From Alphaproteobacteria bacterium (lineage in GTDB: Bacteria > Pseudomonadota > Alphaproteobacteria > UBA828), in the NCBI GenBank assembly GCA_965214705.1, contig OZ243972.1, positions 2,336,001-2,400,000 of the forward strand: 64,000 nt of DNA, written 5' to 3'. Below, in pieces: positions 1 to 64,000 of this stretch. Each line of letters opens with the position of its first letter. Within the stretch, counting starts at the first letter, position 1. The notes beneath the pieces are model-generated. The model saw nothing but the letters and a program-made list of their open reading frames with translations, ran no database searches and was not told the origin of the DNA. The position numbers were made by a program, and so were the translations under genes.

Positions 1-927
1 GTGCCGGGCGTAGGGGCTCATCGCCTCGACCAGCGCTTCGAGGATCGCGTGCCAGTGCGGCTCCCCCATCTCCTCGGAGAGCCGCCTGACGCCTTCCCGC
101 ATGTGCCGGGCCCGCGGGTCCTCGGCCCGGTAGACGCGGTGGCCGAAGCCCATGATGGGCTCGCGCGCCTTGCGCTTCGCCTTGACGTAGCCCGCCGCCT
201 TGGCCGGATCGCCGATCTCCTTGGCCATGCGCATCACGTTCTCGGCCGCGCCGCCGTGGGCTGGGCCGGAGAGCGCAGCCACCGCCGCGGTGATGCCGGC
301 ATGCAGGTTCGCATCGGTGCTGACCACGACCCGCGCGGTGAACGAGGACGCGTTGGAGCCGTGCTCGGCGTGCAGCACCATGTCCGTGTCCATCAGCGCG
401 CAGGCGTCCTCGCTTGGCGCTTCCCCCTTGAGCATGTAGAGGAAGTTCGCGGCATGGCCGAGGTCCGCGCTCGCCGGCACAGGCTCGCGGCCCTGGCGAA
501 TGTGGTGGTGCGCGGTCACGATCATCGGCACCTGCGAGGTGAGCTGTATGCCCTTGCGCCGGGTCGCCTCGAGCGAGTTGTCGCCGGTCTCGGGATCGAA
601 CGCGGCGAGCGCTGAGACCGCGGTCCGCAGCACGTCCATGGGATGCGAATCCTTCACCGCGCGGATGATGTCGTGGACCGCGCCGGGCAGGGTGCGCGCC
701 TGCTTCAGCGCGGCGTCGAAGGCGTCGAGCTCGGATCGCGCCGGCAGTTCGCCGTACAGCAACAGGTAGGCGGTCTCCTCGAAGGACGAGCGTGCGGCGA
801 GATCGTGGATGGAGTAGCCGCGATAGCGCAGCTCGCCGGCGCGGCCGTCGATCAGCGTTGTCGGCGAGCGGTCGAAGCACAGATCCTTTAGGCCGCGATG
901 GACCTCGGGCTGGTTCGCGTCCGTCAT
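1..927 (-). CDS. Citrate synthase family protein (GltA2/PrpC-like), 3' end beyond window
   Basis: Not in ORF track (runs off window). Manual translation from ATG at 927: MTDANQPEVHRGLKDLCFDRSPTTLIDGRAGELRYRGYSIHDLA...VLHAEHGSNASSFTARV...LHGGAAE...MGFGHRVY, all citrate synthase motifs. Confidence 0.9.
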   Translation of the reverse strand, partial: MTDANQPEVHRGLKDLCFDRSPTTLIDGRAGELRYRGYSIHDLAARSSFEETAYLLLYGELPARSELDAFDAALKQARTLPGAVHDIIRAVKDSHPMDVLRTAVSALAAFDPETGDNSLEATRRKGIQLTSQVPMIVTAHHHIRQGREPVPASADLGHAANFLYMLKGEAPSEDACALMDTDMVLHAEHGSNASSFTARVVVSTDANLHAGITAAVAALSGPAHGGAAENVMRMAKEIGDPAKAAGYVKAKRKAREPIMGFGHRVYRAEDPRARHMREGVRRLSEEMGEPHWHAILEALVEAMSPYARH

Positions 928-996
928 GACTTTCTCGCCTTCCGCCAGTTGGGAAATCGAATCGTAGCCGACGGGGCCGGCCAGGCAATCGCCTGC

Positions 997-1866
997 TCAG
1001 CCGAGCCTTGTCTGAAGCGCGCGTCCGATCCCCGACGGCGTATCGAGCACCTCGACGCCTGCCGCTTCGAGCGCCGAGCGCTTTGAGGCGTAGGTGCCCT
1101 TGTCGCCCATCACGATGGCGCCGGCGTGTCCCATCTTCTTGCCAGGCGGCGACGCGACGCCCGCGATGAAGGCCACGACAGGCTTGCCCATGTCCCGCGC
1201 GTACTCCGCCGCGTCCTCCTCCATCGTCCCGCCGATCTCGCCGATCACCACGACCGCGTCGGTGCGCTCGTCGGCATCGAGCTCCTGCAGCGCGTCGCGG
1301 GTGGTGGTTCCGACGATCGGGTCGCCACCGATGCCGATGAAGGCAGACTGCCCGAATCCCGCCTGCGCCAGGTTGAGGCAGATCAGGGTGCCGAGGCTGC
1401 CGCTACGGGAGATCACGCCCACGCGGCCGGGCCGGAAGACGTCGGCCTCGAACGCCGGCATGAAACCGACGAAGCACTCGCCCGGCGTGACCAGCCCGGC
1501 GGTGTTGGGGCCGACGACGGCAGCCGCATTCGCCCGCGCCATCGCCAGCAGCTCCATCACGTCCTGCACCGGCACGTGCTCGGTAAGAACGACCAAGCGC
1601 GCGCATCCGGCCTCGATCGCATCCTGCGCCGCCGCCTTCACGCCGAGCGGCGGGATGAACAGAACCGAGACGTCGAAGCCCGTCTCGCACATGGCGTCGC
1701 TGGCGCTCGCATAGACCGGCACGCCGCAATGCCGGGTGCCGGCCTTCTTCGGGTTGACCCCGGCCACGATGCGGGTGCCGTAGGCCTGCATGCGCTCGGT
1801 CCAGTAGGTGCCCTGCTTTCCGGTGATCCCCTGAACGAGCACGCGGTCTGCGCCTCGTGCGATCAT
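997..1866 (-). CDS. ADP-forming acyl-CoA ligase alpha subunit (SucD-like; possibly sulfoacetate-CoA ligase)
   Basis: [29 protein letters not shown] and MGHAGA phospho-His motifs; ATG at 1866 overlaps the stop of the beta-subunit gene. Confidence 0.85.
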
Positions 1867-3008
1867 TGTGTGGCCCTCGCGCCGCGGGCTGCACCGATCG
1901 CGGCGACGATCGCCAGGTCCATCGTCTCGAAGGGGGTCACGCCGAGCCGTTCGCGGAGCATGGTCTGCGCCTCGGCCGAGCCAGTGCCCCGCACGCTGAA
2001 GAAGACCGGAACGGTCGGCTTGAGCGCTTCCCAGGCGTGGAGCAGCCCGCCGGTCATCACGTCGGTGCGCGCGAACGCACCGCAGAAGTTCACCAGGAGA
2101 CACTTGACCTTGGGGTTGTCGAGCACGAGCTCCAAGGCCGGCCTGGCCTTGGTGTACGCCGCGCCGCCGATTTCCAGGAAGTTCGCCGGCCTCCCGCCGT
2201 GGTGCGTGATGACGTCCATGGTGGTCATGGTGAGCCCGGCACCGTTGGCGAGCACGCCGATGTCGCCGTCGAGCTCGATGTACCGCAACCCGAGGGCTTG
2301 CCCGCGCGCCTCCAGCGGCGTGAGCGGGTCCGGGCTTCCTCGGCTCGCGAGCTCCTGCTGGCGCTGGATGCCAGAATCGTCGAGGGTGAACTTGCAGTCG
2401 AGCGCAACCAGCCGCCCGTCCGCGAGCCGGGCCAGAGGATTCACCTCGAGCAACTCGGCGTCGTTCTCGCGGTAGGCGCGATAGAGCGCGGCTAGGGTCT
2501 CGGCGAGTGGTTCCTCGTCGCTGCCGAGGCCAAGGCCACCCAACATCGCGCGCGCAGCGTCGAGGTCGAAACCTCGCAGGATGTCGACGGGCGCCTGCCG
2601 CAGACGATCCGGCTGCGACGCTGCGATCTCCTCAACGTCCATACCGCCGTCGGACGAGACCATCACCAGCGGCCCCTCCGAGGCCGCGTCGTTGAGGACC
2701 GCTGCGTAGTACTCGGCTGCGATCTGCACCCGCTCCTCGATGAGCACCGAAGCCACCCGATGCCCCGCGATCTCCATGTCGAGGATCGCGCTCGCGGCGT
2801 CATGGGCGGCCTGGGGATCGTCCGCCGTGCGGATGCCGCCAGCCCTGCCGCGCTTGCCCGCCGGCACCTGGGCCTTGACCACCACTGGCACCCCGAGTGC
2901 TGCCGCCGCGGCCTCGGCCTCGCTCGCGCTCCGGGCTAGGCGGCCGCGGGGGATCGCGATCCCCGCCGCCTGCAGCAGCGGCTTCGCCGCATGCTCCTCG
3001 AAGTTCAC
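1863..3008 (-). CDS. ADP-forming acyl-CoA ligase beta subunit (SucC-like, divergent)
   Basis: VVKAQVPAGKRGRAGGI, LLEVNPL, ALDCK, NGAGLTM, ANFLEIGG; the substrate loops differ from canonical SucC. Confidence 0.85.
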   Translation of the reverse strand: MNFEEHAAKPLLQAAGIAIPRGRLARSASEAEAAAAALGVPVVVKAQVPAGKRGRAGGIRTADDPQAAHDAASAILDMEIAGHRVASVLIEERVQIAAEYYAAVLNDAASEGPLVMVSSDGGMDVEEIAASQPDRLRQAPVDILRGFDLDAARAMLGGLGLGSDEEPLAETLAALYRAYRENDAELLEVNPLARLADGRLVALDCKFTLDDSGIQRQQELASRGSPDPLTPLEARGQALGLRYIELDGDIGVLANGAGLTMTTMDVITHHGGRPANFLEIGGAAYTKARPALELVLDNPKVKCLLVNFCGAFARTDVMTGGLLHAWEALKPTVPVFFSVRGTGSAEAQTMLRERLGVTPFETMDLAIVAAIGAARGARATQ

Positions 3009-3042
3009 GATGTTCGGTTCCGTATGGCGCCGGCGGTTACGC

Positions 3043-4464
3043 TTACTTGCCGTGCTTCTCCCAGTAGGCGCCGAACAGCGCCTCCTCGCTGGGTCTGTCT
3101 TCGGGGATCGGCATCGCGAGATGGGTGATGTTGAGGAAATGCCGGTAGTTGAGGTTCTCGCTGATGCTGTTGCCTTGCCAGGTGCCGCAGCCCATGGAGA
3201 GCGTGAAGTTGAGCCCGCTGTCGAAGCCCCCGCCGTTGCCGAAGGTGTGCGCCATGTTCACCAGCACGCGGGCGGTATCGAGCTCCTCGGCGAGCCGGCG
3301 TGCGTGCGCCATCTCCTGCGTATGGATGCCGACGGAGTGGCCGCGCCCCTTGACCGCCATGATCGCGCGGACCTTATCCACGGCATCGTCGAAGCTCTCC
3401 GCGCGATAGACGGTGAGCACGAGGGCGAGCTTCTCGTCGGAGAACGGATACTCGGGACCGATCCCGGTCTCCTCGACCATGAAGAACTTCGCGCCACCCA
3501 CCTTGTCATCGAGGCCGCATTCTGTCGCAAGAACTTCGAAGTCCTTCGCGATCACACTGCGGTTGAGCGTTCCGTCCGCCCAGAGAGTGCGCTGGATCGC
3601 CTCTTTCTCCGCCGCGCTCGCCAGGTGGCCACCGGCGCGTTCCAGCGCGGCCACCGTGTCGTCGTAGACGTCGTCCAGGATGATGACCGCGTTCTCCGAC
3701 GAGCATGACGTCGCGTTGTCGAAGCACTTCGACGCGGCAATCTTCGCCGCCGCTGTGTCGAGGTCCGCGCTGGAATCGATGATGACCGGGACGTTCCCTG
3801 CGCCAACCCCGATGGCGGGCGTGCCGCTACGGTAGGCGGCGCGCACATTGCTCTGCGAGCCGGTGACGACCACGAGGTCGCAGGCCGACATCAGCGCGTT
3901 TGTGATCGCCTTGTCCACTGGAGGCGGCAGCACCTGAACGAGATCCGCCGGCGCGCCAATCTTCTCCAGCTCTGCCCGCATCAGCGCAACTGCGCGTGTG
4001 GTCGTCGGGAGGCCCGCCGGCGACGGCGCAATGACGATCGCGTTGCGGCCCTTGATCGCCATCATCGCCTTGTTCACCGGTGTCGCCGCGGGGTTGGTGG
4101 AGGGCGTCACCGCGCCGACCACGCCGACCGGCTTCGCGTACTTCACCAGTCCGAGTTCCGGCTGCTCCTCGATGATGCCGACGCTCTTCACCCGCATGAG
4201 GTCGCGCAGCGTGCCGAAAGTCTTGCGCTGGTTCTTGACCACCTTGTCTGCCGCGTTGCCGAGGCCGGTGTCTTTGACCGCCATCGCAGCGAGGGCCTCG
4301 GCGTTTTCCGGCTTGTAGAGCGACCACGCCAGCGCGGTCACCGCCTCGTCCACCCGCGCCTGATCCGAGGCCGCGAAGGCCTCCATGGCCGCGCGCCCGC
4401 GACGGACCAGGGTATCGACGATCGCGACCGGGTCGCGTCCGAAGATTTCGGCAGGCTGGCTCAT
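3043..4464 (-). CDS. sauS: CoA-acylating aldehyde dehydrogenase, sulfoacetaldehyde dehydrogenase (SauS)-like
   Basis: PVGVVGAVTPSTNP, GVGAGN, SKCFDNATSCSSEN, EKLALVL, GNGGGFDSGLNFTLSMGCGTW; start ATG 4464 (MSQPAEIF). Confidence 0.7.
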   Translation of the reverse strand: MSQPAEIFGRDPVAIVDTLVRRGRAAMEAFAASDQARVDEAVTALAWSLYKPENAEALAAMAVKDTGLGNAADKVVKNQRKTFGTLRDLMRVKSVGIIEEQPELGLVKYAKPVGVVGAVTPSTNPAATPVNKAMMAIKGRNAIVIAPSPAGLPTTTRAVALMRAELEKIGAPADLVQVLPPPVDKAITNALMSACDLVVVTGSQSNVRAAYRSGTPAIGVGAGNVPVIIDSSADLDTAAAKIAASKCFDNATSCSSENAVIILDDVYDDTVAALERAGGHLASAAEKEAIQRTLWADGTLNRSVIAKDFEVLATECGLDDKVGGAKFFMVEETGIGPEYPFSDEKLALVLTVYRAESFDDAVDKVRAIMAVKGRGHSVGIHTQEMAHARRLAEELDTARVLVNMAHTFGNGGGFDSGLNFTLSMGCGTWQGNSISENLNYRHFLNITHLAMPIPEDRPSEEALFGAYWEKHGK

Positions 4465-4727
4465 CGTCGGTGTCGCTCCTCGAGTTTCTGAATATCGCGC
4501 CGAAGGCAGAACTTGGTGCAGGTTCCGGCTTTGAATCAAGCATCTTACGTGCAGAGCGGCAGTCGTGCAGCAGGGTACGCCCAAGCCGAACGAGGACAGA
4601 GCCGCTGACGTGACGGTCGCCGATGTCGATGGTGAGGCTGGAATCGGGAACACAATCGCCGAATAGTGCCCAAAAGGGAGAATTGGGGGTGACTAAAGTG
4701 GCAAATCGGACCCCTGAAATAGGCGAA

Positions 4728-4894
4728 AAGGCTTATCCCTCTGGCTCCGGTTCCCCAACATGTTGTACCGGCCACCTCGGCGGCGGTATCCGACACGGTC
4801 GCAGTTCCTTCCGTGTCTCAATGGGTTGCCCGTAAAGTGCCCAGCGATCCGGCACCCCACATATGGAGAAGCCGGATGTAAGGGGATAAGCCTT
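4728..4894. mobile_element. 167-bp non-autonomous MITE, IS1595/ISSod11-like ends
   Basis: Terminal inverted repeats AAGGCTTATCCC...GGGATAAGCCTT, extending imperfectly to about 37 bp; exact 8-bp flanking duplication TAGGCGAA at 4720-4727 and 4895-4902; no transposase. Confidence 0.8.
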
Positions 4895-4927
4895 TAGGCG
4901 AATAATCCCGTAAGTCCCGTGAAGGAT

Positions 4928-5004
4928 TGGCGCGCTCGGGAGGATTCGAACCCCCGACCCCCAGATTCGTAGTCTGGTGCTCTATCCAGCTGAGCTACGA
5001 GCGC
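4928..5004 (-). tRNA. tRNA-Arg(ACG)
   Basis: GCGCTCGTAGCTCAGCTGGATAGAGCACCAGACTACGAATCTGGGGGTCGGGGGTTCGAATCCTCCCGAGCGCGCCA; cloverleaf, ACG anticodon, encoded CCA. Confidence 0.97.
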
Positions 5005-5207
5005 GCGGAGGGCGCGGCGCCCGGCGCCGGCCACGCGGCGGACCCTATCCAAATCGCCCCACGGTCGCAAGAGTGCCGCAACGACAGCGGGTCGCGCGGC
5101 CAATGTCCGCGCAGAAGAACGCTGCAGAACGCTGAAGACGGGTACTGTCGCGGTCGGCTCCGGATTGCGTATCCTGCCTGCGGTCCCGTCCCGAAAAGGA
5201 GTAGCCC

Positions 5208-5837
5208 ATGCGCAAGCCCGCTTCCATGAAGGCTCTCGAAAAGCTCGGCCGGGTTCGGCTGTCCGAGCACTTCTTCATGCGCGAGATGCTCCATAGCGAG
5301 ATCGCGAACTTCCACGGTATTCCCAACATTCCGGACGATCCGGACCTCGCGGTTGCGGCCGGGACCCGGCTCTGCGAGGAGCTGCTCGAGCCCCTGCACG
5401 CGACCTTCGGCCACGTCTCGATTCGCTCCGCCTTCCGCTCGGTCGAGGTCAACACCTACGGCCACGAGCGGTCGGACAGGGGCTACAATTGCGGCGAGAC
5501 AACCTGGAATTATGCGAGACACGTCTGGGATCGCCGCGATGCCGAGGGCCACATGGGAGCGACCGCCTGCATCGTCATCCCCTGGTTCGTGCCGCGCTAC
5601 GAAGCGGGCACGCCCTGGCAGGCCCTCGCCTGGTGGATACACGACAGCCTGCCGTACTCGGACATGGCGTTCTTCCCCACCTACGCCGCCTTCAACCTGC
5701 GCTGGTGCGAGCAGCCCAACCGGCGCATCGAGAGCTTTGCGGCGCCCAAGGGCTGCCTCACCAAGCCCGGCATGACGAACCACGCCGGCGACCACGCCTC
5801 GGAATACCCCGGCTTCCCGGCGCTCAAGCGCCACTGA
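5208..5837 (+). CDS. Peptidase M15-like hypothetical protein
   Basis: RLSEHFFMREMLHSE...LLEPL...VSIRSAFRS resembles the M15A N-terminal signature; metal ligands appear altered. Confidence 0.6.
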   Translation: MRKPASMKALEKLGRVRLSEHFFMREMLHSEIANFHGIPNIPDDPDLAVAAGTRLCEELLEPLHATFGHVSIRSAFRSVEVNTYGHERSDRGYNCGETTWNYARHVWDRRDAEGHMGATACIVIPWFVPRYEAGTPWQALAWWIHDSLPYSDMAFFPTYAAFNLRWCEQPNRRIESFAAPKGCLTKPGMTNHAGDHASEYPGFPALKRH

Positions 5838-5853
5838 CGCTTCGCGCCTTTTG

Positions 5854-5960
5854 TCGCTCACGGCAGCCGGCCTCCGACCGGCGCCTCCGCGAGGGCGCCG
5901 CAGGAGCGGCGGGCCGCGGTCGCGGCCTGTCGCGCGCCCGTCAAAGACAGCCGCGCTTTA
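5854..5960 (+). repeat. Structured intergenic repeat, copy A
   Basis: TCGCTCACGGCAGCCGGCCT...GGCCGCGGTCGCGGCCTGTCGCG...GTCAAAGAC is shared with 15091-15197 and, inverted, with 60544-60649. Confidence 0.85.
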
Positions 5961-7130
5961 GAGCAGCGGGTTGTCGGTCTCCAGGCCGAGCGATAAGCGG
6001 CCGTAGGTGATCGCGTTGGGGTCCCAGGTCTGGGTGATGTGGGCGGAGCCCGCGTGGATGTCACGGAAGGCACGGGAGAGGGGATTGCGGTCGTAGACGC
6101 CGCCGCCGCCGCTCGCCGCGGTGATCATGTCCACCGCCTGGCAGCAGAGCTTGGCGGCGTAGGCGCCCTCGGCCCGGTAGCGGGCGCGGGCCTCGGCGTC
6201 CGGCAGCGCGCCGCCTTCGGCGATCGCCGTCGCCTCGGCACAGTTGCCGAGATAGATGCGCCGCGCAGCCGCTACGGCTGCGCGGGCTTCGGCGATCTTG
6301 ACATGGATGGTGCCGAGTTCGGCGAGCCGCTGGCCAGAATAGTGCGCGGCGCGGGTGCGCGTCGCCTCGACGTAGCCCTCCACCGCCGCTTCCGCGATAC
6401 CCAGCACCGCCGCGCCCACCCAGGTAAAGAACATCGCGAAGAGCGGCAGCCGATAGACCGTCCCGGTGTTCACCGCGTTGCCGGGTGCGGCGCCGTGGCG
6501 CGTCGCCGCCGCGTCGATGGTGCGGTATTCGGGCACGAACAGGTCCTCGACTGCGGCATCATTGCTGCCGGTGCCGCGCAGGCCCGACGCGTGCCAGGTG
6601 TCGAGCACGGTGTACTCGCCCTTCGGCACCAAGAAGATGCGGAACTCCTGTGGCTCCTTGTCCACCACCATGGCGCCGAAGAAGTTGGCGCAGGCGTGGT
6701 CGATGCCGCTGCCGAAGGGCCAGCGCCCGTTGAGCCGGTAGCCGCCGACATCCTGCGTCGCCTTGCCGCAGGGGAAGATCAGGTTGCCGGTGAGCAGCGC
6801 GTCCTTGTCCGCGTCCCAGATCTCGTCCTGCGCGCGCTCGGGCCAGAGCGCGAGCTTGAAGGTGCAGCTCGCGAGGTTGCAGTAGACCCAGCCGGTGGAC
6901 GCGCAGCCGCGCGAGAGCAGCGCCACGATCTCCATCATCGTGCCGTAGTCCACCTCGGCCCCGCCGAGCCGCGCCGGCAGCGTCGCCCGGATCAGGCCGC
7001 TGTCCACGAGGTCGGCGATGGACGCGTCGGGGATGCGCCGGAGGGACTCCGCCTCTGGCACCCGCTCGCGCAGCACGGGGATCAGCGCTTCCGCGCGGGC
7101 GAGCAGCGTCTCCCGGTCGGGCGCCGCCAT
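5958..7130 (-). CDS. Acyl-CoA dehydrogenase-fold flavin-dependent monooxygenase (HsaA/HpaH-like)
   Basis: GCASTGW, LNGRWPFGSGIDHA, DTWHASGLRGTGSND, PLSRAFRDIHAGSAH motifs. Confidence 0.85.
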   Translation of the reverse strand: MAAPDRETLLARAEALIPVLRERVPEAESLRRIPDASIADLVDSGLIRATLPARLGGAEVDYGTMMEIVALLSRGCASTGWVYCNLASCTFKLALWPERAQDEIWDADKDALLTGNLIFPCGKATQDVGGYRLNGRWPFGSGIDHACANFFGAMVVDKEPQEFRIFLVPKGEYTVLDTWHASGLRGTGSNDAAVEDLFVPEYRTIDAAATRHGAAPGNAVNTGTVYRLPLFAMFFTWVGAAVLGIAEAAVEGYVEATRTRAAHYSGQRLAELGTIHVKIAEARAAVAAARRIYLGNCAEATAIAEGGALPDAEARARYRAEGAYAAKLCCQAVDMITAASGGGGVYDRNPLSRAFRDIHAGSAHITQTWDPNAITYGRLSLGLETDNPLL

Positions 7131-7145
7131 CGCGGTTCTGCTGGG

Positions 7146-8420
7146 CTACTCGGCCGCAGCCTGCTGCACAACCCTCTGCCGCGCCTGGGGCGGCTTGTGG
7201 TAGGCGCCGTCCTTCATGACCATCAGGATGTTCGCCTCGTCCTGGAGGAGCGTGAGATCGGCGAGCGGATTGCCGTCGATCAGCAGCAGGTCGGCGAGAT
7301 AGCCGGGCTTGACGCGGCCCAGCTCGTCCGGCGCAGCGAAGGCCTGGGCGCCGTAATGGGTCGCGGCGCGCATGATCTCGTAGGGCTTCATGCCGAGATA
7401 GTTGGTAAAGTGCTCGAAGTCCCGCGCCATCTGGCCGTGGGGCGTCCAGGGGAAGCCGTAGTCGCCGAAGGGCAGCACCTTGATGCCGCGCGCGTGCATC
7501 TTCTTCAGCGTCTGGGCCCCGATCTCTAGCTCGCGGACGAAGCCCCATGACTCGGCCTCTTCCGGCGAGATGCCGAACTCGCCGGCTTCGTAGGCGGTCG
7601 CGTGAGTGAAGCCGATGGCCGGCACCACCCAGTGCTTGTCCTTGTGCTCCTCCAGCAGGTCGAGCGATTCCTCGTCCGCATAGGTCGCGTGATAGATCAG
7701 CTCGATCCCGTACTTGATACAGAGCCGGATCGATTCCGGGTTGCGCGCATGGGCGGCGAGGCGGCGGCCCCGCTGGTGCGCGACCCGCGCGCCAGCGGCG
7801 ATCTCGTCCTCGTCCATCGCGCTCTGGGTGGCATCGCAGGCGCCGGGGATCAGATGATCACCCGACGGCATGAGCTTGATGATGTCCACCCCTTCGCGGA
7901 CCAGCATCCGGCAGGCTTGGCGGATCTCCTCCGGCCCGTCGGCGAAGAGCGAAAGGTCGTTCTTGTAGTAGTGCAGCATGCGCTGGTCACCGAGGCCGCC
8001 GGTGACGGTGATCTCCGGCGAGCACGCGCGGTAGCGCGGGCCGGGGATGCGGCCTGCGTCGATCTCGTTCCGGATCACGATGTCGAGGCGGGTCTTTGCC
8101 GCGCCCGCGCCGACCGCCGCCGTCACGCCGTGGTCGATGATCGTCCTGGCGTTGTGCATGGTGATGAGCGTGTGCTCCTCGGGCGGGATCTCGGACATCG
8201 ATTCCGGCCCGGTGTAGCTCATGTGGCAGTGGGCGTTGACGAGGCCCGGCATCAGCGTCGCGCCGTCGCCGTCCACCACCGCAGCGCCCCGCCGCGACAG
8301 CTTCTGGCCGTTTCTGGCGACCTTCTCGATGCGGTTGCCCTGGATCGACACCTCGCCCCGATAGGGCCTCTTGCCGGTGCCGTCGTAGATGCTGATGTTG
8401 GTGAAGACGGTGCGCGCCAT
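7146..8420 (-). CDS. Metal-dependent amidohydrolase (Xaa-Pro dipeptidase-like subgroup)
   Basis: LMPGLVNAHCH, GVDIIKLM, AAHA, IYHA, FGDYG, GYLADLLLIDGNPL; ATG 8420 preceded by an RBS-like sequence. Confidence 0.88.
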   Translation of the reverse strand: MARTVFTNISIYDGTGKRPYRGEVSIQGNRIEKVARNGQKLSRRGAAVVDGDGATLMPGLVNAHCHMSYTGPESMSEIPPEEHTLITMHNARTIIDHGVTAAVGAGAAKTRLDIVIRNEIDAGRIPGPRYRACSPEITVTGGLGDQRMLHYYKNDLSLFADGPEEIRQACRMLVREGVDIIKLMPSGDHLIPGACDATQSAMDEDEIAAGARVAHQRGRRLAAHARNPESIRLCIKYGIELIYHATYADEESLDLLEEHKDKHWVVPAIGFTHATAYEAGEFGISPEEAESWGFVRELEIGAQTLKKMHARGIKVLPFGDYGFPWTPHGQMARDFEHFTNYLGMKPYEIMRAATHYGAQAFAAPDELGRVKPGYLADLLLIDGNPLADLTLLQDEANILMVMKDGAYHKPPQARQRVVQQAAAE

Positions 8421-8825
8421 GTCCCGTTCCTCCCTGAGAGCCACGCTCGCGGAATCCATTATGCTCGCGCGAAGGCCCACGCTCGTCAATGCACGCGAGG
8501 CGCCGTTAGTGGTCTGGTATGAAGTTCGCGTCACTTGACAGACCTGCTCCAGTACCGCTTGCTCGTGGGCCTCAGCCCGCGATGGGGGTACTCAGCCTTC
8601 AGGATAGGGTATAGGCCGGCTTCAAAGCGCAATTCCTAACCGACCGCGGGACTCAGCCATCCCAGAGTGGGGTTGACAAACTAGGTTGACAGTCAACACT
8701 TGACGCGTGACGCCGCCACTGTAGGCAATGAGGCCGCGTCACTGAGAATGAAAGGGAGCAGACACCATGAGCGGCAACACACCGAGGGAGGGCCAACGGC
8801 TGATCAAGCCCGCGCGACGCTAGCC

Positions 8826-9051
8826 GTGTCCAAAGGCCCCAGAGCCGAGAAGCGCCCGGCTGACATGGTCGAGTGCGGTGTACACATCATCAGGACAGCA
8901 GCCGGCCAAATCTCGGATACTACCTACGCACAACCCGGCCAGGTGCGAGCTAGCCAAGCTGGTATTCGCGCGCGCGGCGTCGCTGACGCCGGATGGAAGC
9001 AGCGCGATTGCGCACAAGCCTGCCGCCGCTAGGTGGGAGAGCAGCCAATGA
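8826..9051 (+). pseudogene. Frameshifted small basic protein (xKGPxxEKRPAD...ARAASLTP...IA.K.AAARW type)
   Basis: Frame from GTG 8826 reads SKGPRAEKRPADMVECGVHIIRTAAGQISDT; the +1 frame from about 8968 reads ARAASLTPDGSSAIAHKPAAARWESSQ*, and its TGA overlaps the next ATG (ATGA at 9048-9051). Confidence 0.5.
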
Positions 9052-9368
9052 GTGACACCGACGAGATCAAACCACCTATGAATCTGACCGATCCAGGCAA
9101 GATTGCTGATGCCGCCGAGAAAATCTACGAGGAACGTTACCGGAAGGAGTTTGAAGAGACACACTCAGGACAGTTCGTCGTCATAGACGTAAAGAGTGGA
9201 GAGGCGTACCAAGGAGAGTTCGCGGAAGACGCGCTAAAGGTAGCTAGAGAACGCTCGCCACACGGAGTGTTCCACTTGATTAGGGTCGGTTCCCCGGGAG
9301 CTTTCAGGGTGAGTTACGTTGGCCAACGCACAGCCTCTTGGAATTGGACACTTCGATCAACGGGGTAA
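9048..9368 (+). CDS. Small hypothetical protein, DUF5678-like
   Basis: EKIYEERYRKEFEETHSGQFVVIDVKSGEAYQGEFAEDALKVARERSPHGVFHLIRVG; lower-GC codon usage. Confidence 0.6.
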   Translation: MSDTDEIKPPMNLTDPGKIADAAEKIYEERYRKEFEETHSGQFVVIDVKSGEAYQGEFAEDALKVARERSPHGVFHLIRVGSPGAFRVSYVGQRTASWNWTLRSTG

Positions 9369-9780
9369 CGCATGCCTGAAGCTCCACTTGTGTGGAGTGC
9401 GGCACGATCCCCCCGGCGTGGAGTTCGAAGCCATAATCGATACGGGATTCACTGGCTTCATCCAGCTTCCGCTTTCGCACGCCATGTCTTTGTCCCTTCC
9501 TCTGGAGGGCACAAACGTCGTGACGCTCGCTGACGAGTCGAAGCTCGTCATGCTTACAGCAATGGTGGAAGCCACTCTTTTGGGAAGAACGGAATCCGGC
9601 GTGGCTCTCTTGTCCACATCGTCAGACTCGATTTTGGTCGGGATGGACTTCCTTAGAAGATTTCGCAGGGCGCTAGTTGTCTCGAAAGCGGTGGGTGTGG
9701 TCCTGATGGATGAGGAACCGTTTGAGGAAGCTCAGAAAAGGCTAGCTGAGAAACTAAGGCAAAACGAGACCGATACTTAA
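9319..9780 (+). CDS. Clan AA (retropepsin-like) aspartic protease
   Basis: Catalytic AIIDTGFTG, flap VTLADES and C-terminal ILVGMDFL motif; start uncertain. Confidence 0.8.
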   Translation: MANAQPLGIGHFDQRGNACLKLHLCGVRHDPPGVEFEAIIDTGFTGFIQLPLSHAMSLSLPLEGTNVVTLADESKLVMLTAMVEATLLGRTESGVALLSTSSDSILVGMDFLRRFRRALVVSKAVGVVLMDEEPFEEAQKRLAEKLRQNETDT

Positions 9781-9827
9781 CAACAAGCGATATCGCCATG
9801 ACCCCGCGAGCGGAAGGAGGCCGCGCC

Positions 9828-10247
9828 ATGGCTCCGACACGCAGGGATGTGCTGCTGCTCAGCGCTTCCGCCACGGCGGCTGCGCTGATTCCTGCCGGTA
9901 CGGCCCAGGCCTCCAACGGCGTCTGGCAGGCCATCGACGAATTCACCGGAAGCGCGCTGCGCCTGGAAGGCGGTATGCTGCTCGATGCGCCGGAGATCTT
10001 CGACAACGGCGGCGCCGTGCCGATTCGGGTCGTGGCCGAGGGCGCGCGACGCATCGCGCTCTTCAATGATGGAAACCCGAATCCCGGCGTCGCGGTCTTC
10101 AACTTCGGCAGGCTCGTGCGGCCCGAAGCCACGATCCGCATCCGGCTCGCGCAGAGCCAGACCGTGTATGCAGTGGCGGAGATGGGGGACGGCACCTACC
10201 GCGAGGCCTCCCAGAAGATCGCGGTCACCGTCGGCGGCTGCGGCTGA
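9828..10247 (+). CDS. soxY: Sulfur carrier protein SoxY
   Basis: Tat signal PTRRDVLL, APEIFDNGGAVP, NPNPGVA, IRLAQSQTV, C-terminal VTVGGCG; GGAGG RBS. Confidence 0.9.
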   Translation: MAPTRRDVLLLSASATAAALIPAGTAQASNGVWQAIDEFTGSALRLEGGMLLDAPEIFDNGGAVPIRVVAEGARRIALFNDGNPNPGVAVFNFGRLVRPEATIRIRLAQSQTVYAVAEMGDGTYREASQKIAVTVGGCG

Positions 10248-10257
10248 GGAGGGGGCG

Positions 10258-10584
10258 ATGGCGCAACCCAGGCCGCGCGTGAAGCTGCCTAGGTCAATCG
10301 AGGCAGGCGTCCCCTTCACGGTCAAGACCCGGATCACCCATCCGATGCATACCGGAGAGCGCCACGACAGCGACGGCGTGCTCGTGCCCCGCCGGATCAT
10401 CAACCGCTTCGTGGTCAGCTACAACGGCGAGGTGGCGATCACCGTCGATCTGGAGCCGGCGGTCTCGGCCGACCCTTACGTTCAATTCCAGTTGGCCGTC
10501 CCGGACTCGGGCCTTCTGGAATTCCAGTGGTTCGATGATGACGGCTCCGTCTACAGCCTCAGCAAACAGGTTGAGGTCGACTAG
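10258..10584 (+). CDS. soxZ: Sulfur carrier protein SoxZ
   Basis: ITHPMHTGER...VPRRIINRF...LEPAVSADPY...WFDDDG; directly follows soxY. Confidence 0.9.
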   Translation: MAQPRPRVKLPRSIEAGVPFTVKTRITHPMHTGERHDSDGVLVPRRIINRFVVSYNGEVAITVDLEPAVSADPYVQFQLAVPDSGLLEFQWFDDDGSVYSLSKQVEVD

Positions 10585-10591
10585 GGCCACG

Positions 10592-11326
10592 ATGGGACAC
10601 CGGGCCGCCGGATTCGCGGCATGGGCCGCCTCCGGGATGCTCGCCGTGACTCTTCTGCTCTTGCTCCCCGCCGCCGGCGCATGGAGCGCCGATGCCGAAC
10701 GCGGCAAGGCTCTCTTCGGCCAATGCAAGCGCTGCCACCAGGTCGGCAGCGGCGCGGCGCATCGCATCGGCCCGCACCTCAACGATGTCTTCGGCCGCAC
10801 GGCCGGTTCGTTCGCGAACTTCCGCTATTCCGACGCGATGAAGGCGGCCGGGTCTGGCGGCTTGGTCTGGAGCGAGGCGACGCTCGACGCCTTCCTCGCC
10901 GATCCGCACACGTTCGTGCCGCACTCGCGCATGAGCTTCGACGGCATGGAGGGGGCCGAGGACAGAGCAGACCTCGTGGCGTGGTTGCGTGGCTTTTCGG
11001 GAGATCACTCCAATTCGTCACCGGCGGAGCCCACCGCCACGCCCGAGGAATACGGCCTCGATCCGCAGATCCTCGCCATCGAGGGTGACCCCGAGTACGG
11101 CGCCTATCTCGCGGGCGAATGCACTACCTGCCACCGGACGGACGGTACCGACGAGGGCATCCCCTCGATAACCGGATGGCCGCTCGATGACTTCGTGATA
11201 GCCTTGCACGCGTACAAGGGCGGAAAGAGGGTGCATCCCGTCATGCAGATGGTGGCCGGGCGCCTGTCGGACGAAGAGATCGCCGCCCTCGCTGCGCATT
11301 TCCGCAAGGCGGACGACGATCCGTGA
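10592..11326 (+). CDS. soxE: Dihaem c-type cytochrome (SoxE-like)
   Basis: Signal peptide; two CxxCH motifs (CKRCH, CTTCH); upstream of the flavoprotein. Confidence 0.75.
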   Translation: MGHRAAGFAAWAASGMLAVTLLLLLPAAGAWSADAERGKALFGQCKRCHQVGSGAAHRIGPHLNDVFGRTAGSFANFRYSDAMKAAGSGGLVWSEATLDAFLADPHTFVPHSRMSFDGMEGAEDRADLVAWLRGFSGDHSNSSPAEPTATPEEYGLDPQILAIEGDPEYGAYLAGECTTCHRTDGTDEGIPSITGWPLDDFVIALHAYKGGKRVHPVMQMVAGRLSDEEIAALAAHFRKADDDP

Positions 11327-11343
11327 GCCAGGGGAGACACGTC

Positions 11344-12639
11344 ATGAGCAAACCGAACGGAAAGAGCGGTCTGAGCCGCCGCGGATTCCTTGCATCCGCG
11401 GCTGCGGCGACAACGGCGGTATCGGCGCTGTCGGCGCCCACGGTGCTCGCACAGGGGCGCCCGCGCGTCGTGGTCGTGGGCGGCGGTGCGGGCGGCGCGA
11501 CGGCGGCACGCTACATCGCCAAGGATTCGGATGGCGCCATCGACGTGACGCTCGTGGAGCCGAGCCGCGCCTACTACAGCTGCTTCTTCTCGAACCTCTA
11601 TATCGGCGGCTTCCGCGAATACGCGTCGATCGGTCACAGCTACGGGGACCTCGCCGCGAACCACGGAATCAACGTGGTGCACGACTGGGCGGTCTCCGTC
11701 GACCGCGATGCGCGCAGCGTGGGGCTCGCCGGCGGCGGCAGCCTCGCCTACGACCGCCTCATCCTCTCGCCGGGCATCGACTTCCGCGACGGCTCCGTTC
11801 CCGGCTGGGACCTGTCGCAGCAGAACCGCATGCCGCACGCCTACAAGGCGGGCTCGCAGACCCAACTTCTCAAGGCGCAGATCGAGGCCATGCCGGAAGG
11901 CGGCACCTATTGTATGGTCGCGCCGCCCAACCCGTTCCGTTGCCCGCCGGGCCCGTACGAGCGCATCTCGATGGTGGCTCACGTGCTGAAGCAGTCGAAC
12001 CCGACGGCCAAGATACTGATCGTCGACCCCAAGGCGAAGTTCTCCAAGCAGGGGCTGTTCGAGGAAGGCTGGCAGCGCCATTACCCCGGCATGGTCGAGC
12101 GCGTCGGCCCCGATTTCGGCGGCGACAAGGTCGAGGTACGGCCCGAGGCCATGGAGGTGGTGATCGACGGCGAGGCGACCAAGGTGGACGTCTGCAACGT
12201 CATCCCCGCGCAGCAGGCCGGGCGCATCGCCGCAGTCGCGGGCATCACCAACGAGGCCGGCTGGGCGCCGATCGTGCCGCACACCATGCAGAGCCGGGCG
12301 GACGAGAACATCCACGTCCTCGGCGATGCCTCGCAGCAGGGCGACATGCCGAAGTCGGGCTTCTCGGCCAACAGCCAGGCCAAGGCCTGCGCCATGGCGG
12401 TGCGGGGCGCGCTCACCGGCTCCTCGACGTTCCCGCCGCGCTACTCCAACACCTGCTGGTCGCTCATCGGCACCGACGACGGCGTCAAGGTCGGCGCCTC
12501 CTATGAGGCGACCGACGAGAAGATCGCCAAGACCGACGGCTTCATTTCCAAGACCGGGGAGAGCGCGGAGCTGCGCAAGGCGACCTACGAGGAATCGCTC
12601 GGCTGGTACGCCGCCATCACCGGCGACATGTTCAGCTAG
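11344..12639 (+). CDS. soxF: Flavocytochrome c sulfide dehydrogenase flavoprotein (SoxF/FccB)
   Basis: Tat signal SRRGFL, VVVVGGGAGG, PFRCPPGPYER, GDA..MPKSGFSANSQAK, NTCWS. Confidence 0.9.
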   Translation: MSKPNGKSGLSRRGFLASAAAATTAVSALSAPTVLAQGRPRVVVVGGGAGGATAARYIAKDSDGAIDVTLVEPSRAYYSCFFSNLYIGGFREYASIGHSYGDLAANHGINVVHDWAVSVDRDARSVGLAGGGSLAYDRLILSPGIDFRDGSVPGWDLSQQNRMPHAYKAGSQTQLLKAQIEAMPEGGTYCMVAPPNPFRCPPGPYERISMVAHVLKQSNPTAKILIVDPKAKFSKQGLFEEGWQRHYPGMVERVGPDFGGDKVEVRPEAMEVVIDGEATKVDVCNVIPAQQAGRIAAVAGITNEAGWAPIVPHTMQSRADENIHVLGDASQQGDMPKSGFSANSQAKACAMAVRGALTGSSTFPPRYSNTCWSLIGTDDGVKVGASYEATDEKIAKTDGFISKTGESAELRKATYEESLGWYAAITGDMFS

Positions 12640-12670
12640 AGTGCGTCCGTCTTTGACGAACGCACTCTAG
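12636..12670. repeat. CTAG-flanked hairpin related to the terminal hairpin of the intergenic repeat family
   Basis: CTAGAGTGCGT-CCGTCTTTGACGA-ACGCACTCTAG; its left part is a near reverse complement of the end of copy B (CGTCAAAGACGGACGCGCTCTA). Confidence 0.7.
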
Positions 12671-13641
12671 GGAAAGTCTGAACAACCCCATCTTGGCGGC
12701 TTCGAGGGGGAGAGGGGGCTTGGATTTGAAGCTCGACGATATTGCCGGCAGGCCGGGGGCTGCTTTTGTCGCGGGATACGGAGCGAACGGGCGATATCCG
12801 CGTCGATCCGCCGCATTCCCCGTCGTCCCGCCGGCGGCGGGCGGACTGCTCCCCTGTCATTGCGTCGCGTAGCGGCCGGCGATCAGCAGGTTCGAGAACC
12901 CCAGCAGCAACGCGATGCGCTGCCTGTTCTTCGCCACGCCCCGGTAGCGCACCTTGGCGTAGCCGAAGTGCCGCTTCACGTACAGGAACGGATGCTCCAC
13001 CTTCGCCCGCACCGACGCCTTGCGCTTCTCGGCCGCCGCTTCGGCGCCACCCCCGGCCAGCAGCCGGCGCCGCCCCGGCTTCATCGCCACACGCCACTCG
13101 ACACCGCCATCCCGGTGCTCGGGACGCTTCTCCACCCCCTGGTAGCCCGCGTCGCCCCACGCCGTCGTCTCAGCGCCATGCAGCAGCGCTCCCGCCTGCG
13201 TCACGTCGCTTGCGTTGGCCGCCGTCGTCACCACGCTGTGTGCCAGACCCGACCCGGCGTCCACCCCGATGTGCGCCTTCATCCCGAAATACCACTGCTT
13301 GCCCTTCCTCGTCTGACGCATCTCAGGGTCCCGTGCGCGGCGCCGGTTCTTCGTCGACGACGGCGCCTCGATGATGCTCGCGTCGACGATCGTCCCCGTG
13401 CGCAGCCGATGGCCACGCGACGCAAGGTGCGCATTGATCTCCTCGAACAGACCCTCGCCCAGGCCGTGCTTCTCCAGAAGATGCCGGAAGTTCAGGATGG
13501 TGGTCTCGTCGGGCAGCGCCTCCGTCAGGCGCAGCCCCACGAAACGCCTCACCGACTCCACCTCGTAGAGCAGGTCCTCCATCCCCGGGTCGCTCAGGTT
13601 GTAGAACAGCTGCACGCAGTGAACGCGCAGCATCACCCTAA

Positions 13642-14843
13642 GGAAAGTCTGAACAACCCCATCTTGGCGGCTTCGAGGGGGAGAGGGGGCTTGGATTTGA
13701 AGCTCGACGATATTGCCGGCAGGCCGGGGGCTGCTTTTGTCGCGGGATACGGAGCGAACGGGCGATATCCGCGTCGATCCGCCGCATTCCCCGTCGTCCC
13801 GCCGGCGGCGGGCGGACTGCTCCCCTGTCATTGCGTCGCGTAGCGGCCGGCGATCAGCAGGTTCGAGAACCCCAGCAGCAACGCGATGCGCTGCCTGTTC
13901 TTCGCCACGCCCCGGTAGCGCACCTTGGCGTAGCCGAAGTGCCGCTTCACGTACAGGAACGGATGCTCCACCTTCGCCCGCACCGACGCCTTGCGCGTCT
14001 CGGCCGCCGCTTCGGCGCCACCCCCGGCCAGCAGCCGGCGCCGCCCCGGCTTCATCGCCACACGCCACTCGACACCGCCATCCCGGTGCTCGGGACGCTT
14101 CTCCACCCCCTGGTAGCCCGCGTCGCCCCACGCCGTCGTCTCAGCGCCATGCAGCAGCGCTCCCGCCTGCGTCACGTCGCTTGCGTTGGCCGCCGTCGTC
14201 ACCACGCTGTGTGCCAGACCCGACCCGGCGTCCACCCCGATGTGCGCCTTCATCCCGAAATACCACTGCTTGCCCTTCCTCGTCTGACGCATCTCAGGGT
14301 CCCGTGCGCGGCGCCGGTTCTTCGTCGACGACGGCGCCTCGATGATGCTCGCGTCAACGATCGTCCCCGTGCGCAGCCAATGGCCGCGCGACGCCAGGTG
14401 CGCATTGATCTCCTCGAACAGACCCTCGCCCAGGCCGTGCTTCTCCAGAAGATGCCGGAAGTTCAGGATGGTGGTCTCGTCAGGCAACGCCTCCGCCAGC
14501 CGCAGCCCCACGAAACGCCGCACCGACTCCACCTCGTAGAGCAGGTCCTCCATCCCCGGATCGCTCAGGTTGTAGAACAGCTGCACGCAGTGAACGCGCA
14601 GCATCACCGCAAGCGGGTACGGGCGCCGACCGCGCCCCGCCTTCGGATAGAACGGCTCGATCCGCCGTTCCAGCCGCTCCCAGGGAACCAGCTTGTCCAT
14701 CTTCTCCAGGAACAGCTCGCGCCGCGTCCGGCGCTTCTTCAAGTCGTGCTCCAGTTCCGAAAAGCTCGCCTGTGCCATGACCCGATCATCCAATCTGCGA
14801 CTCCTACGAAAATCATGGCACACCCGACTTGATCAGACCTTCC
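13642..14843 (-). mobile_element. IS5-family element (inner intact copy, 1202 bp)
   Basis: Same terminal repeats as the outer copy; CTAA target duplication at 13638-13641 and 14844-14847. Confidence 0.95.
13828..14778 (-). CDS. IS5-family DDE transposase
   Basis: LPDETTILNFRHLLE, GTIVDASII, WYFGMKAHIGVD, WGDAGYQG, RAKVEHPF. Confidence 0.96.
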   Translation of the reverse strand: MAQASFSELEHDLKKRRTRRELFLEKMDKLVPWERLERRIEPFYPKAGRGRRPYPLAVMLRVHCVQLFYNLSDPGMEDLLYEVESVRRFVGLRLAEALPDETTILNFRHLLEKHGLGEGLFEEINAHLASRGHWLRTGTIVDASIIEAPSSTKNRRRARDPEMRQTRKGKQWYFGMKAHIGVDAGSGLAHSVVTTAANASDVTQAGALLHGAETTAWGDAGYQGVEKRPEHRDGGVEWRVAMKPGRRRLLAGGGAEAAAETRKASVRAKVEHPFLYVKRHFGYAKVRYRGVAKNRQRIALLLGFSNLLIAGRYATQ

Positions 14844-15078
14844 CTAAGCGGGTAAGGGCGCCGACCGCGCCCCGCCTTCGGATAGAACGGCTCGATCCGC
14901 CGTTCCAGCCGCTCCCAGGGAACCAGCTTGTCCATCTTCTCCAGGAACAGCTCGCGCCGCGTCCGGCGCTTCTTCAAGTCGTGCTCCAGTTCCGAAAAGC
15001 TCGCCTGTGCCATGACCCGATCATCCAATCTGCGACTCCTACGAAAATCATGGCACACCCGACTTGATCAGACCTTCC

Positions 15079-15197
15079 CTAGCAATTTTTTCGCTCACGG
15101 CAGCCGGCCTGCGGCCGGCGCCTGCGCGGGCGCGCCGCATTCGCGGTGGGCCGCGGTCGCGGCCTGTCGCGCGCCCGTCAAAGACGGACGCGCTCTA
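15079..15197 (+). repeat. Structured intergenic repeat, copy B
   Basis: CTAGCAATTTTTTCGCTCACGGCAGCCGG...GACGGACGCGCTCTA; ends in the stop codon of the YeeE gene. Confidence 0.85.
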
Positions 15198-16220
15198 TCG
15201 CGCGGTGAGAAGCATCCCTGTAGCTCGCGCCGAGGCCGCCATGGCGGCGAGCGCGAGCAGCGCGGCGAGGCTCGCGGTCGAGACGCCGGAAAGCCCGGCG
15301 CCCACCGTGCAACCGCCTGCCAGCACGCCGCCCACGCCCATCATCACGGCGCCGGCGAGGTAGCGCCCGGTCTGGCGCGGGCCTTCCAGGCTCTGCCAGC
15401 GGAACTCGCCGGCCGCCAGCGCCGCGGCCAGGCTGCCGAGCAGGACGCCCGCGGCGAGGCCGGTGCCGAAGCCCGCCGGTATCGACGTTGCCACCACGGC
15501 CCAGAACAACGTGTCCGCCATGGGCCCGGTGAAGCCCATCGACGCCACGGGGATCGGGTCGAAATCGTCCAGCAGCACGAACCCCGTGCCGATCCAGCCG
15601 AGCGGCACCAGCAACCCGATCGCGGCCGCCATCGCCAGGTGGGAGATCCGCGCACGGGAGAGGAGCGCGAAGAGAAACGCGGTGCCCGCGACGATCGCCG
15701 GCCAGACCTCGCCGCCGGGCCAGGCCGCGAGCTCCGTCGCCGCGCCGCCGGAGAGGGTCGCGTCCCCCACCGCCTCGCGGATCGGGGCCAGCGCGCCCTT
15801 CATCACCGCGTGGGCCGTGACGGCAAAGACGACTAAGACGAGCAAGGCGCGCAGATTGCCGGTGCCGACCAGCACCGTGAGGCGCGAGACGCAGCCGCCC
15901 GTCAGCACCATGCCGGCTCCGAAGAGCGCGCCGCCCAGCAGCGCTGACGCGACCGGCAGGTCGGCCGCGAGAAAGCGATGCGCCTCGAAGGAGATCAGAT
16001 CGAAAGCAACCGCCACGCGGGTGCCGGCGATCGCGGTCGCCAGCGCCATCACCCATGTGCCGAGTGCCGGCAGGCAGTCGCGCCACTCGCCGACCAGGCT
16101 GCGGCGCAGGCAGAACGCGCTGCGCTGCGCGAGCGCGCCATAGGCCAGGCCGAGCACCAGCCCAAGCAGCACGGAGGCCGTGATCGGCGTCAGCTCCTCG
16201 AACCCGAACTCCTCGAACAT
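15195..16220 (-). CDS. YeeE/YedE family sulfur-compound transporter (SoxT-like)
   Basis: QRSAFC, LFGAGMVLTGGC and GGVLAGGCTVGAG conserved Cys motifs; multiple TM helices. Confidence 0.88.
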   Translation of the reverse strand: MFEEFGFEELTPITASVLLGLVLGLAYGALAQRSAFCLRRSLVGEWRDCLPALGTWVMALATAIAGTRVAVAFDLISFEAHRFLAADLPVASALLGGALFGAGMVLTGGCVSRLTVLVGTGNLRALLVLVVFAVTAHAVMKGALAPIREAVGDATLSGGAATELAAWPGGEVWPAIVAGTAFLFALLSRARISHLAMAAAIGLLVPLGWIGTGFVLLDDFDPIPVASMGFTGPMADTLFWAVVATSIPAGFGTGLAAGVLLGSLAAALAAGEFRWQSLEGPRQTGRYLAGAVMMGVGGVLAGGCTVGAGLSGVSTASLAALLALAAMAASARATGMLLTAR

Positions 16221-16373
16221 GGGGAACCGCCTCCTCCCGGCGGCAGCGCCGCCGGGCGCACGATACCCGGAACGTCCTCGACCGGGGAGCGAAAGTCCGA
16301 CCGGGCTCTCGTCAAGGCCGTCCCTGCCGACGGTTGAGTTCGCGGCCTTTCTGGGCTATCTCCATGGGGCCGC

Positions 16374-16449
16374 GTCCCCATCGTCTAGTGGCCTAGGACA
16401 CCGGCCTCTCACGCCGGAAACGGGGGTTCGAGTCCCCCTGGGGACGCCA
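16374..16449 (+). tRNA. tRNA-Glu(CTC)
   Basis: GTCCCCATCGTCTAGTGGCCTAGGACACCGGCCTCTCACGCCGGAAACGGGGGTTCGAGTCCCCCTGGGGACGCCA; CTC anticodon, encoded CCA. Confidence 0.97.
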
Positions 16450-16663
16450 TCCATTTTGCTTTTTCTTTACGTTTCAAAGGCCTAGAACCCCCTTTTGTCT
16501 AACCTTTCGGAAAGGTTGGACAAATTTGCTCCGGTTCCGCCCTCAGTTTCGCCATGCCCGAGCTCGTGAGCCGCGCCCGGTTTGCGGCCGCGACGTACAG
16601 GCTGGCCTTCCTCGCGCTCGCGTGCGCGAGAAACGACATGCCTCCATGTGGGACGGAAAAGCT

Positions 16664-17380
16664 CTAGCCAAGCGTCAGCCCTTCGACGATGCCGATCCGG
16701 TAAGCAACCCAGGCGCCGAGACCGATGGTGCCAAGCCCGACGGCGGCGCTCAGCGTGTTGTGCGCCCAGGAGAGGCTGCGCGCCATCCGCTGCAGCGGAA
16801 TCGCGATGACGACCGAGAGTGCGGCCATGCCGATCATCGAGCCGATGCCGAAGAGCGCGAGGTAGGCGAGTGCCCAGAAAAGCGAGTCGATCTGCCCCGC
16901 CGTCAGCAGGATCAGCGCCGCAGACCCCGCGAGCCCATGCATCAGTCCGACCGCGAGTGCACGCACGGGCAGTCCCCGCGCGTGCACATGGTCATGGCGC
17001 GATGCGGCGTGATCGGCCTCGCCTGCGTGGCTGTGAGCATGGAAGTGCGTCGTGCCGTCGCCGTGGCGGTGGATGTGGAAGTGAACGCGCGCGGCGATCA
17101 TGCGCCGCAGCAGGTCAGCCCCCAGCAGCACCAACATGATGCCGACGGCAAACTCAAAGATGTGCGCGATGCGTTCGAGCATGACGCCATCGAGCGAGAG
17201 CACAACGGTGCCCGCAGCGAAGAGCGTCAGCGTGTGCCCCAGCCCCCAGGCCGCACCGAGGCGAAGGGCGCCACCTAGATTCCGGCTGCGCGCCGTCAGC
17301 GCGGCGACGGCGGCGACATGGTCAGCTTCCAGCGCATGACGCATGCCGACCAAGAGGCCGAGAACGAGAACGCCACCCAC
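16664..17380 (-). CDS. Nickel/cobalt transporter (NiCoT/UreH-like)
   Basis: GMRHALEADH, WGLGHT, His-rich loop, GLMHGLAGSAA; GGAGG RBS 6 nt before GTG. Confidence 0.82.
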   Translation of the reverse strand: MGGVLVLGLLVGMRHALEADHVAAVAALTARSRNLGGALRLGAAWGLGHTLTLFAAGTVVLSLDGVMLERIAHIFEFAVGIMLVLLGADLLRRMIAARVHFHIHRHGDGTTHFHAHSHAGEADHAASRHDHVHARGLPVRALAVGLMHGLAGSAALILLTAGQIDSLFWALAYLALFGIGSMIGMAALSVVIAIPLQRMARSLSWAHNTLSAAVGLGTIGLGAWVAYRIGIVEGLTLG

Positions 17381-17500
17381 GGGCAACCTCCGTCAACGCG
17401 TCGCTAGCGGCCCTGACCTGGCCCCGTCGACTGGTACGGGTCGAATGTTAGTGCGGTTGGTCAAACTAAGATGTTGAAATATATGAGTAAAGTAAGGTCT

Positions 17501-17513
17501 CCTGGGGACGCCA
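17501..17513 (+). repeat. att-like duplication of the tRNA-Glu 3' end
   Basis: CCTGGGGACGCCA is identical to 16437-16449. Confidence 0.75.
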
Positions 17514-17530
17514 GTCTATCAGGCGTACCG

Positions 17531-18865
17531 CTACGGCCGATCCCTCAACGGGACGAAGCCGCGTTGCGCCGGGCCGGTGTAGAGCTGGCGCGGTCGGCCG
17601 ATCTTCTGCTCGGGATCCGCGATCATCTCGTTCCATTGGGCGACCCAGCCCACGGTGCGCGCTAGCGCGAAGATCACGGTGAAGAGGTGGGTCGGGATGC
17701 CGAGCGCCTGCAGGATCAGGCCCGAGTAGAAGTCGACGTTGGGGTAAAGCTTGCGGTCGACGAAGTACTCGTCCTCCAGGGCGATCCGCTCCAGCTCCAT
17801 GGCGATCCTGAGCAGCTCGTCGCTGATGCCGAGATCGTCGAGCACCTCGTGGCAGGTCTCCCGCATGACCGTGGCACGCGGGTCGTAGTTCTTGTAGACC
17901 CGGTGGCCGAAGCCCATGAGCCGGAACGGGTCGTCCTTGTCCTTCGCTCGCTTGATGAATTCCGAGATGTTCTCGACCGTGCCGATCTCCTCCAGCATCT
18001 GGAGCACCGCCTCGTTGGCGCCGCCGTGGGCAGGCCCCCAGAGCGTCGCGATGCCGGCCGCGATGCAGGCGTAGGGGTTGGCGCCGGAGGAGCCGGCGAG
18101 GCGCACCGTCGATGTCGAGGCGTTCTGCTCGTGGTCCGCGTGGAGGATCAGGATGCGGTCCATGGCGCGCGCGTGGATCGGGTTGATCTGATAGTCCTCG
18201 CACGGCACCGCGAACATCATGTGCAGGAAATTCTCCGCGTACGTGAGGTCGTTGCGCGGATACACGAACGGCTGGCCGATATTGTACTTGTACGCCATCG
18301 CCGCAAACGTCGGCATCTTCGCGATCATCCGGTGCGAGGCGATGATGCGCTGCTTCGGATCGTCGATGTCGGTGGTGTCGTGGTAGAAGGCGGCAAGCGC
18401 GCCCACCACGCCGATCATCACCGCCATCGGGTGAGAATCGCGCCGGAACCCCCGATAGAGGTAGTTGATCTGCTCGTGCACCATCGTGTGCTTGGTGATG
18501 GTGTTGACGAAGTGGTCCTTCTCCGCCGCGTTCGGCAGCTCACCGTGGAGCAGTAGGTAGGAGACTTCGAGGAAGTCGCTGTATGCGGCCAGCTCGTCGA
18601 TAGGGTAGCCGCGGTGCAGCAGCACGCCCTGCTCGCCGTCGATATAGGTGATATTCGACTTGCACGAGCCGGTCGCGGTATAGCCGGGATCGTAGGAGAA
18701 CTTGCCCGTCCCCGCGTAGAGCGAGCGGATATCGATCACCGGCGGGCCCATCGTCCCCTCGAGGACAGGCAACTCGACCGTGCTCCCGGTCTCCCGATCG
18801 GTGAGCACGGCGCTGGGCGCCTCGTTGCCCTGCCCGGCGAGCCTCGTTTGGTGTGCCTGAGACAC
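17531..18865 (-). CDS. gltA: Type II (hexameric) citrate synthase
   Basis: [70 protein letters not shown]; GTG start after AAGGAGG. Confidence 0.96.
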
Positions 18866-18969
18866 CCCATCTCCCTCCTTGTTGCCCCGTGCCGGCGGCC
18901 GGCCAGGGGCCTGGATCATAGGGCCAGAGCCCGAATTATACAATTTGCGCCCGGTTGGCCGGGTCCCGC

Positions 18970-21120
18970 TCAGTGGCGCGCGCGCTCCCGCTCGACGCTG
19001 CTCACCGACGTCACCGCCCGCAGGGCAGCCACGATGTTGCCGAGGTGTCTCGCGTCCTTGACCTCGATATCGACCAGCATCTCGAAGAAATCGAGCGAGC
19101 GATTGGTGATCTTGAGGTTGCTGATGTTGCCATTGTTCTTGGCGATGGCCGTGGTCAGCTTGCTGAGGCTGCCGGTCTCGTTGGCGACCACTAGGTTGAG
19201 GCGGCCGACGTGGACGCCCTTCTCGTCCGCGTCCGCCTCCCAGGCAAGGTCGAGCCAGCGTTCGGGCGTGTCGCTGAAGCTCTCCAGCGTGTCGCAGTCG
19301 ATGGTGTGGATCGTCACGCCCTTGCCGGTGGTGACGATGCCGACGATGCGCTCGCCGGGCAGCGGATTGCAGCATTCGGCGAGGTGCACGGCCATGCCCG
19401 GAATCAGCCCGCGCACGGGAATGCCACTGTCGCCGGCCTTGGTTCCGCGCCGGCCGCGCGCGACCGAGAGCGCACGGCGGGCGATGCCTTGGAGCCTGCG
19501 GGCGGGGAAGAGCGCGTCCTCCACCTCGCCGCTGGTGAGGTCACCGCGACCGAGAGCCGCCAACAGGTCGCCCACAGAACGCTGCTTGAGCTGCGAGAGC
19601 GCGTCCTCCAGCAGCTTCTCGGAATAGTCCGCGCCGGCCTCTCGACAGAGTTTCTCGGCGACGGCCCGGCCGAGGGTGATGAACTGCTCCCGCTCCTTGA
19701 GCCGGGTGAAGCGGCGGATGCAGGTTCGCGCCTTGCCAGTCACGACAAAGCTTTCCCAGTCGGGCTGCGGTTGTGGCACGCTGGAGCGCAGAATCTCCAC
19801 CTGATCGCCGTTCTCCAACTGGGTCCAGAGCGGCACCATGCGCCCGTTGACCTTGGCGCCGACCGTGGTGTCGCCCACATCGGTGTGCACCGCGTAGGCA
19901 AAATCGACCGGCGTCGCTCCACGCGGGAGCGTGATCAGCGCTCCCCGGGGCGAGAAGCAGAACACCTCGTCCCGAAACATCTCGAGCTTGGCGTGCTCAA
20001 GCAGCTCCTCCGGCCCCGAGGCCTTGTCGAGGATCTCGAGCAGGGGGCGAAGCCAGCGCTGTTGACGGTCGTCGTGAACGTCCCCCGCTTGCTTGAACAG
20101 CCAATGGGCGGCGACGCCGTACTCGGCCTCCTCGTGCATGTCGCGGGTGCGGATCTGGATCTCGATGCGCCGCTGCTCGGGACCGAGCACCGCGGTGTGG
20201 AGCGAGCGGTAGCCGTTGGGCTTGGGCGTCGAGATGTAGTCCTTGAAGCGGCCCGGCACCATCGGATAGGCGCGATGCACGATGCCGAGCGCCCGGTAGC
20301 AATCCTCCTCGTCTTCGGTGACGACGCGAAAGCCCACGATGTCGGTGAGCTGCTCGAAGGCGAGCTTCTTGCGCTGCATCTTTTGCCAGATGGAGTAGGG
20401 CCGCTTCTCACGGCCCGTGACGGTCGCCCGCAGTCGCTTGCTTCGGAGCGTCTCGGTGAGGGATTCGGTGACCCGCTCCACCATGCCGCCGGCCTGGTCG
20501 CGGAGCGCCTTGAGCCGTGTCTCCATGGTGTGGAAGCCGTCGGAGTTGAGCTCCTTGAAGGCGAGATCTTCCAGCTCCGCCTTGAAGGCCTGGAGCCCGA
20601 TCCGTTCCGCGAGCGGCGCGTAGATCTCCATGGTCTCCCTGGCGATCCGCTGCCGCTTCTTGTCGCTTGGCACATAGTGCAGCGTGCGCATGTTGTGGAG
20701 GCGATCGGCGAGCTTGACCAGGAGAACGCGGATGTCCTCCGAGAGCGCGAGCAGGAACTTGCGCAAGTTCTCGGCCTGATGCGCCTGGTCCGACTGTAGA
20801 TCCAGCCGGCTCAGCTTGGTCACGCCGTCGACGAGCCGGGCGGTCTCCTCGCCGAAGAGGTCGCTGATTTCCTCGATGGTGGCGACCGTGTCCTCCACGG
20901 TGTCGTGGAGCAGGGCGGTCGCGATCGATGTGCTGTCCAGCTTGAGCTGCGTCAGGATGCCGGCGACCTCGATCGGATGGGCGAAATAGGGGTCGCCGCT
21001 GGCGCGGGTCTGCGTCCCGTGCGCCTTCATGGAAAAGACGTAGGCGCGATTCAGCAGAGCTTCGTCCGCGGAGGGCTCGTAGCTCTTGACGCGTTCGACG
21101 AGTTCGTATTGCCGGATCAC
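18970..21120 (-). CDS. spoT: Bifunctional (p)ppGpp synthetase/hydrolase (RelA/SpoT homolog)
   Basis: HD domain [38 protein letters not shown], plus TGS and ACT domains. Confidence 0.97.
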
Positions 21121-21205
21121 GTCCGCTGACGCGCCAGGCCGGCGCCGGCGGAAATCCTCAGTGAGGGCGGCGACCCTGCCGCGCCCGATGCGCCGCCGGC
21201 CGGCG

Positions 21206-21607
21206 CTACTCCTCCAGTTCCGCCGCCGTTTCTGCCTCGACCGCCGGCTCTTCTGCCGGCTCGTCCTCGCCGTCGGGCGCTCCGGCCTCCTCCTCGACGG
21301 GCGCGGACTGGCCGGTTACGCCGGCCCAGGCAGCCTCGGCCGCCAGCACCGCCATGGCATCCTCGTCCGGCTCGTCGATCTCGGTGTCTACCTCGCGCCC
21401 GTGCTCCAGCTCGTGGCGGAGCGTCTCGAGATCGATCGTCTCGTCGGCGATTTCGCGGAGCGCGATGACGGCGTTCTTGTCGTTGTCCTTCTCGACCGTG
21501 AGCTCCGCGCCGGAACGGATGTCGCGGGCGCGCTGCGCGGCGAGCAGCACCAGCTCGAACCGGTTCGGCACCAGGCCAACGCAGTCTTCGACCGTCACGC
21601 GTGCCAT
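21206..21607 (-). CDS. rpoZ: RNA polymerase omega subunit
   Basis: MARVTVEDC...[14 protein letters not shown]...[12 protein letters not shown]. Confidence 0.97.
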
Positions 21608-21712
21608 AGGTCGCACTCCTCATGTGAGCCGAACCTGCTCCGGCTCGGCGGCGCGTCACCGTATCCGCAGGGCCTGCCGGATGCAAGCATCACCGCCATT
21701 TGTGGCGCGCGG

Positions 21713-22423
21713 TCACGTGGCGAGCAAGCGAAACAAGCGTTCGGCGTCCGCAGCGTCCCGGGCGACGCGGGCGCAGCGGGCGGCGAGCTCCGCGTCATCG
21801 CCCCAGCGCTCGAGTTGGTAGCGCTCATCGACCAGAGACGCATCGGCGGCGGCCTCAGCATCGAGCCGGCCCTCGCGCATGGCGAGCGCAATCACCAGTG
21901 AGCCGAAGCTCCGGGTCACAAGGCTGAGCCCGGCGAGGGTGAAGTCGTCCTCGCCCGCCACTGCGTTGCGCAGGGCTTCGAGCGCCTCCGGCGCCTGGGC
22001 AATTGGGGTGATCGCACTCGTCACCGCAAGGCGGGCGCCGTAACGCGCGACCGACCACGTCACCAAGGGCTCCCAAGCGGCGGCCTGGCGGCGGGCGAGC
22101 GCTGGCGGCGCGTCGGTCCGATAGCAGACCAGATCGGTCTCGGCGTAGGCCGCGATCTCGGCCACGATGTCGGCCCGCCGCTCCGGCACCAGGTCGAGCG
22201 CGGTGCAGACGAGGCGGGTGAGCGGCATGGTCTCGCGGTCGATGGTCTCACCCTGCGCCGCCCATTCCCCGGCGACGGCAGTCGCGAGCGCTGCGCCCGA
22301 TACCGCGAGCGGCCGGCCGGCCGGGGTGCGCACGGGCTTGCCGTCGAGCGCGATGCCGTGCCCGCCGTCGGCCTCCACTGCCTCCGCCGTCTTGTAGAAG
22401 CGCTTCGGCTTGGCGGCGTTCAC
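21713..22423 (-). CDS. ATP12-family chaperone
   Basis: KRFYK, LDGKPVRTP, EWAAQ, MPLTRL, ETDLVCYR, QLERWGDD. Confidence 0.92.
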   Translation of the reverse strand: MNAAKPKRFYKTAEAVEADGGHGIALDGKPVRTPAGRPLAVSGAALATAVAGEWAAQGETIDRETMPLTRLVCTALDLVPERRADIVAEIAAYAETDLVCYRTDAPPALARRQAAAWEPLVTWSVARYGARLAVTSAITPIAQAPEALEALRNAVAGEDDFTLAGLSLVTRSFGSLVIALAMREGRLDAEAAADASLVDERYQLERWGDDAELAARCARVARDAADAERLFRLLAT

Positions 22424-23412
22424 GGCGCGTCCTCGAAGGGCGCGAAGTCGTCGCCGGCGGGCGCCGGATCGAAGCCGAGAAAGCGCCACGCGGCGGCCAT
22501 GTGCGGCGGCAGTGGCGCGGTGAGGACCAGCGGCACCCCACGCTTGCGCGGCAGTTCGAGCGCGCGGGCGTGGAGGTGCAGGCGCGGCTCGAACCCGGCC
22601 GGGAACGCCGCCTCGCCGCCGTACTTGCCGTCGCCCACGACGGGATGGCCGAAGACCGAGGCGGTGTGCGCCCGTAGCTGGTGGGTGCGGCCCGTGCGCG
22701 GCATGAGCGCGAGCCAGGAGAGGCGGCGGCCGGCCGCCTCGATTAGCGCGTAGTCCGTGATCGCGCGCTGACCGCCTTCGGCGGTCGCGACCACCCGCTC
22801 GCCATCGCCCACCTGACGCTTGGCGAGCGGCGCGTCGATCCGCCCCTGCGCCGGCTTCGGCACGCCGACGACCAGCGCCCAGTAGAGCTTGCGCAGGCTG
22901 CGCGAGCGGAACAGCTTGGTCAGGTCGCGGGCCGCAGCGGCGTGGCGGGCGAGCAGCAGGACGCCGCTGGTGTCGCGGTCAAGCCGGTGGACCAGGCGGG
23001 GCGCCTCGGCCGCGTCGAAGCGGAGCGCGCCGAGCAGCCCGTCGAGGTGGCGGGCGACCCGGCTGCCGCCCTGCACCGGCAGGCCGGGCGGCTTGTTGAG
23101 CGCGATCATGTCGGCATCGCGGTAGATGACCGCCGCCCGCATCATGGCGGCGTCTTCGTCGGCCAGCGGCGGCGCGGAGCGGCGCGGCGCCCGGCCCTCG
23201 TCCCGATCGGGCAGGGGCGGCACGCGCACCCGGTCGCCGGGCGCAAGCCGTGTGCCGGCGCGGGCGCGCTTGCCATTGACGCGGATCTGGCCGGTGCGCA
23301 GCAGCTTCTCCAGCCGGCCGTGGCCGAGCGCGGGGTAGTGCCGCTTGAACCAGCGGTCGAGCCGCTGGTCGCCGTCCTCCGGCGCGATCTCCAGGGTGGC
23401 GATGCCGCCCAC
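22420..23412 (-). CDS. RluA-family pseudouridine synthase (RluC-like)
   Basis: S4 domain RLDRWF, NKPPGLPVQGG, HRLDRDTSG, TGRTHQLRAH. Confidence 0.93.
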   Translation of the reverse strand: MGGIATLEIAPEDGDQRLDRWFKRHYPALGHGRLEKLLRTGQIRVNGKRARAGTRLAPGDRVRVPPLPDRDEGRAPRRSAPPLADEDAAMMRAAVIYRDADMIALNKPPGLPVQGGSRVARHLDGLLGALRFDAAEAPRLVHRLDRDTSGVLLLARHAAAARDLTKLFRSRSLRKLYWALVVGVPKPAQGRIDAPLAKRQVGDGERVVATAEGGQRAITDYALIEAAGRRLSWLALMPRTGRTHQLRAHTASVFGHPVVGDGKYGGEAAFPAGFEPRLHLHARALELPRKRGVPLVLTAPLPPHMAAAWRFLGFDPAPAGDDFAPFEDAP

Positions 23413-23414
23413 AG

Positions 23415-23804
23415 TCAGAGCACCGCGCGGATCAGGCGTAGCCCGCAGTAGAACCCGCCGACCGAAAGCACGACCGAGAGCACGATGTAGAGCAGCGCCC
23501 GGCCGACCTCGCCCCGCTCCAGCAACGCGATGCTGTCCGCCGAGAAGGCGGAGAAGGTGGTGAAGCCGCCGAGCAGGCCCACGAAGAGGAAGCGCTGCAC
23601 CACCTCGCCCGCGTCGAAGGCAACCGCGAGCCCGTGCACCAGCGCGCCCAGGATGAACGAGCCCACGACGTTCACCGTCAGCGTGCCGTAAGGGAAGCCC
23701 CCGCCGATCAGCGACGCGAGCCAGCGCTCGGCCGCGCCCATGACGTAGTAGCGCCCGACCGAGCCCAGTGCGCCGCCCAGCGCGATGGCGAGCGCGACCT
23801 TCAC
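23415..23804 (-). CDS. crcB: Fluoride channel CrcB/FluC
   Basis: GGALGSVGRY, FPYGTLTVN, GLLGGFTTFSAFS. Confidence 0.95.
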   Translation of the reverse strand: MKVALAIALGGALGSVGRYYVMGAAERWLASLIGGGFPYGTLTVNVVGSFILGALVHGLAVAFDAGEVVQRFLFVGLLGGFTTFSAFSADSIALLERGEVGRALLYIVLSVVLSVGGFYCGLRLIRAVL

Positions 23805-25123
23805 GCTTCGTCCTCCGGCCCGGCGTCGCCGCCTTCGCGCAGCTTCTGCCAGTAGGCGAGGCGCTTTCGCACCTCCCGCTCGAAGCCTCGCTCGCGCGGC
23901 GCGTAGAAGCTCTGCCGCGGTAGCCCCTCGGGAAAGTAGTCCTGGCCCGAGAAGCCTTCCTCGGTGTCGTGGTCGTAGACGTAGCCCTTGCTGTAGCCGA
24001 GATCCTTCATCAGCCGCGTCGGCGCGTTGAGGATGTGCTTGGGCGGCATCAGCGAGCCGGTCTCGCGCGCAACTTGCATCGCCCGCCCAAGCGCGCGGTA
24101 GCTCGCGTTCGATTTCGCGGCGGTGCCGAGATAGATCACGGTCTGGGCGATGGCGAGCTCGCCTTCTGGCGAGCCCAGCCGCTCGTATGCCTCCCAGCCG
24201 GCGAGCGCCTGCGGCAGCGCGTCCGGGTCGGCGAGCCCCACGTCCTCGACCGCGAAGCGCACCAGGCGCCGCGCGATGTAGCGCGGGTCCTCGCCGCCGG
24301 CGAGCATGCGCGCGAGCCAGTAGAGCGCCGCGTCCGTGTCCGAGCCGCGCAGCGACTTGTGCAGCGCCGAGATCAGGTTGTAGTGGCCCTCCTGCGACTT
24401 GTCGTAGAGGGGCGCGCGGCGCTGCACGGTCTCCATCAGCTGCGGCACGTCGAGCGGCGCGGTGGCGCCCGCCGCGAACAGCGCCTCGGCCATGTTGATG
24501 AGCGCGCGGCCGTCGCCGTCGGCCATGGCGCGCAGCATGGGACGGGCGTCGGGCTCGAGCGGGAGCGTGCGGCCCTCGGCCTCCTCGCAGCGGATGAGCA
24601 GCGTCTCCAGCGCGCTGTCGTCCAGCCGGTTGAGCACCAGCACCGCGCAGCGCGAGAGCAGGGCACCGTTGAGCTCGAACGAAGGGTTCTCGGTGGTGGC
24701 GCCGACGAGAACCACGGTTCCGTCCTCGACCACGGGCAGGAACGCGTCCTGCTGCGCCCGGTTGAAGCGATGAATCTCGTCGACGAAGAGCAGGGTGCCG
24801 GTGCCGCCGGCGCGGTGTTCGCGCGCATCGGCGAACACCTTGCGCAGCTCGGTGACGCCGGAGAAGACCGCGCTCAGCGGCGCGAACAGCATGTCCGTGT
24901 GATCGGCGAGCAAGCGCGCGATGGTGGTCTTGCCGCAGCCAGGCGGCCCCCAGAGGACGGTCGACGCCAGCGCGCCGCTCGCCACCATCCGCCCCAGCGG
25001 GCCGTCGGGGCGAAGCAGATGGTCCTGCCCCACCACCTCGTCGAGCGTGACCGGCCGCAGTCGGTCGGCCAGCGGCCTCGGCGCTGCGTCCTCGAACAGA
25101 CTCGGCGCATCCTGGGGTGTCAT
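23801..25123 (-). CDS. rarA: Replication-associated recombination protein A
   Basis: PLADRLRP, WGPPGCGKTT, DEIHRFNRAQQD, HYNLISALHKSLRGSD. Confidence 0.96.
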   Translation of the reverse strand: MTPQDAPSLFEDAAPRPLADRLRPVTLDEVVGQDHLLRPDGPLGRMVASGALASTVLWGPPGCGKTTIARLLADHTDMLFAPLSAVFSGVTELRKVFADAREHRAGGTGTLLFVDEIHRFNRAQQDAFLPVVEDGTVVLVGATTENPSFELNGALLSRCAVLVLNRLDDSALETLLIRCEEAEGRTLPLEPDARPMLRAMADGDGRALINMAEALFAAGATAPLDVPQLMETVQRRAPLYDKSQEGHYNLISALHKSLRGSDTDAALYWLARMLAGGEDPRYIARRLVRFAVEDVGLADPDALPQALAGWEAYERLGSPEGELAIAQTVIYLGTAAKSNASYRALGRAMQVARETGSLMPPKHILNAPTRLMKDLGYSKGYVYDHDTEEGFSGQDYFPEGLPRQSFYAPRERGFEREVRKRLAYWQKLREGGDAGPEDEA

Positions 25124-25181
25124 GGCGCGAGTCTACGCGCTCCGCCGGCGCGGCGCAGCCGACCTCAGTACCGGGAGGCGC

Positions 25182-25814
25182 TCAGTCCGGCGGCAGGTTG
25201 ACGGCGGCCACGCGCCAGGCCTGGCCCCTGGCGGGCCCGTCCACGTGGTCGATCCGGGTGATCGAGAGATTGTCGATGCTGAAGGCGAGCGCGCGCTCCG
25301 CATCGAGGCCGAGCGCGAGCGCCAAGGCGGCTCGGATCGAGCCGCCGTGGGCCACGGCCACGATGTCCCGGCCGGCGTGCTGCGTCGTACTGCGCTCGAC
25401 CGCGGCGGTGACGCGCTCGACAACCTGGACGAAGCTCTCGCCCTCCGGCGGCGTGATGTGCGCAGGCGCGACCCAGTACTTGTGGGCGAGGCCGCTGCCC
25501 CGCTCGGAGGCGACCTCGCTCCAGGTGAGGCCATGCCAGGCGCCGAAATCCTGCTCGTCCAGGTCCGCCTCGATGACCCGCTCCGGCACCGCGTGGCCGG
25601 CCTCGGCAATCGCATCGGCGGTCTGGTGGGTGCGCAGCAGGTTGCTGGTGAGCCACACGGCATCCTGCGGCAGCGCGCGGGCCAGCCCTTCGAAACGCGG
25701 CCGCTCGCTGGTGTTCGCGGGCACGTTGGTGCGGCCGTAGAGCCGGCCGCCGTGGTCGGTGACGGGTGCGTGGCGCACCCACCACCACCGGGTCACAGTT
25801 GTCGAGGTGGTCAT
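25182..25814 (-). CDS. Histidine phosphatase family protein (alpha-ribazole phosphatase-like)
   Basis: WVRHA, EQDFGAW, PEGESF, VAHGGSIRA; coupled to cobS by an ATGA overlap. Confidence 0.85.
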   Translation of the reverse strand: MTTSTTVTRWWWVRHAPVTDHGGRLYGRTNVPANTSERPRFEGLARALPQDAVWLTSNLLRTHQTADAIAEAGHAVPERVIEADLDEQDFGAWHGLTWSEVASERGSGLAHKYWVAPAHITPPEGESFVQVVERVTAAVERSTTQHAGRDIVAVAHGGSIRAALALALGLDAERALAFSIDNLSITRIDHVDGPARGQAWRVAAVNLPPD

Positions 25815-26617
25815 CGAACCGCCGCAAGCGTGAGTAGGAACAGGACTTCGGAGAACTGCTGGACGCCGCCCAGAACGTCCCCAGTGTGGCCGCCGACCTG
25901 TCGTTCCGCAAGCCAGGCGACTGCGGCGGTGCCGATTCCCGCGATGAGGAAGGCGACCAGCCCGCTCCAGGTCAGCAGGCCCACGGCGAGCACCGCCGCG
26001 AGCGCCAGCCCGGTCCACACGTGGGTCGACGGCGGGCGGCCGGCATCGGCGGCGAGGCCGTCGTCCCGTGCCGGGTCCAGCCAGAGCATCACCGCCGGCA
26101 TCGCCGCGCGCGAGACTCCGGCAGCGGCGACCATGGCGGCGATCACCAGGCCGGTCCCGCCAAGGTCGGCGATGGCGCCCACCTTGGCCGCCAGCACCAC
26201 CACCAGCACGATCACGCCGTAGGCGCCGATGCGGCTGTCCCGCATGATCGCGAGCTTGCGCTCCCGCGTGCTGCCGCCGCCGAAGCCGTCCGCCATGTCG
26301 GCGAGGCCGTCCTCGTGCAGCGCGCCGGTGATCAGCGCGCCGGCGCCCACGGCGAGCACCGCCGCCACAATGTCGGGCAGGCCGATTCCTGCGGCGATCG
26401 CATAGACGATCCCCGCGACGAGCCCGATCAGCGCGCCCACGATGGGGAAGGCGCGAACGGCGCGCCCGAGGGACGGTGCATCGCCCTCGGGCCGCGCCGC
26501 CCTCAGCGGCACCCGCGTGAGGAAGAGCATGGCGGCGCGAAGGTCGCTCCGCCAGAGCCGCACCGCGCGGTACGCCTTCTGTTGGAGGGGAGCCTCGTCG
26601 CCGTCGTCGTAACGCAT
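25811..26617 (-). CDS. cobS: Adenosylcobinamide-GDP ribazoletransferase (cobalamin synthase)
   Basis: FLTRVP, TGALHEDGLADMADG, IMRDSRIGAYG, GGHTGDVLG. Confidence 0.93.
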   Translation of the reverse strand: MRYDDGDEAPLQQKAYRAVRLWRSDLRAAMLFLTRVPLRAARPEGDAPSLGRAVRAFPIVGALIGLVAGIVYAIAAGIGLPDIVAAVLAVGAGALITGALHEDGLADMADGFGGGSTRERKLAIMRDSRIGAYGVIVLVVVLAAKVGAIADLGGTGLVIAAMVAAAGVSRAAMPAVMLWLDPARDDGLAADAGRPPSTHVWTGLALAAVLAVGLLTWSGLVAFLIAGIGTAAVAWLAERQVGGHTGDVLGGVQQFSEVLFLLTLAAVR

Positions 26618-26737
26618 CTGCCTCTTGCCCGGGCTGCCCCGGCCCGGCATCCTCCCCCGGCCTTATAGGCTAGCGCGCTGTTGCCGCCAAGAAACCCCAC
26701 GTTTTCCCCCTTGCGGCAACCGGCCTGCGGAACCGCC

Positions 26738-27766
26738 ATGCCCGATGACGTCCAGCTCGGTTCGTTGACCGCCTTCCGGGCGCGTGTGCGCGCCATGCCG
26801 GGGCCGGACGAGGCGGCGGCCGAGCGGGCACGGGCGCACGATGCGCAGCTCACCAAGCCGGCCGGCGCCCTCGGCCGGCTCGAAGCCCTCGCCCAATGGG
26901 CCGCCGCGTGGCAGGGGCGCCATCCGCCGCGCGCAGAGCGCATCCAGGTCGTCGTCTTCGCCGGCAATCACGGGGTCGCGGCGCGCGGAGTCTCGGCCTA
27001 TCCCCCGGCGGTCACGGCGCAGATGGTGGCCAACTTCGAGGCGGGCGGAGCCGCGATCAATCAGCTCTGCGACGTGCTGGGTGCAGAATTGACGGTGATG
27101 CCTCTCGACCTCGACCGGCCGACCGACGACATGACGCTAGCGCCGGCGCTCGGCGAGGCAGACTGCGTCGCGGCGTTGGAGGCGGGGATAGCCGCGGTCG
27201 ACGAGGGCGCCGACCTGCTTTGCCTCGGCGAGATGGGGATCGGCAATACCACTGCCGCAGCCGCGCTCGCGGCGGCGCTCTGCGGTGGGGACGGCGCCAC
27301 CTGGGTGGGGCCAGGGACCGGGGTCGATTCCGACGGGCTCGCGTGCAAGGCGGCCGTCGTTGATGCGGCGCTCGCGCGGCACGCCGAAGCACGCCGCGAT
27401 CCGCTGGCCGCGCTCGGCTGCGTCGGTGGGCGGGAGCTTGCGGCGATCGCGGGCGCGGTCGTCCAGGCGCGGCACGCCCGCGTGCCTGTGCTGCTCGACG
27501 GCTTCGCCTGCACCGCGGCGGCAGCGGTCATCGCGAAGCTGCGGGACGACGGTCTCGACCACGCACAGGTCGCCCACCGCTCCGCAGAGCCGGGACATCG
27601 GCATTTGCTGGAGTCTCTGGCGATTGAGCCGTTGCTCGATCTCGGCTTGCGGCTCGGCGAGGCCTCGGGCGCAGCGCTCGCCGCCGCTCTGGTGCGCATG
27701 GCGGTGGCCACGCACAACGGCATGGCGACCTTCGATTCAGCGGGAGTCAGCGGTCCGGCGGAATAA
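26738..27766 (+). CDS. cobT: Nicotinate-nucleotide-dimethylbenzimidazole phosphoribosyltransferase
   Basis: LTKPAGALGRLE, FAGNHGV, GEMGIGNTT, LRLGEASGA. Confidence 0.94.
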   Translation: MPDDVQLGSLTAFRARVRAMPGPDEAAAERARAHDAQLTKPAGALGRLEALAQWAAAWQGRHPPRAERIQVVVFAGNHGVAARGVSAYPPAVTAQMVANFEAGGAAINQLCDVLGAELTVMPLDLDRPTDDMTLAPALGEADCVAALEAGIAAVDEGADLLCLGEMGIGNTTAAAALAAALCGGDGATWVGPGTGVDSDGLACKAAVVDAALARHAEARRDPLAALGCVGGRELAAIAGAVVQARHARVPVLLDGFACTAAAAVIAKLRDDGLDHAQVAHRSAEPGHRHLLESLAIEPLLDLGLRLGEASGAALAAALVRMAVATHNGMATFDSAGVSGPAE

Positions 27767-27769
27767 TGG

Positions 27770-28600
27770 CTATTCGCCAATCTGATGTAGCAGGCCGCGT
27801 ATGCGGGCGCTGCGGAGGAAGGCGAGAAACGTGGCGATGCCGACCGCCATCCAGCCGATGTTGAGCGTGGTCGCCCGCATCATGTGATCGCCGCTGAAGG
27901 TGCCGTCCACCAGGAGCGCACGCATCCCCTCGAAGACATGGGCCGACGGGAGGATGGCGGCCACCGGCTCCAGCCAGTCCGGCAGGATCGAGAGCGGATA
28001 ATAGACGCAACTGAAAGGCGCCAGCGCGAAGATCAGGAACCAGGCCAGGCTCTCGGCGCCCAGGCCGTAGCGCAGCACCAGGCCGCAGACGAAGAAGCCC
28101 ACGGCCCAGCCCATCACGATCAGGTTCACGAAGAAGCCGATCAGCGCGAAACCGAGATCGAAGATCGAGAACGCGTAGAGCACGAAGGCGAGGCCCACCG
28201 CGCCGGTCATCCCGATCAGCGTGCGGATCAGGCTGATCAGCATGAGCGCGCAGATCAGCTCCCACGGCCGCAGCGGACTCACGAAGAGATGGCCCAGATT
28301 GCGCGCCCACATCTCCTCGATGAACACGAGGGAGAGGCCGATCTGGCCGCGGAACATCACGTCCCAGAGGATGACGCCTGCGAGCAGGACGCCTGCGGCC
28401 TGCGCGAACCACGTGCTGTTGGTGACGAGGAACATGGTGACGAGGCCCCAGATGATCATCTGTACCGTGGGCCAGTAGGTGAGCTCCAGCAGGCGCGGCC
28501 AGGAGCGCCGCAGCAGGTAGGTATGGCGCAGCACCATCGCACCGATCCGCTGTGCAGAACCGCTCCAGGGCAGGGCCCGTGCAGCACCGTCCCCCATCAT
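27770..28600 (-). CDS. ABC-2 type exporter permease
   Basis: Multi-TM protein with EEMWARNL and YYPLSILPDWL; adjacent to the ATPase gene. Confidence 0.85.
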   Translation of the reverse strand: MMGDGAARALPWSGSAQRIGAMVLRHTYLLRRSWPRLLELTYWPTVQMIIWGLVTMFLVTNSTWFAQAAGVLLAGVILWDVMFRGQIGLSLVFIEEMWARNLGHLFVSPLRPWELICALMLISLIRTLIGMTGAVGLAFVLYAFSIFDLGFALIGFFVNLIVMGWAVGFFVCGLVLRYGLGAESLAWFLIFALAPFSCVYYPLSILPDWLEPVAAILPSAHVFEGMRALLVDGTFSGDHMMRATTLNIGWMAVGIATFLAFLRSARIRGLLHQIGE

Positions 28601-29349
28601 TGCGCCGCCTCGTCGATGCCGGCGGTGCCGCGCACGATTTCGAGGAAGACCTCCTCCAGCGTGCTGCGGGCGTGGCGCTCGATCATGGCTTCGGGCGGGC
28701 CGCTCTCGACGATGCGACCACCTGCCATCACGAACACGTCGTCGCAGAGCCGCTCGACCTCGGCCATGTTGTGGGAGGCGAGCAGGATGGTGGCGCCGGT
28801 CTCGGCGCGATAGCGCTCGATCACGCCCCGCACCCAGTCGGCCGTGTCGGGGTCGAGCGAGGCGGAGGGCTCGTCAAGCAGCAGCAGCTCCGGATCGTTG
28901 AGCAGCGCCTTGGCGAGCGCGACGCGCGTGCGCTGCCCGGCCGAGAGCTTGCCCGTGGGCCGCTTGAGGAAGTCGCCGAGGTCGAGGGTCTCGGCCATCC
29001 GCTCGATCCGCTGCCGCACGCCGTCAAGGTTGTAGAGCCGGGCGTAGACGGTCAGGTTCTCGCGCACCGTGAGCCGGTGCGGCAGATCCGTGTAGGGCGA
29101 CGAAAAATTCATGCGCGGCAGCAGCGCGTAGCGGTTGGCCGCCAGGTCGTGGCCGAAGATGCGCACCGAGCCTGCGCTCGGCAGCAGCAGACCCAGAACC
29201 ATCGCCAGGGTGGTGGTCTTGCCGGCGCCGTTGGCGCCGAGCAGGGCGGCGGTCGCCCCGCGTCCGACCGCGAAGCTCACCGCATCGACGGCGGTCACCT
29301 TGCCGAAACGCTTGGTGAGGGCCTCGACCTCCAGGACGGGGCCGCTCAT
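28597..29349 (-). CDS. ABC transporter ATP-binding protein
   Basis: Walker A GANGAGKTT, LSAGQ signature, LLLDEP. Confidence 0.92.
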   Translation of the reverse strand: MSGPVLEVEALTKRFGKVTAVDAVSFAVGRGATAALLGANGAGKTTTLAMVLGLLLPSAGSVRIFGHDLAANRYALLPRMNFSSPYTDLPHRLTVRENLTVYARLYNLDGVRQRIERMAETLDLGDFLKRPTGKLSAGQRTRVALAKALLNDPELLLLDEPSASLDPDTADWVRGVIERYRAETGATILLASHNMAEVERLCDDVFVMAGGRIVESGPPEAMIERHARSTLEEVFLEIVRGTAGIDEAAQ

Positions 29350-29383
29350 CGCGGCCCCCGGTAACGTCCGGTCCGGGTCTCGC

Positions 29384-31636
29384 TCAGAACGGGGTCGGAT
29401 CGGCGAAGCGGCGCAAGACGTTCTCGGTCATGCGCGAGACGTTGTTGTCGTGGTCGTTGTGGGCGAGGCTGCCGCACCAGGAGATCGAGCTGGTGGAGAA
29501 CACCGCGCCGCCGTTCGGGGTCTCGTAGAACACGATGTCGGCACGCACCAGCGGGTCCTGGGTGCCATCGCAGTTGGGCCGGTTCACGTCGAGCTCTTCG
29601 CAGACCACGAGGTAGAGGTCGGTGTGGCCTTCCGAGCTCGCCAGCACATAGGTGTTGGGCGGCGTGCCCAGCAGCGGGTCGGCCCGGTCGAGCTCCAGCC
29701 CCGCCGCGCCGCCGCCGATCAGCCCGAAATCGCCGATCTTCTCGTCCTTGCCGATGCCCTCGCAGATCCAGGCGACCTCCTTCTTGAAGCTGTCGGGCTG
29801 GCGCACGTAGTAGGACGAGATGTCGAAGCCCTGCGCGCTGAAGCCGGTGCCGGCGATGACCTGCGGCGGCCGGCCGTTGCGCCGCCAGAGGCCGCCGTAC
29901 TCGCCGGTGAAGCTGTGATAGTACTCGCCGGGCCGCGCGATCCAGGTGCGGATGCCGTCCTCGGCGCGGCGCACCTCGATACAGCCCGGCACCTCGGTGT
30001 GGTAGGCGATGCGCCAGTACCAGCCGTTGGCGCCCATGTACATGAGCCGCCCGCCGCGCTGCTGGTAGGCGTACATCGCATCCCACATCGCCTTGGAGTG
30101 GTACTCGGGGTGCGAGCCGGTGAGCACCACCGTGTAGTCCTCGATCGCCGCCAGGCCCTCGTAGTGCAGGTCCTCGTCGGTGACGACGTCGTACTCGAAG
30201 CCCTTCGCCTCCAGCCACTCGGTGAGGTGGGTGTCGGCGTTGAACTGCCAGAGCGTGGATTCGGTGCCGCCGATCCATTCCAGCGCCTTCGGGCGGAAAT
30301 TCAGGACCGGCCTGAGCCGCGAGGAGTAGCAGATGCCGCTGCCGTCGATGTGGCTGTCGTAGAGCGAGGTGCCGTATTCCCGGTGCTCGCTGCGCTGCAG
30401 GTTCTTCTCGTTCAGCACCGTGAGCCGGCCGGCGAGAATTTGCGCCGCGCCCATGTTGGTGGACATGTTGGTGTTGGCGTAAGCCATGTAGCTCGCGGTG
30501 GGCAGCAGGAAGCAGATCTTCGCGGTGGGCGCGCCGCGCGGGGCGCGCACGGCGAAGGGGATGTACTCCTCGCCGCCGCCTTCGCCGCGCAGCCTCGCGG
30601 CATAGACGCCGCTCTTCAGCCGCTTCGGGCAGGTGAGCGAGAAATCGACCTCCCAGCGTGCGTCGTAGACGTCGTCCTCGTGGAAGTGAATCGCGCCGTA
30701 CTGCTCCGGCGCGTTCTGCCAGTTCATCTCGCTGCCGTCCCAACACCAGCCGGTGACGGCGCGGGTCGGCAGGTTGACGAGGCTGCCGTGCAGCGCGTTG
30801 GCGGAAAGATCGGTCGCCGTCGTCGTTTTGATGCCCTGGGAGAAGTCCCAGGTGCCGACGATGGAGGTGGCGAGCGCGCCGTCCACCGGGCGGGTCTTGG
30901 CAAGTTCCATCTCCGCCGGGGTCAGCACGCGGTTGGCGACGCGGGGGCTGTCGATGCGCCCGTTGTAGAAGCCGCCGCAGACCGTGCGGCCCTTGTCGAC
31001 ACGCCGGAAGTAGCCGCCCATGGTGAGCGGCGCGTCGTGCTTCCCCGGCCCGCTGAGCTCCGATTTCTTCTTCAGGACGCGGGCGTCGTTGACGTTGGGG
31101 TAGTCGTTGAGCGGCTGCTGCACCAGCCCGATCTGCTTGGTCTCGGCGTTGTAGGTGGCGGCGACGAAATACCACTGGTGCGGGATCAACGGCCGGTTGG
31201 TGGCCGTGACCTCAATATTGCCGTCGCCGTCGCCGAGGCAGAGCGCGAGCGAGCCGTCCTGCTTGGTGATGATGAGCGCGGCACCCGCCTTGTCGCGGTC
31301 GCGCCAGTTGGAGATCAGCGCCTGGGTGCCGCGATCGGGCGTCGTCGGCCAGATGAAGGCCTGGAAGGTGAAGCTCTCCAGCCCCTGGATCGCGGGATGG
31401 GACGGGACCTCCATGAAGGAGCCGTCGTAGCAGACCTGCTTGCGCCCCTTGTAGGTGCCGCTCGCGCTGGTTCTGACCACCTGCTCCTTGACGCCGGGGC
31501 CGTCGGGGTTCTCGTCGCCGCAGATGAGGCGAACGATGTCGCACTTGTAGGTGGGGGCTTCGGAACTCACCATGAAGTTGATGGTCTCTCCCGGCGTCAC
31601 GCTGACGCGGTCGGCATAGCCCGCGATTCTGGTCAT
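29384..31636 (-). CDS. N,N-dimethylformamidase large-subunit family protein
   Basis: GYADRVSV, LamG-like domain, HFHEDD, SYMAYAN, SLYDSH, GSHPEY, YMGANGWYW, GAAGLELD. Confidence 0.88.
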   Translation of the reverse strand: MTRIAGYADRVSVTPGETINFMVSSEAPTYKCDIVRLICGDENPDGPGVKEQVVRTSASGTYKGRKQVCYDGSFMEVPSHPAIQGLESFTFQAFIWPTTPDRGTQALISNWRDRDKAGAALIITKQDGSLALCLGDGDGNIEVTATNRPLIPHQWYFVAATYNAETKQIGLVQQPLNDYPNVNDARVLKKKSELSGPGKHDAPLTMGGYFRRVDKGRTVCGGFYNGRIDSPRVANRVLTPAEMELAKTRPVDGALATSIVGTWDFSQGIKTTTATDLSANALHGSLVNLPTRAVTGWCWDGSEMNWQNAPEQYGAIHFHEDDVYDARWEVDFSLTCPKRLKSGVYAARLRGEGGGEEYIPFAVRAPRGAPTAKICFLLPTASYMAYANTNMSTNMGAAQILAGRLTVLNEKNLQRSEHREYGTSLYDSHIDGSGICYSSRLRPVLNFRPKALEWIGGTESTLWQFNADTHLTEWLEAKGFEYDVVTDEDLHYEGLAAIEDYTVVLTGSHPEYHSKAMWDAMYAYQQRGGRLMYMGANGWYWRIAYHTEVPGCIEVRRAEDGIRTWIARPGEYYHSFTGEYGGLWRRNGRPPQVIAGTGFSAQGFDISSYYVRQPDSFKKEVAWICEGIGKDEKIGDFGLIGGGAAGLELDRADPLLGTPPNTYVLASSEGHTDLYLVVCEELDVNRPNCDGTQDPLVRADIVFYETPNGGAVFSTSSISWCGSLAHNDHDNNVSRMTENVLRRFADPTPF

Positions 31637-31711
31637 GTGTAGCTCCCCCAGGGCCTGGCGGTAGATTGTCGGTGGTGCAGAGGGCCGCTCGCGCGGTGGC
31701 GATTGCGGCGG

Positions 31712-32014
31712 TTACTCAGGCAGCGCCTTGCCGGTGTGCTGCTTCCAGCGCAAGCGGAAGACGTAACGCTCGGCGTCGTCGATATTGTCGAAGGTCTTGT
31801 CGAGCAGCTTGACGGGCTTGCCGCGCACGCCCGAGAGCTGGGCCAGGCGCCATTCGCGGCCCGGCTTGGTGCAGACCAGGCAGTGCTTGCCCTTCACGTC
31901 GGCACCCCTCAGCGTGTTGAGCACCCGCTGCAGGTCGGGGCTGTGATGGCCAATCGGCTTGGCCATGAACTCGTCGACGACGTAAAGGTCCTTTTCCGTG
32001 ACTTGGTAGGCCAT
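31712..32014 (-). CDS. N,N-dimethylformamidase small-subunit-like protein
   Basis: EFMAKPIGHHSPDLQRVLNTLR...AERYVFRLRW; immediately upstream of the large subunit. Confidence 0.75.
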   Translation of the reverse strand: MAYQVTEKDLYVVDEFMAKPIGHHSPDLQRVLNTLRGADVKGKHCLVCTKPGREWRLAQLSGVRGKPVKLLDKTFDNIDDAERYVFRLRWKQHTGKALPE

Positions 32015-32109
32015 CGGTGACTCCCTGTGGCGCGGCGCCTGCGCTTCCCTTAAGGCGGGGGGATTAGACCGAAATGCGCCGGGCGAGACAACACCTGCGT
32101 TGCCGCCGG

Positions 32110-33636
32110 TCAGCGTTCCGGGGCGCCCCCTTCGGCGGCACGCCGCGCCACGAACGCGTCGAGCTCCTCGGCGATGGCGGGGTCGAGCGGCGGTGCTTCG
32201 TAGTCGGCGAGAAGCTGCTTCCAGATGCGCGTGGCACGGTCCGAGGTCTCGACCGCGCCGGCGTCGCGCCAGTTCTCGAAGTTGCGCCAATCCGAAAGCA
32301 TCGGCCGGTAGAAGGCAGTCTCGTACCGTGCCATCGTGTGGTCGCAGCCGAAGAAGTGACCGCCGGGGCCGACCTCGGCGATGGCGTCGAGACCCAGCTC
32401 TTCCTCGCTGGTATCCAGCGGCTTCAGAAACGCCTGCATCATCTGGACCATTTCGGCGTCCATGATGAATTTCTCGTATGACGCGCAAAGCCCGCCTTCG
32501 ATCCAGCCGAACCCGTGGATGATGTAGTTGGCTTGGGCGAGGACGACTGGCCAGATGGACATCTGCGATTCGTATGCCGCCTGGGCGTCGGCCGCGTTGG
32601 ACGCTGTGGCGTTGGACGAGCGCCACGGGATGCCGTAGCGCCGCGCGAGTTGGCCGGTGGCGATGGTCGCCTTGGCGTATTCCGGCGTTCCGAAGGCGGG
32701 CGAGCCGGACTTCATGTCCACGTTCGAGGTGAAGCTGCCGTAGACGGCCGGCGCACCGGGATTGACGCATTGCGAGAAGACGATCCCGGCAAGCGCTTCG
32801 GCGTTCTGGAGCACGAGTGCGCCTGCGACGTTGATCGGCGCCATGGCGCCCGAGAGAGTGAACGGGGTGTAGACCACCGGCTGGTTCAGCTCCGCCATCA
32901 CGATCGCGCCTTCCAGGAGCCCACCGTCGTAGATCAACGGAGAGTTGGAATTGACGACCGTGTGGATCGAAGGCTGGCGCAAGAGGTCGTCGCGGCTGAT
33001 GCCGCGCGCGATCCGCGCGATCTCGATCGCATCCGCCATGCGCTCGCGGCCGATCGCGTAGCCGAAGACGGGCTTGTCCGTGAGCGTGACCGACGCGGCC
33101 ACCGCGTGCAGATGGCGCGTGCGAACCGCCAGGTCGACGGGCTCCACGGGGTAGCCCGCCAGAGCATGCACCGCGTTGAGCGCGTGACAGAGCCGGATGA
33201 GATTCTTGTAGTCTTCAAAGTTGCCGGTGACCCGGCCTCGCTCTCGATCCGACACATTGGGCGCGGAGCCGACGCTGCCCCAGATGGCGTGGTTGCCGCC
33301 GAATTCGAGATCCCGATGGCTGGAGCGGCCGTGCAGGGTAAACCTGCGTGGCACTGTCTCGAGTTTCTCCTCGATGAACGCGGGGTCGAAGCGGACCCGC
33401 TTGCCATCCTCGCCGACCGTTGCACCGGCCTTTCGCAGGATGTCCACCGCGCGCGGTAGCTGGAACTCCATGCCGTTGTCACGGAGAACCCGCAGCGAGG
33501 CATGATGAAGGGCCTCGACCTGGTCGTCGGAGAGCACCCTCATCGGGGCGTAGGGATTGGAGACCTGCCCGAAGGGCGATTGCTCGACAGCGTTCCGGTC
33601 TGTGACCCGCCTGCCTCGGCTCCTGGCTCTAGCCAT
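32110..33636 (-). CDS. Trimethylamine methyltransferase (MttB) family protein, non-pyrrolysine
   Basis: NSNSPL, TPFTLSGAMAP, QNAEALAG, DMKSGSPAFGTPE, DAQAAYES, GPGGHFFG; no in-frame TAG. Confidence 0.92.
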   Translation of the reverse strand: MARARSRGRRVTDRNAVEQSPFGQVSNPYAPMRVLSDDQVEALHHASLRVLRDNGMEFQLPRAVDILRKAGATVGEDGKRVRFDPAFIEEKLETVPRRFTLHGRSSHRDLEFGGNHAIWGSVGSAPNVSDRERGRVTGNFEDYKNLIRLCHALNAVHALAGYPVEPVDLAVRTRHLHAVAASVTLTDKPVFGYAIGRERMADAIEIARIARGISRDDLLRQPSIHTVVNSNSPLIYDGGLLEGAIVMAELNQPVVYTPFTLSGAMAPINVAGALVLQNAEALAGIVFSQCVNPGAPAVYGSFTSNVDMKSGSPAFGTPEYAKATIATGQLARRYGIPWRSSNATASNAADAQAAYESQMSIWPVVLAQANYIIHGFGWIEGGLCASYEKFIMDAEMVQMMQAFLKPLDTSEEELGLDAIAEVGPGGHFFGCDHTMARYETAFYRPMLSDWRNFENWRDAGAVETSDRATRIWKQLLADYEAPPLDPAIAEELDAFVARRAAEGGAPER

Positions 33637-33716
33637 CCCCAACGTCCCTCAAGAACCCCGCGCAGACACTAGGCTAAGCCGCGCCAAGAGCTGTCCAGAA
33701 TTCATAATATTCTGCA

Positions 33717-33741
33717 AATACATGAACATATTTCATGTATT
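33717..33741. promoter_or_regulatory. Palindromic LysR operator matching the MetR box
   Basis: AATACATGAA-CATAT-TTCATGTATT: perfect 10-bp arms; core TGAACATATTTCA fits TGAANNTNNTTCA; lies between divergent mttB and lysR. Confidence 0.7.
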
Positions 33742-33860
33742 GTCGGGTGACGGTGCAGGGAGGGGGCGCCGTTGCTGTCCGTGATTCTGAATTCGGGGTG
33801 TTTGATGACAAGCCAAGATAGACCCGGCGTCCGCGAAGCGCCCGCCACGGGCCTCGCTGC

Positions 33861-34784
33861 ATGACACGGTTGGAGCTTCGCCACTACCGCGCCGTGTTGG
33901 CCCTGCGTCACCACCATTCCGTCACCGCCGCCGCCGCGGCGCTCGGCGTGACCCAATCGGCGATCAGCCATCGCTTGACCGAGGTGGAGCGGCGCCTTGG
34001 GCGCAAGGTGACGGTGCGAAGCGGGCGCAAGGTGTGGCTGAACACGGCGGGCGAGCTCCTGGCGTCGAGCGCCGAATCAATCCTGAACGAAGCCCATCAC
34101 GTCGAAGCCCACTTGCTTTCCGGCAGCGAACGCGAGGAGAGCCAAATCGTTCGGATCGCGACCTTCGCCTACAACTCGTATCGCTGGCTGCCTGCATTCC
34201 TGAAGATCGTGAAGGAGAAGCGGCCCAACCTCGCCTTCGAGTTCGTTGCGAGTGCGCCCGGCCTGCCCGTGCGAACGATCGAGAGCGGGGAGGCCGATCT
34301 TGGCATCATGGCGGGGCAGATCACGTCCAAGCAGGTCGAGACCGTGACGCTGTTCGATGACGAGCTGGTCTGCGTTTGCCCCAAGGATCATCCATTGGCC
34401 GCCAAGCGTTTTCTCGAAGCCGACGATTTCATGGACTACCCGTACATCACCTACTCAGCTCACAAGGAAGACGGGTTCGAGCAGGACCAACTATGGCGGC
34501 GGTCGGGAAAGCGGCCGAGTGTGATGTTGAATGCGGGTCATACCGAGGCGGTGATCGAGCTCGTGCGGGCCGAGTTCGGCTTGTCGATCCTGAGCCGGTG
34601 GGCGGTCGCGCACTTCCAGTTTCGAGACGATATCGCGCAGATCAAGGTGACCGAAGAGGGGCTGCCGCTCAGGTGGCACGCCGTCTATCGCGGGGTCCAT
34701 CTGGACCGCGACGTATTAGCCGAAATCAGCCATTCGCTGCGGGACTGGTGCCGGAACTCGACGCTGGTTCGGAACGCCGTTTGA
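33861..34784 (+). CDS. LysR-family regulator, MetR-like
   Basis: LELRHY...SVTAAAAALGVTQSAISHRLTEVERRLG HTH; RIATFAYNSYRWL. Confidence 0.88.
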   Translation: MTRLELRHYRAVLALRHHHSVTAAAAALGVTQSAISHRLTEVERRLGRKVTVRSGRKVWLNTAGELLASSAESILNEAHHVEAHLLSGSEREESQIVRIATFAYNSYRWLPAFLKIVKEKRPNLAFEFVASAPGLPVRTIESGEADLGIMAGQITSKQVETVTLFDDELVCVCPKDHPLAAKRFLEADDFMDYPYITYSAHKEDGFEQDQLWRRSGKRPSVMLNAGHTEAVIELVRAEFGLSILSRWAVAHFQFRDDIAQIKVTEEGLPLRWHAVYRGVHLDRDVLAEISHSLRDWCRNSTLVRNAV

Positions 34785-34800
34785 TCTGCAGCGGGCCGGC

Positions 34801-35607
34801 CTATTCGCCGCGCTCCAGCCGCCGCCGTCGTTGGACGATCAGGAACATGTAGCCGCCGAAAAGAATGACGATGGCGCCGAACACCGAGAGCGCGCCCATG
34901 GTCGGAATCATCGGCGTGTAGCCGGAGCCCATCTTGGTATAGAGCCATTCGGTGACCGTGCTGTCGGCGCCGGTGGTGAAGGTCGAGAGCGGGAAGTTGC
35001 CCCAGGAGAGCAGAAAGGCGAAGAGCGCGCCGGAGAAGAGGCCGGGCGCGAGCGCTGGGAGCGTCACTTCGCGGAAGGCCTGCCAGCGGCTGGCACCAAG
35101 GTCGTAGGCGGCCTCCTCCTGCGCGGCATCGAAGCCGTAGACCTGGATCGAGATGACCAGCGTCACGATCGGCACGATCCAGACCAGATGGGCGAAGACC
35201 GCCGCCTCCCAGCTCGGCAGCACGCCGACGTAGGTGAACCAGAGCAGCAGCGCGAGGCCGAGCACTGCCTGCGGGAAGAAGATCGGCAGCATGATGAGGC
35301 GCTGATAGAACTGCCGCCCGCGCCAGTTGTAGCGGGCGAACGCCAAGGCGCCGAAGAAGCCCAGCACGACCGCGATCAGCGCGACGCAGCCCGCGACATA
35401 GAACGAGGTGAGGTGCAGGTCCGTGGTCAGGTTGGCGCCGAGGGTCTGGTCGTACCACTTGTCGCTCCACGCTTTCACCGGGAAGCGGAAGTAGCGCGAC
35501 TTGCCGAACGAGCTCGTGATGACCGAGAAGATCGGGATGTAGAGGAAGAGCGCGATCACGCCGGTCCAGACCGCGATCAGGCTTATGACCCAGCGCTTGC
35601 TTTCCAT
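34801..35607 (-). CDS. Polyamine/amine ABC transporter permease (PotC-like)
   Basis: FLYIP, EEAAYDLGASRWQAFREVTLP (EAA loop). Confidence 0.88.
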   Translation of the reverse strand: MESKRWVISLIAVWTGVIALFLYIPIFSVITSSFGKSRYFRFPVKAWSDKWYDQTLGANLTTDLHLTSFYVAGCVALIAVVLGFFGALAFARYNWRGRQFYQRLIMLPIFFPQAVLGLALLLWFTYVGVLPSWEAAVFAHLVWIVPIVTLVISIQVYGFDAAQEEAAYDLGASRWQAFREVTLPALAPGLFSGALFAFLLSWGNFPLSTFTTGADSTVTEWLYTKMGSGYTPMIPTMGALSVFGAIVILFGGYMFLIVQRRRRLERGE

Positions 35608-35628
35608 CTCAGAGTCCGCCTACGCGCG

Positions 35629-36543
35629 TCATCGTCGGCCCAGCAGCCGGTCAAGGTCGAGCCGGCGCATCACCAGCACCACGAGGAAGCCGGTGACCAC
35701 GATGGCCAGCACGGAAATCGCCGAGCCCAGCGGCCAGTTCTGGGCGTAGGTGAACTCGTGCTGGATGTCCTGGGCGATCACCGGCGTGTTCTGGCCGCCG
35801 AGCAGCTTGGCCTCCGAGATTGCGCCCACCGCCAGCACGAAGGTCAGCAGCGCCCCGATCAGGATGCCCGGCATGGCGATCGGCAGCTCGACCTCGCGAA
35901 ATATCTGGAAGCGGCTCGCGCCGAGATCGCGCGAGGCCTCCACTTGGTCGCGCGGCACCATGGAGAGCCCTAAAACGATGGGGAAGAGGGTGAAGGGCAG
36001 ATAGACGTAGATCATGCCCATCAGGATGGTGCCGGGCTCGTAGAGCAACGTGCCGGTGTCGATGCCGAAGGCGGTCTTGAGGCCGCCTGCCAGGATGCCG
36101 CCGCCCTTGATCAGGAAGAGGTACCAGCCGAAGAGCCGAACGTTCTCGGAAACGAAGAGAGGGATGACAAGCACCAGCATGACCGGCGCCGCCCAGCGGC
36201 CGAACAGCTTGGAGAGGCCGTAGGCGATCGGGTAGCCGATCATGAGGTTGCAGAGGACGGTAAGCCCAGCCAGCGCAAACGACCAGATGAAGGAGATGTA
36301 GTAGCTCTCCGTGAAGATGTGCTCGTAGTTCTCGGTGGTGAAGCCGGCGCCGAGGTCGAAGGTGCGCTCCGGCGTGAAGCTGAAGGCCAGCACGATCACC
36401 AGCGGGCCGACGAAGCCGATCAGGAAGAAGATCAGAACGGGCGTGGCATTGAGCACGCCGGGCGAGCGCAGCCAGCTAATAAGAAGCGCACCGACCCCTG
36501 GCTGCCGGATGATGGGTGCGGGCGCCGCTGCTTGGTCGGCCAT
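35629..36543 (-). CDS. Polyamine/amine ABC transporter permease (PotB-like)
   Basis: GYPIAY, YVYLPF, EASRDLGAS, NWPLGSA. Confidence 0.88.
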   Translation of the reverse strand: MADQAAAPAPIIRQPGVGALLISWLRSPGVLNATPVLIFFLIGFVGPLVIVLAFSFTPERTFDLGAGFTTENYEHIFTESYYISFIWSFALAGLTVLCNLMIGYPIAYGLSKLFGRWAAPVMLVLVIPLFVSENVRLFGWYLFLIKGGGILAGGLKTAFGIDTGTLLYEPGTILMGMIYVYLPFTLFPIVLGLSMVPRDQVEASRDLGASRFQIFREVELPIAMPGILIGALLTFVLAVGAISEAKLLGGQNTPVIAQDIQHEFTYAQNWPLGSAISVLAIVVTGFLVVLVMRRLDLDRLLGRR

Positions 36544-37613
36544 CAGTCGGTCACGAGCACGCTGTCTTTAGCGTCCCAGCCGATCAGCACGTCGTCGTTG
36601 AGCGAACCCCGATAGGCCTGCTCGCGGAGCTTCTCGACGACGAACATCGAGCCGCCGGCGCTCACGTGGTACTGCACCCGGGAGCCCAGCGCGTACTCGT
36701 TGAAGAGCGAGCCCTCCAGATGGTTCTCGGCCTCGGAGGGGTCGTTGAGGAAGCGCATCGATTCGGGCCGGATCACGAGATAGCCGTGGGAGAAGCCGTC
36801 CGGCCGCCGGGTCGGGCTGGTGAAGCGGCGCTCGAAGGCGGGGCAGTCGATGCCGCCGTCCGCGCCAGCCTGCACCGCGAGCGTGTTCACCTCCCCCATG
36901 AACTCCGAGACGAACTTGTTGCGCGGGCGCAGATAGATTTCGTTGGGCGAGCCGATCTGGATCAGTCGCCCCTCCTGCATGATCCCGATGCGGTCGCTCA
37001 TCACCATCGCCTCTTCGAGGCTGTGGGTGATGTAGACGAAAGTCTTGCCCGTGGTGCGGTGGAGGTCCTTGAGCTCGACCTCCAGCAGCTTGCGCAGCCG
37101 ATAGTCGATGGCGGATAGCGGCTCGTCGAAGAACAGGATGTCGGGATCGGAGGCCAAGGCACGGGCCAGCGCCACGCGCTGACGCTCACCGCCCGAGCAC
37201 TTGGTGACGGACTTGTCGTAGTAGTCCTCTGGTAGCTGCACCACGTTCATGAGCGAGAGGCCGCGCTCGCGGCGGGCGCGGCGGCTCTCGCCCCGCATCT
37301 TCAGCGAAAACTCGATGTTCTGGCCCACCGTCTTGTGATTGAAGAGCGCGAGCGACTGAAAGACCATGCAGGTCGGCCGCCGGTTCGCGGGCACTTGGTT
37401 GACCCGCTCGTCGCGCAAGTAGATGTCGCCCGCGGTCGGCTTCTCCAGCCCACCCAGCATGCGGAGCAGCGTGGTCTTGCCGCTGCCGGAGGGGCCGACG
37501 ATGGTGAAGAACTCGCCCTCCTGGATGTCGAGGGTGACGTCGTTCACGGCGACCAGTCGGCCGAACTGCTTGGTCAGGCTGACCATGCGCAGGATGGGCG
37601 CGGCATCCACCAT
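36543..37613 (-). CDS. Polyamine/amine ABC transporter ATPase (PotA-like)
   Basis: GPSGSGKTT, SGGERQRVALARA, DEPLSA, TOBE-like C-terminus. Confidence 0.92.
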   Translation of the reverse strand: MVDAAPILRMVSLTKQFGRLVAVNDVTLDIQEGEFFTIVGPSGSGKTTLLRMLGGLEKPTAGDIYLRDERVNQVPANRRPTCMVFQSLALFNHKTVGQNIEFSLKMRGESRRARRERGLSLMNVVQLPEDYYDKSVTKCSGGERQRVALARALASDPDILFFDEPLSAIDYRLRKLLEVELKDLHRTTGKTFVYITHSLEEAMVMSDRIGIMQEGRLIQIGSPNEIYLRPRNKFVSEFMGEVNTLAVQAGADGGIDCPAFERRFTSPTRRPDGFSHGYLVIRPESMRFLNDPSEAENHLEGSLFNEYALGSRVQYHVSAGGSMFVVEKLREQAYRGSLNDDVLIGWDAKDSVLVTD

Positions 37614-37730
37614 GGCGCTCGTCTCGATCCTCTCTCCGCAAATGCGCCGCCCGGCCGGGTGCGGCCGGGCGTGCGATCAAAGCGGGGGCGCGCGGTAGCT
37701 GCCGCGCGCCCCCATCGCTGCCGGCCGGGC

Positions 37731-38924
37731 TTAGGACTTCTCGCGCCGCGCCGCCGTGTAGATGTCGTAGAGCCGGTTGTAGTCCGGCACCACGTCGTAC
37801 TCGACGGAGTGCGAGATGCGGTAGTCGAACTCGTCCCACTGGAAGGAGTCGAGCTCTTCCGCCGTGAACTTGGCGAGCAGCTCCGGCTGCGACATCTGCC
37901 CCACCGGGAGCAGGAAGCCACCGGCGGTCGCCACCGCGTAGGAAGTGTCGGGCTGGAGGATGTACTCCATCCAGTCGAAGGCCTTCGGGTGCAGGTCGGG
38001 ATTGTTGACCACCGAGCTGAGTTCGATCCAGTTGATCCCGCCCTTGCCGTCGGCAGGCCCGCTCTTTGGCACCACGTGATAAAGGTTGGTGAGCCCGTCG
38101 AGGCGCGCCGCCGAGATGGAGTAGGTGCCGCCACCGAAGTACATGTCGATCTCGCCGTTGACCACGGCAAGGTTCACGGCGACGAAGTCGTCCGAGACCA
38201 TCTTCGCGCCGTTGATGAGACGCCGCGCCGCCTCCTCGAAGGTGGCGACCTCGTCGTCGGACTTCATCTTGAACGGGTGCAGGCCGGCGGCCATGCAGAT
38301 GTGCATGATGTTCCAGTTGTCGTAGGCGAGAATGCCGTAGCGGCCGGCCATGTCGGGATTGTTGAACAGATCCCAGCCTTCGTCCTTCCCCATCTCCGCC
38401 GAGATGACGTCGGTGTTGACGACGAAGTCGAAGGTGTCGACTCGCTGGCAGACCCCCAGCAGGTGCTCATTGTCGAGGCTCATCGCCCACTTGTAGGGCG
38501 GATGGAACATCGGCAGCATCGCCTCGAAATAGGGCTCGAAGCGGGCCCGGTCGAGCTCGACGATGAGCCCCTCGGGCCACATCATCTCGCGCGCCCACGG
38601 GTTGTTCAGGTTGATGATGTCCCAGATCGCGGTCTCGCCGGCGCGGAGCTTGTTGACCGAATCCGGGTCCGACGTGTGCAGCTCGTACTTGATCCCCGTG
38701 TCGTACTGATCGGTGAAGCCGTCGAGCACGCGCGGGTCCACGTAGCCGTCCCACGTCAGCATCGTCAGTTCGTCAGCGGCACGGGCCCGGCCCGCGAGGG
38801 CGCCGCCCGCTCCCAGTGCCAACGCGCCTGCACCGATCCCTTGAAGCACCTGACGCCGAGTGGCGGCCGCGCCGCGCACCGGGTCGCGCTTCACCATCTG
38901 CTTGAGAAGTTTGTCCTCGTTCAT
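37731..38924 (-). CDS. Periplasmic substrate-binding protein (PotD/PotF family), Tat-exported
   Basis: TRRQVLQG Tat motif, LTWDGY, PKSG...WIE. Confidence 0.85.
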   Translation of the reverse strand: MNEDKLLKQMVKRDPVRGAAATRRQVLQGIGAGALALGAGGALAGRARAADELTMLTWDGYVDPRVLDGFTDQYDTGIKYELHTSDPDSVNKLRAGETAIWDIINLNNPWAREMMWPEGLIVELDRARFEPYFEAMLPMFHPPYKWAMSLDNEHLLGVCQRVDTFDFVVNTDVISAEMGKDEGWDLFNNPDMAGRYGILAYDNWNIMHICMAAGLHPFKMKSDDEVATFEEAARRLINGAKMVSDDFVAVNLAVVNGEIDMYFGGGTYSISAARLDGLTNLYHVVPKSGPADGKGGINWIELSSVVNNPDLHPKAFDWMEYILQPDTSYAVATAGGFLLPVGQMSQPELLAKFTAEELDSFQWDEFDYRISHSVEYDVVPDYNRLYDIYTAARREKS

Positions 38925-39111
38925 GGTCTTCTCCTCTGTGGCGCCGCGCGATGGGGCCCGCGTCCAGCCCCGTGAAGGCGGCAACTAAAGGTCGTGACGC
39001 GCTGGCCGCACTCCGCACGATTGCAGAGGCGGCAATCCCGTCAATCTAAGCATAATCGTGGCGGCGCCTCACCCCGAATTCGGCGAACACCACCTGCAGC
39101 AGGGGTATTGC

Positions 39112-39831
39112 TTAGCCGGCGCTGGCCAGCAGGTCGGCGCGGGCGCGGTCCATGTGGGCGGAGAGCACTTCAACGGCGCGCTCCGCATCGCGGCGGGAGA
39201 GCGCCGCGAGCAGTGCGCGGTGCTCTGCGTTGTAGGCGATGATCTGCTCCGGCGTCAGGATCTTGTTCTTAATCGAGTCCCATTGCTGGTGGGCGCGGAC
39301 GTGGTTGATGCGGTGATAGATCTCGACGATCAGGGGATTGTGGGTCGCCTCTGCGAGCCTCAGGTGGAACATTTCGTCGGCCAGCGAGAAGCTCTCGGCG
39401 TCCTCCACCCCTTCCATCTCGGCGACCGCACGCTGCAGCGCGGCCATGTCGCGCGCCGTGGCATTGCGCACCGCGAGCCGGGCCATCTGCGGCTCGATGG
39501 CGGCGCGAACTTCGACCAGCTCCAGCGGCGAGGTAATTTCGGAGACATCGGTCTCGCCCGCGTCCGGCTCGTAGATGACGAATGTGCCGCTGCCCACCCG
39601 GCGTGCCACCAGCCCGCGCGCCGAGAGCGAGCGCAGAGCCTCACGCACCGTGCCGCGCGAGGCCGAAAACGACTCGGCGAGGCTGCGTTCCGGCGGCAAT
39701 CGGTCGCCCATCGCGAGCGACCCGTCGAGAATGCGTCGGGCGAGCTGCGCCGCGATCACATCAGCCGCCGAATCGGCCGGCCTTGGAATTCCGCCGTTCT
39801 GGTTGCCGACCTGTGTGCCTTCGATCTCCAT
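39112..39831 (-). CDS. GntR/FadR-family regulator
   Basis: GDRLPPERSLAESFSASRGTVREAL HTH; FCD domain DEMFHLRLAEATHN. Confidence 0.92.
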   Translation of the reverse strand: MEIEGTQVGNQNGGIPRPADSAADVIAAQLARRILDGSLAMGDRLPPERSLAESFSASRGTVREALRSLSARGLVARRVGSGTFVIYEPDAGETDVSEITSPLELVEVRAAIEPQMARLAVRNATARDMAALQRAVAEMEGVEDAESFSLADEMFHLRLAEATHNPLIVEIYHRINHVRAHQQWDSIKNKILTPEQIIAYNAEHRALLAALSRRDAERAVEVLSAHMDRARADLLASAG

Positions 39832-39973
39832 GGCGCCAGCCCATTTCTTGTTGCGCGCCGCCCGCCGGCCCGTGACCCAATCGCCTCCCAAAACGCCTTA
39901 CGCCACGACGCAGGCCGCATGCGGGCTTCTTTGCTTTAATCAATTTTGACGTGACGTTCAACCATTCATTCAT

Positions 39974-40013
39974 ATTGGTTCACAATTGGTCCCGCCGATT
40001 GGGCGACAATTGG
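39974..40013. promoter_or_regulatory. Tandem putative FadR-family operators
   Basis: ATTGGTTCACAATTGG (39974-39989) and ATTGGGCGACAATTGG (39998-40013), next to TTGACA, in the divergent intergenic region. Confidence 0.5.
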
Positions 40014-40086
40014 CTTGACAAATCTCGGGGCGGGGGCTTGAGTCCGCCCCCGAACATCGGCCGATCAAGGTCGGGGAGAGGAACAC

Positions 40087-41430
40087 ATGACGCTTCCGCG
40101 GCACGTCAAGTATCTGATCATCGGAGCCGGAATCCACGGCCTCAGTACCGCCTATCACCTCGCCTCCTCGCTCAAGGCAAAGGGCAACGGCGCCGCCGCA
40201 GACATCTTGGTGGTGGACAAGACCGACATCGCCGCCGGAGCCTCCGGCATCGCCTGCGGCGTCGTCCGCAACAACTACTATCAGCCGGCCATGCGCGAGC
40301 TGATGGCGGCCTGCGTGGAGGAGTGGGAGAGCGATCCCGAGGCCTACCACTACCATTCCGTTGGCTACATGCAGATCAGCCCCGAGAGCATGCATGCGGA
40401 TGTTGCCGAGATCGCCGCGCAGCAGCGGGCGATCAGCTACGAATCCGAGTTCATCGAGGGCGAGGCCGACTGCACACGCTACATGCGGGGTCTGTTCGAC
40501 GACTGGCAGGCGCCCGGCATCACCTCCGTCCTGCACGAGAAGAGGGGCGGCTACGCCCACAACAAGGCGTCTATCCTCGGGCTCGCGGACAAGGCGAGGG
40601 GCGCCGGTGCGCGCATCCTCACCGGAGTCGAGGTCAAGGGCTTCGGTTTCGGCGCCAACTCCAAGGCGGTGACCTCGGTGGAGACCGACCAGGGGTCCAT
40701 CGACGTCGATCAGGTCATCGTCGCGGTCGGGCCCTGGGTGCCGCGCATCTGGGAGATGCTCGACCTGCCGGAACGGATCGACGTCAAGGACCTGGAAGGC
40801 ACCCTGCACCGCGATGTGGACATGTGGCGCTTCTGGTGCCTGCAGGAAGGAACGATTGCGGTCGAGCCCTCCTACGGCATGGCGGACGACGGCTCCATGC
40901 CGCCGGTCATTCACGTCGATTCCGACGAGCCGCTTTACTCCGACGTGGACGGCAAGCTGATCACCGACGAGATGTGGGGCATCTACTACAAGCCGGACTT
41001 CAACTTCGGCGGCGTCCAGGGCGGCGCCACGCCTTACAAGGTGAAGACGGCGGTGCCCGAGGTGGCGATCGATCCCTACGGGCCGGAGTCGCCGGAATTC
41101 GTGGTCGACGAGGCGTTCAGGGAGATGTGGTGCTCGGCGCTCGCCCACTGCCAGAGCCGCTACAAGGGCCAGATCGGACACTGGCTCGATGAGCCCTCCG
41201 GCGGCATCGGCGCGTTCGCCGCCGACAACTTCCCCGTGTTCGATCGCTTCCGCGAGAACTGCTACGTGATCGCGGATTCGAACCACGGCTACAAGATGAT
41301 GGCCGTCGGCAAGCTGGTCGCCGACGAGCTGATGGGCCGCGAAAGCGCCCTGCTCGAGCCTTTCCGCTTCTCGCGCTTTGCGGAGGGCCGCCTTCACCCG
41401 GTTTCGAACAGCCCCTTCCCGTGGAGCTGA
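40087..41430 (+). CDS. FAD-dependent oxidoreductase (sarcosine oxidase beta / N-methylglutamate dehydrogenase-like)
   Basis: IIGAGIHGLSTAY, GASGIACGVVR, DNFPVFD, HGYKM; first gene of the glutamate/methylamine cluster. Confidence 0.8.
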   Translation: MTLPRHVKYLIIGAGIHGLSTAYHLASSLKAKGNGAAADILVVDKTDIAAGASGIACGVVRNNYYQPAMRELMAACVEEWESDPEAYHYHSVGYMQISPESMHADVAEIAAQQRAISYESEFIEGEADCTRYMRGLFDDWQAPGITSVLHEKRGGYAHNKASILGLADKARGAGARILTGVEVKGFGFGANSKAVTSVETDQGSIDVDQVIVAVGPWVPRIWEMLDLPERIDVKDLEGTLHRDVDMWRFWCLQEGTIAVEPSYGMADDGSMPPVIHVDSDEPLYSDVDGKLITDEMWGIYYKPDFNFGGVQGGATPYKVKTAVPEVAIDPYGPESPEFVVDEAFREMWCSALAHCQSRYKGQIGHWLDEPSGGIGAFAADNFPVFDRFRENCYVIADSNHGYKMMAVGKLVADELMGRESALLEPFRFSRFAEGRLHPVSNSPFPWS

Positions 41431-41464
41431 CGGGACCAGCCGGATCGTCAGGGAGGATGCGGAG

Positions 41465-42934
41465 ATGACCGATCTTGAAGCCCATGTGAACAGGGAGGGC
41501 CGCGACGAGCTGGTGCGGCAGGTGCGCGCCAAGATCGAGGAGCTCGGTGTCACCTACATCTACTACCAGTTCGTCTCCGTCACGGGCCGGATCGTGGGCA
41601 AGGGCATGCCCGCCGATCACTGGGAGCAGATCGCTGAGCGCGGCTTTCAGCTGGTCTACGGTTCGACCGCAAACCTCTTCACCGACCGCCACTCCAACTA
41701 CATCGGCTACGGGCCGGAAGCGTCGGAATTGGTCGGCATCCCCGACCCCGAGACCTTCGTCCAGCTACCCTGGGACAAGCGCGTCGCCCGCGTCTTCTGC
41801 ACCTGCTTCCGCAACCGGGAGGAGCGGGAGAACCCCGGCGGCCACCTGACCTCGGACTGCCGCGGCAACCTGCGGATCATCCACGACGAGTTCCAGGCCA
41901 AGCACGGGATGCAGATGCGCCACGGCACCGAGCCCGAGATGATGTGGCTCAAGCGCGGCGCGGACGGTGGCACCGACGGCGGCGTGACCAAGCCCAACTG
42001 CTATCACATCGACCAGTTCGAAGAGCTCCGGCCGATCTTCATGCAGGTGATCGAGTACGGCCAAGCCATGGGGCTCGACATGATCCAGGGCGATCACGAG
42101 GACGCGCCCGGCCAGCTTGAGCTGAATTTCACCTTCGACGACGCGCTCAGGACCGCCGACCGGCTCACCACGTACCGCCAGATCTGCGCCCAGGTGGCGC
42201 GCGAGCACGGCGTCATCGCCTGCTTCATGTCGAAGCCCTTCATGGGGGTCTCGGCGAGCGGCTGCCACCACAACGTCTCGCTCTGGACCGGTGGATCCCA
42301 GCAAGTCAACGCGCTGCACCAGGACCCGATGCCCGGCCTGGAGGACACCTTCAGCTACTGGAAGGGCGGCGAGAACCTGTTCATGCCGGACCCGTCGATC
42401 GACGACCACAAGCCCGGCCCGGTCGGCCTCAAGTGCATCGGCGGCGTGATGGAGCACCTTGCGGCGCTCACCGCGCTCGGCTCTTCGACGGTGAACTCCT
42501 ACCGCCGGCTCTGGGACACCGGCTTCTGGGCGCCGGTCTTCGCCGACTGGGGCTATCAGAACCGGACCTGCGGCCTGCGCGTCTCGGCCCCCGGCCGCTT
42601 CGAGTACCGCTCGGTCGATTCGATGGTCAACCCGTACCTGATGGCCGGCGCCATCATCAAGGCCTTCGACGACGGCATCGCGCGCGATCTGGACCCCGGC
42701 GAGCCGGAGGAGCGCAACATCTACCAGGCCATGGAGGCCGGCAAGCTGGTGAAGAAGCTGCCGATGTCGCTCGGCGAGGCTCTCGATGCGCTGGAGCGCG
42801 ACGAGGTGATCAAGGCCGCGATGCCGGACGAGATGCTCAAGGTCTTCATGCACTACAAGCGCGACGAGTGGGAGCGCTTCATGTCTACGGTCACCGAGTG
42901 GGACGTCGAGACCTACCTCGACTGCCTGCCTTAG
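41465..42934 (+). CDS. Glutamine synthetase family protein (putative gamma-glutamylmethylamide synthetase)
   Basis: GTEPE, DHEDAPGQLELN, FMSKPF...SASGCHHNVS, NSYRRL, WGYQNRT, RFEYRSVD; context with glxBCD. Confidence 0.8.
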   Translation: MTDLEAHVNREGRDELVRQVRAKIEELGVTYIYYQFVSVTGRIVGKGMPADHWEQIAERGFQLVYGSTANLFTDRHSNYIGYGPEASELVGIPDPETFVQLPWDKRVARVFCTCFRNREERENPGGHLTSDCRGNLRIIHDEFQAKHGMQMRHGTEPEMMWLKRGADGGTDGGVTKPNCYHIDQFEELRPIFMQVIEYGQAMGLDMIQGDHEDAPGQLELNFTFDDALRTADRLTTYRQICAQVAREHGVIACFMSKPFMGVSASGCHHNVSLWTGGSQQVNALHQDPMPGLEDTFSYWKGGENLFMPDPSIDDHKPGPVGLKCIGGVMEHLAALTALGSSTVNSYRRLWDTGFWAPVFADWGYQNRTCGLRVSAPGRFEYRSVDSMVNPYLMAGAIIKAFDDGIARDLDPGEPEERNIYQAMEAGKLVKKLPMSLGEALDALERDEVIKAAMPDEMLKVFMHYKRDEWERFMSTVTEWDVETYLDCLP

Positions 42935-42966
42935 CCTGCCCAACCAACGGATAAGACGAGGCGCCC

Positions 42967-43923
42967 ATGTGCGGGATAGCAGGACTGATCCATCGCGGAT
43001 CGAGCGGCGACATCGGGGCGGAGATGACCACGATGCTCCAGGCGCTCAAACACCGCGGGCCGGATTCCACCGGCTTCGCCATATACGGCATCCCGGTCGA
43101 GAGCGACCACGTGATGCGCTTCAAGGTGGCGGAGCAGGAGGACATCGGCAAAGGCTTTGAAATCCACCAGCAGATCAAGGACCGCAAGGCCGAGGTGGAC
43201 AAGCGCATCCGCAGTATGGATGTGGAGATCGTCAGCGAGGAACAGGCGACCGAGTACGCGTATCGCTATCGCCTGCGCTTCCCCGCCGATGACGACGGCG
43301 GCCAGCAGCGGCTCAAGCGCTTCGCCGACTACATCGAGGATGTCGAGGGCGCGGAGATTCTCTCCCTCGGGCGCGCGCTGGAGCTGATCAAGGATCTCGG
43401 CGACGCCGGCATCGTGAGCGAGCAGTACGACCTCGCCGGCTTCCAGGGCACCCACGCCATCGGCCATACGCGGATGGCCACGGAATCGGATGTCGATATC
43501 CGCTCGGCCCATCCCTACTGGGCCTATCCCTTCAACGACATCTCGGTGGTCCACAACGGCCAGCTCACCAACTACTGGAAGTTCCGCCGGGCGCTGGAGC
43601 ACCGGGGCCATCGCTTCATGTCGAACTGCGATTCCGAGTTGATCGCCGTCTACCTGGCGGATCGCATCGAGCGGGGCGACTCGCTCAAGGAGGCGATGGA
43701 CCGCTCGGTGGGCGAGCTCGACGGCGTCTTCACCTATCTGGTGGCGACGGCGGACAGCCTGGGCATGGCCAAGGACACCATGGCCGCCAAGCCCATGGTG
43801 CTCTACGAGAGCGACGATTTCGTCGGCCTCGCCTCCGAGGAGGTCGCGATCCGCGGCATCATGCCGGACGAGATCGACACCTGGGATCCCTACGAAGGGG
43901 AGGTCAAGGTATGGCAGAACTGA
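42967..43923 (+). CDS. glxB: Class II glutamine amidotransferase (N-methylglutamate synthase subunit A)
   Basis: MCGIAG N-terminal nucleophile, HRGPDSTG, GHTRMATES, HNGQLTN, DSE. Confidence 0.85.
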   Translation: MCGIAGLIHRGSSGDIGAEMTTMLQALKHRGPDSTGFAIYGIPVESDHVMRFKVAEQEDIGKGFEIHQQIKDRKAEVDKRIRSMDVEIVSEEQATEYAYRYRLRFPADDDGGQQRLKRFADYIEDVEGAEILSLGRALELIKDLGDAGIVSEQYDLAGFQGTHAIGHTRMATESDVDIRSAHPYWAYPFNDISVVHNGQLTNYWKFRRALEHRGHRFMSNCDSELIAVYLADRIERGDSLKEAMDRSVGELDGVFTYLVATADSLGMAKDTMAAKPMVLYESDDFVGLASEEVAIRGIMPDEIDTWDPYEGEVKVWQN

Positions 43924-44762
43924 GCCCCGACGACCGGCACAAATCCCATGACATGGGGCTGCACGCGGAGCAGCTCGCCGGCCGCACCCAGCAGGTCTTC
44001 TTCTATCCCGAGGAGGGCGACAACTACACCTATCCCGAGGGCTTCGATGTCGATTTCACCAAGAAGGCGACGATCGACGCAGCCGAGATGGACGGGCCCG
44101 AGGTCAACCTCCGCATCCGTGAGCTGATGGGCGAGGGCTACGGCCACATCGTGGTCCAGAATCCGCTCGCCAAGCACTCCCTCGGCGTCGGCATCCTCAA
44201 TCGCCTCAAGCTCGATTTCGAGGGCAGCCTCGGCTACTTCGGCTGCGGTCTGGTCGACGGCCCCAACATCCACATCAAGGGCCGCGTCGGCTGGTCCTGC
44301 GCCGAGAACATGATGGCGGGCGTCGTGGTGATCGAGAAGAATGCAGGCTCCACCTTCGGCGCAGCGCTCAGGGGCGGCGACCTGGTCTGCAAGGGCGACG
44401 TGGGCTCACGCACCGGCATCGACATGAAGGGCGGCACGATCATCATCGGCGGCCGCGCCGGCGCGTTCACCGGCTTCATGATGCAGCGCGGGCGCATCGT
44501 CATCCTCGGCGACGCCGGTATCAACCTCGGCGATTCCCTCTACGACGGCACGATCTTCGTGGGCGGCACCATCGCCTCCCTCGGTGTCGATGCCGTCCCC
44601 GGCGAGATGACCGACGTCGAAGCGCGCTGGCTCGAAAACAAGCTCGCGACCTACGGCCTGGAGGCGCCCAACGGCGTCGCGAACCTGACCAAGATCATAG
44701 CCGGCAAGCAGCTCTGGAACTACGACAACCTCGAGCCGACCGAGAAGAAGATCGCGCTCTAG
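43911..44762 (+). CDS. glxC: GXGXG-motif protein (N-methylglutamate synthase subunit B)
   Basis: HSLGVG, GSLGYF, AENMMAG, GIDMKGG, FMMQRG, GDSLYDG. Confidence 0.85.
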   Translation: MAELSPDDRHKSHDMGLHAEQLAGRTQQVFFYPEEGDNYTYPEGFDVDFTKKATIDAAEMDGPEVNLRIRELMGEGYGHIVVQNPLAKHSLGVGILNRLKLDFEGSLGYFGCGLVDGPNIHIKGRVGWSCAENMMAGVVVIEKNAGSTFGAALRGGDLVCKGDVGSRTGIDMKGGTIIIGGRAGAFTGFMMQRGRIVILGDAGINLGDSLYDGTIFVGGTIASLGVDAVPGEMTDVEARWLENKLATYGLEAPNGVANLTKIIAGKQLWNYDNLEPTEKKIAL

Positions 44763-44800
44763 CCGAGCGCAGCCTCTCGCTACCCTGCAAGGAGCCCGCC

Positions 44801-46168
44801 ATGGCCAGCGACAGACGCGAAGCCGTCGCCAACCGGCCCAGCCGCAACCGCCACATCCTGGGGCGGAGCCGCATCTTCTCGCCGGAGGTGATCGACGACA
44901 TCCACATCAAGGCGGAGCTCGGCCGCTACCGGATGCGCGGCTTCTCGCTCTTCAAGAACATCCCGACCTTCGACGATCTCACATTCCTGCCGGGCACGCT
45001 CACCCGCTTCGTCATCGAGGGCTACCGCGAGAAGTGCACGACCACGACCGTGATCGGGCCCAAGGCCAAGCGTCCGCTGGTGCTCGACATCCCGGTCTAT
45101 GTCACCGGCATGAGCTTCGGCGCGCTCTCCTACGAGGCCAAGACCGCGCTCGCGCGCGGCGCCACCATGGCCGGCACCGCCACCTGCTCCGGCGAAGGCG
45201 GCATGATCCCCGACGAGCGGCGCTATTCCGAGAAGTGGCTCTACCAGTGCATTCAGTCCCGCTACGGCTTCAACCCCCACCACTTGCGGCTCGCTGATGC
45301 CTGCGAGTTCTTCATCGGCCAGGGCTGCAAGGTGGGCCTCGGTGGCCACTTGATGGGGCAGAAGGTCACCGACCAGGTGGCGGAGATGCGCTCGCTGCCG
45401 GCCGGCATCGACCAGCGCTCGCCGGCGCGCCATCCCGACTGGCTGGGGCCTGACGACCTCGCGCTCAAGATCAACGAGATCCGCGAGGCCACCAACGCCG
45501 AGATTCCGATCCAGCTCAAGCTGGGCGCCGCCCGCGTCTATGACGACGTGCGCATGGCGATCAAGACCGGACCGGACAGCATCTACATCGACGGCATGGA
45601 GGGCTCCACCGGCGCCGGCCCGCACCTCGCGACCGAGGAGACCGGCGTGCCCGGCATCGCGGCGATCCGCCAGGCGCGCAAGGCGCTCGACGACCTCGGC
45701 GCCTCCGGCAGCATCAGCCTCGTTTACGCCGGCGGCGTGCGCAACGGCGGCGACATCGCCAAGGCGCTCGCCCTGGGTGCCGACGCGGTTGCCATCGGCC
45801 ACTCGGTGATGATGGCGCTCAACTGCAACAAGGACATCCCGGAGGCCGACTTCGAGGCCGAGATCGGGGTCGAGGCCGGCTACTGCTACCACTGCCACAC
45901 CGGGCGCTGCCCCGTGGGCGTCGCCACCCAGGACCCGGAGCTGCGCAAGCGGCTCGACCCTGACGAGGCGGCGGAGCGGGTCTACAACTTCCTCCACACG
46001 CTCACGCTGGAGTGCCAGATGATGGCGCGCGCCTGCGGCAAGACCGATGTGCACAGCCTGGAGCCGGAAGATCTCGCCGCGCTCACCATGGAGGCCTCGG
46101 CCATGGCCCAGGTGCCGCTCGCGGGCTCCCAGCACACCGTCGGCCGCCCCGACATGAACCGCTACTAG
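44801..46168 (+). CDS. glxD: FMN-binding glutamate synthase family protein (N-methylglutamate synthase subunit C)
   Basis: GMSFGALS, SGEGGM, GQGCKVGLGG, RSPARHPD, CYHCHTGRCPVGVATQD. Confidence 0.88.
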   Translation: MASDRREAVANRPSRNRHILGRSRIFSPEVIDDIHIKAELGRYRMRGFSLFKNIPTFDDLTFLPGTLTRFVIEGYREKCTTTTVIGPKAKRPLVLDIPVYVTGMSFGALSYEAKTALARGATMAGTATCSGEGGMIPDERRYSEKWLYQCIQSRYGFNPHHLRLADACEFFIGQGCKVGLGGHLMGQKVTDQVAEMRSLPAGIDQRSPARHPDWLGPDDLALKINEIREATNAEIPIQLKLGAARVYDDVRMAIKTGPDSIYIDGMEGSTGAGPHLATEETGVPGIAAIRQARKALDDLGASGSISLVYAGGVRNGGDIAKALALGADAVAIGHSVMMALNCNKDIPEADFEAEIGVEAGYCYHCHTGRCPVGVATQDPELRKRLDPDEAAERVYNFLHTLTLECQMMARACGKTDVHSLEPEDLAALTMEASAMAQVPLAGSQHTVGRPDMNRY

Positions 46169-46190
46169 AAGCCCGGACCGGAGAAGCGCC

Positions 46191-46583
46191 ATGAGCGACA
46201 AGACCGGCGACGTCGACTACTTCCTGAGCCAGAGCGGCCTCGACAGCGAACGCGAGAAGGAGATCGGCCAGCACATCGGCTATCGTTACGATGTGAACCT
46301 GGTGCCCGATTACGAGCGGCTCACGCCCTTCCTCAAGCGCTACATCGAGACCATGGGCTGGACCGACCTGAACTGGCTGGAAGACGTGCACATGGGCTAC
46401 GAGGAAGGCCGGCCGGCGGTGTTCGACCGCAACATCAACGGCTGGGTCACGGTGCCCGAAGACCTGGAACTGCCCGACAATCAGCAGGACCGCGACATGC
46501 TCGCCCGCGAGCTATTGGTGAAGTTCCAGATGTCGCCCCGCCACCCGATGTCCGACCTCAACGGGGCCTATCGGAAGTTTTAG
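46191..46583 (+). CDS. Hypothetical protein (130 aa), last gene of the glx operon; its 3' tail is duplicated downstream
   Basis: Host-like codon usage, GGAG RBS, 22 nt after glxD; no family recognised. Confidence 0.8.
   Translation: MSDKTGDVDYFLSQSGLDSEREKEIGQHIGYRYDVNLVPDYERLTPFLKRYIETMGWTDLNWLEDVHMGYEEGRPAVFDRNINGWVTVPEDLELPDNQQDRDMLARELLVKFQMSPRHPMSDLNGAYRKF
46516..46583 (+). repeat. Direct repeat R1 (3' tail of the 130-aa gene, including stop codon)
   Basis: TGGTGAAGTTCCAGATGTCGCCCCGCCACCCGATGTCCGACCTCAACGGGGCCTATCGGAAGTTTTAG. Confidence 0.92.
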
Positions 46584-46653
46584 GTTGGCTGGCTCGTTCG
46601 AGCCTTGCCACTCCCCACTGAAGCGCTCCGGAGTTTGTTGATCGCGGCAAGCG

Positions 46654-47088
46654 TCAGACGATCTCGTATTCCTGGACTGCGCCGCTGCTATAAATGCCAG
46701 CCACGAACGGCGGGGGCGTCTTGGCCGCAAAGCGCGCGATACGTCGCCTTCCCTTCACCAGCAGCTCGGCGATGTCCGGCCCGGTCGCGTTCTTCATCCG
46801 GATTACGATGACCCGTGCCGAATGCCGCCGGATCGCTTGTAGCTCCGCGGCACGATAACGAACGCCCCTGTCCTTGGTGATCGCCACCCAGCCCATTCGT
46901 CCGACGAGCGCGATCCACTCCTCGTCCGGCGCGTCCTGCGGGAGATGGTCGTCATGCACCTCGACCGCCATTCCCTCGGTGCGAAGACGGTCGGCGATGA
47001 TGTGCCTTCCGAGGCTGCGATCGATGAAGAGCGTGCGCTCAGGCTGCGGCTTGGAGCTCGCACCGGATCGCTTCTTCGATTTCCTCAT
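46654..47088 (-). CDS. PIN-like toxin (VapC45-type)
   Basis: LFIDRSLG, DAPDEEWI, GWVAITKDRGVRY; overlaps the DUF433 gene. Confidence 0.8.
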   Translation of the reverse strand: MRKSKKRSGASSKPQPERTLFIDRSLGRHIIADRLRTEGMAVEVHDDHLPQDAPDEEWIALVGRMGWVAITKDRGVRYRAAELQAIRRHSARVIVIRMKNATGPDIAELLVKGRRRIARFAAKTPPPFVAGIYSSGAVQEYEIV

Positions 47089-47731
47089 GCCCACGCTCAT
47101 AGTCGTGCGCCAGGTCGCTGATGGCTTCACCTGCCTTGTAGCGTTCGGCGATGAGCTGAGTGGCGAGGCCGGTGCCGGCGATGACAGGCCGCCCGGCGGA
47201 GAGCGTCGGATCGATGACGATCATCGCGGGCGTGTCGTCCATGGCGCTCCGGGTGAACGGATAGAGCTTGATTGGGACACCGGCGGGATCGCGATCGATC
47301 CGGCGGAGCGCCGCGCTGATGATCTCCCGCATGGCTGTCTGGCCCGCCTGGCTGATATTGATCAGTTGCCCGTATTGCTCGGTGAACAGGTCCAGCCCGT
47401 CCGTCTCAAGCTCGCGACTGATCAGCGGATGACGCTTGTCCATCTCCTGACGCGCATTCGCCGCCAAGAATTGGATCGCCCTGCGAATGCTCGGCATCTT
47501 CACTTCGTGCTTGCGCCGAATGGCGGCGAGAACGTGAAGCTCCGTGAGATTGAGGAAGGAGAGCTGCGTCGGTACGTGTGCAGGTATTTCGATCAGCGGC
47601 GCGTACTCGTCGCGGCCCACCGACCAATAGCGAATGGTCGCCGCGGGCACGGCGAGGTAGTGGGCGGCTTCCGAGATCGTGTAAGCGGGAAGTTCTCGGG
47701 GATCGTTGGTCCCCGTGCGCAGTCTGGCCAT
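47039..47731 (-). CDS. DUF433-containing antitoxin (VapB45-type)
   Basis: PAYTISEAAHYL HTH, LSFLNLTE, C-terminal IDPTLSAGRPVIAGTG...ERYKAGE...LAHDY. Confidence 0.85.
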   Translation of the reverse strand: MARLRTGTNDPRELPAYTISEAAHYLAVPAATIRYWSVGRDEYAPLIEIPAHVPTQLSFLNLTELHVLAAIRRKHEVKMPSIRRAIQFLAANARQEMDKRHPLISRELETDGLDLFTEQYGQLINISQAGQTAMREIISAALRRIDRDPAGVPIKLYPFTRSAMDDTPAMIVIDPTLSAGRPVIAGTGLATQLIAERYKAGEAISDLAHDYERGHEEIEEAIRCELQAAA

Positions 47732-47912
47732 CGGGCTCTCTCCCGGATGCCATGATGGAATTTTGAGTCAAAAGCGCCCATAGCATGAACGCTGTCTGCA
47801 ATCCATGCCGGCTGTAGCCATCGACGCTCCGAATTGGGATCGACGCCGCAGACGGAAACACCAAGGGTCGAACCCGGCCAAGGGTAACTCTTTGCTTCAG
47901 CGGGATAAAAAT

Positions 47913-47968
47913 CTCCTCACTCCGGTCCCTCTCCGCCCGCAGGGGCGGAGAGGGACCGGAGTGAGGAG
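47913..47968. terminator. Perfect 26-bp-stem hairpin (REP-like or terminator)
   Basis: CTCCTCACTCCGGTCCCTCTCCGCCC-GCAG-GGGCGGAGAGGGACCGGAGTGAGGAG, 41 nt downstream of autotransporter 1. Confidence 0.7.
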
Positions 47969-48009
47969 GGAAGCGTCCGCTCGTTAGAGCGAACGCCAAC
48001 CCTGCGGTG

Positions 48010-50559
48010 TTACCAGCGCAAGGCGCCGCGCAGCATCAGCCCGTGTCCGGGCCTGTTGTCGTTGGCGGCCTCGTACAGGCTGCCCTCGACGCTCACGCTC
48101 GCCGCTGGCGCAAGCTGCCAGCGCGCACCCATGCGCCACCATTGCGCACCTTCGCCCGCGAGCCCGAGCCCCGCATAGGGCGTCACCACGCCCAGGCCGT
48201 GCGGCGCACCGAGACCGTAGCCGACCTCCGTGTGCAGGCGCGCCTGGTTGTCAGGTGACACTCCAGCAGTGACGCCATTCTCCCACAGCTGGTTTACACC
48301 GCTGCCCGTCTGGCCCCACGCCGGCTGCACCACGAGCGCAAGACCCTGGCCCGACCCGCCCGGTGCAAGGCGCACCAGACCGCTTACCCCCGTCTCCTCG
48401 TAGTCGCCGCTGTGGCTGAGCAGGGTCCGGACACGGCCCTCGACGGTCAGCCCCGACGCCTCGTCGGCATAGCGCAAGGCGCCCCCGGCCTCGATGCTGG
48501 TGCCGGTCTCGCCGTCCCCGCCGTCGTTGCGCACGCCGAGCTCAAGCGAGGGCGTGAATGTCGACCCCGAGGCGAGCTTCTGGACGTGCGCCCCTTCCAG
48601 CAGCAGACGCTGCCGGCTGGCACTCAACGACGTGCTCTCAATGCTCCCGGAGCCATCGACATCAGCCGACGTGAAGGCCACCTCGCCCTTGAGGTTCAGC
48701 GTCGTGGTGCCGCCCGCGATCATCTCGTCGCTGGACATCAGCGGCCCGCTCACGCCTGCCGCCACCATCCGCTGCGTCAGGTCGCTCGACTGCGCTCCCG
48801 CCGAGTCATCATCAAGCTCCACCTCGCCCGAGCCAAGGCCGGCCATGGCCCACAGGTTCATGCCACCCGCCATCTGCCAGCCCACGTAGGGGTTGACGCT
48901 GGTCAGAGAGGTCGTGAGCTCGCCTGACGCGTTGGAGGCCGTGTAATCCACCGTCCCTCGCGCCTGCGACACCGCCAGGCCCGCCAGCATGTCGTCACCC
49001 AGCTTTGTATCGATCCCCAGGTTGGCGCTCACCACGCTGCCGTCGTAGTCGACGGACTGCGGGTTGCCGCCGGCGATGTTGCGGTAGTCCCCGCTGCCCC
49101 AGAGCGTCAAGTCTCCGAAGAGGCCACTGCCCCCGTTACCCGCCGCGTTGAGCGTCATGGTGAAGGACGAGCCCGCCAGCAGCCGGCTGAAATCCAACGT
49201 GCCGTTGCCTAGGGCATGTCCGTTGGCCAGCAGGGCATCGGAGAGGGTGGAGGCACCGCCGAAGCCGAAGCTGAACGCTGCGTCCGGCGCAGTGTCTGAG
49301 GTTGCCCGCTCGATGCGGCCCGAGACGGCATCGACCGTGCTCGCGGTCATGGCACGCATCACCTGGGGCAGCACGGCCTCGATGACCGCGTTGCCGCCCT
49401 CGGCAACCACTTCCGGCGCGCTCCCGTAAAAGCCCGACCCGACGATGAGCCCAATTGGCAATGCGCTTCCGTCTGGTCTCCTGACTTCACCGGTGAACTG
49501 GCGGGCGTAGCCCACCTTGGGAATGTCGGCGCTGTCGCTGTCGTCGGTGGGATCGTCGTAATAGTATTCCACGAAGCCGCCTTCCGGGCCGCTTCTCGCC
49601 GCAGCGAGGACCTGCGGCAGAATGAGCTCTCCGGTACGGCCGTCCCGGGCAATCCCTACCAGAGGTTGAAGCTCGAATTTGCCCGGTTCCGTTGCGTGAA
49701 ACAGGACTACGTTGCTGACGGTATCCAGGACGTAGAGGTACACGGAGCCGTGCCGCCAGGGCCCGTTCGGGTCCCGCAGGGCGATCCTGGCTTGCGACGC
49801 AGCGGCCGGATTGCCGCTCTGCTGGTGTGCGAGAATGAATTCCCCCGCCTGCGTGACGAAGGCCTTCAAGGTTGCTCGGTCTACCACGTCCGCGGCGGTA
49901 ATCTCCGGGTCACCGTAATCGATGTCTTCCTGAGCCAGGTGAGACGAGTTGAGATCGAATCCCGCAAGCAGCACGAGCGGGAGTCGAAAACTTGCCGACA
50001 AATACATGACGGCATAGCCGGAGGCGCCTGGGACATTGGGCACATTGAATGGGCCGCCATTCCCGGCTACTGCCGCTCCAAAGGCGGCCTGGGCCGCAAC
50101 GGGGTCGGCCAGGTCGGCCGGGTTGATTCCCAATGCCTGAAGGATCGCTCCATAAATCAAGGGGTCGAGCAGCCGGCCCGACAATGCCATGTCCTTCGCG
50201 TGAACCAATACCCGGCCGTCGGGCGTCAGTTGCACGAGATAGGTGTCACCGGAACGCCAGGGACTCCCTTCCTGCCTGACGAGACATCCAAGATGCGCCA
50301 CGTCCTCCAAACTCGTTACCGATTGGCCGATCTCCCGATTCAGATCTCTCACGGCCAGCGCGAAGTCCCTCAGGCTGGCGCTGCCGTCCTCCACTTGCGG
50401 CGCCGTCACCCGCGGGTGCGCAGGAGGAGTCCCGCCGGCGGGGAGTGGGCAAGCGTCCTGCGCCGAGGCGGGGAGCCCGTTGGAAAAGACGCCGGCCAGC
50501 GCGAACAGGCCAGCCACAAGAATTAGGGAAATCCTGGGTTTCCATGTCGCGGTATTCAT
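48010..50559 (-). CDS. Autotransporter with Cache-like passenger domains (copy 1, 849 aa)
   Basis: Sec signal MNTATWKPRIS...PASAQ; Cache-like ALRDPNGPWRHGSVYLYVLD...GFVEYYYDDP...KVGYAR; beta-domain LWGSGDY...PYVGW...PSLELGVR...GALRW with terminal Trp. Confidence 0.8.
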   Translation of the reverse strand: MNTATWKPRISLILVAGLFALAGVFSNGLPASAQDACPLPAGGTPPAHPRVTAPQVEDGSASLRDFALAVRDLNREIGQSVTSLEDVAHLGCLVRQEGSPWRSGDTYLVQLTPDGRVLVHAKDMALSGRLLDPLIYGAILQALGINPADLADPVAAQAAFGAAVAGNGGPFNVPNVPGASGYAVMYLSASFRLPLVLLAGFDLNSSHLAQEDIDYGDPEITAADVVDRATLKAFVTQAGEFILAHQQSGNPAAASQARIALRDPNGPWRHGSVYLYVLDTVSNVVLFHATEPGKFELQPLVGIARDGRTGELILPQVLAAARSGPEGGFVEYYYDDPTDDSDSADIPKVGYARQFTGEVRRPDGSALPIGLIVGSGFYGSAPEVVAEGGNAVIEAVLPQVMRAMTASTVDAVSGRIERATSDTAPDAAFSFGFGGASTLSDALLANGHALGNGTLDFSRLLAGSSFTMTLNAAGNGGSGLFGDLTLWGSGDYRNIAGGNPQSVDYDGSVVSANLGIDTKLGDDMLAGLAVSQARGTVDYTASNASGELTTSLTSVNPYVGWQMAGGMNLWAMAGLGSGEVELDDDSAGAQSSDLTQRMVAAGVSGPLMSSDEMIAGGTTTLNLKGEVAFTSADVDGSGSIESTSLSASRQRLLLEGAHVQKLASGSTFTPSLELGVRNDGGDGETGTSIEAGGALRYADEASGLTVEGRVRTLLSHSGDYEETGVSGLVRLAPGGSGQGLALVVQPAWGQTGSGVNQLWENGVTAGVSPDNQARLHTEVGYGLGAPHGLGVVTPYAGLGLAGEGAQWWRMGARWQLAPAASVSVEGSLYEAANDNRPGHGLMLRGALRW

Positions 50560-50686
50560 CGTGATGCGTGTCTCCTCGTGCCGGGAAAGTCGGGCGAGAT
50601 TTGGTCGCAAGTGGCTTTCCAGGTGGTTGAATCTCGCGACGTGTCTCCGCCAAATTCGAGTTGCGAGAGACACGCGTTCGGCTAAA

Positions 50687-52657
50687 CCGAACTTCCCCCA
50701 GAATTTCGCTGATTTTCGGGCATAAGTCTTTGTTTTTGCGGACGTATCGGCCGTTGGTGCGGATGCAAAGTGTACCCATGTAAATGAGGATGGGGCGTTG
50801 ATATTTTGCGGGTCAGGCACTATGATCCGTCCCCATGTATATCGAAAGCGTCCCAAACCGGAACTCACCCCCCGCAATCCTCCTGCGCGAATCATGGCGC
50901 GAAGGCGGAAAAATCAGAAAGCGCACCCTCGCCAACCTCTCCAGGTGGCCCCCGCACCTGGTCGAGGGCCTGCGCATCCTCTTGCGCGGCGGAACCGCTG
51001 TGCCCCGCGGCGAGAAGCGCCGCGAGGACGACGGCTTCGACATCACCCGCTCGCGTCCCTTCGGCCATGTCGCAGCGGTGCTCGGGGCTCTGCGCGGCCT
51101 CGGTCTGGAACGGCTGATCGCGGCCAGGCGCTCGCGGCTGCGCGACCTCGCGGCGGCGATGATCGTCGCCCGCATCGTGGCGCCGCGCTCGAAGCTCGCC
51201 ACCGCACGCGGGCTCAGCGGCGACACCCTGAGCTGCGGCCTCGGCGAGGCCCTCGACCTGGGCGAGGTCGACGAAGACGAACTCTACCAGGCGATGGACT
51301 GGCTGCTTGAGCGCCAGGGCAGGATCGAACGGCGTCTGGCCGAGCGTCACCTCGAGGACGGCGCTCTGGTACTCTACGACGTCACCTCGACATGGCTGGA
51401 GGGGCGCTGCTGCCCGCTGGCGCATCACGGCTACTCCCGCGACGGCAAGCGCGGCAAGCTGCAGATCGTGTTCGGGCTCCTGTGCAACGCGCAGGGCTGC
51501 CCGGTGGCGGTGGAGGTGTTCGAGGGCAACACCGCCGATCCGGCCACCCTGGGCTCCCAGATCGACAAGCTGCGCCGGCGCTTCGGCCTCTCGCGGGTGG
51601 TGCTGGTGGGCGATCGCGGCATGCTCACCGAGGCGCGCATCCGCGAGGAGGTGAAGCCGGCCGGGTTGGAGTGGATCAGCGCGCTGCGGGCGCCGGCGAT
51701 CCGGGAGCTGGCCTCCAGCGGAACGCTGCAGCCCTCGCTCTTCGACGAACGCGACCTGGCCGAGATCCATCATCCCGACTTCCCCGGCGAACGCCTGATC
51801 GCCTGCCGCAACCCGCTGCTCGCCGTCGAGAGGGCGCGCAAGCGCGAGGCCCTGCTCCAGGCCACCGAGGGCGACCTCGACGAGATCCGAGCGGCAACAC
51901 GGCGCGCCAAGCGCCGCCTCGCCGGCAAGGACAAGATCGGCCTGCGCGTGGGCAAGGTCATCGGCAAGCACAAGGTCGCCAAGCACTTCGAGCTGGAGAT
52001 CGCCGATGACGGCTTCACCTGGCAGCGCAACCGGGAGCGGATCGCCGAGGAGGCGGCGCTCGATGGCCTCTACGTCATCCGCACCAGCGTGCCCGAGGGC
52101 GAGCTCGGAGCCGAGGACACGGTGCGCGCCTACAAGGGATTGAGCCGCATCGAGCGCGCCTTCCGCAGCGTCAAGACCGTCGACCTCAAGGTGCGGCCCA
52201 TCCACCACTACCGCCCCGAGCGCGTGCGCGCCCACGTGCTGCTGTGCATGCTCGCCTACCACGTCGAATGGCACATGCGCCAAAGGCTCGCCCCCATCCT
52301 GTTCGACGAGGACGACCCGGCCGCTGCGGACGCCGCGCGCGCTTCCATCGTCTCACCGGCAAAGCCCTCGCCCTCCGCCCGTCGCAAGGCCGCCGGCAAA
52401 CGCACGCCAGACGGGATGCCGGTGCACAGCTTCCGCACGCTCCTCGATGATTTGGCGACCATCGCCAGGAACCGCGTTCAACCGAAACTCGCCGGAGCAC
52501 CGCCCTTCGATCTGGTCACCAAGCCGACGCCGGTACAGCGCCAGGCGCTCGATCTGCTTGGCGTCAGCCTGTAGCGTACCCAGTACGCGACTCCGCGAAA
52601 CGGTGGTTTGGAAAGCCACCGCAACAACTTAGCTCAATATCTGCTGGGGAAGTTCGG
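50687..52657 (+). mobile_element. IS1634-family element (1971 bp)
   Basis: Terminal IR CCGAACTTCCCC / GGGGAAGTTCGG; 6-bp target duplication GCTAAA at 50681-50686 and 52658-52663. Confidence 0.92.
50835..52574 (+). CDS. IS1634-family DDE transposase
   Basis: LRESWREGGKIRKRTLANL, LYDVTSTWLEG, GYSRDGK, VGDRGM, IERAFRSVK...RPIHH. Confidence 0.95.
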   Translation: MYIESVPNRNSPPAILLRESWREGGKIRKRTLANLSRWPPHLVEGLRILLRGGTAVPRGEKRREDDGFDITRSRPFGHVAAVLGALRGLGLERLIAARRSRLRDLAAAMIVARIVAPRSKLATARGLSGDTLSCGLGEALDLGEVDEDELYQAMDWLLERQGRIERRLAERHLEDGALVLYDVTSTWLEGRCCPLAHHGYSRDGKRGKLQIVFGLLCNAQGCPVAVEVFEGNTADPATLGSQIDKLRRRFGLSRVVLVGDRGMLTEARIREEVKPAGLEWISALRAPAIRELASSGTLQPSLFDERDLAEIHHPDFPGERLIACRNPLLAVERARKREALLQATEGDLDEIRAATRRAKRRLAGKDKIGLRVGKVIGKHKVAKHFELEIADDGFTWQRNRERIAEEAALDGLYVIRTSVPEGELGAEDTVRAYKGLSRIERAFRSVKTVDLKVRPIHHYRPERVRAHVLLCMLAYHVEWHMRQRLAPILFDEDDPAAADAARASIVSPAKPSPSARRKAAGKRTPDGMPVHSFRTLLDDLATIARNRVQPKLAGAPPFDLVTKPTPVQRQALDLLGVSL

Positions 52658-52782
52658 GCTAAAGAGGCAGGATGTGCCGCAAAAGTTATATATATGCTAA
52701 TTTGTAATATATATTCCCGAGCAGCGCTAGCGGAAGCTTCAGACCCTCTCTCGGATTTTCTGCGGGCTGGGGCACGAGATTC

Positions 52783-52850
52783 TGGTGAAGTTCCAGATGT
52801 CGCCCCGTCACCCGATGTCCGACCTCAACGGGGCGTATCGGAAGTTTTAG
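52783..52850 (+). repeat. Direct repeat R2
   Basis: 66/68 identical to 46516-46583. Confidence 0.92.
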
Positions 52851-52913
52851 ACCGGGTATACCGCGACGGCCGCAACCCGCGCCCGGTGTGACGCGGGTTA
52901 CGACCCTGCGGCG

Positions 52914-55520
52914 TTACCAGCGCAAGGCGCCGCGCAGCATCAGCCCGTGCCCGTGCCCGTCATCGTTGGCGGCCTCGTACAGACTGCCCTCGACGCTCAC
53001 GCTCGCCGCTGGCGCAAGCTGCCAGCGTGCGCCCATGCGCCACCACTGCGCACCTTCGCCCGCAAGCCCGAGCCCCGCATAGGGCGTCACCACGCCCATG
53101 CCGGGCGCCACGCCGAGACCGTAGCCGACCTCCGTGTTCAGGCGCGCCTGCTTGTCCGGTGACACTCCGGCAGTGACGCCATTCTCCCACAACTGGTTTA
53201 CACCGCTGCCCGTCTGGCCCCACGCCGGCTGCACCACGAGCGCGAGACCCTGGCCAGACCCGCCCGGTGCGATCCGCACCAGACCGCTCACGCCTGTCTC
53301 CTCGTAGTCGCCGCTATGGCTGAGCAGGGTCCGGACCCGGCCCTCGACGGTCAGCCCCGACGCCTCGTCGGCATAGCGCAAGGCGCCCCCGGCCTCGATG
53401 CTGGTGCCGGTCTCGCCGTCCCCGCCGTCGTTGCGCACGCCGAGTTCAAGCGAGGGCGTGAATGTCGACCCCGAGGCCAGCTTCTGGACGTGCGCCCCTT
53501 CCAGCAGCAGACGCTGCCGGCTGGCGCTCAAGGACGTGCTCTCAATGCTCCCGGAGCCATCGACATCGGCCGATGTGAAGGCCACTTCGCCCTTGAGGTT
53601 CAGCGTCGTGGTGCCGCCCGCGATCATCTCGTCGCTGGACATCAGCGGCCCGCTCACACCTGCCGCCACCATCCGCTGCGTCAGGTCGCTCGACTGCGCT
53701 CCCGCCGACCCATCGTCGATCTCAACCTCGCCCGAGCCGTAACCGGCGATGGCCCACAGGTTCATGCCACCCGCCATCTGCCAGCCCACGTAGGGGTTGA
53801 CGCTGGTCAGAGAGGTCGTGAGCTCGCCTGACGCGTTGGAGGCCGTGTAATCCACCGTCCCTCGCGCCTGCGACACCGCCAGGCCCGCCAGCATGTCGTC
53901 ACCCAGCTTTGTATCGATCCCCAGGTTGGCGCTCACCACGCTGCCGTCGTAGTCGACGGACTGCGGGTTGCCGCCGGCGATGCTGCGGTAGTCCCCGCTG
54001 CCCCAAAACGTCAAGTCTCCGAAGAGGCCACTGCCCCCGTTGCCCGCCGCGTTGAGCGTCATGGTGAAGGACGAGCCCGCCAGCAGCCGGCTGAAATCCA
54101 ACGTGCCGTTGCCCAGCGCATGTCCGTTGGCCAGCAGGGCATCGGAGAGGGTGGAGGCACCGCCGAAGCTGAACGCTGCGTCCGGCGCAGTGTCTGAGGT
54201 TGCCCGCTCGATGCGGCCCGAGACGGCATCGACCGTGCTCGCGGTCATGGCCCGCATCACCTGGGGCAGAACCGACTCGATGACCGCGTTGCCGCCCTCG
54301 GCAACCGCCTCGGGAGCAGTCCCGTAGAAGCCCGAGCCTACGATGAAGTCAACGTCTCGGATTACGCTTCCGCCCGGCCCCAATATTTGGCCGGAGAACT
54401 CGCGGGCGTAGCCCACTTTGGGGATGTCGGCTCTGTCGCTGTCGTCAGCGGGATCGTCCCAGAAATACTCCACGAAGTCGCCTTCCGAGCTGCGTCTCGC
54501 CGCAGCGAGGACTTGCGGCAGAACGAGCTCTCCGGTTACGGCATCTCGGACGGTCGGCACCAGTGGCCGATTCTCGAATCTGTTCGGGAACGCTGCGTGA
54601 AACGTGATGATGTTGCTGTTGAGGTCCAAGACGTAGAGATACACGGAACCGTGCCGCCAGGGCCCGTTCGGATCGCGCAAGGCGATCCTGACTTTCGCGG
54701 CAGCGGCTGGATCGCCAGTTCTCAGGATCTCAAGAAAGTAATTTCCCGCTGCCGAGACGAAGGCCTTCAGGGTTTCGCGGTCCACCACGTCCCTGGCGGT
54801 AACGGTCGGATTTTCGTGAACGATTGCTTCATCAATCAAGTGAGATGCGTTGATATCGAATCCCGCAAGCAGCACGATTGGAGACCCCAATTCCGGTGAA
54901 TTATAGACGGCGGCGTAGCCGGAAGCGCCGGGTATGCCTGGACTCACGCCCGGAATAGGGGTGGTCGCATCGAACGGAGCATCCGGTTCTTGCGACAATG
55001 TGGCAACGAAGGCTTGGTAAGCGCGTCCGGCGACAGCAGGATCAGAAGACGCCAAGTTAACCAAATCGGCTTGGGAGACACCCAACGCAGTAAGAATCTG
55101 CCCGTAAATCAGCGGGTTGAGCAGCCGGCCCGACAACGACATGTCCTTTGCGTGAACGAACACACGACCGTCGAGCGTCAGGGTCACAATGTAGGTATTG
55201 CCGGAACGCCAGATCCCATCGTCCTGCCTGATTGCGCATCCGATATAGAGCCCCTCTTCGACGGCCGTGGCCTGTTGGGAATGTTCTCTGGACCGCTCTC
55301 TCACGGCGAGCGCAAAGTCCACCAAAGCAGCGCTGCCGTTTGTTACCTGTTGCGCCGTCACAGTCGGGTCCGCAGGAGCAGTCACGCCGGCAGGGAGTGG
55401 ACAAGGAGGTTCCTGCGTCTGCGCCGAGGCGGGGAGCCCGTTGGATAAGACGCCGGCCAGCGCGAACAGGCCAGCCACGAGAGTTAAGGAAATCCTGGTT
55501 TTCCATGTCTCGGTGCTCAT
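52914..55520 (-). CDS. Autotransporter with Cache-like passenger domains (copy 2, 868 aa)
   Basis: Same architecture as copy 1; C-terminal half nearly identical, passenger divergent. Confidence 0.8.
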   Translation of the reverse strand: MSTETWKTRISLTLVAGLFALAGVLSNGLPASAQTQEPPCPLPAGVTAPADPTVTAQQVTNGSAALVDFALAVRERSREHSQQATAVEEGLYIGCAIRQDDGIWRSGNTYIVTLTLDGRVFVHAKDMSLSGRLLNPLIYGQILTALGVSQADLVNLASSDPAVAGRAYQAFVATLSQEPDAPFDATTPIPGVSPGIPGASGYAAVYNSPELGSPIVLLAGFDINASHLIDEAIVHENPTVTARDVVDRETLKAFVSAAGNYFLEILRTGDPAAAAKVRIALRDPNGPWRHGSVYLYVLDLNSNIITFHAAFPNRFENRPLVPTVRDAVTGELVLPQVLAAARRSSEGDFVEYFWDDPADDSDRADIPKVGYAREFSGQILGPGGSVIRDVDFIVGSGFYGTAPEAVAEGGNAVIESVLPQVMRAMTASTVDAVSGRIERATSDTAPDAAFSFGGASTLSDALLANGHALGNGTLDFSRLLAGSSFTMTLNAAGNGGSGLFGDLTFWGSGDYRSIAGGNPQSVDYDGSVVSANLGIDTKLGDDMLAGLAVSQARGTVDYTASNASGELTTSLTSVNPYVGWQMAGGMNLWAIAGYGSGEVEIDDGSAGAQSSDLTQRMVAAGVSGPLMSSDEMIAGGTTTLNLKGEVAFTSADVDGSGSIESTSLSASRQRLLLEGAHVQKLASGSTFTPSLELGVRNDGGDGETGTSIEAGGALRYADEASGLTVEGRVRTLLSHSGDYEETGVSGLVRIAPGGSGQGLALVVQPAWGQTGSGVNQLWENGVTAGVSPDKQARLNTEVGYGLGVAPGMGVVTPYAGLGLAGEGAQWWRMGARWQLAPAASVSVEGSLYEAANDDGHGHGLMLRGALRW

Positions 55521-55768
55521 TGCGAGGGCTCCTGCTGGGGAAAGGCGGGAAACCTAAAGTCGAAAACGACTCAATGAGGAGCCGAGTCGTACGGCGTGTT
55601 CTTGCCGAAATCAAGTTTTCTAAATCACGATTTCGACAAAAAGGGCGTAGTTTGCATCAATAATAGTATGTAAGCCTGCTGAAACTGCATGTGAAAGTGA
55701 TAACGTGCGCCCCTCGGCAAAACCCGCGCGGGTTTTGGAACCTCACACGGTCCTTCTGCGGGTTTGAA

Positions 55769-55844
55769 CGCGAGCTTCCGGCGGTGCTCCAGATGTCGCC
55801 CCGCCACCCGATTGCCGACCTCAACGGGGCGTAAATGGAGATTT
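55769..55844 (+). repeat. Direct repeat R3 (more decayed)
   Basis: Core 55788-55833 is 43/46 identical to R1; flanks are degenerate. Confidence 0.85.
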
Positions 55845-55850
55845 CCGTCG

Positions 55851-56429
55851 TTACCGAGCCCCGTCCGGATCGGGATTGGCGGTTGCCTCCAGCCAACGGG
55901 GCGCGAAGACCAAGACCGGGATGTCGGGCGGCAACTGCGAGTTGAACAGCGCGTTGTGCCACCAGGTCTCCTCGCGACGCGGGTCGTCGCGCCCGAGCCT
56001 CTGGACGGTGCAGGGCAGCGAGTAGCGCTGGCTGTCCTGGGCGAAGGCCAAGACACAGCGCCCCTCACGCTCCAGGTCGGCGGCAAGCGGTGAAGCGGCC
56101 GCGAACGTCGCCGTCAACAGGTCGCTAAAATCGCGCGCATATTGGTAGTAGCGCTCGGCCAGCAGGGCCAGTGCTGCGTCGCGCCGGTCGCGCGGGTCGT
56201 GGGTGCGCCGCGCCAGGTGGCGGAACTCGGGCGCGAAGGACTCCGCCTCCCGCCGAACCAGCAGCGTGGTCATTGCCGGCGCGAGCTCTTCGCCTGCCGC
56301 GCTCAGCACCTGTGGCCGCATCCCCGGCGACGGCTGACCGGCGCGGCGGCGCATGGCGTCCGCACGTATGCGGCACTGCCAGCCGACGAAGTGATCGCGC
56401 AGGCGCTCGGCCCGCGGCGCGGCACTCAC
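55851..56429 (-). CDS. Hypothetical protein (192 aa)
   Basis: Protein-like sequence (LRDHFVGWQCRIR...THDPRDRR...WWHNALFN), GAGG RBS; no family recognised with confidence. Confidence 0.7.
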   Translation of the reverse strand: MSAAPRAERLRDHFVGWQCRIRADAMRRRAGQPSPGMRPQVLSAAGEELAPAMTTLLVRREAESFAPEFRHLARRTHDPRDRRDAALALLAERYYQYARDFSDLLTATFAAASPLAADLEREGRCVLAFAQDSQRYSLPCTVQRLGRDDPRREETWWHNALFNSQLPPDIPVLVFAPRWLEATANPDPDGAR

Positions 56430-56596
56430 CGCCCCTCAGCCCCGATTCGAAAGGTTTGTCCGCATGGTTTCTTCGCCATGGTAGCCGCGGCCTTGGCCCC
56501 CGGCCACGGGGATCGGCACCGCGCGCGTCGTTGTCGCCGATGGTTGGTAGGCCTAGGATCGATCGCACTTATCCCACAGACACGAACGAGGCCCCC

Positions 56597-58162
56597 ATGT
56601 CCCGCGGTCCGGAACTTCCCTCCGTCAACCAGCTCGCCGCCGTCGCCCAGGACTTCATGCTCGACATGACGCTGGAGGATGTGACGAACCAGCGGGAGGC
56701 CATGCGGGGCGCCATCGCGAGCCTGCGCCATATCGACGACATGCCGGAGGAGCGGCCAGCCGTCACCTATCCGCGCACCTCCGGCTACCGGCCGCACCCG
56801 GACGAGAACCCCTACAACGCCTGGTATTGGCGGGCCGAGGTCAAGGGTGCGGACTCAGGGCCGCTCGCGGGCGAGGAGATCGGCGTCAAGGACGTGGTCT
56901 CGCTCGCCGGCGTGCCGATGATGAACGGCTCGCGCGCCCTCGAAGGCTACGTGCCCACCATTGACGCCACCATCGTGACCCGCATGCTCGACGCAGGCGC
57001 CACCATCGTCGGCAAGACGGCCTGCGCCGACTTCTCCTTCTCGGGCGGCGGCCACACCAGCGGCTACGGGCCCGTGCGCAATCCGCGCAAGCCCACCCAT
57101 GCGCCCGGCGGCTCGTCCAAGGGGAGTGCCGCGGCGGTGGCCGCTGGCGACGTGGCGATGGCGATCGGCGGCGATCAGGGCGGCTCGATCCGCATCCCCG
57201 CGTCCTGGTGCGGCGTGGTCGGCCTCAAGGCGACCTACGGCCTCATCCCTTATACCGGGTGCCTCGCGATCGAGATGACCCTCGATCATATCGGCCCTAT
57301 GACGAACACCGTCGAGAACTGCGCCCGCATGCTCTCGGTCCTCGCCGGCCCCGACCCACTCGATCCGCGCCAGCGGGGCGTGATCCCGGCCGATTACGTG
57401 CAGGACTACATGCCGGCGATCGGCGCGGGCTGCGAAGGCGTGCGGATCGGCGTGCTCACCGAGGGCTTCGGCCAGACCGAGGAGACCTGGCCCGAGTTCG
57501 GCCTGCCGGGGAGCGTACCGGCGGTGGACGATGCGGTCCGCGCCACGGTGCGCTGGCTGGAGGAGCGGGGCGCCCAGGTCACCGAGGTCTCGGTGCCCGA
57601 GCACTACCACGGGCTCAGGCTCTGGTTCGCGATTGCGGCCGAGGGCGCAACCGAGTTCATGCTGAAGAATGCCGGGGTCGGCACCGGCTGGTTCGGCTAT
57701 TACGACACGCAGTTCCTGGAGCATGCGTCGCGGGCCGCGAAGACCCGCCAGAACGACTATCCGCATACCGTGAAGAACGTGCTGCTGCTGGGCGGGTACC
57801 TCAAGCGCTACTACCACGGCACCTATTACGCGAAGGCGCAGAACCAGCGCGGGCGGCTGACCGCAGCCTACGACAAGGCGCTCGCCGACGTGGACGTGCT
57901 GGTGCTGCCCACCATCCCGCACCTGGCCGCGCCGATCCCGAGCCTGGATGCCGACTTTGGAGAGTACATGTCGCGCGCGCTCGGCATGATCAACAACACG
58001 CCGCAGTTCAACCTGACCGGCCATCCCGCGATCAGCGTGCCCTGCGGCGTGAGCGACGACCTGCCCATCGGCTTCCAGGTCGTCGGCCGCCACTTCGACG
58101 ACCTCACCGTGCTCAAGGTCGCGGATGCGGTGGAGAAGAGCGCGGATTGGCAGAGCGTGTAG
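56597..58162 (+). CDS. Amidase signature family enzyme
   Basis: IGVKD, GGSSKGS and GGDQGGSIRIPASWCG Ser-cisSer-Lys triad motifs. Confidence 0.93.
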   Translation: MSRGPELPSVNQLAAVAQDFMLDMTLEDVTNQREAMRGAIASLRHIDDMPEERPAVTYPRTSGYRPHPDENPYNAWYWRAEVKGADSGPLAGEEIGVKDVVSLAGVPMMNGSRALEGYVPTIDATIVTRMLDAGATIVGKTACADFSFSGGGHTSGYGPVRNPRKPTHAPGGSSKGSAAAVAAGDVAMAIGGDQGGSIRIPASWCGVVGLKATYGLIPYTGCLAIEMTLDHIGPMTNTVENCARMLSVLAGPDPLDPRQRGVIPADYVQDYMPAIGAGCEGVRIGVLTEGFGQTEETWPEFGLPGSVPAVDDAVRATVRWLEERGAQVTEVSVPEHYHGLRLWFAIAAEGATEFMLKNAGVGTGWFGYYDTQFLEHASRAAKTRQNDYPHTVKNVLLLGGYLKRYYHGTYYAKAQNQRGRLTAAYDKALADVDVLVLPTIPHLAAPIPSLDADFGEYMSRALGMINNTPQFNLTGHPAISVPCGVSDDLPIGFQVVGRHFDDLTVLKVADAVEKSADWQSV

Positions 58163-58202
58163 CGCACCCGGCGCTCGGCCCGAGGGACTGCGAGTTGAAG
58201 CG

Positions 58203-59768
58203 ATGACGGAGAGGCCGGAACGCTGGCTCGTGCGCAAGCCGGCCGTGACGAGCCGCGGCGGCGTGGTCGCGACCCAGCACCAGGCCGCATCGGAGGTTGG
58301 TGCGCGGGTGCTGGCCGACGGCGGCAATGCGGTCGACGCCGCCATCGCCGCGAGCCTTGCGCTGGCTACGGTCGAGCCTTGGATGAGCGGGCTCGGCGGC
58401 GGCGGGTACCTGCTCGTCCGCCCCGCAGGTGAGGCCCGGACCCAAGCCGTCTCCTTCGGAATGGTGGCGCCGGGCACTCTGGACCCGGCGGACTATCCGC
58501 TTACCGGCGAAGCGGGCGCCGACCTGTTCGGTTGGCCGGCGGTGCTGGAGGACCGCAACACGCGCGGCCCGTTCGCGGTGGCGGTGCCGGGTCAGGTCGC
58601 GGGCCTCGGGTTGGCGAATGAGCGCTTCGGCACGTGGGATTGGGCCGACCTGGTGGCGCCCGCGTGCGCGCTGGCGGAGCGGGGCATGGAAGTGGACTGG
58701 CACGCCACCGTCGCGATCGCAGCGTCGGCGCCGGAGCTTGCGCAGGACACCGGCTGCGACGCCGCGTATCTGGCGGACGGATTTCCGCTGGCCGCGCCCT
58801 GGACCGGGGACGCGCCGCGCATCCGGCTGGGTCGGCTTGCTGAGACCCTGCGCCGGCTCGCCGAGGCCGGGCCCGCCGACTTCTACACGGGTGAAATCGC
58901 GCAGGCCATCAGTGCCGACATGGCGGCGCTCGGCGGGCGTCTCTCCGCCGCTGATCTCGCGAACTACGAGGCCACCATCGAGGAGGCGCCCGAGACCAGC
59001 TACCGCGATGCTTGGGTCGGGACGGCACCGGGGTTGACCGCAGGGCCGACGCTGGTGGACGTGCTGGACCGTCTCACGACCTCACTCGATCCGGGCGCGG
59101 CACTCCCCGGCGGCGCCGCCTACGTGGCATACGCCGAGGCGCTACAGGCGGCCTACGCTGAGCGGCTTCGGGGCATGGGCGCGGGCACCGATGCCGAGCG
59201 CGCGTCCTGCACCAGCCATCTCGGCGCGGCCGACCGGGACGGCACCGTCGTCGCGCTGACCCAGACCCTGCTCTCGCCCTTCGGCGCCAAGGTGATGCTG
59301 CCTGAGACCGGGATCCTGATGAACAACGGGATCATGTGGTTCGACCCCCGACCGGGTGGCCCTAACTCCATCGCACCCGGCAAGCGGCCGCTTTCCAACA
59401 TGTGCCCGACGATCGTCGAGTTCGCGGACGGCAGGCGTGCGGCGCTCGGCGCCTCCGGCGGCCGCCGCATCCTCCCTGCCGTCGCACAGCTGCTCTCTTT
59501 CCTCGTGGACTTCGGCATGAGCCTGGACGACGCCGCACATCGCCCGCGCATCAATGTGGATGGCAGCGACCTCGTCGAGGCGGATACCCGGTTATCGGCG
59601 GAGACGCTGGCCTCGCTCGAGGCCCGGTTCCCGCTCGCGGTACGGCCGCACGGCGTGCATCCGTCCGCCTACGCCTGCCCCAACGCGGTGGTCTGGGAGC
59701 CGGAGAGCGGCACCGCGACCGGCGCCGCCCACGTCATGTCCCCCAACGCCAGCGTCGGCTCGCCGTAG
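58203..59768 (+). CDS. Gamma-glutamyltransferase family protein
   Basis: GGNAVDAAIA, EPWMSGLGGGG, CTSHL nucleophile Thr, GILMNNG, PGKRPLSNM, GASGGRRI. Confidence 0.92.
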   Translation: MTERPERWLVRKPAVTSRGGVVATQHQAASEVGARVLADGGNAVDAAIAASLALATVEPWMSGLGGGGYLLVRPAGEARTQAVSFGMVAPGTLDPADYPLTGEAGADLFGWPAVLEDRNTRGPFAVAVPGQVAGLGLANERFGTWDWADLVAPACALAERGMEVDWHATVAIAASAPELAQDTGCDAAYLADGFPLAAPWTGDAPRIRLGRLAETLRRLAEAGPADFYTGEIAQAISADMAALGGRLSAADLANYEATIEEAPETSYRDAWVGTAPGLTAGPTLVDVLDRLTTSLDPGAALPGGAAYVAYAEALQAAYAERLRGMGAGTDAERASCTSHLGAADRDGTVVALTQTLLSPFGAKVMLPETGILMNNGIMWFDPRPGGPNSIAPGKRPLSNMCPTIVEFADGRRAALGASGGRRILPAVAQLLSFLVDFGMSLDDAAHRPRINVDGSDLVEADTRLSAETLASLEARFPLAVRPHGVHPSAYACPNAVVWEPESGTATGAAHVMSPNASVGSP

Positions 59769-59787
59769 CGCCGGAACGGAGAAGTCC

Positions 59788-60546
59788 ATGAGCAATCACA
59801 CGCGCCTCGGCATGATCACGCCGTCACTCAACACGGTGTTGGAGCCCGTGACCTACGCCTTGCTTGCGGACCTGCCCGACGTGACGGCGCATTTCAGCCG
59901 AGTGCGGGTGTCCCAAATCTCGCTCGGCGAGGACTCGGCGGCCCAGTTCGGCGACGAGCCCATGCTCGCCGCTGCGCGCATGCTGGCCGACGCCCGCGTC
60001 CACGCAATTTGCTGGAACGGCACCGCCGGCAGTTGGCTCGGCCCCGACTTCGACCGCCGGCTCTGCGAGGCGATCGCACGAGAGACCGGCATTCCGGCGA
60101 CGAGCGCGACGTTGGCGCTGGCCGAGCTTTTCCGCAGCCGGGGAGTCAAGCGCTTCGCCCTGGTCACGCCGTTCGAGGACGCACTGCAGGAGGCCATCGT
60201 CGAGACCTACGGGCGCGAGGGCTTCGAGTGCGTGGCCGAGCGTCACCTCGACAGCGACGATACCTTCGGCTACGCATCCATCCCGCCTGCGACGACCGAG
60301 GGCATGATCCGCGAGGTGGTGGGCGCGGGGCCCGAGGCGATCGCTGCGGTCTGCACCAACTTGAAGGGCGCGCCCCACGCCCAGGCGCTGGAGGCGGAAT
60401 GCGGCCGGCCTGTCTACGACAGCGTGGCGGCAGCGCTGTGGGGGACGCTCGCGCTTGCCGGCGTCGACCCGAGCCGTATCGCCGGCTGGGGCGAAATCTT
60501 CTCCGTCGCCCCGGCCTCGCTGGAGCGCCTCGGCGCCCTGGCTTAG
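59788..60546 (+). CDS. Asp/Glu racemase / maleate isomerase family protein
   Basis: GMITPSLNTVLE, WNGTAG, LVTPF, VCTNL, PVYDS. Confidence 0.85.
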   Translation: MSNHTRLGMITPSLNTVLEPVTYALLADLPDVTAHFSRVRVSQISLGEDSAAQFGDEPMLAAARMLADARVHAICWNGTAGSWLGPDFDRRLCEAIARETGIPATSATLALAELFRSRGVKRFALVTPFEDALQEAIVETYGREGFECVAERHLDSDDTFGYASIPPATTEGMIREVVGAGPEAIAAVCTNLKGAPHAQALEAECGRPVYDSVAAALWGTLALAGVDPSRIAGWGEIFSVAPASLERLGALA

Positions 60547-60662
60547 AGCGAGTCCGTCATCGACGGACTCGCGACAGGCCGCGACCGCGGCCCGCCGCTC
60601 TGCGGCGCGCCCGCGCAGGCGCCGGCCAAAGGCCGGCTGCCGTGAGCGATAAAGCCTGCTAG
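60544..60662 (-). repeat. Structured intergenic repeat, copy C
   Basis: Inverted homolog of copies A and B, spanning exactly from one TAG stop to the convergent TAG stop. Confidence 0.85.
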
Positions 60663-61591
60663 GCGCTCGCGGCCTGCTCTTCTTCGGACTCCAGCAGGTC
60701 GGCCACCGGCGTCGAATGCCAGCCGTCTGCGCGCTTGGCCCAGTAGAGGTCGGAGAGCCGCCCGGTGGTGATGCCCGGCGCACCGTTGCCGATGGGCTTG
60801 TCGTTGACGCGGACGACCGGGACGACTCCGCCGGCCGAGGACGAGATGAAGGCCTCGCCGGCTTCCTCCAGCTCTTCGGGCCGAAGGTCGGTCGCCTCGG
60901 CTTCCAGTCCGATGTCCTGGCAGAGATCGAACACGGTCTTGCGGGTGATCCCCTCCAGCAGGTTGTCGCCGGGAGTGAGCGCCTTGCCGTCCCGGATGAT
61001 CCAGACGTTGAAGCCGGGTCCTTCGGTGACATAGCCGTCGGTCGAAAGCAGCACGGGCTGGTCCGCGCCGGCGTCGAGCGCCTCGAAGTGGGCCGCGGTA
61101 AGATCCATCCGGTTGAAGTTCTTGCACTTCTGGTTGATGGCGGCGTCAGGCGCGCGGCGGGTCTGGGCGATCCAGAGGTGGGCGCCTGACTTCATCTTCG
61201 GCTCGGCGACGATGGTGTAGAAGGGCACCGCGTAGGCGATCAGCTCGTTCTCGGCGGTGCGCGGGTCGCCAAAGGCGGCGCCGCCGGCGTAGCGTCCGCG
61301 CGTGCAGAGCACGTAGACAATCGAGTCCGAGAGGCCCGCGCGGTGGACGCATTGCGCCATGACGCTCCTGATCTGCGCATCGGACATGGGCGGCGTGAGC
61401 CGGACGTGCTCACACGAGGCGTAGAAGCGGTCCATGTGATCGTCGAGGCGGAAGAACGCGTCGTCACACACCGTGACCGCGTCGAACACCACGTCGCTCT
61501 TGTGGAAGGCCGGGTCGAGGATGGGTATCGATGCCTCCTCGATCGGCATGTATTGTCCGTGGCAATAGGCGATTCCCTTCGATTCCGACAT
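60659..61591 (-). CDS. Fold-type IV PLP aminotransferase
   Basis: FFRLDDHMDRF, KN catalytic Lys, TEGPGFN, LEGITRKTV, EAFISSSAGG. Confidence 0.9.
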   Translation of the reverse strand: MSESKGIAYCHGQYMPIEEASIPILDPAFHKSDVVFDAVTVCDDAFFRLDDHMDRFYASCEHVRLTPPMSDAQIRSVMAQCVHRAGLSDSIVYVLCTRGRYAGGAAFGDPRTAENELIAYAVPFYTIVAEPKMKSGAHLWIAQTRRAPDAAINQKCKNFNRMDLTAAHFEALDAGADQPVLLSTDGYVTEGPGFNVWIIRDGKALTPGDNLLEGITRKTVFDLCQDIGLEAEATDLRPEELEEAGEAFISSSAGGVVPVVRVNDKPIGNGAPGITTGRLSDLYWAKRADGWHSTPVADLLESEEEQAASA

Positions 61592-61830
61592 GGTTGCAGC
61601 CTCCCTGGCGGCGTTGCGCGGTTCGATGCGGACGGTAAGGCGGTGCGGGCCTTGCCGTCAATGTGTTGCGTTCGGGGGCTGAAATCGCCCCATGAGAAAT
61701 TCGCACTGAACCGTTCGAAATACGCAGAATCGGATGGGGAGGCGGCGCGGAAGCCGCTATGATGGGTCATCTAAACGAAGCGGGGCAACCCGCCGAAGCG
61801 CCCGTCCCACAGAAAATAAGTTGGTCCATC

Positions 61831-62379
61831 ATGTCAGACATCGGTTCGCCGCCCAGCGAAGGCGGCTCAATCACGGCCCAGGTCAAGTGGTTCAACCCGA
61901 CCAAGGGGTTCGGCTTCCTCGTACCCGACGACGGCTCGCCAGACGTCTTCTGCCACGTCTCTGCGGTCGAGCGGGCGGGCTTCGACACGCTGCCCCAGGG
62001 GGCCACCGTCAGCTGCGAGGTCGTGCAAGGGCAAAAGGGCCCCCAGGTTTCGCAAATCCTCAATGTCGACACTTCGACCGCGACCGTCATGCCCCCGCGG
62101 GGCGACCGACCGCGCCGCCCCGGCCCCGGAGGCTTCCAGGCCCGGCGCTACAACGAGCCCATGGGCCCGACCGAGGAGATCGAGGGCACGGTCAAGTTCT
62201 ACAACGTCGGCAAGAGCTACGGCTTCGTGACGCCGGACAGCGGCGGGCAGGACGTCTTCGTCCATGCCAAGGTCCTCGCCCGGTCCGGTCTCGACGATCT
62301 GGAGCCTCAGCAGCGCGTGCGGCTGGAGATCACGCAAGGCCCGCGCGGGCCGCAGGCAACCAGCATCGAGCTGATCTGA
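61831..62379 (+). CDS. Cold-shock protein with two CSD domains
   Basis: VKWFNPTKGFGF...DVFCH and VKFYNVGKSYGF...DVFVH. Confidence 0.92.
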   Translation: MSDIGSPPSEGGSITAQVKWFNPTKGFGFLVPDDGSPDVFCHVSAVERAGFDTLPQGATVSCEVVQGQKGPQVSQILNVDTSTATVMPPRGDRPRRPGPGGFQARRYNEPMGPTEEIEGTVKFYNVGKSYGFVTPDSGGQDVFVHAKVLARSGLDDLEPQQRVRLEITQGPRGPQATSIELI

Positions 62380-62467
62380 AGCCGTTCGCCAACGGCGCGC
62401 GGCCCGCCTCGTCAGGCCGCGCCGTCGGACGTTACAGGGGGCTTTGCCCCGCCACAGGCCGACCGCG

Positions 62468-64000
62468 ATGATACGGAATCCGGTCGCCACGCCCATCCTC
62501 GCGCGCCGTTTCGACGCCATCGTGCGCGAGATGTCGAATGCGCTGCTGCGCTCGGCGCGCTCCAGCGTCATCGCCGCCGCCAAGGATTTCTCCTGCGCCC
62601 TCCTGACCCATGACGATCGGCTGATCGCCGCCGCCGAAGGCCTGCCCGTGCACGTGCTCGGGTGCCACCTGCAGACCCGTTCGATGCGTACTCTTCATCC
62701 GGACCTGCGGGAAGGCGATGCCTTCCTCCACAACGATCCGTACCTCGGCAATACCCATGCGGCCGATCACGCCATTCTGGTGCCGGTTTTCATCGACGGG
62801 GTGCACGTGTTCACCGCCTGCGCCAAGGCGCATCAGGCCGATATTGGCAATAGCGCCCCCACCACTTATCACGCCTTCGCGCGCGATGTGTACGAGGAGG
62901 GCGCGCTCATCTTCCCCTGCGTCCTCGTGGAGCGCGGGGGCACGATCAACGACGATATCGTCCGCATGTGCGAACGTCGCATCCGGGTGCCGGCACAGTG
63001 GCGCGGCGACTTTCTCGCGCTGATCGGCGCCGCGCGGATTGGCGAGCGGCGCCTCAAGGAGCTGTGCAGGACGCTTGGAGCCGAGGCTGTTGCGGCCTCC
63101 GTCGAAGACTGGCTGGACTACTCCGAGCAGCGCATGGCACGGGCGATCGCGGGGCTGCCGGGCGCGTCGCTGGTCTCGGAAAGCGCGCACGATCCGGTGG
63201 ACCCTATCTTGCCCGACGGCATTCCGGTCAGGGTCGGAATCGAGGTGGACCCGAGCGCAGCCAAGATCACGGTCGATCTGCGCGACAACATCGATTGTGT
63301 CGATTGCGGCCTGAACCAGACGGAGGCCTGCTGCCTCGCGCACGTCTTCACGGCGATCTTCAACTGCCTCGACGACGACGTGCCGCGCAACGAGGGCGCG
63401 TTTCGCCGCGTCGAGGTGCTGATGCGAGACGGCTGCGCGGTCGGGCGCCCGGCCTTCCCCCATAGTTGCTCGGTTTCGACCACGAATGTGGCCGAGCGCC
63501 TCATCTACGCCATTCACAGCGGCTTCGCGCGTCTCGGCGAGGGGAGGGGTCTCGCCGAGGGCTCGGCAAGCATGGGCGGGGCGATGGCCGTGATCTCCGG
63601 CACCGATGCCCGCCGGGGCGATGCCCCCTTCGTCAATCAACTGTTCCTCGGGGTCGGCGGCGGCCCTGCCGCCCCCGGTGCCGACGGGTGGCTGACCTAT
63701 TGCCTGCCGACGGCGGCGGGCCTCGTTCACCTGGATAGCGTCGAGTTGGTGGAGAGCCGCTACCCGATCGCCGTGGACTCGGCGCGCATCGTCGCCGGCA
63801 GCGGCGGCGCGGGGCGTCGGCGTGGGGCGCCGGCAACGGAGGTCGTCTATGGCCCGACGCACGGCTCCCTTACCGCAGTCATTCCGTCGGACGGTCACCA
63901 TGTTGCACCGCGCGGTGTGTGCGGGGGCGCCGATGCGACGGCGGGCCGCACTGCCAAGCTCGACCGCGACGGCCGGGAGACCGTGCTTCCCAATTTCGTG
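62468..64000 (+). CDS. Hydantoinase B/oxoprolinase family protein, 3' end beyond window
   Basis: Not in ORF track. Manual translation: REMSNALLRSARSSVI...DFSCAL...EGLPVHV...NDPYLGNTHAAD...HQADIG...YEEG...GSGGAGRRRG. Confidence 0.9.
   Translation, partial: MIRNPVATPILARRFDAIVREMSNALLRSARSSVIAAAKDFSCALLTHDDRLIAAAEGLPVHVLGCHLQTRSMRTLHPDLREGDAFLHNDPYLGNTHAADHAILVPVFIDGVHVFTACAKAHQADIGNSAPTTYHAFARDVYEEGALIFPCVLVERGGTINDDIVRMCERRIRVPAQWRGDFLALIGAARIGERRLKELCRTLGAEAVAASVEDWLDYSEQRMARAIAGLPGASLVSESAHDPVDPILPDGIPVRVGIEVDPSAAKITVDLRDNIDCVDCGLNQTEACCLAHVFTAIFNCLDDDVPRNEGAFRRVEVLMRDGCAVGRPAFPHSCSVSTTNVAERLIYAIHSGFARLGEGRGLAEGSASMGGAMAVISGTDARRGDAPFVNQLFLGVGGGPAAPGADGWLTYCLPTAAGLVHLDSVELVESRYPIAVDSARIVAGSGGAGRRRGAPATEVVYGPTHGSLTAVIPSDGHHVAPRGVCGGADATAGRTAKLDRDGRETVLPNFV

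Follow-up and report, generated by a model that had tools for sequence, protein, structure and literature searches.

The window analysed here, a single stretch of 64,000 nucleotides, carries an array of two autotransporter (AT) genes inserted next to p130, a conserved gene whose 3' end recurs downstream in two displaced copies. The tails are referred to as R1 (within p130), R2 and R3, and the motif preceding R2 and R3 as P-left. The features of the region are as follows, a dot marking those given no strand.

44801..46168, +: glxD-like gene with an FMN glutamate-synthase domain (Pfam Glu_synthase, E=3.3e-88), the conserved left anchor
46191..46583, +: p130, a 130-aa gene without a Pfam or NCBIfam family, the repeated sequence being its 3' end
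46508..46583, +: R1, functional p130 tail (last 25 codons and stop)
46654..47130, -: PIN_10 toxin-like gene (Pfam PIN_10, E=4e-20)
47039..47731, -: DUF433/HTH_66 antitoxin-like gene (Pfam)
47718..47813,.: DUF433-to-p192 spacer remnant of TA-only alleles, 78% over 97 nt to G013
47913..47968, -: terminator-like inverted repeat following AT-A, perfect over 26 nt
48010..50559, -: AT-A (Pfam Autotransporter, PF03797, 32.1 bits against a cut-off of 26)
50687..52657, +: IS1634-family insertion sequence (IS), 1,971 bp, with a DDE transposase at 50835-52574 (NCBIfam transpos_IS1634, E=5e-97, 325.9 bits against a cut-off of 100)
52742..52774, +: P-left of unit A, 22/33 identical to 55738-55770
52775..52850, +: R2, displaced p130 tail with intact reading frame, 71/76 identical to R1
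52851..52913,.: P-right, spacer with a hairpin from R2 to the AT-B stop, close to the G017 spacer after R1
52914..55520, -: AT-B, 868 aa (Pfam Autotransporter, PF03797, 34 bits against a cut-off of 26)
55718..55737,.: palindrome of 20 nt forming a hairpin upstream of P-left, 100% self-complementary
55738..55770, +: P-left of unit B, 22/33 identical to 52742-52774, from pattern search and unit alignment
55771..55846, +: R3, original p130 tail, now degenerate (internal stop, original stop lost), 59/76 identical to R1
55851..56429, -: p192, a 192-aa gene of no family that forms the conserved right flank; in empty sites it and p130 are convergent
56600..58162, +: amidase gene (NCBIfam PRK07235, E=7e-203), conserved right-hand context, 89-99% aa identity in relatives

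The left-hand genes are well conserved across the genus (93-100% aa identity for glxD, 87-100% for p130), and p130 is present in 35 of 61 relatives (G000, the genome analysed here, included), where it is 72-100% identical, tail included. The start of AT-A was set by homology at the ATG ending at 50559. Both AT products, which combine the beta-domain match with an N-terminus that is hydrophobic and signal-like by eye, are predicted type Va autotransporters; the AT-B passenger gives a weak dCache_2 match, below cut-off. A preliminary description of this DNA had placed one autotransporter gene, in the same orientation, in each interval between tails, and had stated that no recombinase lies within the array. 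Each interval does contain one Pfam Autotransporter gene, on the minus strand, but the first also holds the PIN_10/DUF433-HTH_66 pair (46654-47731) and the IS, whose DDE transposase makes the second statement literally wrong. The IS is an unrelated, recent insertion: the genome has four full copies, 100% identical, all four with their ends and a 6-bp target duplication (here GCTAAA, at 50681-50686 and 52658-52663). IS1634-family members can generate long direct repeats; such a long target duplication was rejected as the origin of R, the duplications being of 6 bp in 4/4 copies and R not flanking the IS.

R1 comprises the final 76 nt of p130. Its identity to R2 is 71/76 (66/68 between 46516-46583 and 52783-52850, the span first reported, to the left of which the homology extends slightly) and to R3 59/76, while R2 and R3 agree at 60/76 positions and have the same boundary to within about 10 nt. 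All three repeats were recovered where the preliminary description had located them, R3 being set at 55771-55846. A whole-genome search (7,920,168 bases) with the 109-nt R2 stretch returned R1, R2 and R3 as the only three places at E<=1e-17, the next-best match (E=0.03) falling within an unrelated coding region; with three copies, all at this locus, R is not a dispersed repeat. No RNA family was found in R or P-left with Rfam, the sole hits, all below threshold, being on the 47913-47968 hairpin and looking like hairpin artefacts. The reading frame of R2 is intact in three genomes and its differences from R1 are mostly synonymous, which would also be compatible with a recently displaced functional tail. 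All nine genomes that carry R3 have it in degenerate form, with frameshifts and indels in some, and R2 is truncated (G008) or deleted (G017) in two of the five two-AT genomes.

A related motif had also been reported ahead of R2 (52743-52766) and R3 (55740-55762) and as absent ahead of R1, and this was borne out: the two 33-nt P-left copies are 22/33 identical, against 10/33 and 12/33 when they are compared with the 33 nt upstream of R1. The latter values are about those of unrelated sequence of such composition, and descent of P-left from decayed p130 sequence was rejected. A degenerate P-left pattern matched G000 exactly at units A and B only, with two one-mismatch matches elsewhere, and matched exactly at five further places in four other genomes; the motif is also kept in the upstream alignment of 14 array units. 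With all units aligned, A and B units are homologous from the AT start codon through P-left to R. P-left and the unit upstream region are absent from other AT loci and from elsewhere in the genome; they were found in arrays alone, and no donor locus with the unit flanks was found. On the right of the tails, P-right and the G017 spacer after R1 show about two differences by eye, and the blastn match spans R and the first 20 nt of the spacer. The arm of the 26-nt palindrome was rejected as a repeat family, since a search of G000 that allowed 3 mismatches gave no further copy.

In G002, G011 and G015 the site is empty, p130 being convergent with p192 with some 10-30 nt between the matches, and the two genes are adjacent in 4/11 loci outside the genus, two of these from another family. 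The empty site is, on this comparison, the ancestral state. An R3-type copy lies beside p192 in nine genomes, and in these R3 with its right flank aligns base for base with the empty site, into the p192 stop. Because it is collinear with the empty site (that of G002, G011 and G015), R3 is the original p130 tail, displaced, as the preliminary description had held in proposing that the insert restored the gene and left a displaced tail; the empty sites that it had envisaged are also real. The nine R3-bearing genomes form one group in a glxD-p130 tree, weakly supported (82/91), and the p192-adjacent AT is B-type in the eight whose passenger half can be placed, the ninth having lost its ATs. Their R3-type copies are taken as one inherited event on the basis of this grouping and of the B-type AT. 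Relatives carry alleles with 0, 1 or 2 ATs rather than the fixed two-gene layout that had been considered as an alternative. No p130 tail duplication with other cargo was found in 49 genomes of the order. Among the same 49 genomes there were no tail-only p130 matches in other genera.

The gap between p130 and p192 is an insertion hotspot. In G013 and G018 the PIN_10/DUF433 pair (TA module) neighbours p130 with no AT present; G019 has the pair there too, on a contig ending past it. In G001, the DUF433-p192 spacer remnant runs on into some 300 nt of displaced p192 3'-end sequence, and this spacer matches G013 DUF433-p192 at 75% over 421 nt and G000 p192 at 71% over 309 nt. Such a foreign p192 3' end beside the TA module is a scar of the kind expected, at this same locus, when anchoring is homologous on one side and the far junction is illegitimate.

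Families of surface-protein paralogs are subject to concerted evolution by gene conversion. Here the C-terminal AT halves group genome by genome (G008 A and B, 100/98; three G018 copies, 97/91; two G020 copies, 100/99), and the 3' halves evolve in concert within genomes while the passenger halves stay divergent. The resemblance to such families extends to maintenance and remodelling of the array, but conversion would not explain the origin of the tail copies. In the passenger tree the B clade has a support of 97/99, and, at 98/96, four of the five A copies from arrays fall together with ATs from other loci of G019 and G020, by which the A and B passengers are old paralogs and not sisters. Since they are not sisters, simple in-place duplication fails for the second unit unless gene conversion took place later. 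The ATs at other loci share only coding sequence with the array ATs, not the arms.

Exchange between ATs is also apparent in G006, whose single AT is of A type in the 3' flank (90-91%) and of B type at the 5' end and in the upstream region (97-100%); this gene is an A/B chimera, the product expected of an A-by-B crossover. A contig from run X1 (another strain), in which AT-B 5' coding sequence is joined to AT-A upstream sequence at a depth equal to that of its neighbours, is a weak indication, from contigs alone, of such AT-by-AT recombination. None of the eight kinds of mapped structural change ends at an R copy. A deletion in G012 runs from the last AT codons to just before P-left, one of about 90 nt took out R2 in G017, R2 is cut short in G008, G009 and G001 have a deletion of about 100 nt within the upstream region, and G005, G009 and G012 have in common a rearrangement with its break in the spacer after p130. 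The remaining changes, likewise not at R, comprise the chimeric AT of G006 and the insertions of IS copies and of the TA module. The relatives display every stage: empty site, one unit, two units, chimera and deletion.

These data do not support an integron- or CRISPR-like active system, R3 being decayed in 9/9 genomes, R2 lost or truncated in 2/5 and no mapped change ending at R. Integron arrays resemble the present one in their same-orientation one-gene units, the short element recurring between them and their positional polarity, but the present array lacks intI, attI and attC-like palindromes, every unit comes with an upstream region of its own, about 250 nt long, and the recurring element is coding sequence of a neighbouring gene. 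The age polarity drawn from repeat decay is confounded as well: a homologous stretch of about 2.1 kb, made up of R, spacer and AT 3' half, has R2 at its left end, and its AT part is homogenised within genomes, and R3 is without such homology on its right.

From these sequence comparisons, the array probably originated in one old insertion that displaced the p130 tail, after which homologous recombination added a unit and remodelled the array. The incoming DNA, with an autotransporter gene and a new 3' end for p130, would have been joined in near p130 codon 106 in the ancestor of one clade of species, keeping p130 whole (R1) and stranding the old tail beside p192 (R3). Another unit homologous to the first, consisting of spacer, AT, upstream region, P-left and R, would then have been gained next to p130, giving R2; its route, on our inference, would have been either unequal crossing-over between tail copies or homologous recombination with an incoming related unit. 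Later vertical inheritance would have been accompanied by RecA-type reshaping (gene conversion of AT 3' halves, AT-by-AT crossovers, deletions), and unrelated insertions (IS, TA module) would have entered the array. For the first event we infer homology-anchored illegitimate recombination, or a similar one-off, rather than integrase-mediated insertion; the array units have no room for an integrase. The R copies are best read as scars and not as working recombination sites, and the array looks like a fossil.

Homology-facilitated illegitimate recombination was put forward as the origin of arrays of modules and of displaced, orphan 3' ends at Rhs, CDI and T6SS effector-immunity loci (Kirchberger et al. 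2017, PMC5361080). As described there, those arrays have, like the present one, a conserved upstream anchor, an old 3' end shifted downstream as a scar, an order that places the newest beside the gene, no dedicated recombinase, and reshuffling by homologous recombination. In contrast to the variable toxic tip of that description, the piece displaced here comes from a conserved metabolic-operon gene, of which it is the invariant tail, an autotransporter gene that stands apart and points the other way makes up the cargo, and R2 and R3 share one junction and left motif, so that at most one illegitimate event is needed. The arrangement of an HFIR-type displaced 3'-end array, a conserved anchor upstream and an older 3' end downstream of the newer insert, is found at this locus. 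The R2 and R3 junctions are not independent illegitimate junctions; a separate one lies beside the TA module (the G001 p192 3' fragment).

Tyrosine-recombinase (PF00589) matches number at least 150 genome-wide; none of the 150 best lies in the window, and Pfam scans of the 48 window ORFs revealed no recombinase. No integrase-encoding element was found at the p130 site in the loci of 20 genus genomes and five metagenome contigs (p130 >=95% identity), and no integrase or remnant in the nine array-bearing genomes and three metagenome contigs with an AT beside p130. An abundant 2.67-kb tyrosine-recombinase element (roughly 100 copies) was rejected as a mobiliser, the seven copies inspected occupying varied sites without tail duplication and unrelated to R. 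G018 has a B-type AT with a tyrosine integrase gene at a distance of 2.7 kb. Contigs assembled from four of 21 public runs had no R-to-R joint or circle, an absence on which contigs are uninformative, and most skips had sides below 30 nt.

It is unlikely that the units are instead CIME-like cassettes, integrase-less remnants of integrative elements with the p130 3' end as attachment site, in which R and its arms would be attL, attP-like and attR and the units would have accreted serially and be movable in trans by a tyrosine recombinase. The anatomy does match tandem accretion exactly: direct repeats copying the gene 3' end bound the units, the insert restores the gene, and the order gene, core, right arm, then left arm, core, right arm, then left arm, core, old flank is the one that tandem site-specific integration gives, which counts against the insertion and remodelling favoured above. 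The common R2/R3 boundary and related left arm, the old-paralog passengers, the at least 150 PF00589 matches, which permit action in trans, and the B-type AT near an integrase in G018 likewise speak for such cassettes and against the favoured reading; further points against the latter are the lack of a donor locus and the intact frame of R2. Tandems of ICE, IME and CIME at the 3' end of a target gene are known from a review (PMC5704250), and the tandem arrangement and the restored gene are as outlined there. Here, unlike in the elements of that review, no allele has an integrase, a relaxase or a remnant, each unit has one gene, a very small cargo for an element of this type, no functional relative sharing the attachment site was found, and the repeats decay and are unused as breakpoints. 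Also against CIME-like cassettes are the decay of R3, the loss of R2 in 2/5 genomes, the absence of arms from non-array ATs, which share coding sequence only, the lack of tail duplications with other cargo in the 49 genomes, and the varied sites, unrelated to R, of the roughly 100-copy recombinase element. Slightly less probable still is that the p130 tail and the conserved arms constitute an attachment site at which one of the at least 150 tyrosine recombinases of this IS-laden genome moves single-gene AT units in trans. If so, the AT units would be the smallest known cis-mobilizable cassettes, serially inserted into the 3' end of a metabolic gene, and would form a very small cassette system without need of its own integrase.

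There is an even smaller chance that R serves as portable homology for RecA-driven cassette exchange, AT units looping out as circles and re-entering by Campbell-type recombination in a recombinase-free shuffling. Recombination between 76-nt direct repeats is possible, the array clearly undergoes homologous recombination, and a crossover of R1 by R3 would restore a perfect empty site; yet the observed crossovers fall in the 2-kb AT homology and not in R, none of the nine array genomes has a precise R-bounded loss, R2 is gone from G017 and incomplete in G008, and R3, at 59/76 and with frameshifts or indels in some genomes, would be a poor substrate. A single ordinary segmental (tandem) duplication, which the preliminary description had weighed as a source of all three repeats and which would suit the full-length homology of units A and B (R and P-left included), is very improbable, for duplication of the segment from tail to AT yields two tails and two ATs with the last AT abutting the old flank and no p192-side tail in empty-site register, whereas R3 and p192 are in that register, one-AT R-AT-R alleles exist (metagenome locus L102 and G005) and the passengers are not sisters.

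The locus offers a clean, datable case of a surface-protein gene array built at a hotspot between two conserved genes, in which stranded gene tails record the order of events. It also calls for caution, as att-like tail repeats and a decay gradient resembling age polarity can arise from a single old insertion and gene conversion. A promoter and terminator scan did no better than shuffles and detected no promoter in the upstream regions of the units. Within the roughly 250 nt of conserved upstream sequence that belong to every unit there is an AT-rich stretch, which might contain a promoter.

The 3' end of p130, the conserved 130-aa gene that follows glxD, occurs in three direct copies (R1, R2 and R3) within 46000-56500, as assessed by self-comparison and a three-way alignment, in agreement with the positions first proposed for them. 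The features of the array, consisting of two autotransporter (AT) intervals between p130 and the conserved 192-aa gene p192, are the following:

46191-46583: p130, 130-aa gene
46508-46583: R1, end of p130
46654-47731, minus strand: PIN_10 / DUF433-HTH_66 toxin-antitoxin (TA) pair, interval 1
interval 1: perfect 26-nt hairpin
48010-50559, minus strand: autotransporter A (AT-A), interval 1
50687-52657: IS1634-family insertion sequence (IS), 1,971 bp, interval 1
52775-52850: R2, 71/76 identical to R1 (66/68 over the shorter span first described)
52914-55520, minus strand: autotransporter B (AT-B), with its upstream region, interval 2
55771-55846: R3, 59/76 identical to R1
55851-56429, minus strand: p192, its stop right after R3, with an amidase beyond

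Used as query against the whole 7.92-Mb genome, the R2 stretch matches at R1, R2 and R3 only; the next-best match is a chance one inside a coding region. A 33-nt motif, P-left, precedes both R2 and R3 (22/33 identical between the two), while the sequence before R1 agrees with its two forms at just 10/33 and 12/33, as expected from the initial observation of a related motif before R2 and R3 and not R1.

The preliminary description envisaged one AT per interval and an array devoid of recombinases. The AT count holds, yet the TA pair and the IS in interval 1 had been overlooked. The IS is flanked by a 6-bp target duplication, and the genome carries it in full length at four places with identical sequence, indicating recent activity. 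The array thus does hold a DDE transposase, albeit one brought by a recent insertion unrelated to it. This IS separates the AT-A upstream region from P-left and R2. A second DDE transposase gene in the window (DDE_Tnp_1 with DUF772, 12857-14131) is also unrelated to the array. The passenger halves of AT-A and AT-B have no match to a beta-helix family and a sub-threshold match to dCache_2 (21.2 bits, cut-off 26.5); a Cache-like passenger would be unusual for an autotransporter. The p130 gene closes a conserved set (41378-46583) encoding glutamine-synthetase-like, GATase, GXGXG and FMN glutamate-synthase-like proteins, and past the array (56600-59768) lie an amidase and then a gamma-glutamyltranspeptidase gene. 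Neither the 130-aa nor the 192-aa protein has a Pfam or NCBIfam family.

The p130 gene, including its tail, is present in 35/61 relatives (the genome of the window, G000, counted), and p130 occurs in 39 of the 49 genomes of the order. Loci from 20 genus genomes, plus further AT loci, were fetched and mapped, several assemblies having breaks within the array.

Table. State of the site between p130 and p192 in the genus (G, genomes; L, fetched locus).
Empty, p130 convergent with p192, ~10-30 nt between matches: G002, G011, G015
Gap of ~300 nt before p192: G004
TA pair next to p130, no AT seen: G013; G018 (plus one extra ORF); G019 (contig stops past the pair)
Divergent AT without tail copy: G020
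p130-AT ... AT-R3-p192, contig break inside, hence one or two ATs: G014
Single AT, then R3: G005; G006 (with TA); metagenome locus L102
Two ATs: G000, G001, G008, G009, G017
ATs gone, P-left and R remaining beside p192: G012

Both the empty sites and the alleles with different numbers of units (0, 1 or 2 ATs) that had been anticipated were thus recovered. Of 11 loci examined from beyond the genus, 4 (two of them belonging to another family) have p130 and p192 side by side in convergent orientation, which makes the empty site ancestral. Among 30 metagenome loci, 25 (L073-L101) have a p130 only 76-80% identical, and in 10 of these 25 a p192 homolog (41-46%) precedes glxD by ~4.3 kb in the same orientation and is not convergent after p130.

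Nine genomes have a tail copy on the p192 side, and in each of them the alignment with the empty sites stays in register through this copy and the sequence to its right, reaching into the p192 stop. This indicates that R3 is the original p130 tail, and that the inserted DNA carried its own p130 end and left the old one stranded, as the displaced-tail logic of the earlier proposal required. R3 is degenerate in all nine (stops lost or premature, a frameshift in G008, indels in G009). These genomes form one group in the glxD-p130 tree (support 82/91; trees midpoint rooted, one locus), and tail-only matches were absent from other genera among 49 genomes of the order, so that the R3 copies can be read as the product of one old event. 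Of the proposed age polarity, the order of events is still readable from position, R3 being the oldest; the gradient of decay, in contrast, is not a clean clock. The R2 frame is intact in G000, G001 and G009 and R3 is decayed, yet R2 forms the left-hand edge of a ~2.1-kb stretch (R, spacer and AT 3' half) homologous to the R1 unit, the AT part of which is homogenised within genomes, no homology exists to the right of R3, and R2 copies share variable residues with p130 alleles of related genomes.

Upstream regions align across all A and B units (start codon, AT-rich stretch, hairpin, P-left and R), and the spacer from R to the AT stop is also common, with about two differences, counted by eye, between that after R2 of G000 and that after R1 of G017. 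The repeated unit therefore consists of spacer, AT, upstream region, P-left and R. This layout would follow from site-specific integration in tandem as well as from unequal crossing-over of R1 with R3, and anatomy alone cannot separate the two.

Several remodelling events were mapped among the relatives. The single AT of G006 has an A-like 3' flank (90-91%) and a B-like 5' end and upstream region (97-100%), the product that would be expected from an A-by-B crossover. G012 lost its ATs to a deletion that begins within the final AT codons and stops just short of P-left; G017 lost R2 through a ~90 nt deletion and retained P-left; R2 of G008 is reduced to its last 25-30 nt; and ~100 nt of upstream sequence are missing in G009 and G001. 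Run X1, from another strain, includes a contig in which AT-B 5' coding sequence is joined to AT-A upstream sequence at a depth equal to that of its neighbours, which is weak evidence because it consists of contigs only. No R copy marks the end of any of these events or of the IS and TA insertions. Also, p130 was parted from the array by rearrangement in G005, G009 and G012, the break lying in the spacer after p130 and not in R. In this shared rearrangement (L044, L046 and L067 of G009, G012 and G005; also L045, L047, L052) an M19 dipeptidase gene occupies the place of p130, and SnoaL and xanthine-dehydrogenase-like genes follow p130, with the break just past its stop; in G000 the genes involved are located 322 kb off and on another contig. 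AT-A of G017 (L041, 10012-14478) is split near codon 90 by ~4.4 kb including an IS1595-family transposase gene.

Degeneration of R3 in 9/9 genomes and the lack of mapped events ending at R speak against the active integron- or CRISPR-like cassette system of the preliminary description. The best explanation, and probably the correct one, is that one old, one-off insertion displaced the p130 tail, that a second unit was then gained, and that the array would since have been continuously remodelled by homologous recombination. Site-specific cassettes resembling cis-mobilizable elements (CIMEs, a concept drawn from PMC5704250) would produce the same tandem layout and displaced tail; with event ends lying away from R, they are an unlikely source. 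RecA-driven exchange at the R copies is less likely still.

AT trees of 21 rows each were built for passenger and C-terminal halves apart. The passenger-half B clade (97/99) contains every p192-proximal AT with a placeable passenger half plus one G018 AT located elsewhere, and 4/5 array A copies join other-locus ATs of G019 and G020 (98/96), G000 AT-A being placed without resolution. The C-terminal halves group by genome (G008 A and B, 100/98; three G018 copies, 97/91; two G020 copies, 100/99), which points to concerted evolution. Other-locus ATs match the array in coding sequence only, not in their flanks. A and B are old paralogs by their passenger halves, arguing against a plain recent whole-gene duplication. 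A single segmental duplication as the source of the repeats is very improbable.

A stranded gene end of another kind, from p192, occurs at the same hotspot. Beside the TA module of G001, on its far side, lie ~300 nt from the 3' end of a foreign p192 (L070, G001:C102, 2580-2879), the stretch being 75% identical over 421 nt to DUF433-p192 of the TA-only G013; G000 (window 47718-47813) and G006 retain its first ~97 nt. This indicates that DNA of a TA-only allele entered by recombination that was homologous towards p130 and illegitimate at the opposite junction, a one-sided pattern which PMC5361080 proposes for the orphan arrays of T6SS, Rhs and CDI loci. By analogy, the event that stranded R3 may plausibly have followed the same one-sided route.

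At least 150 PF00589 matches occur in G000, none of those listed lying in the window. A 2.67-kb element with a 360-aa tyrosine-recombinase frame (for instance at C1:14074-16739, outside the window) accounts for about 100 of them; its copies are 99.7-100% identical (8 compared) and occupy varied sites unrelated to R, with no obvious target duplication (7 copies inspected). One of these recombinases might act on the array in trans; nothing points to it. Elsewhere in the G018 chromosome, a B-type AT (79% aa identity to AT-B) and a tyrosine integrase gene are 2.7 kb apart (L061, G018:C1:2027000-2043000; 2857-4191 and 6938-9538), amid repeated elements, and this AT has no flank in common with the array; two further A-type copies occur 13 kb and 105 kb from it.
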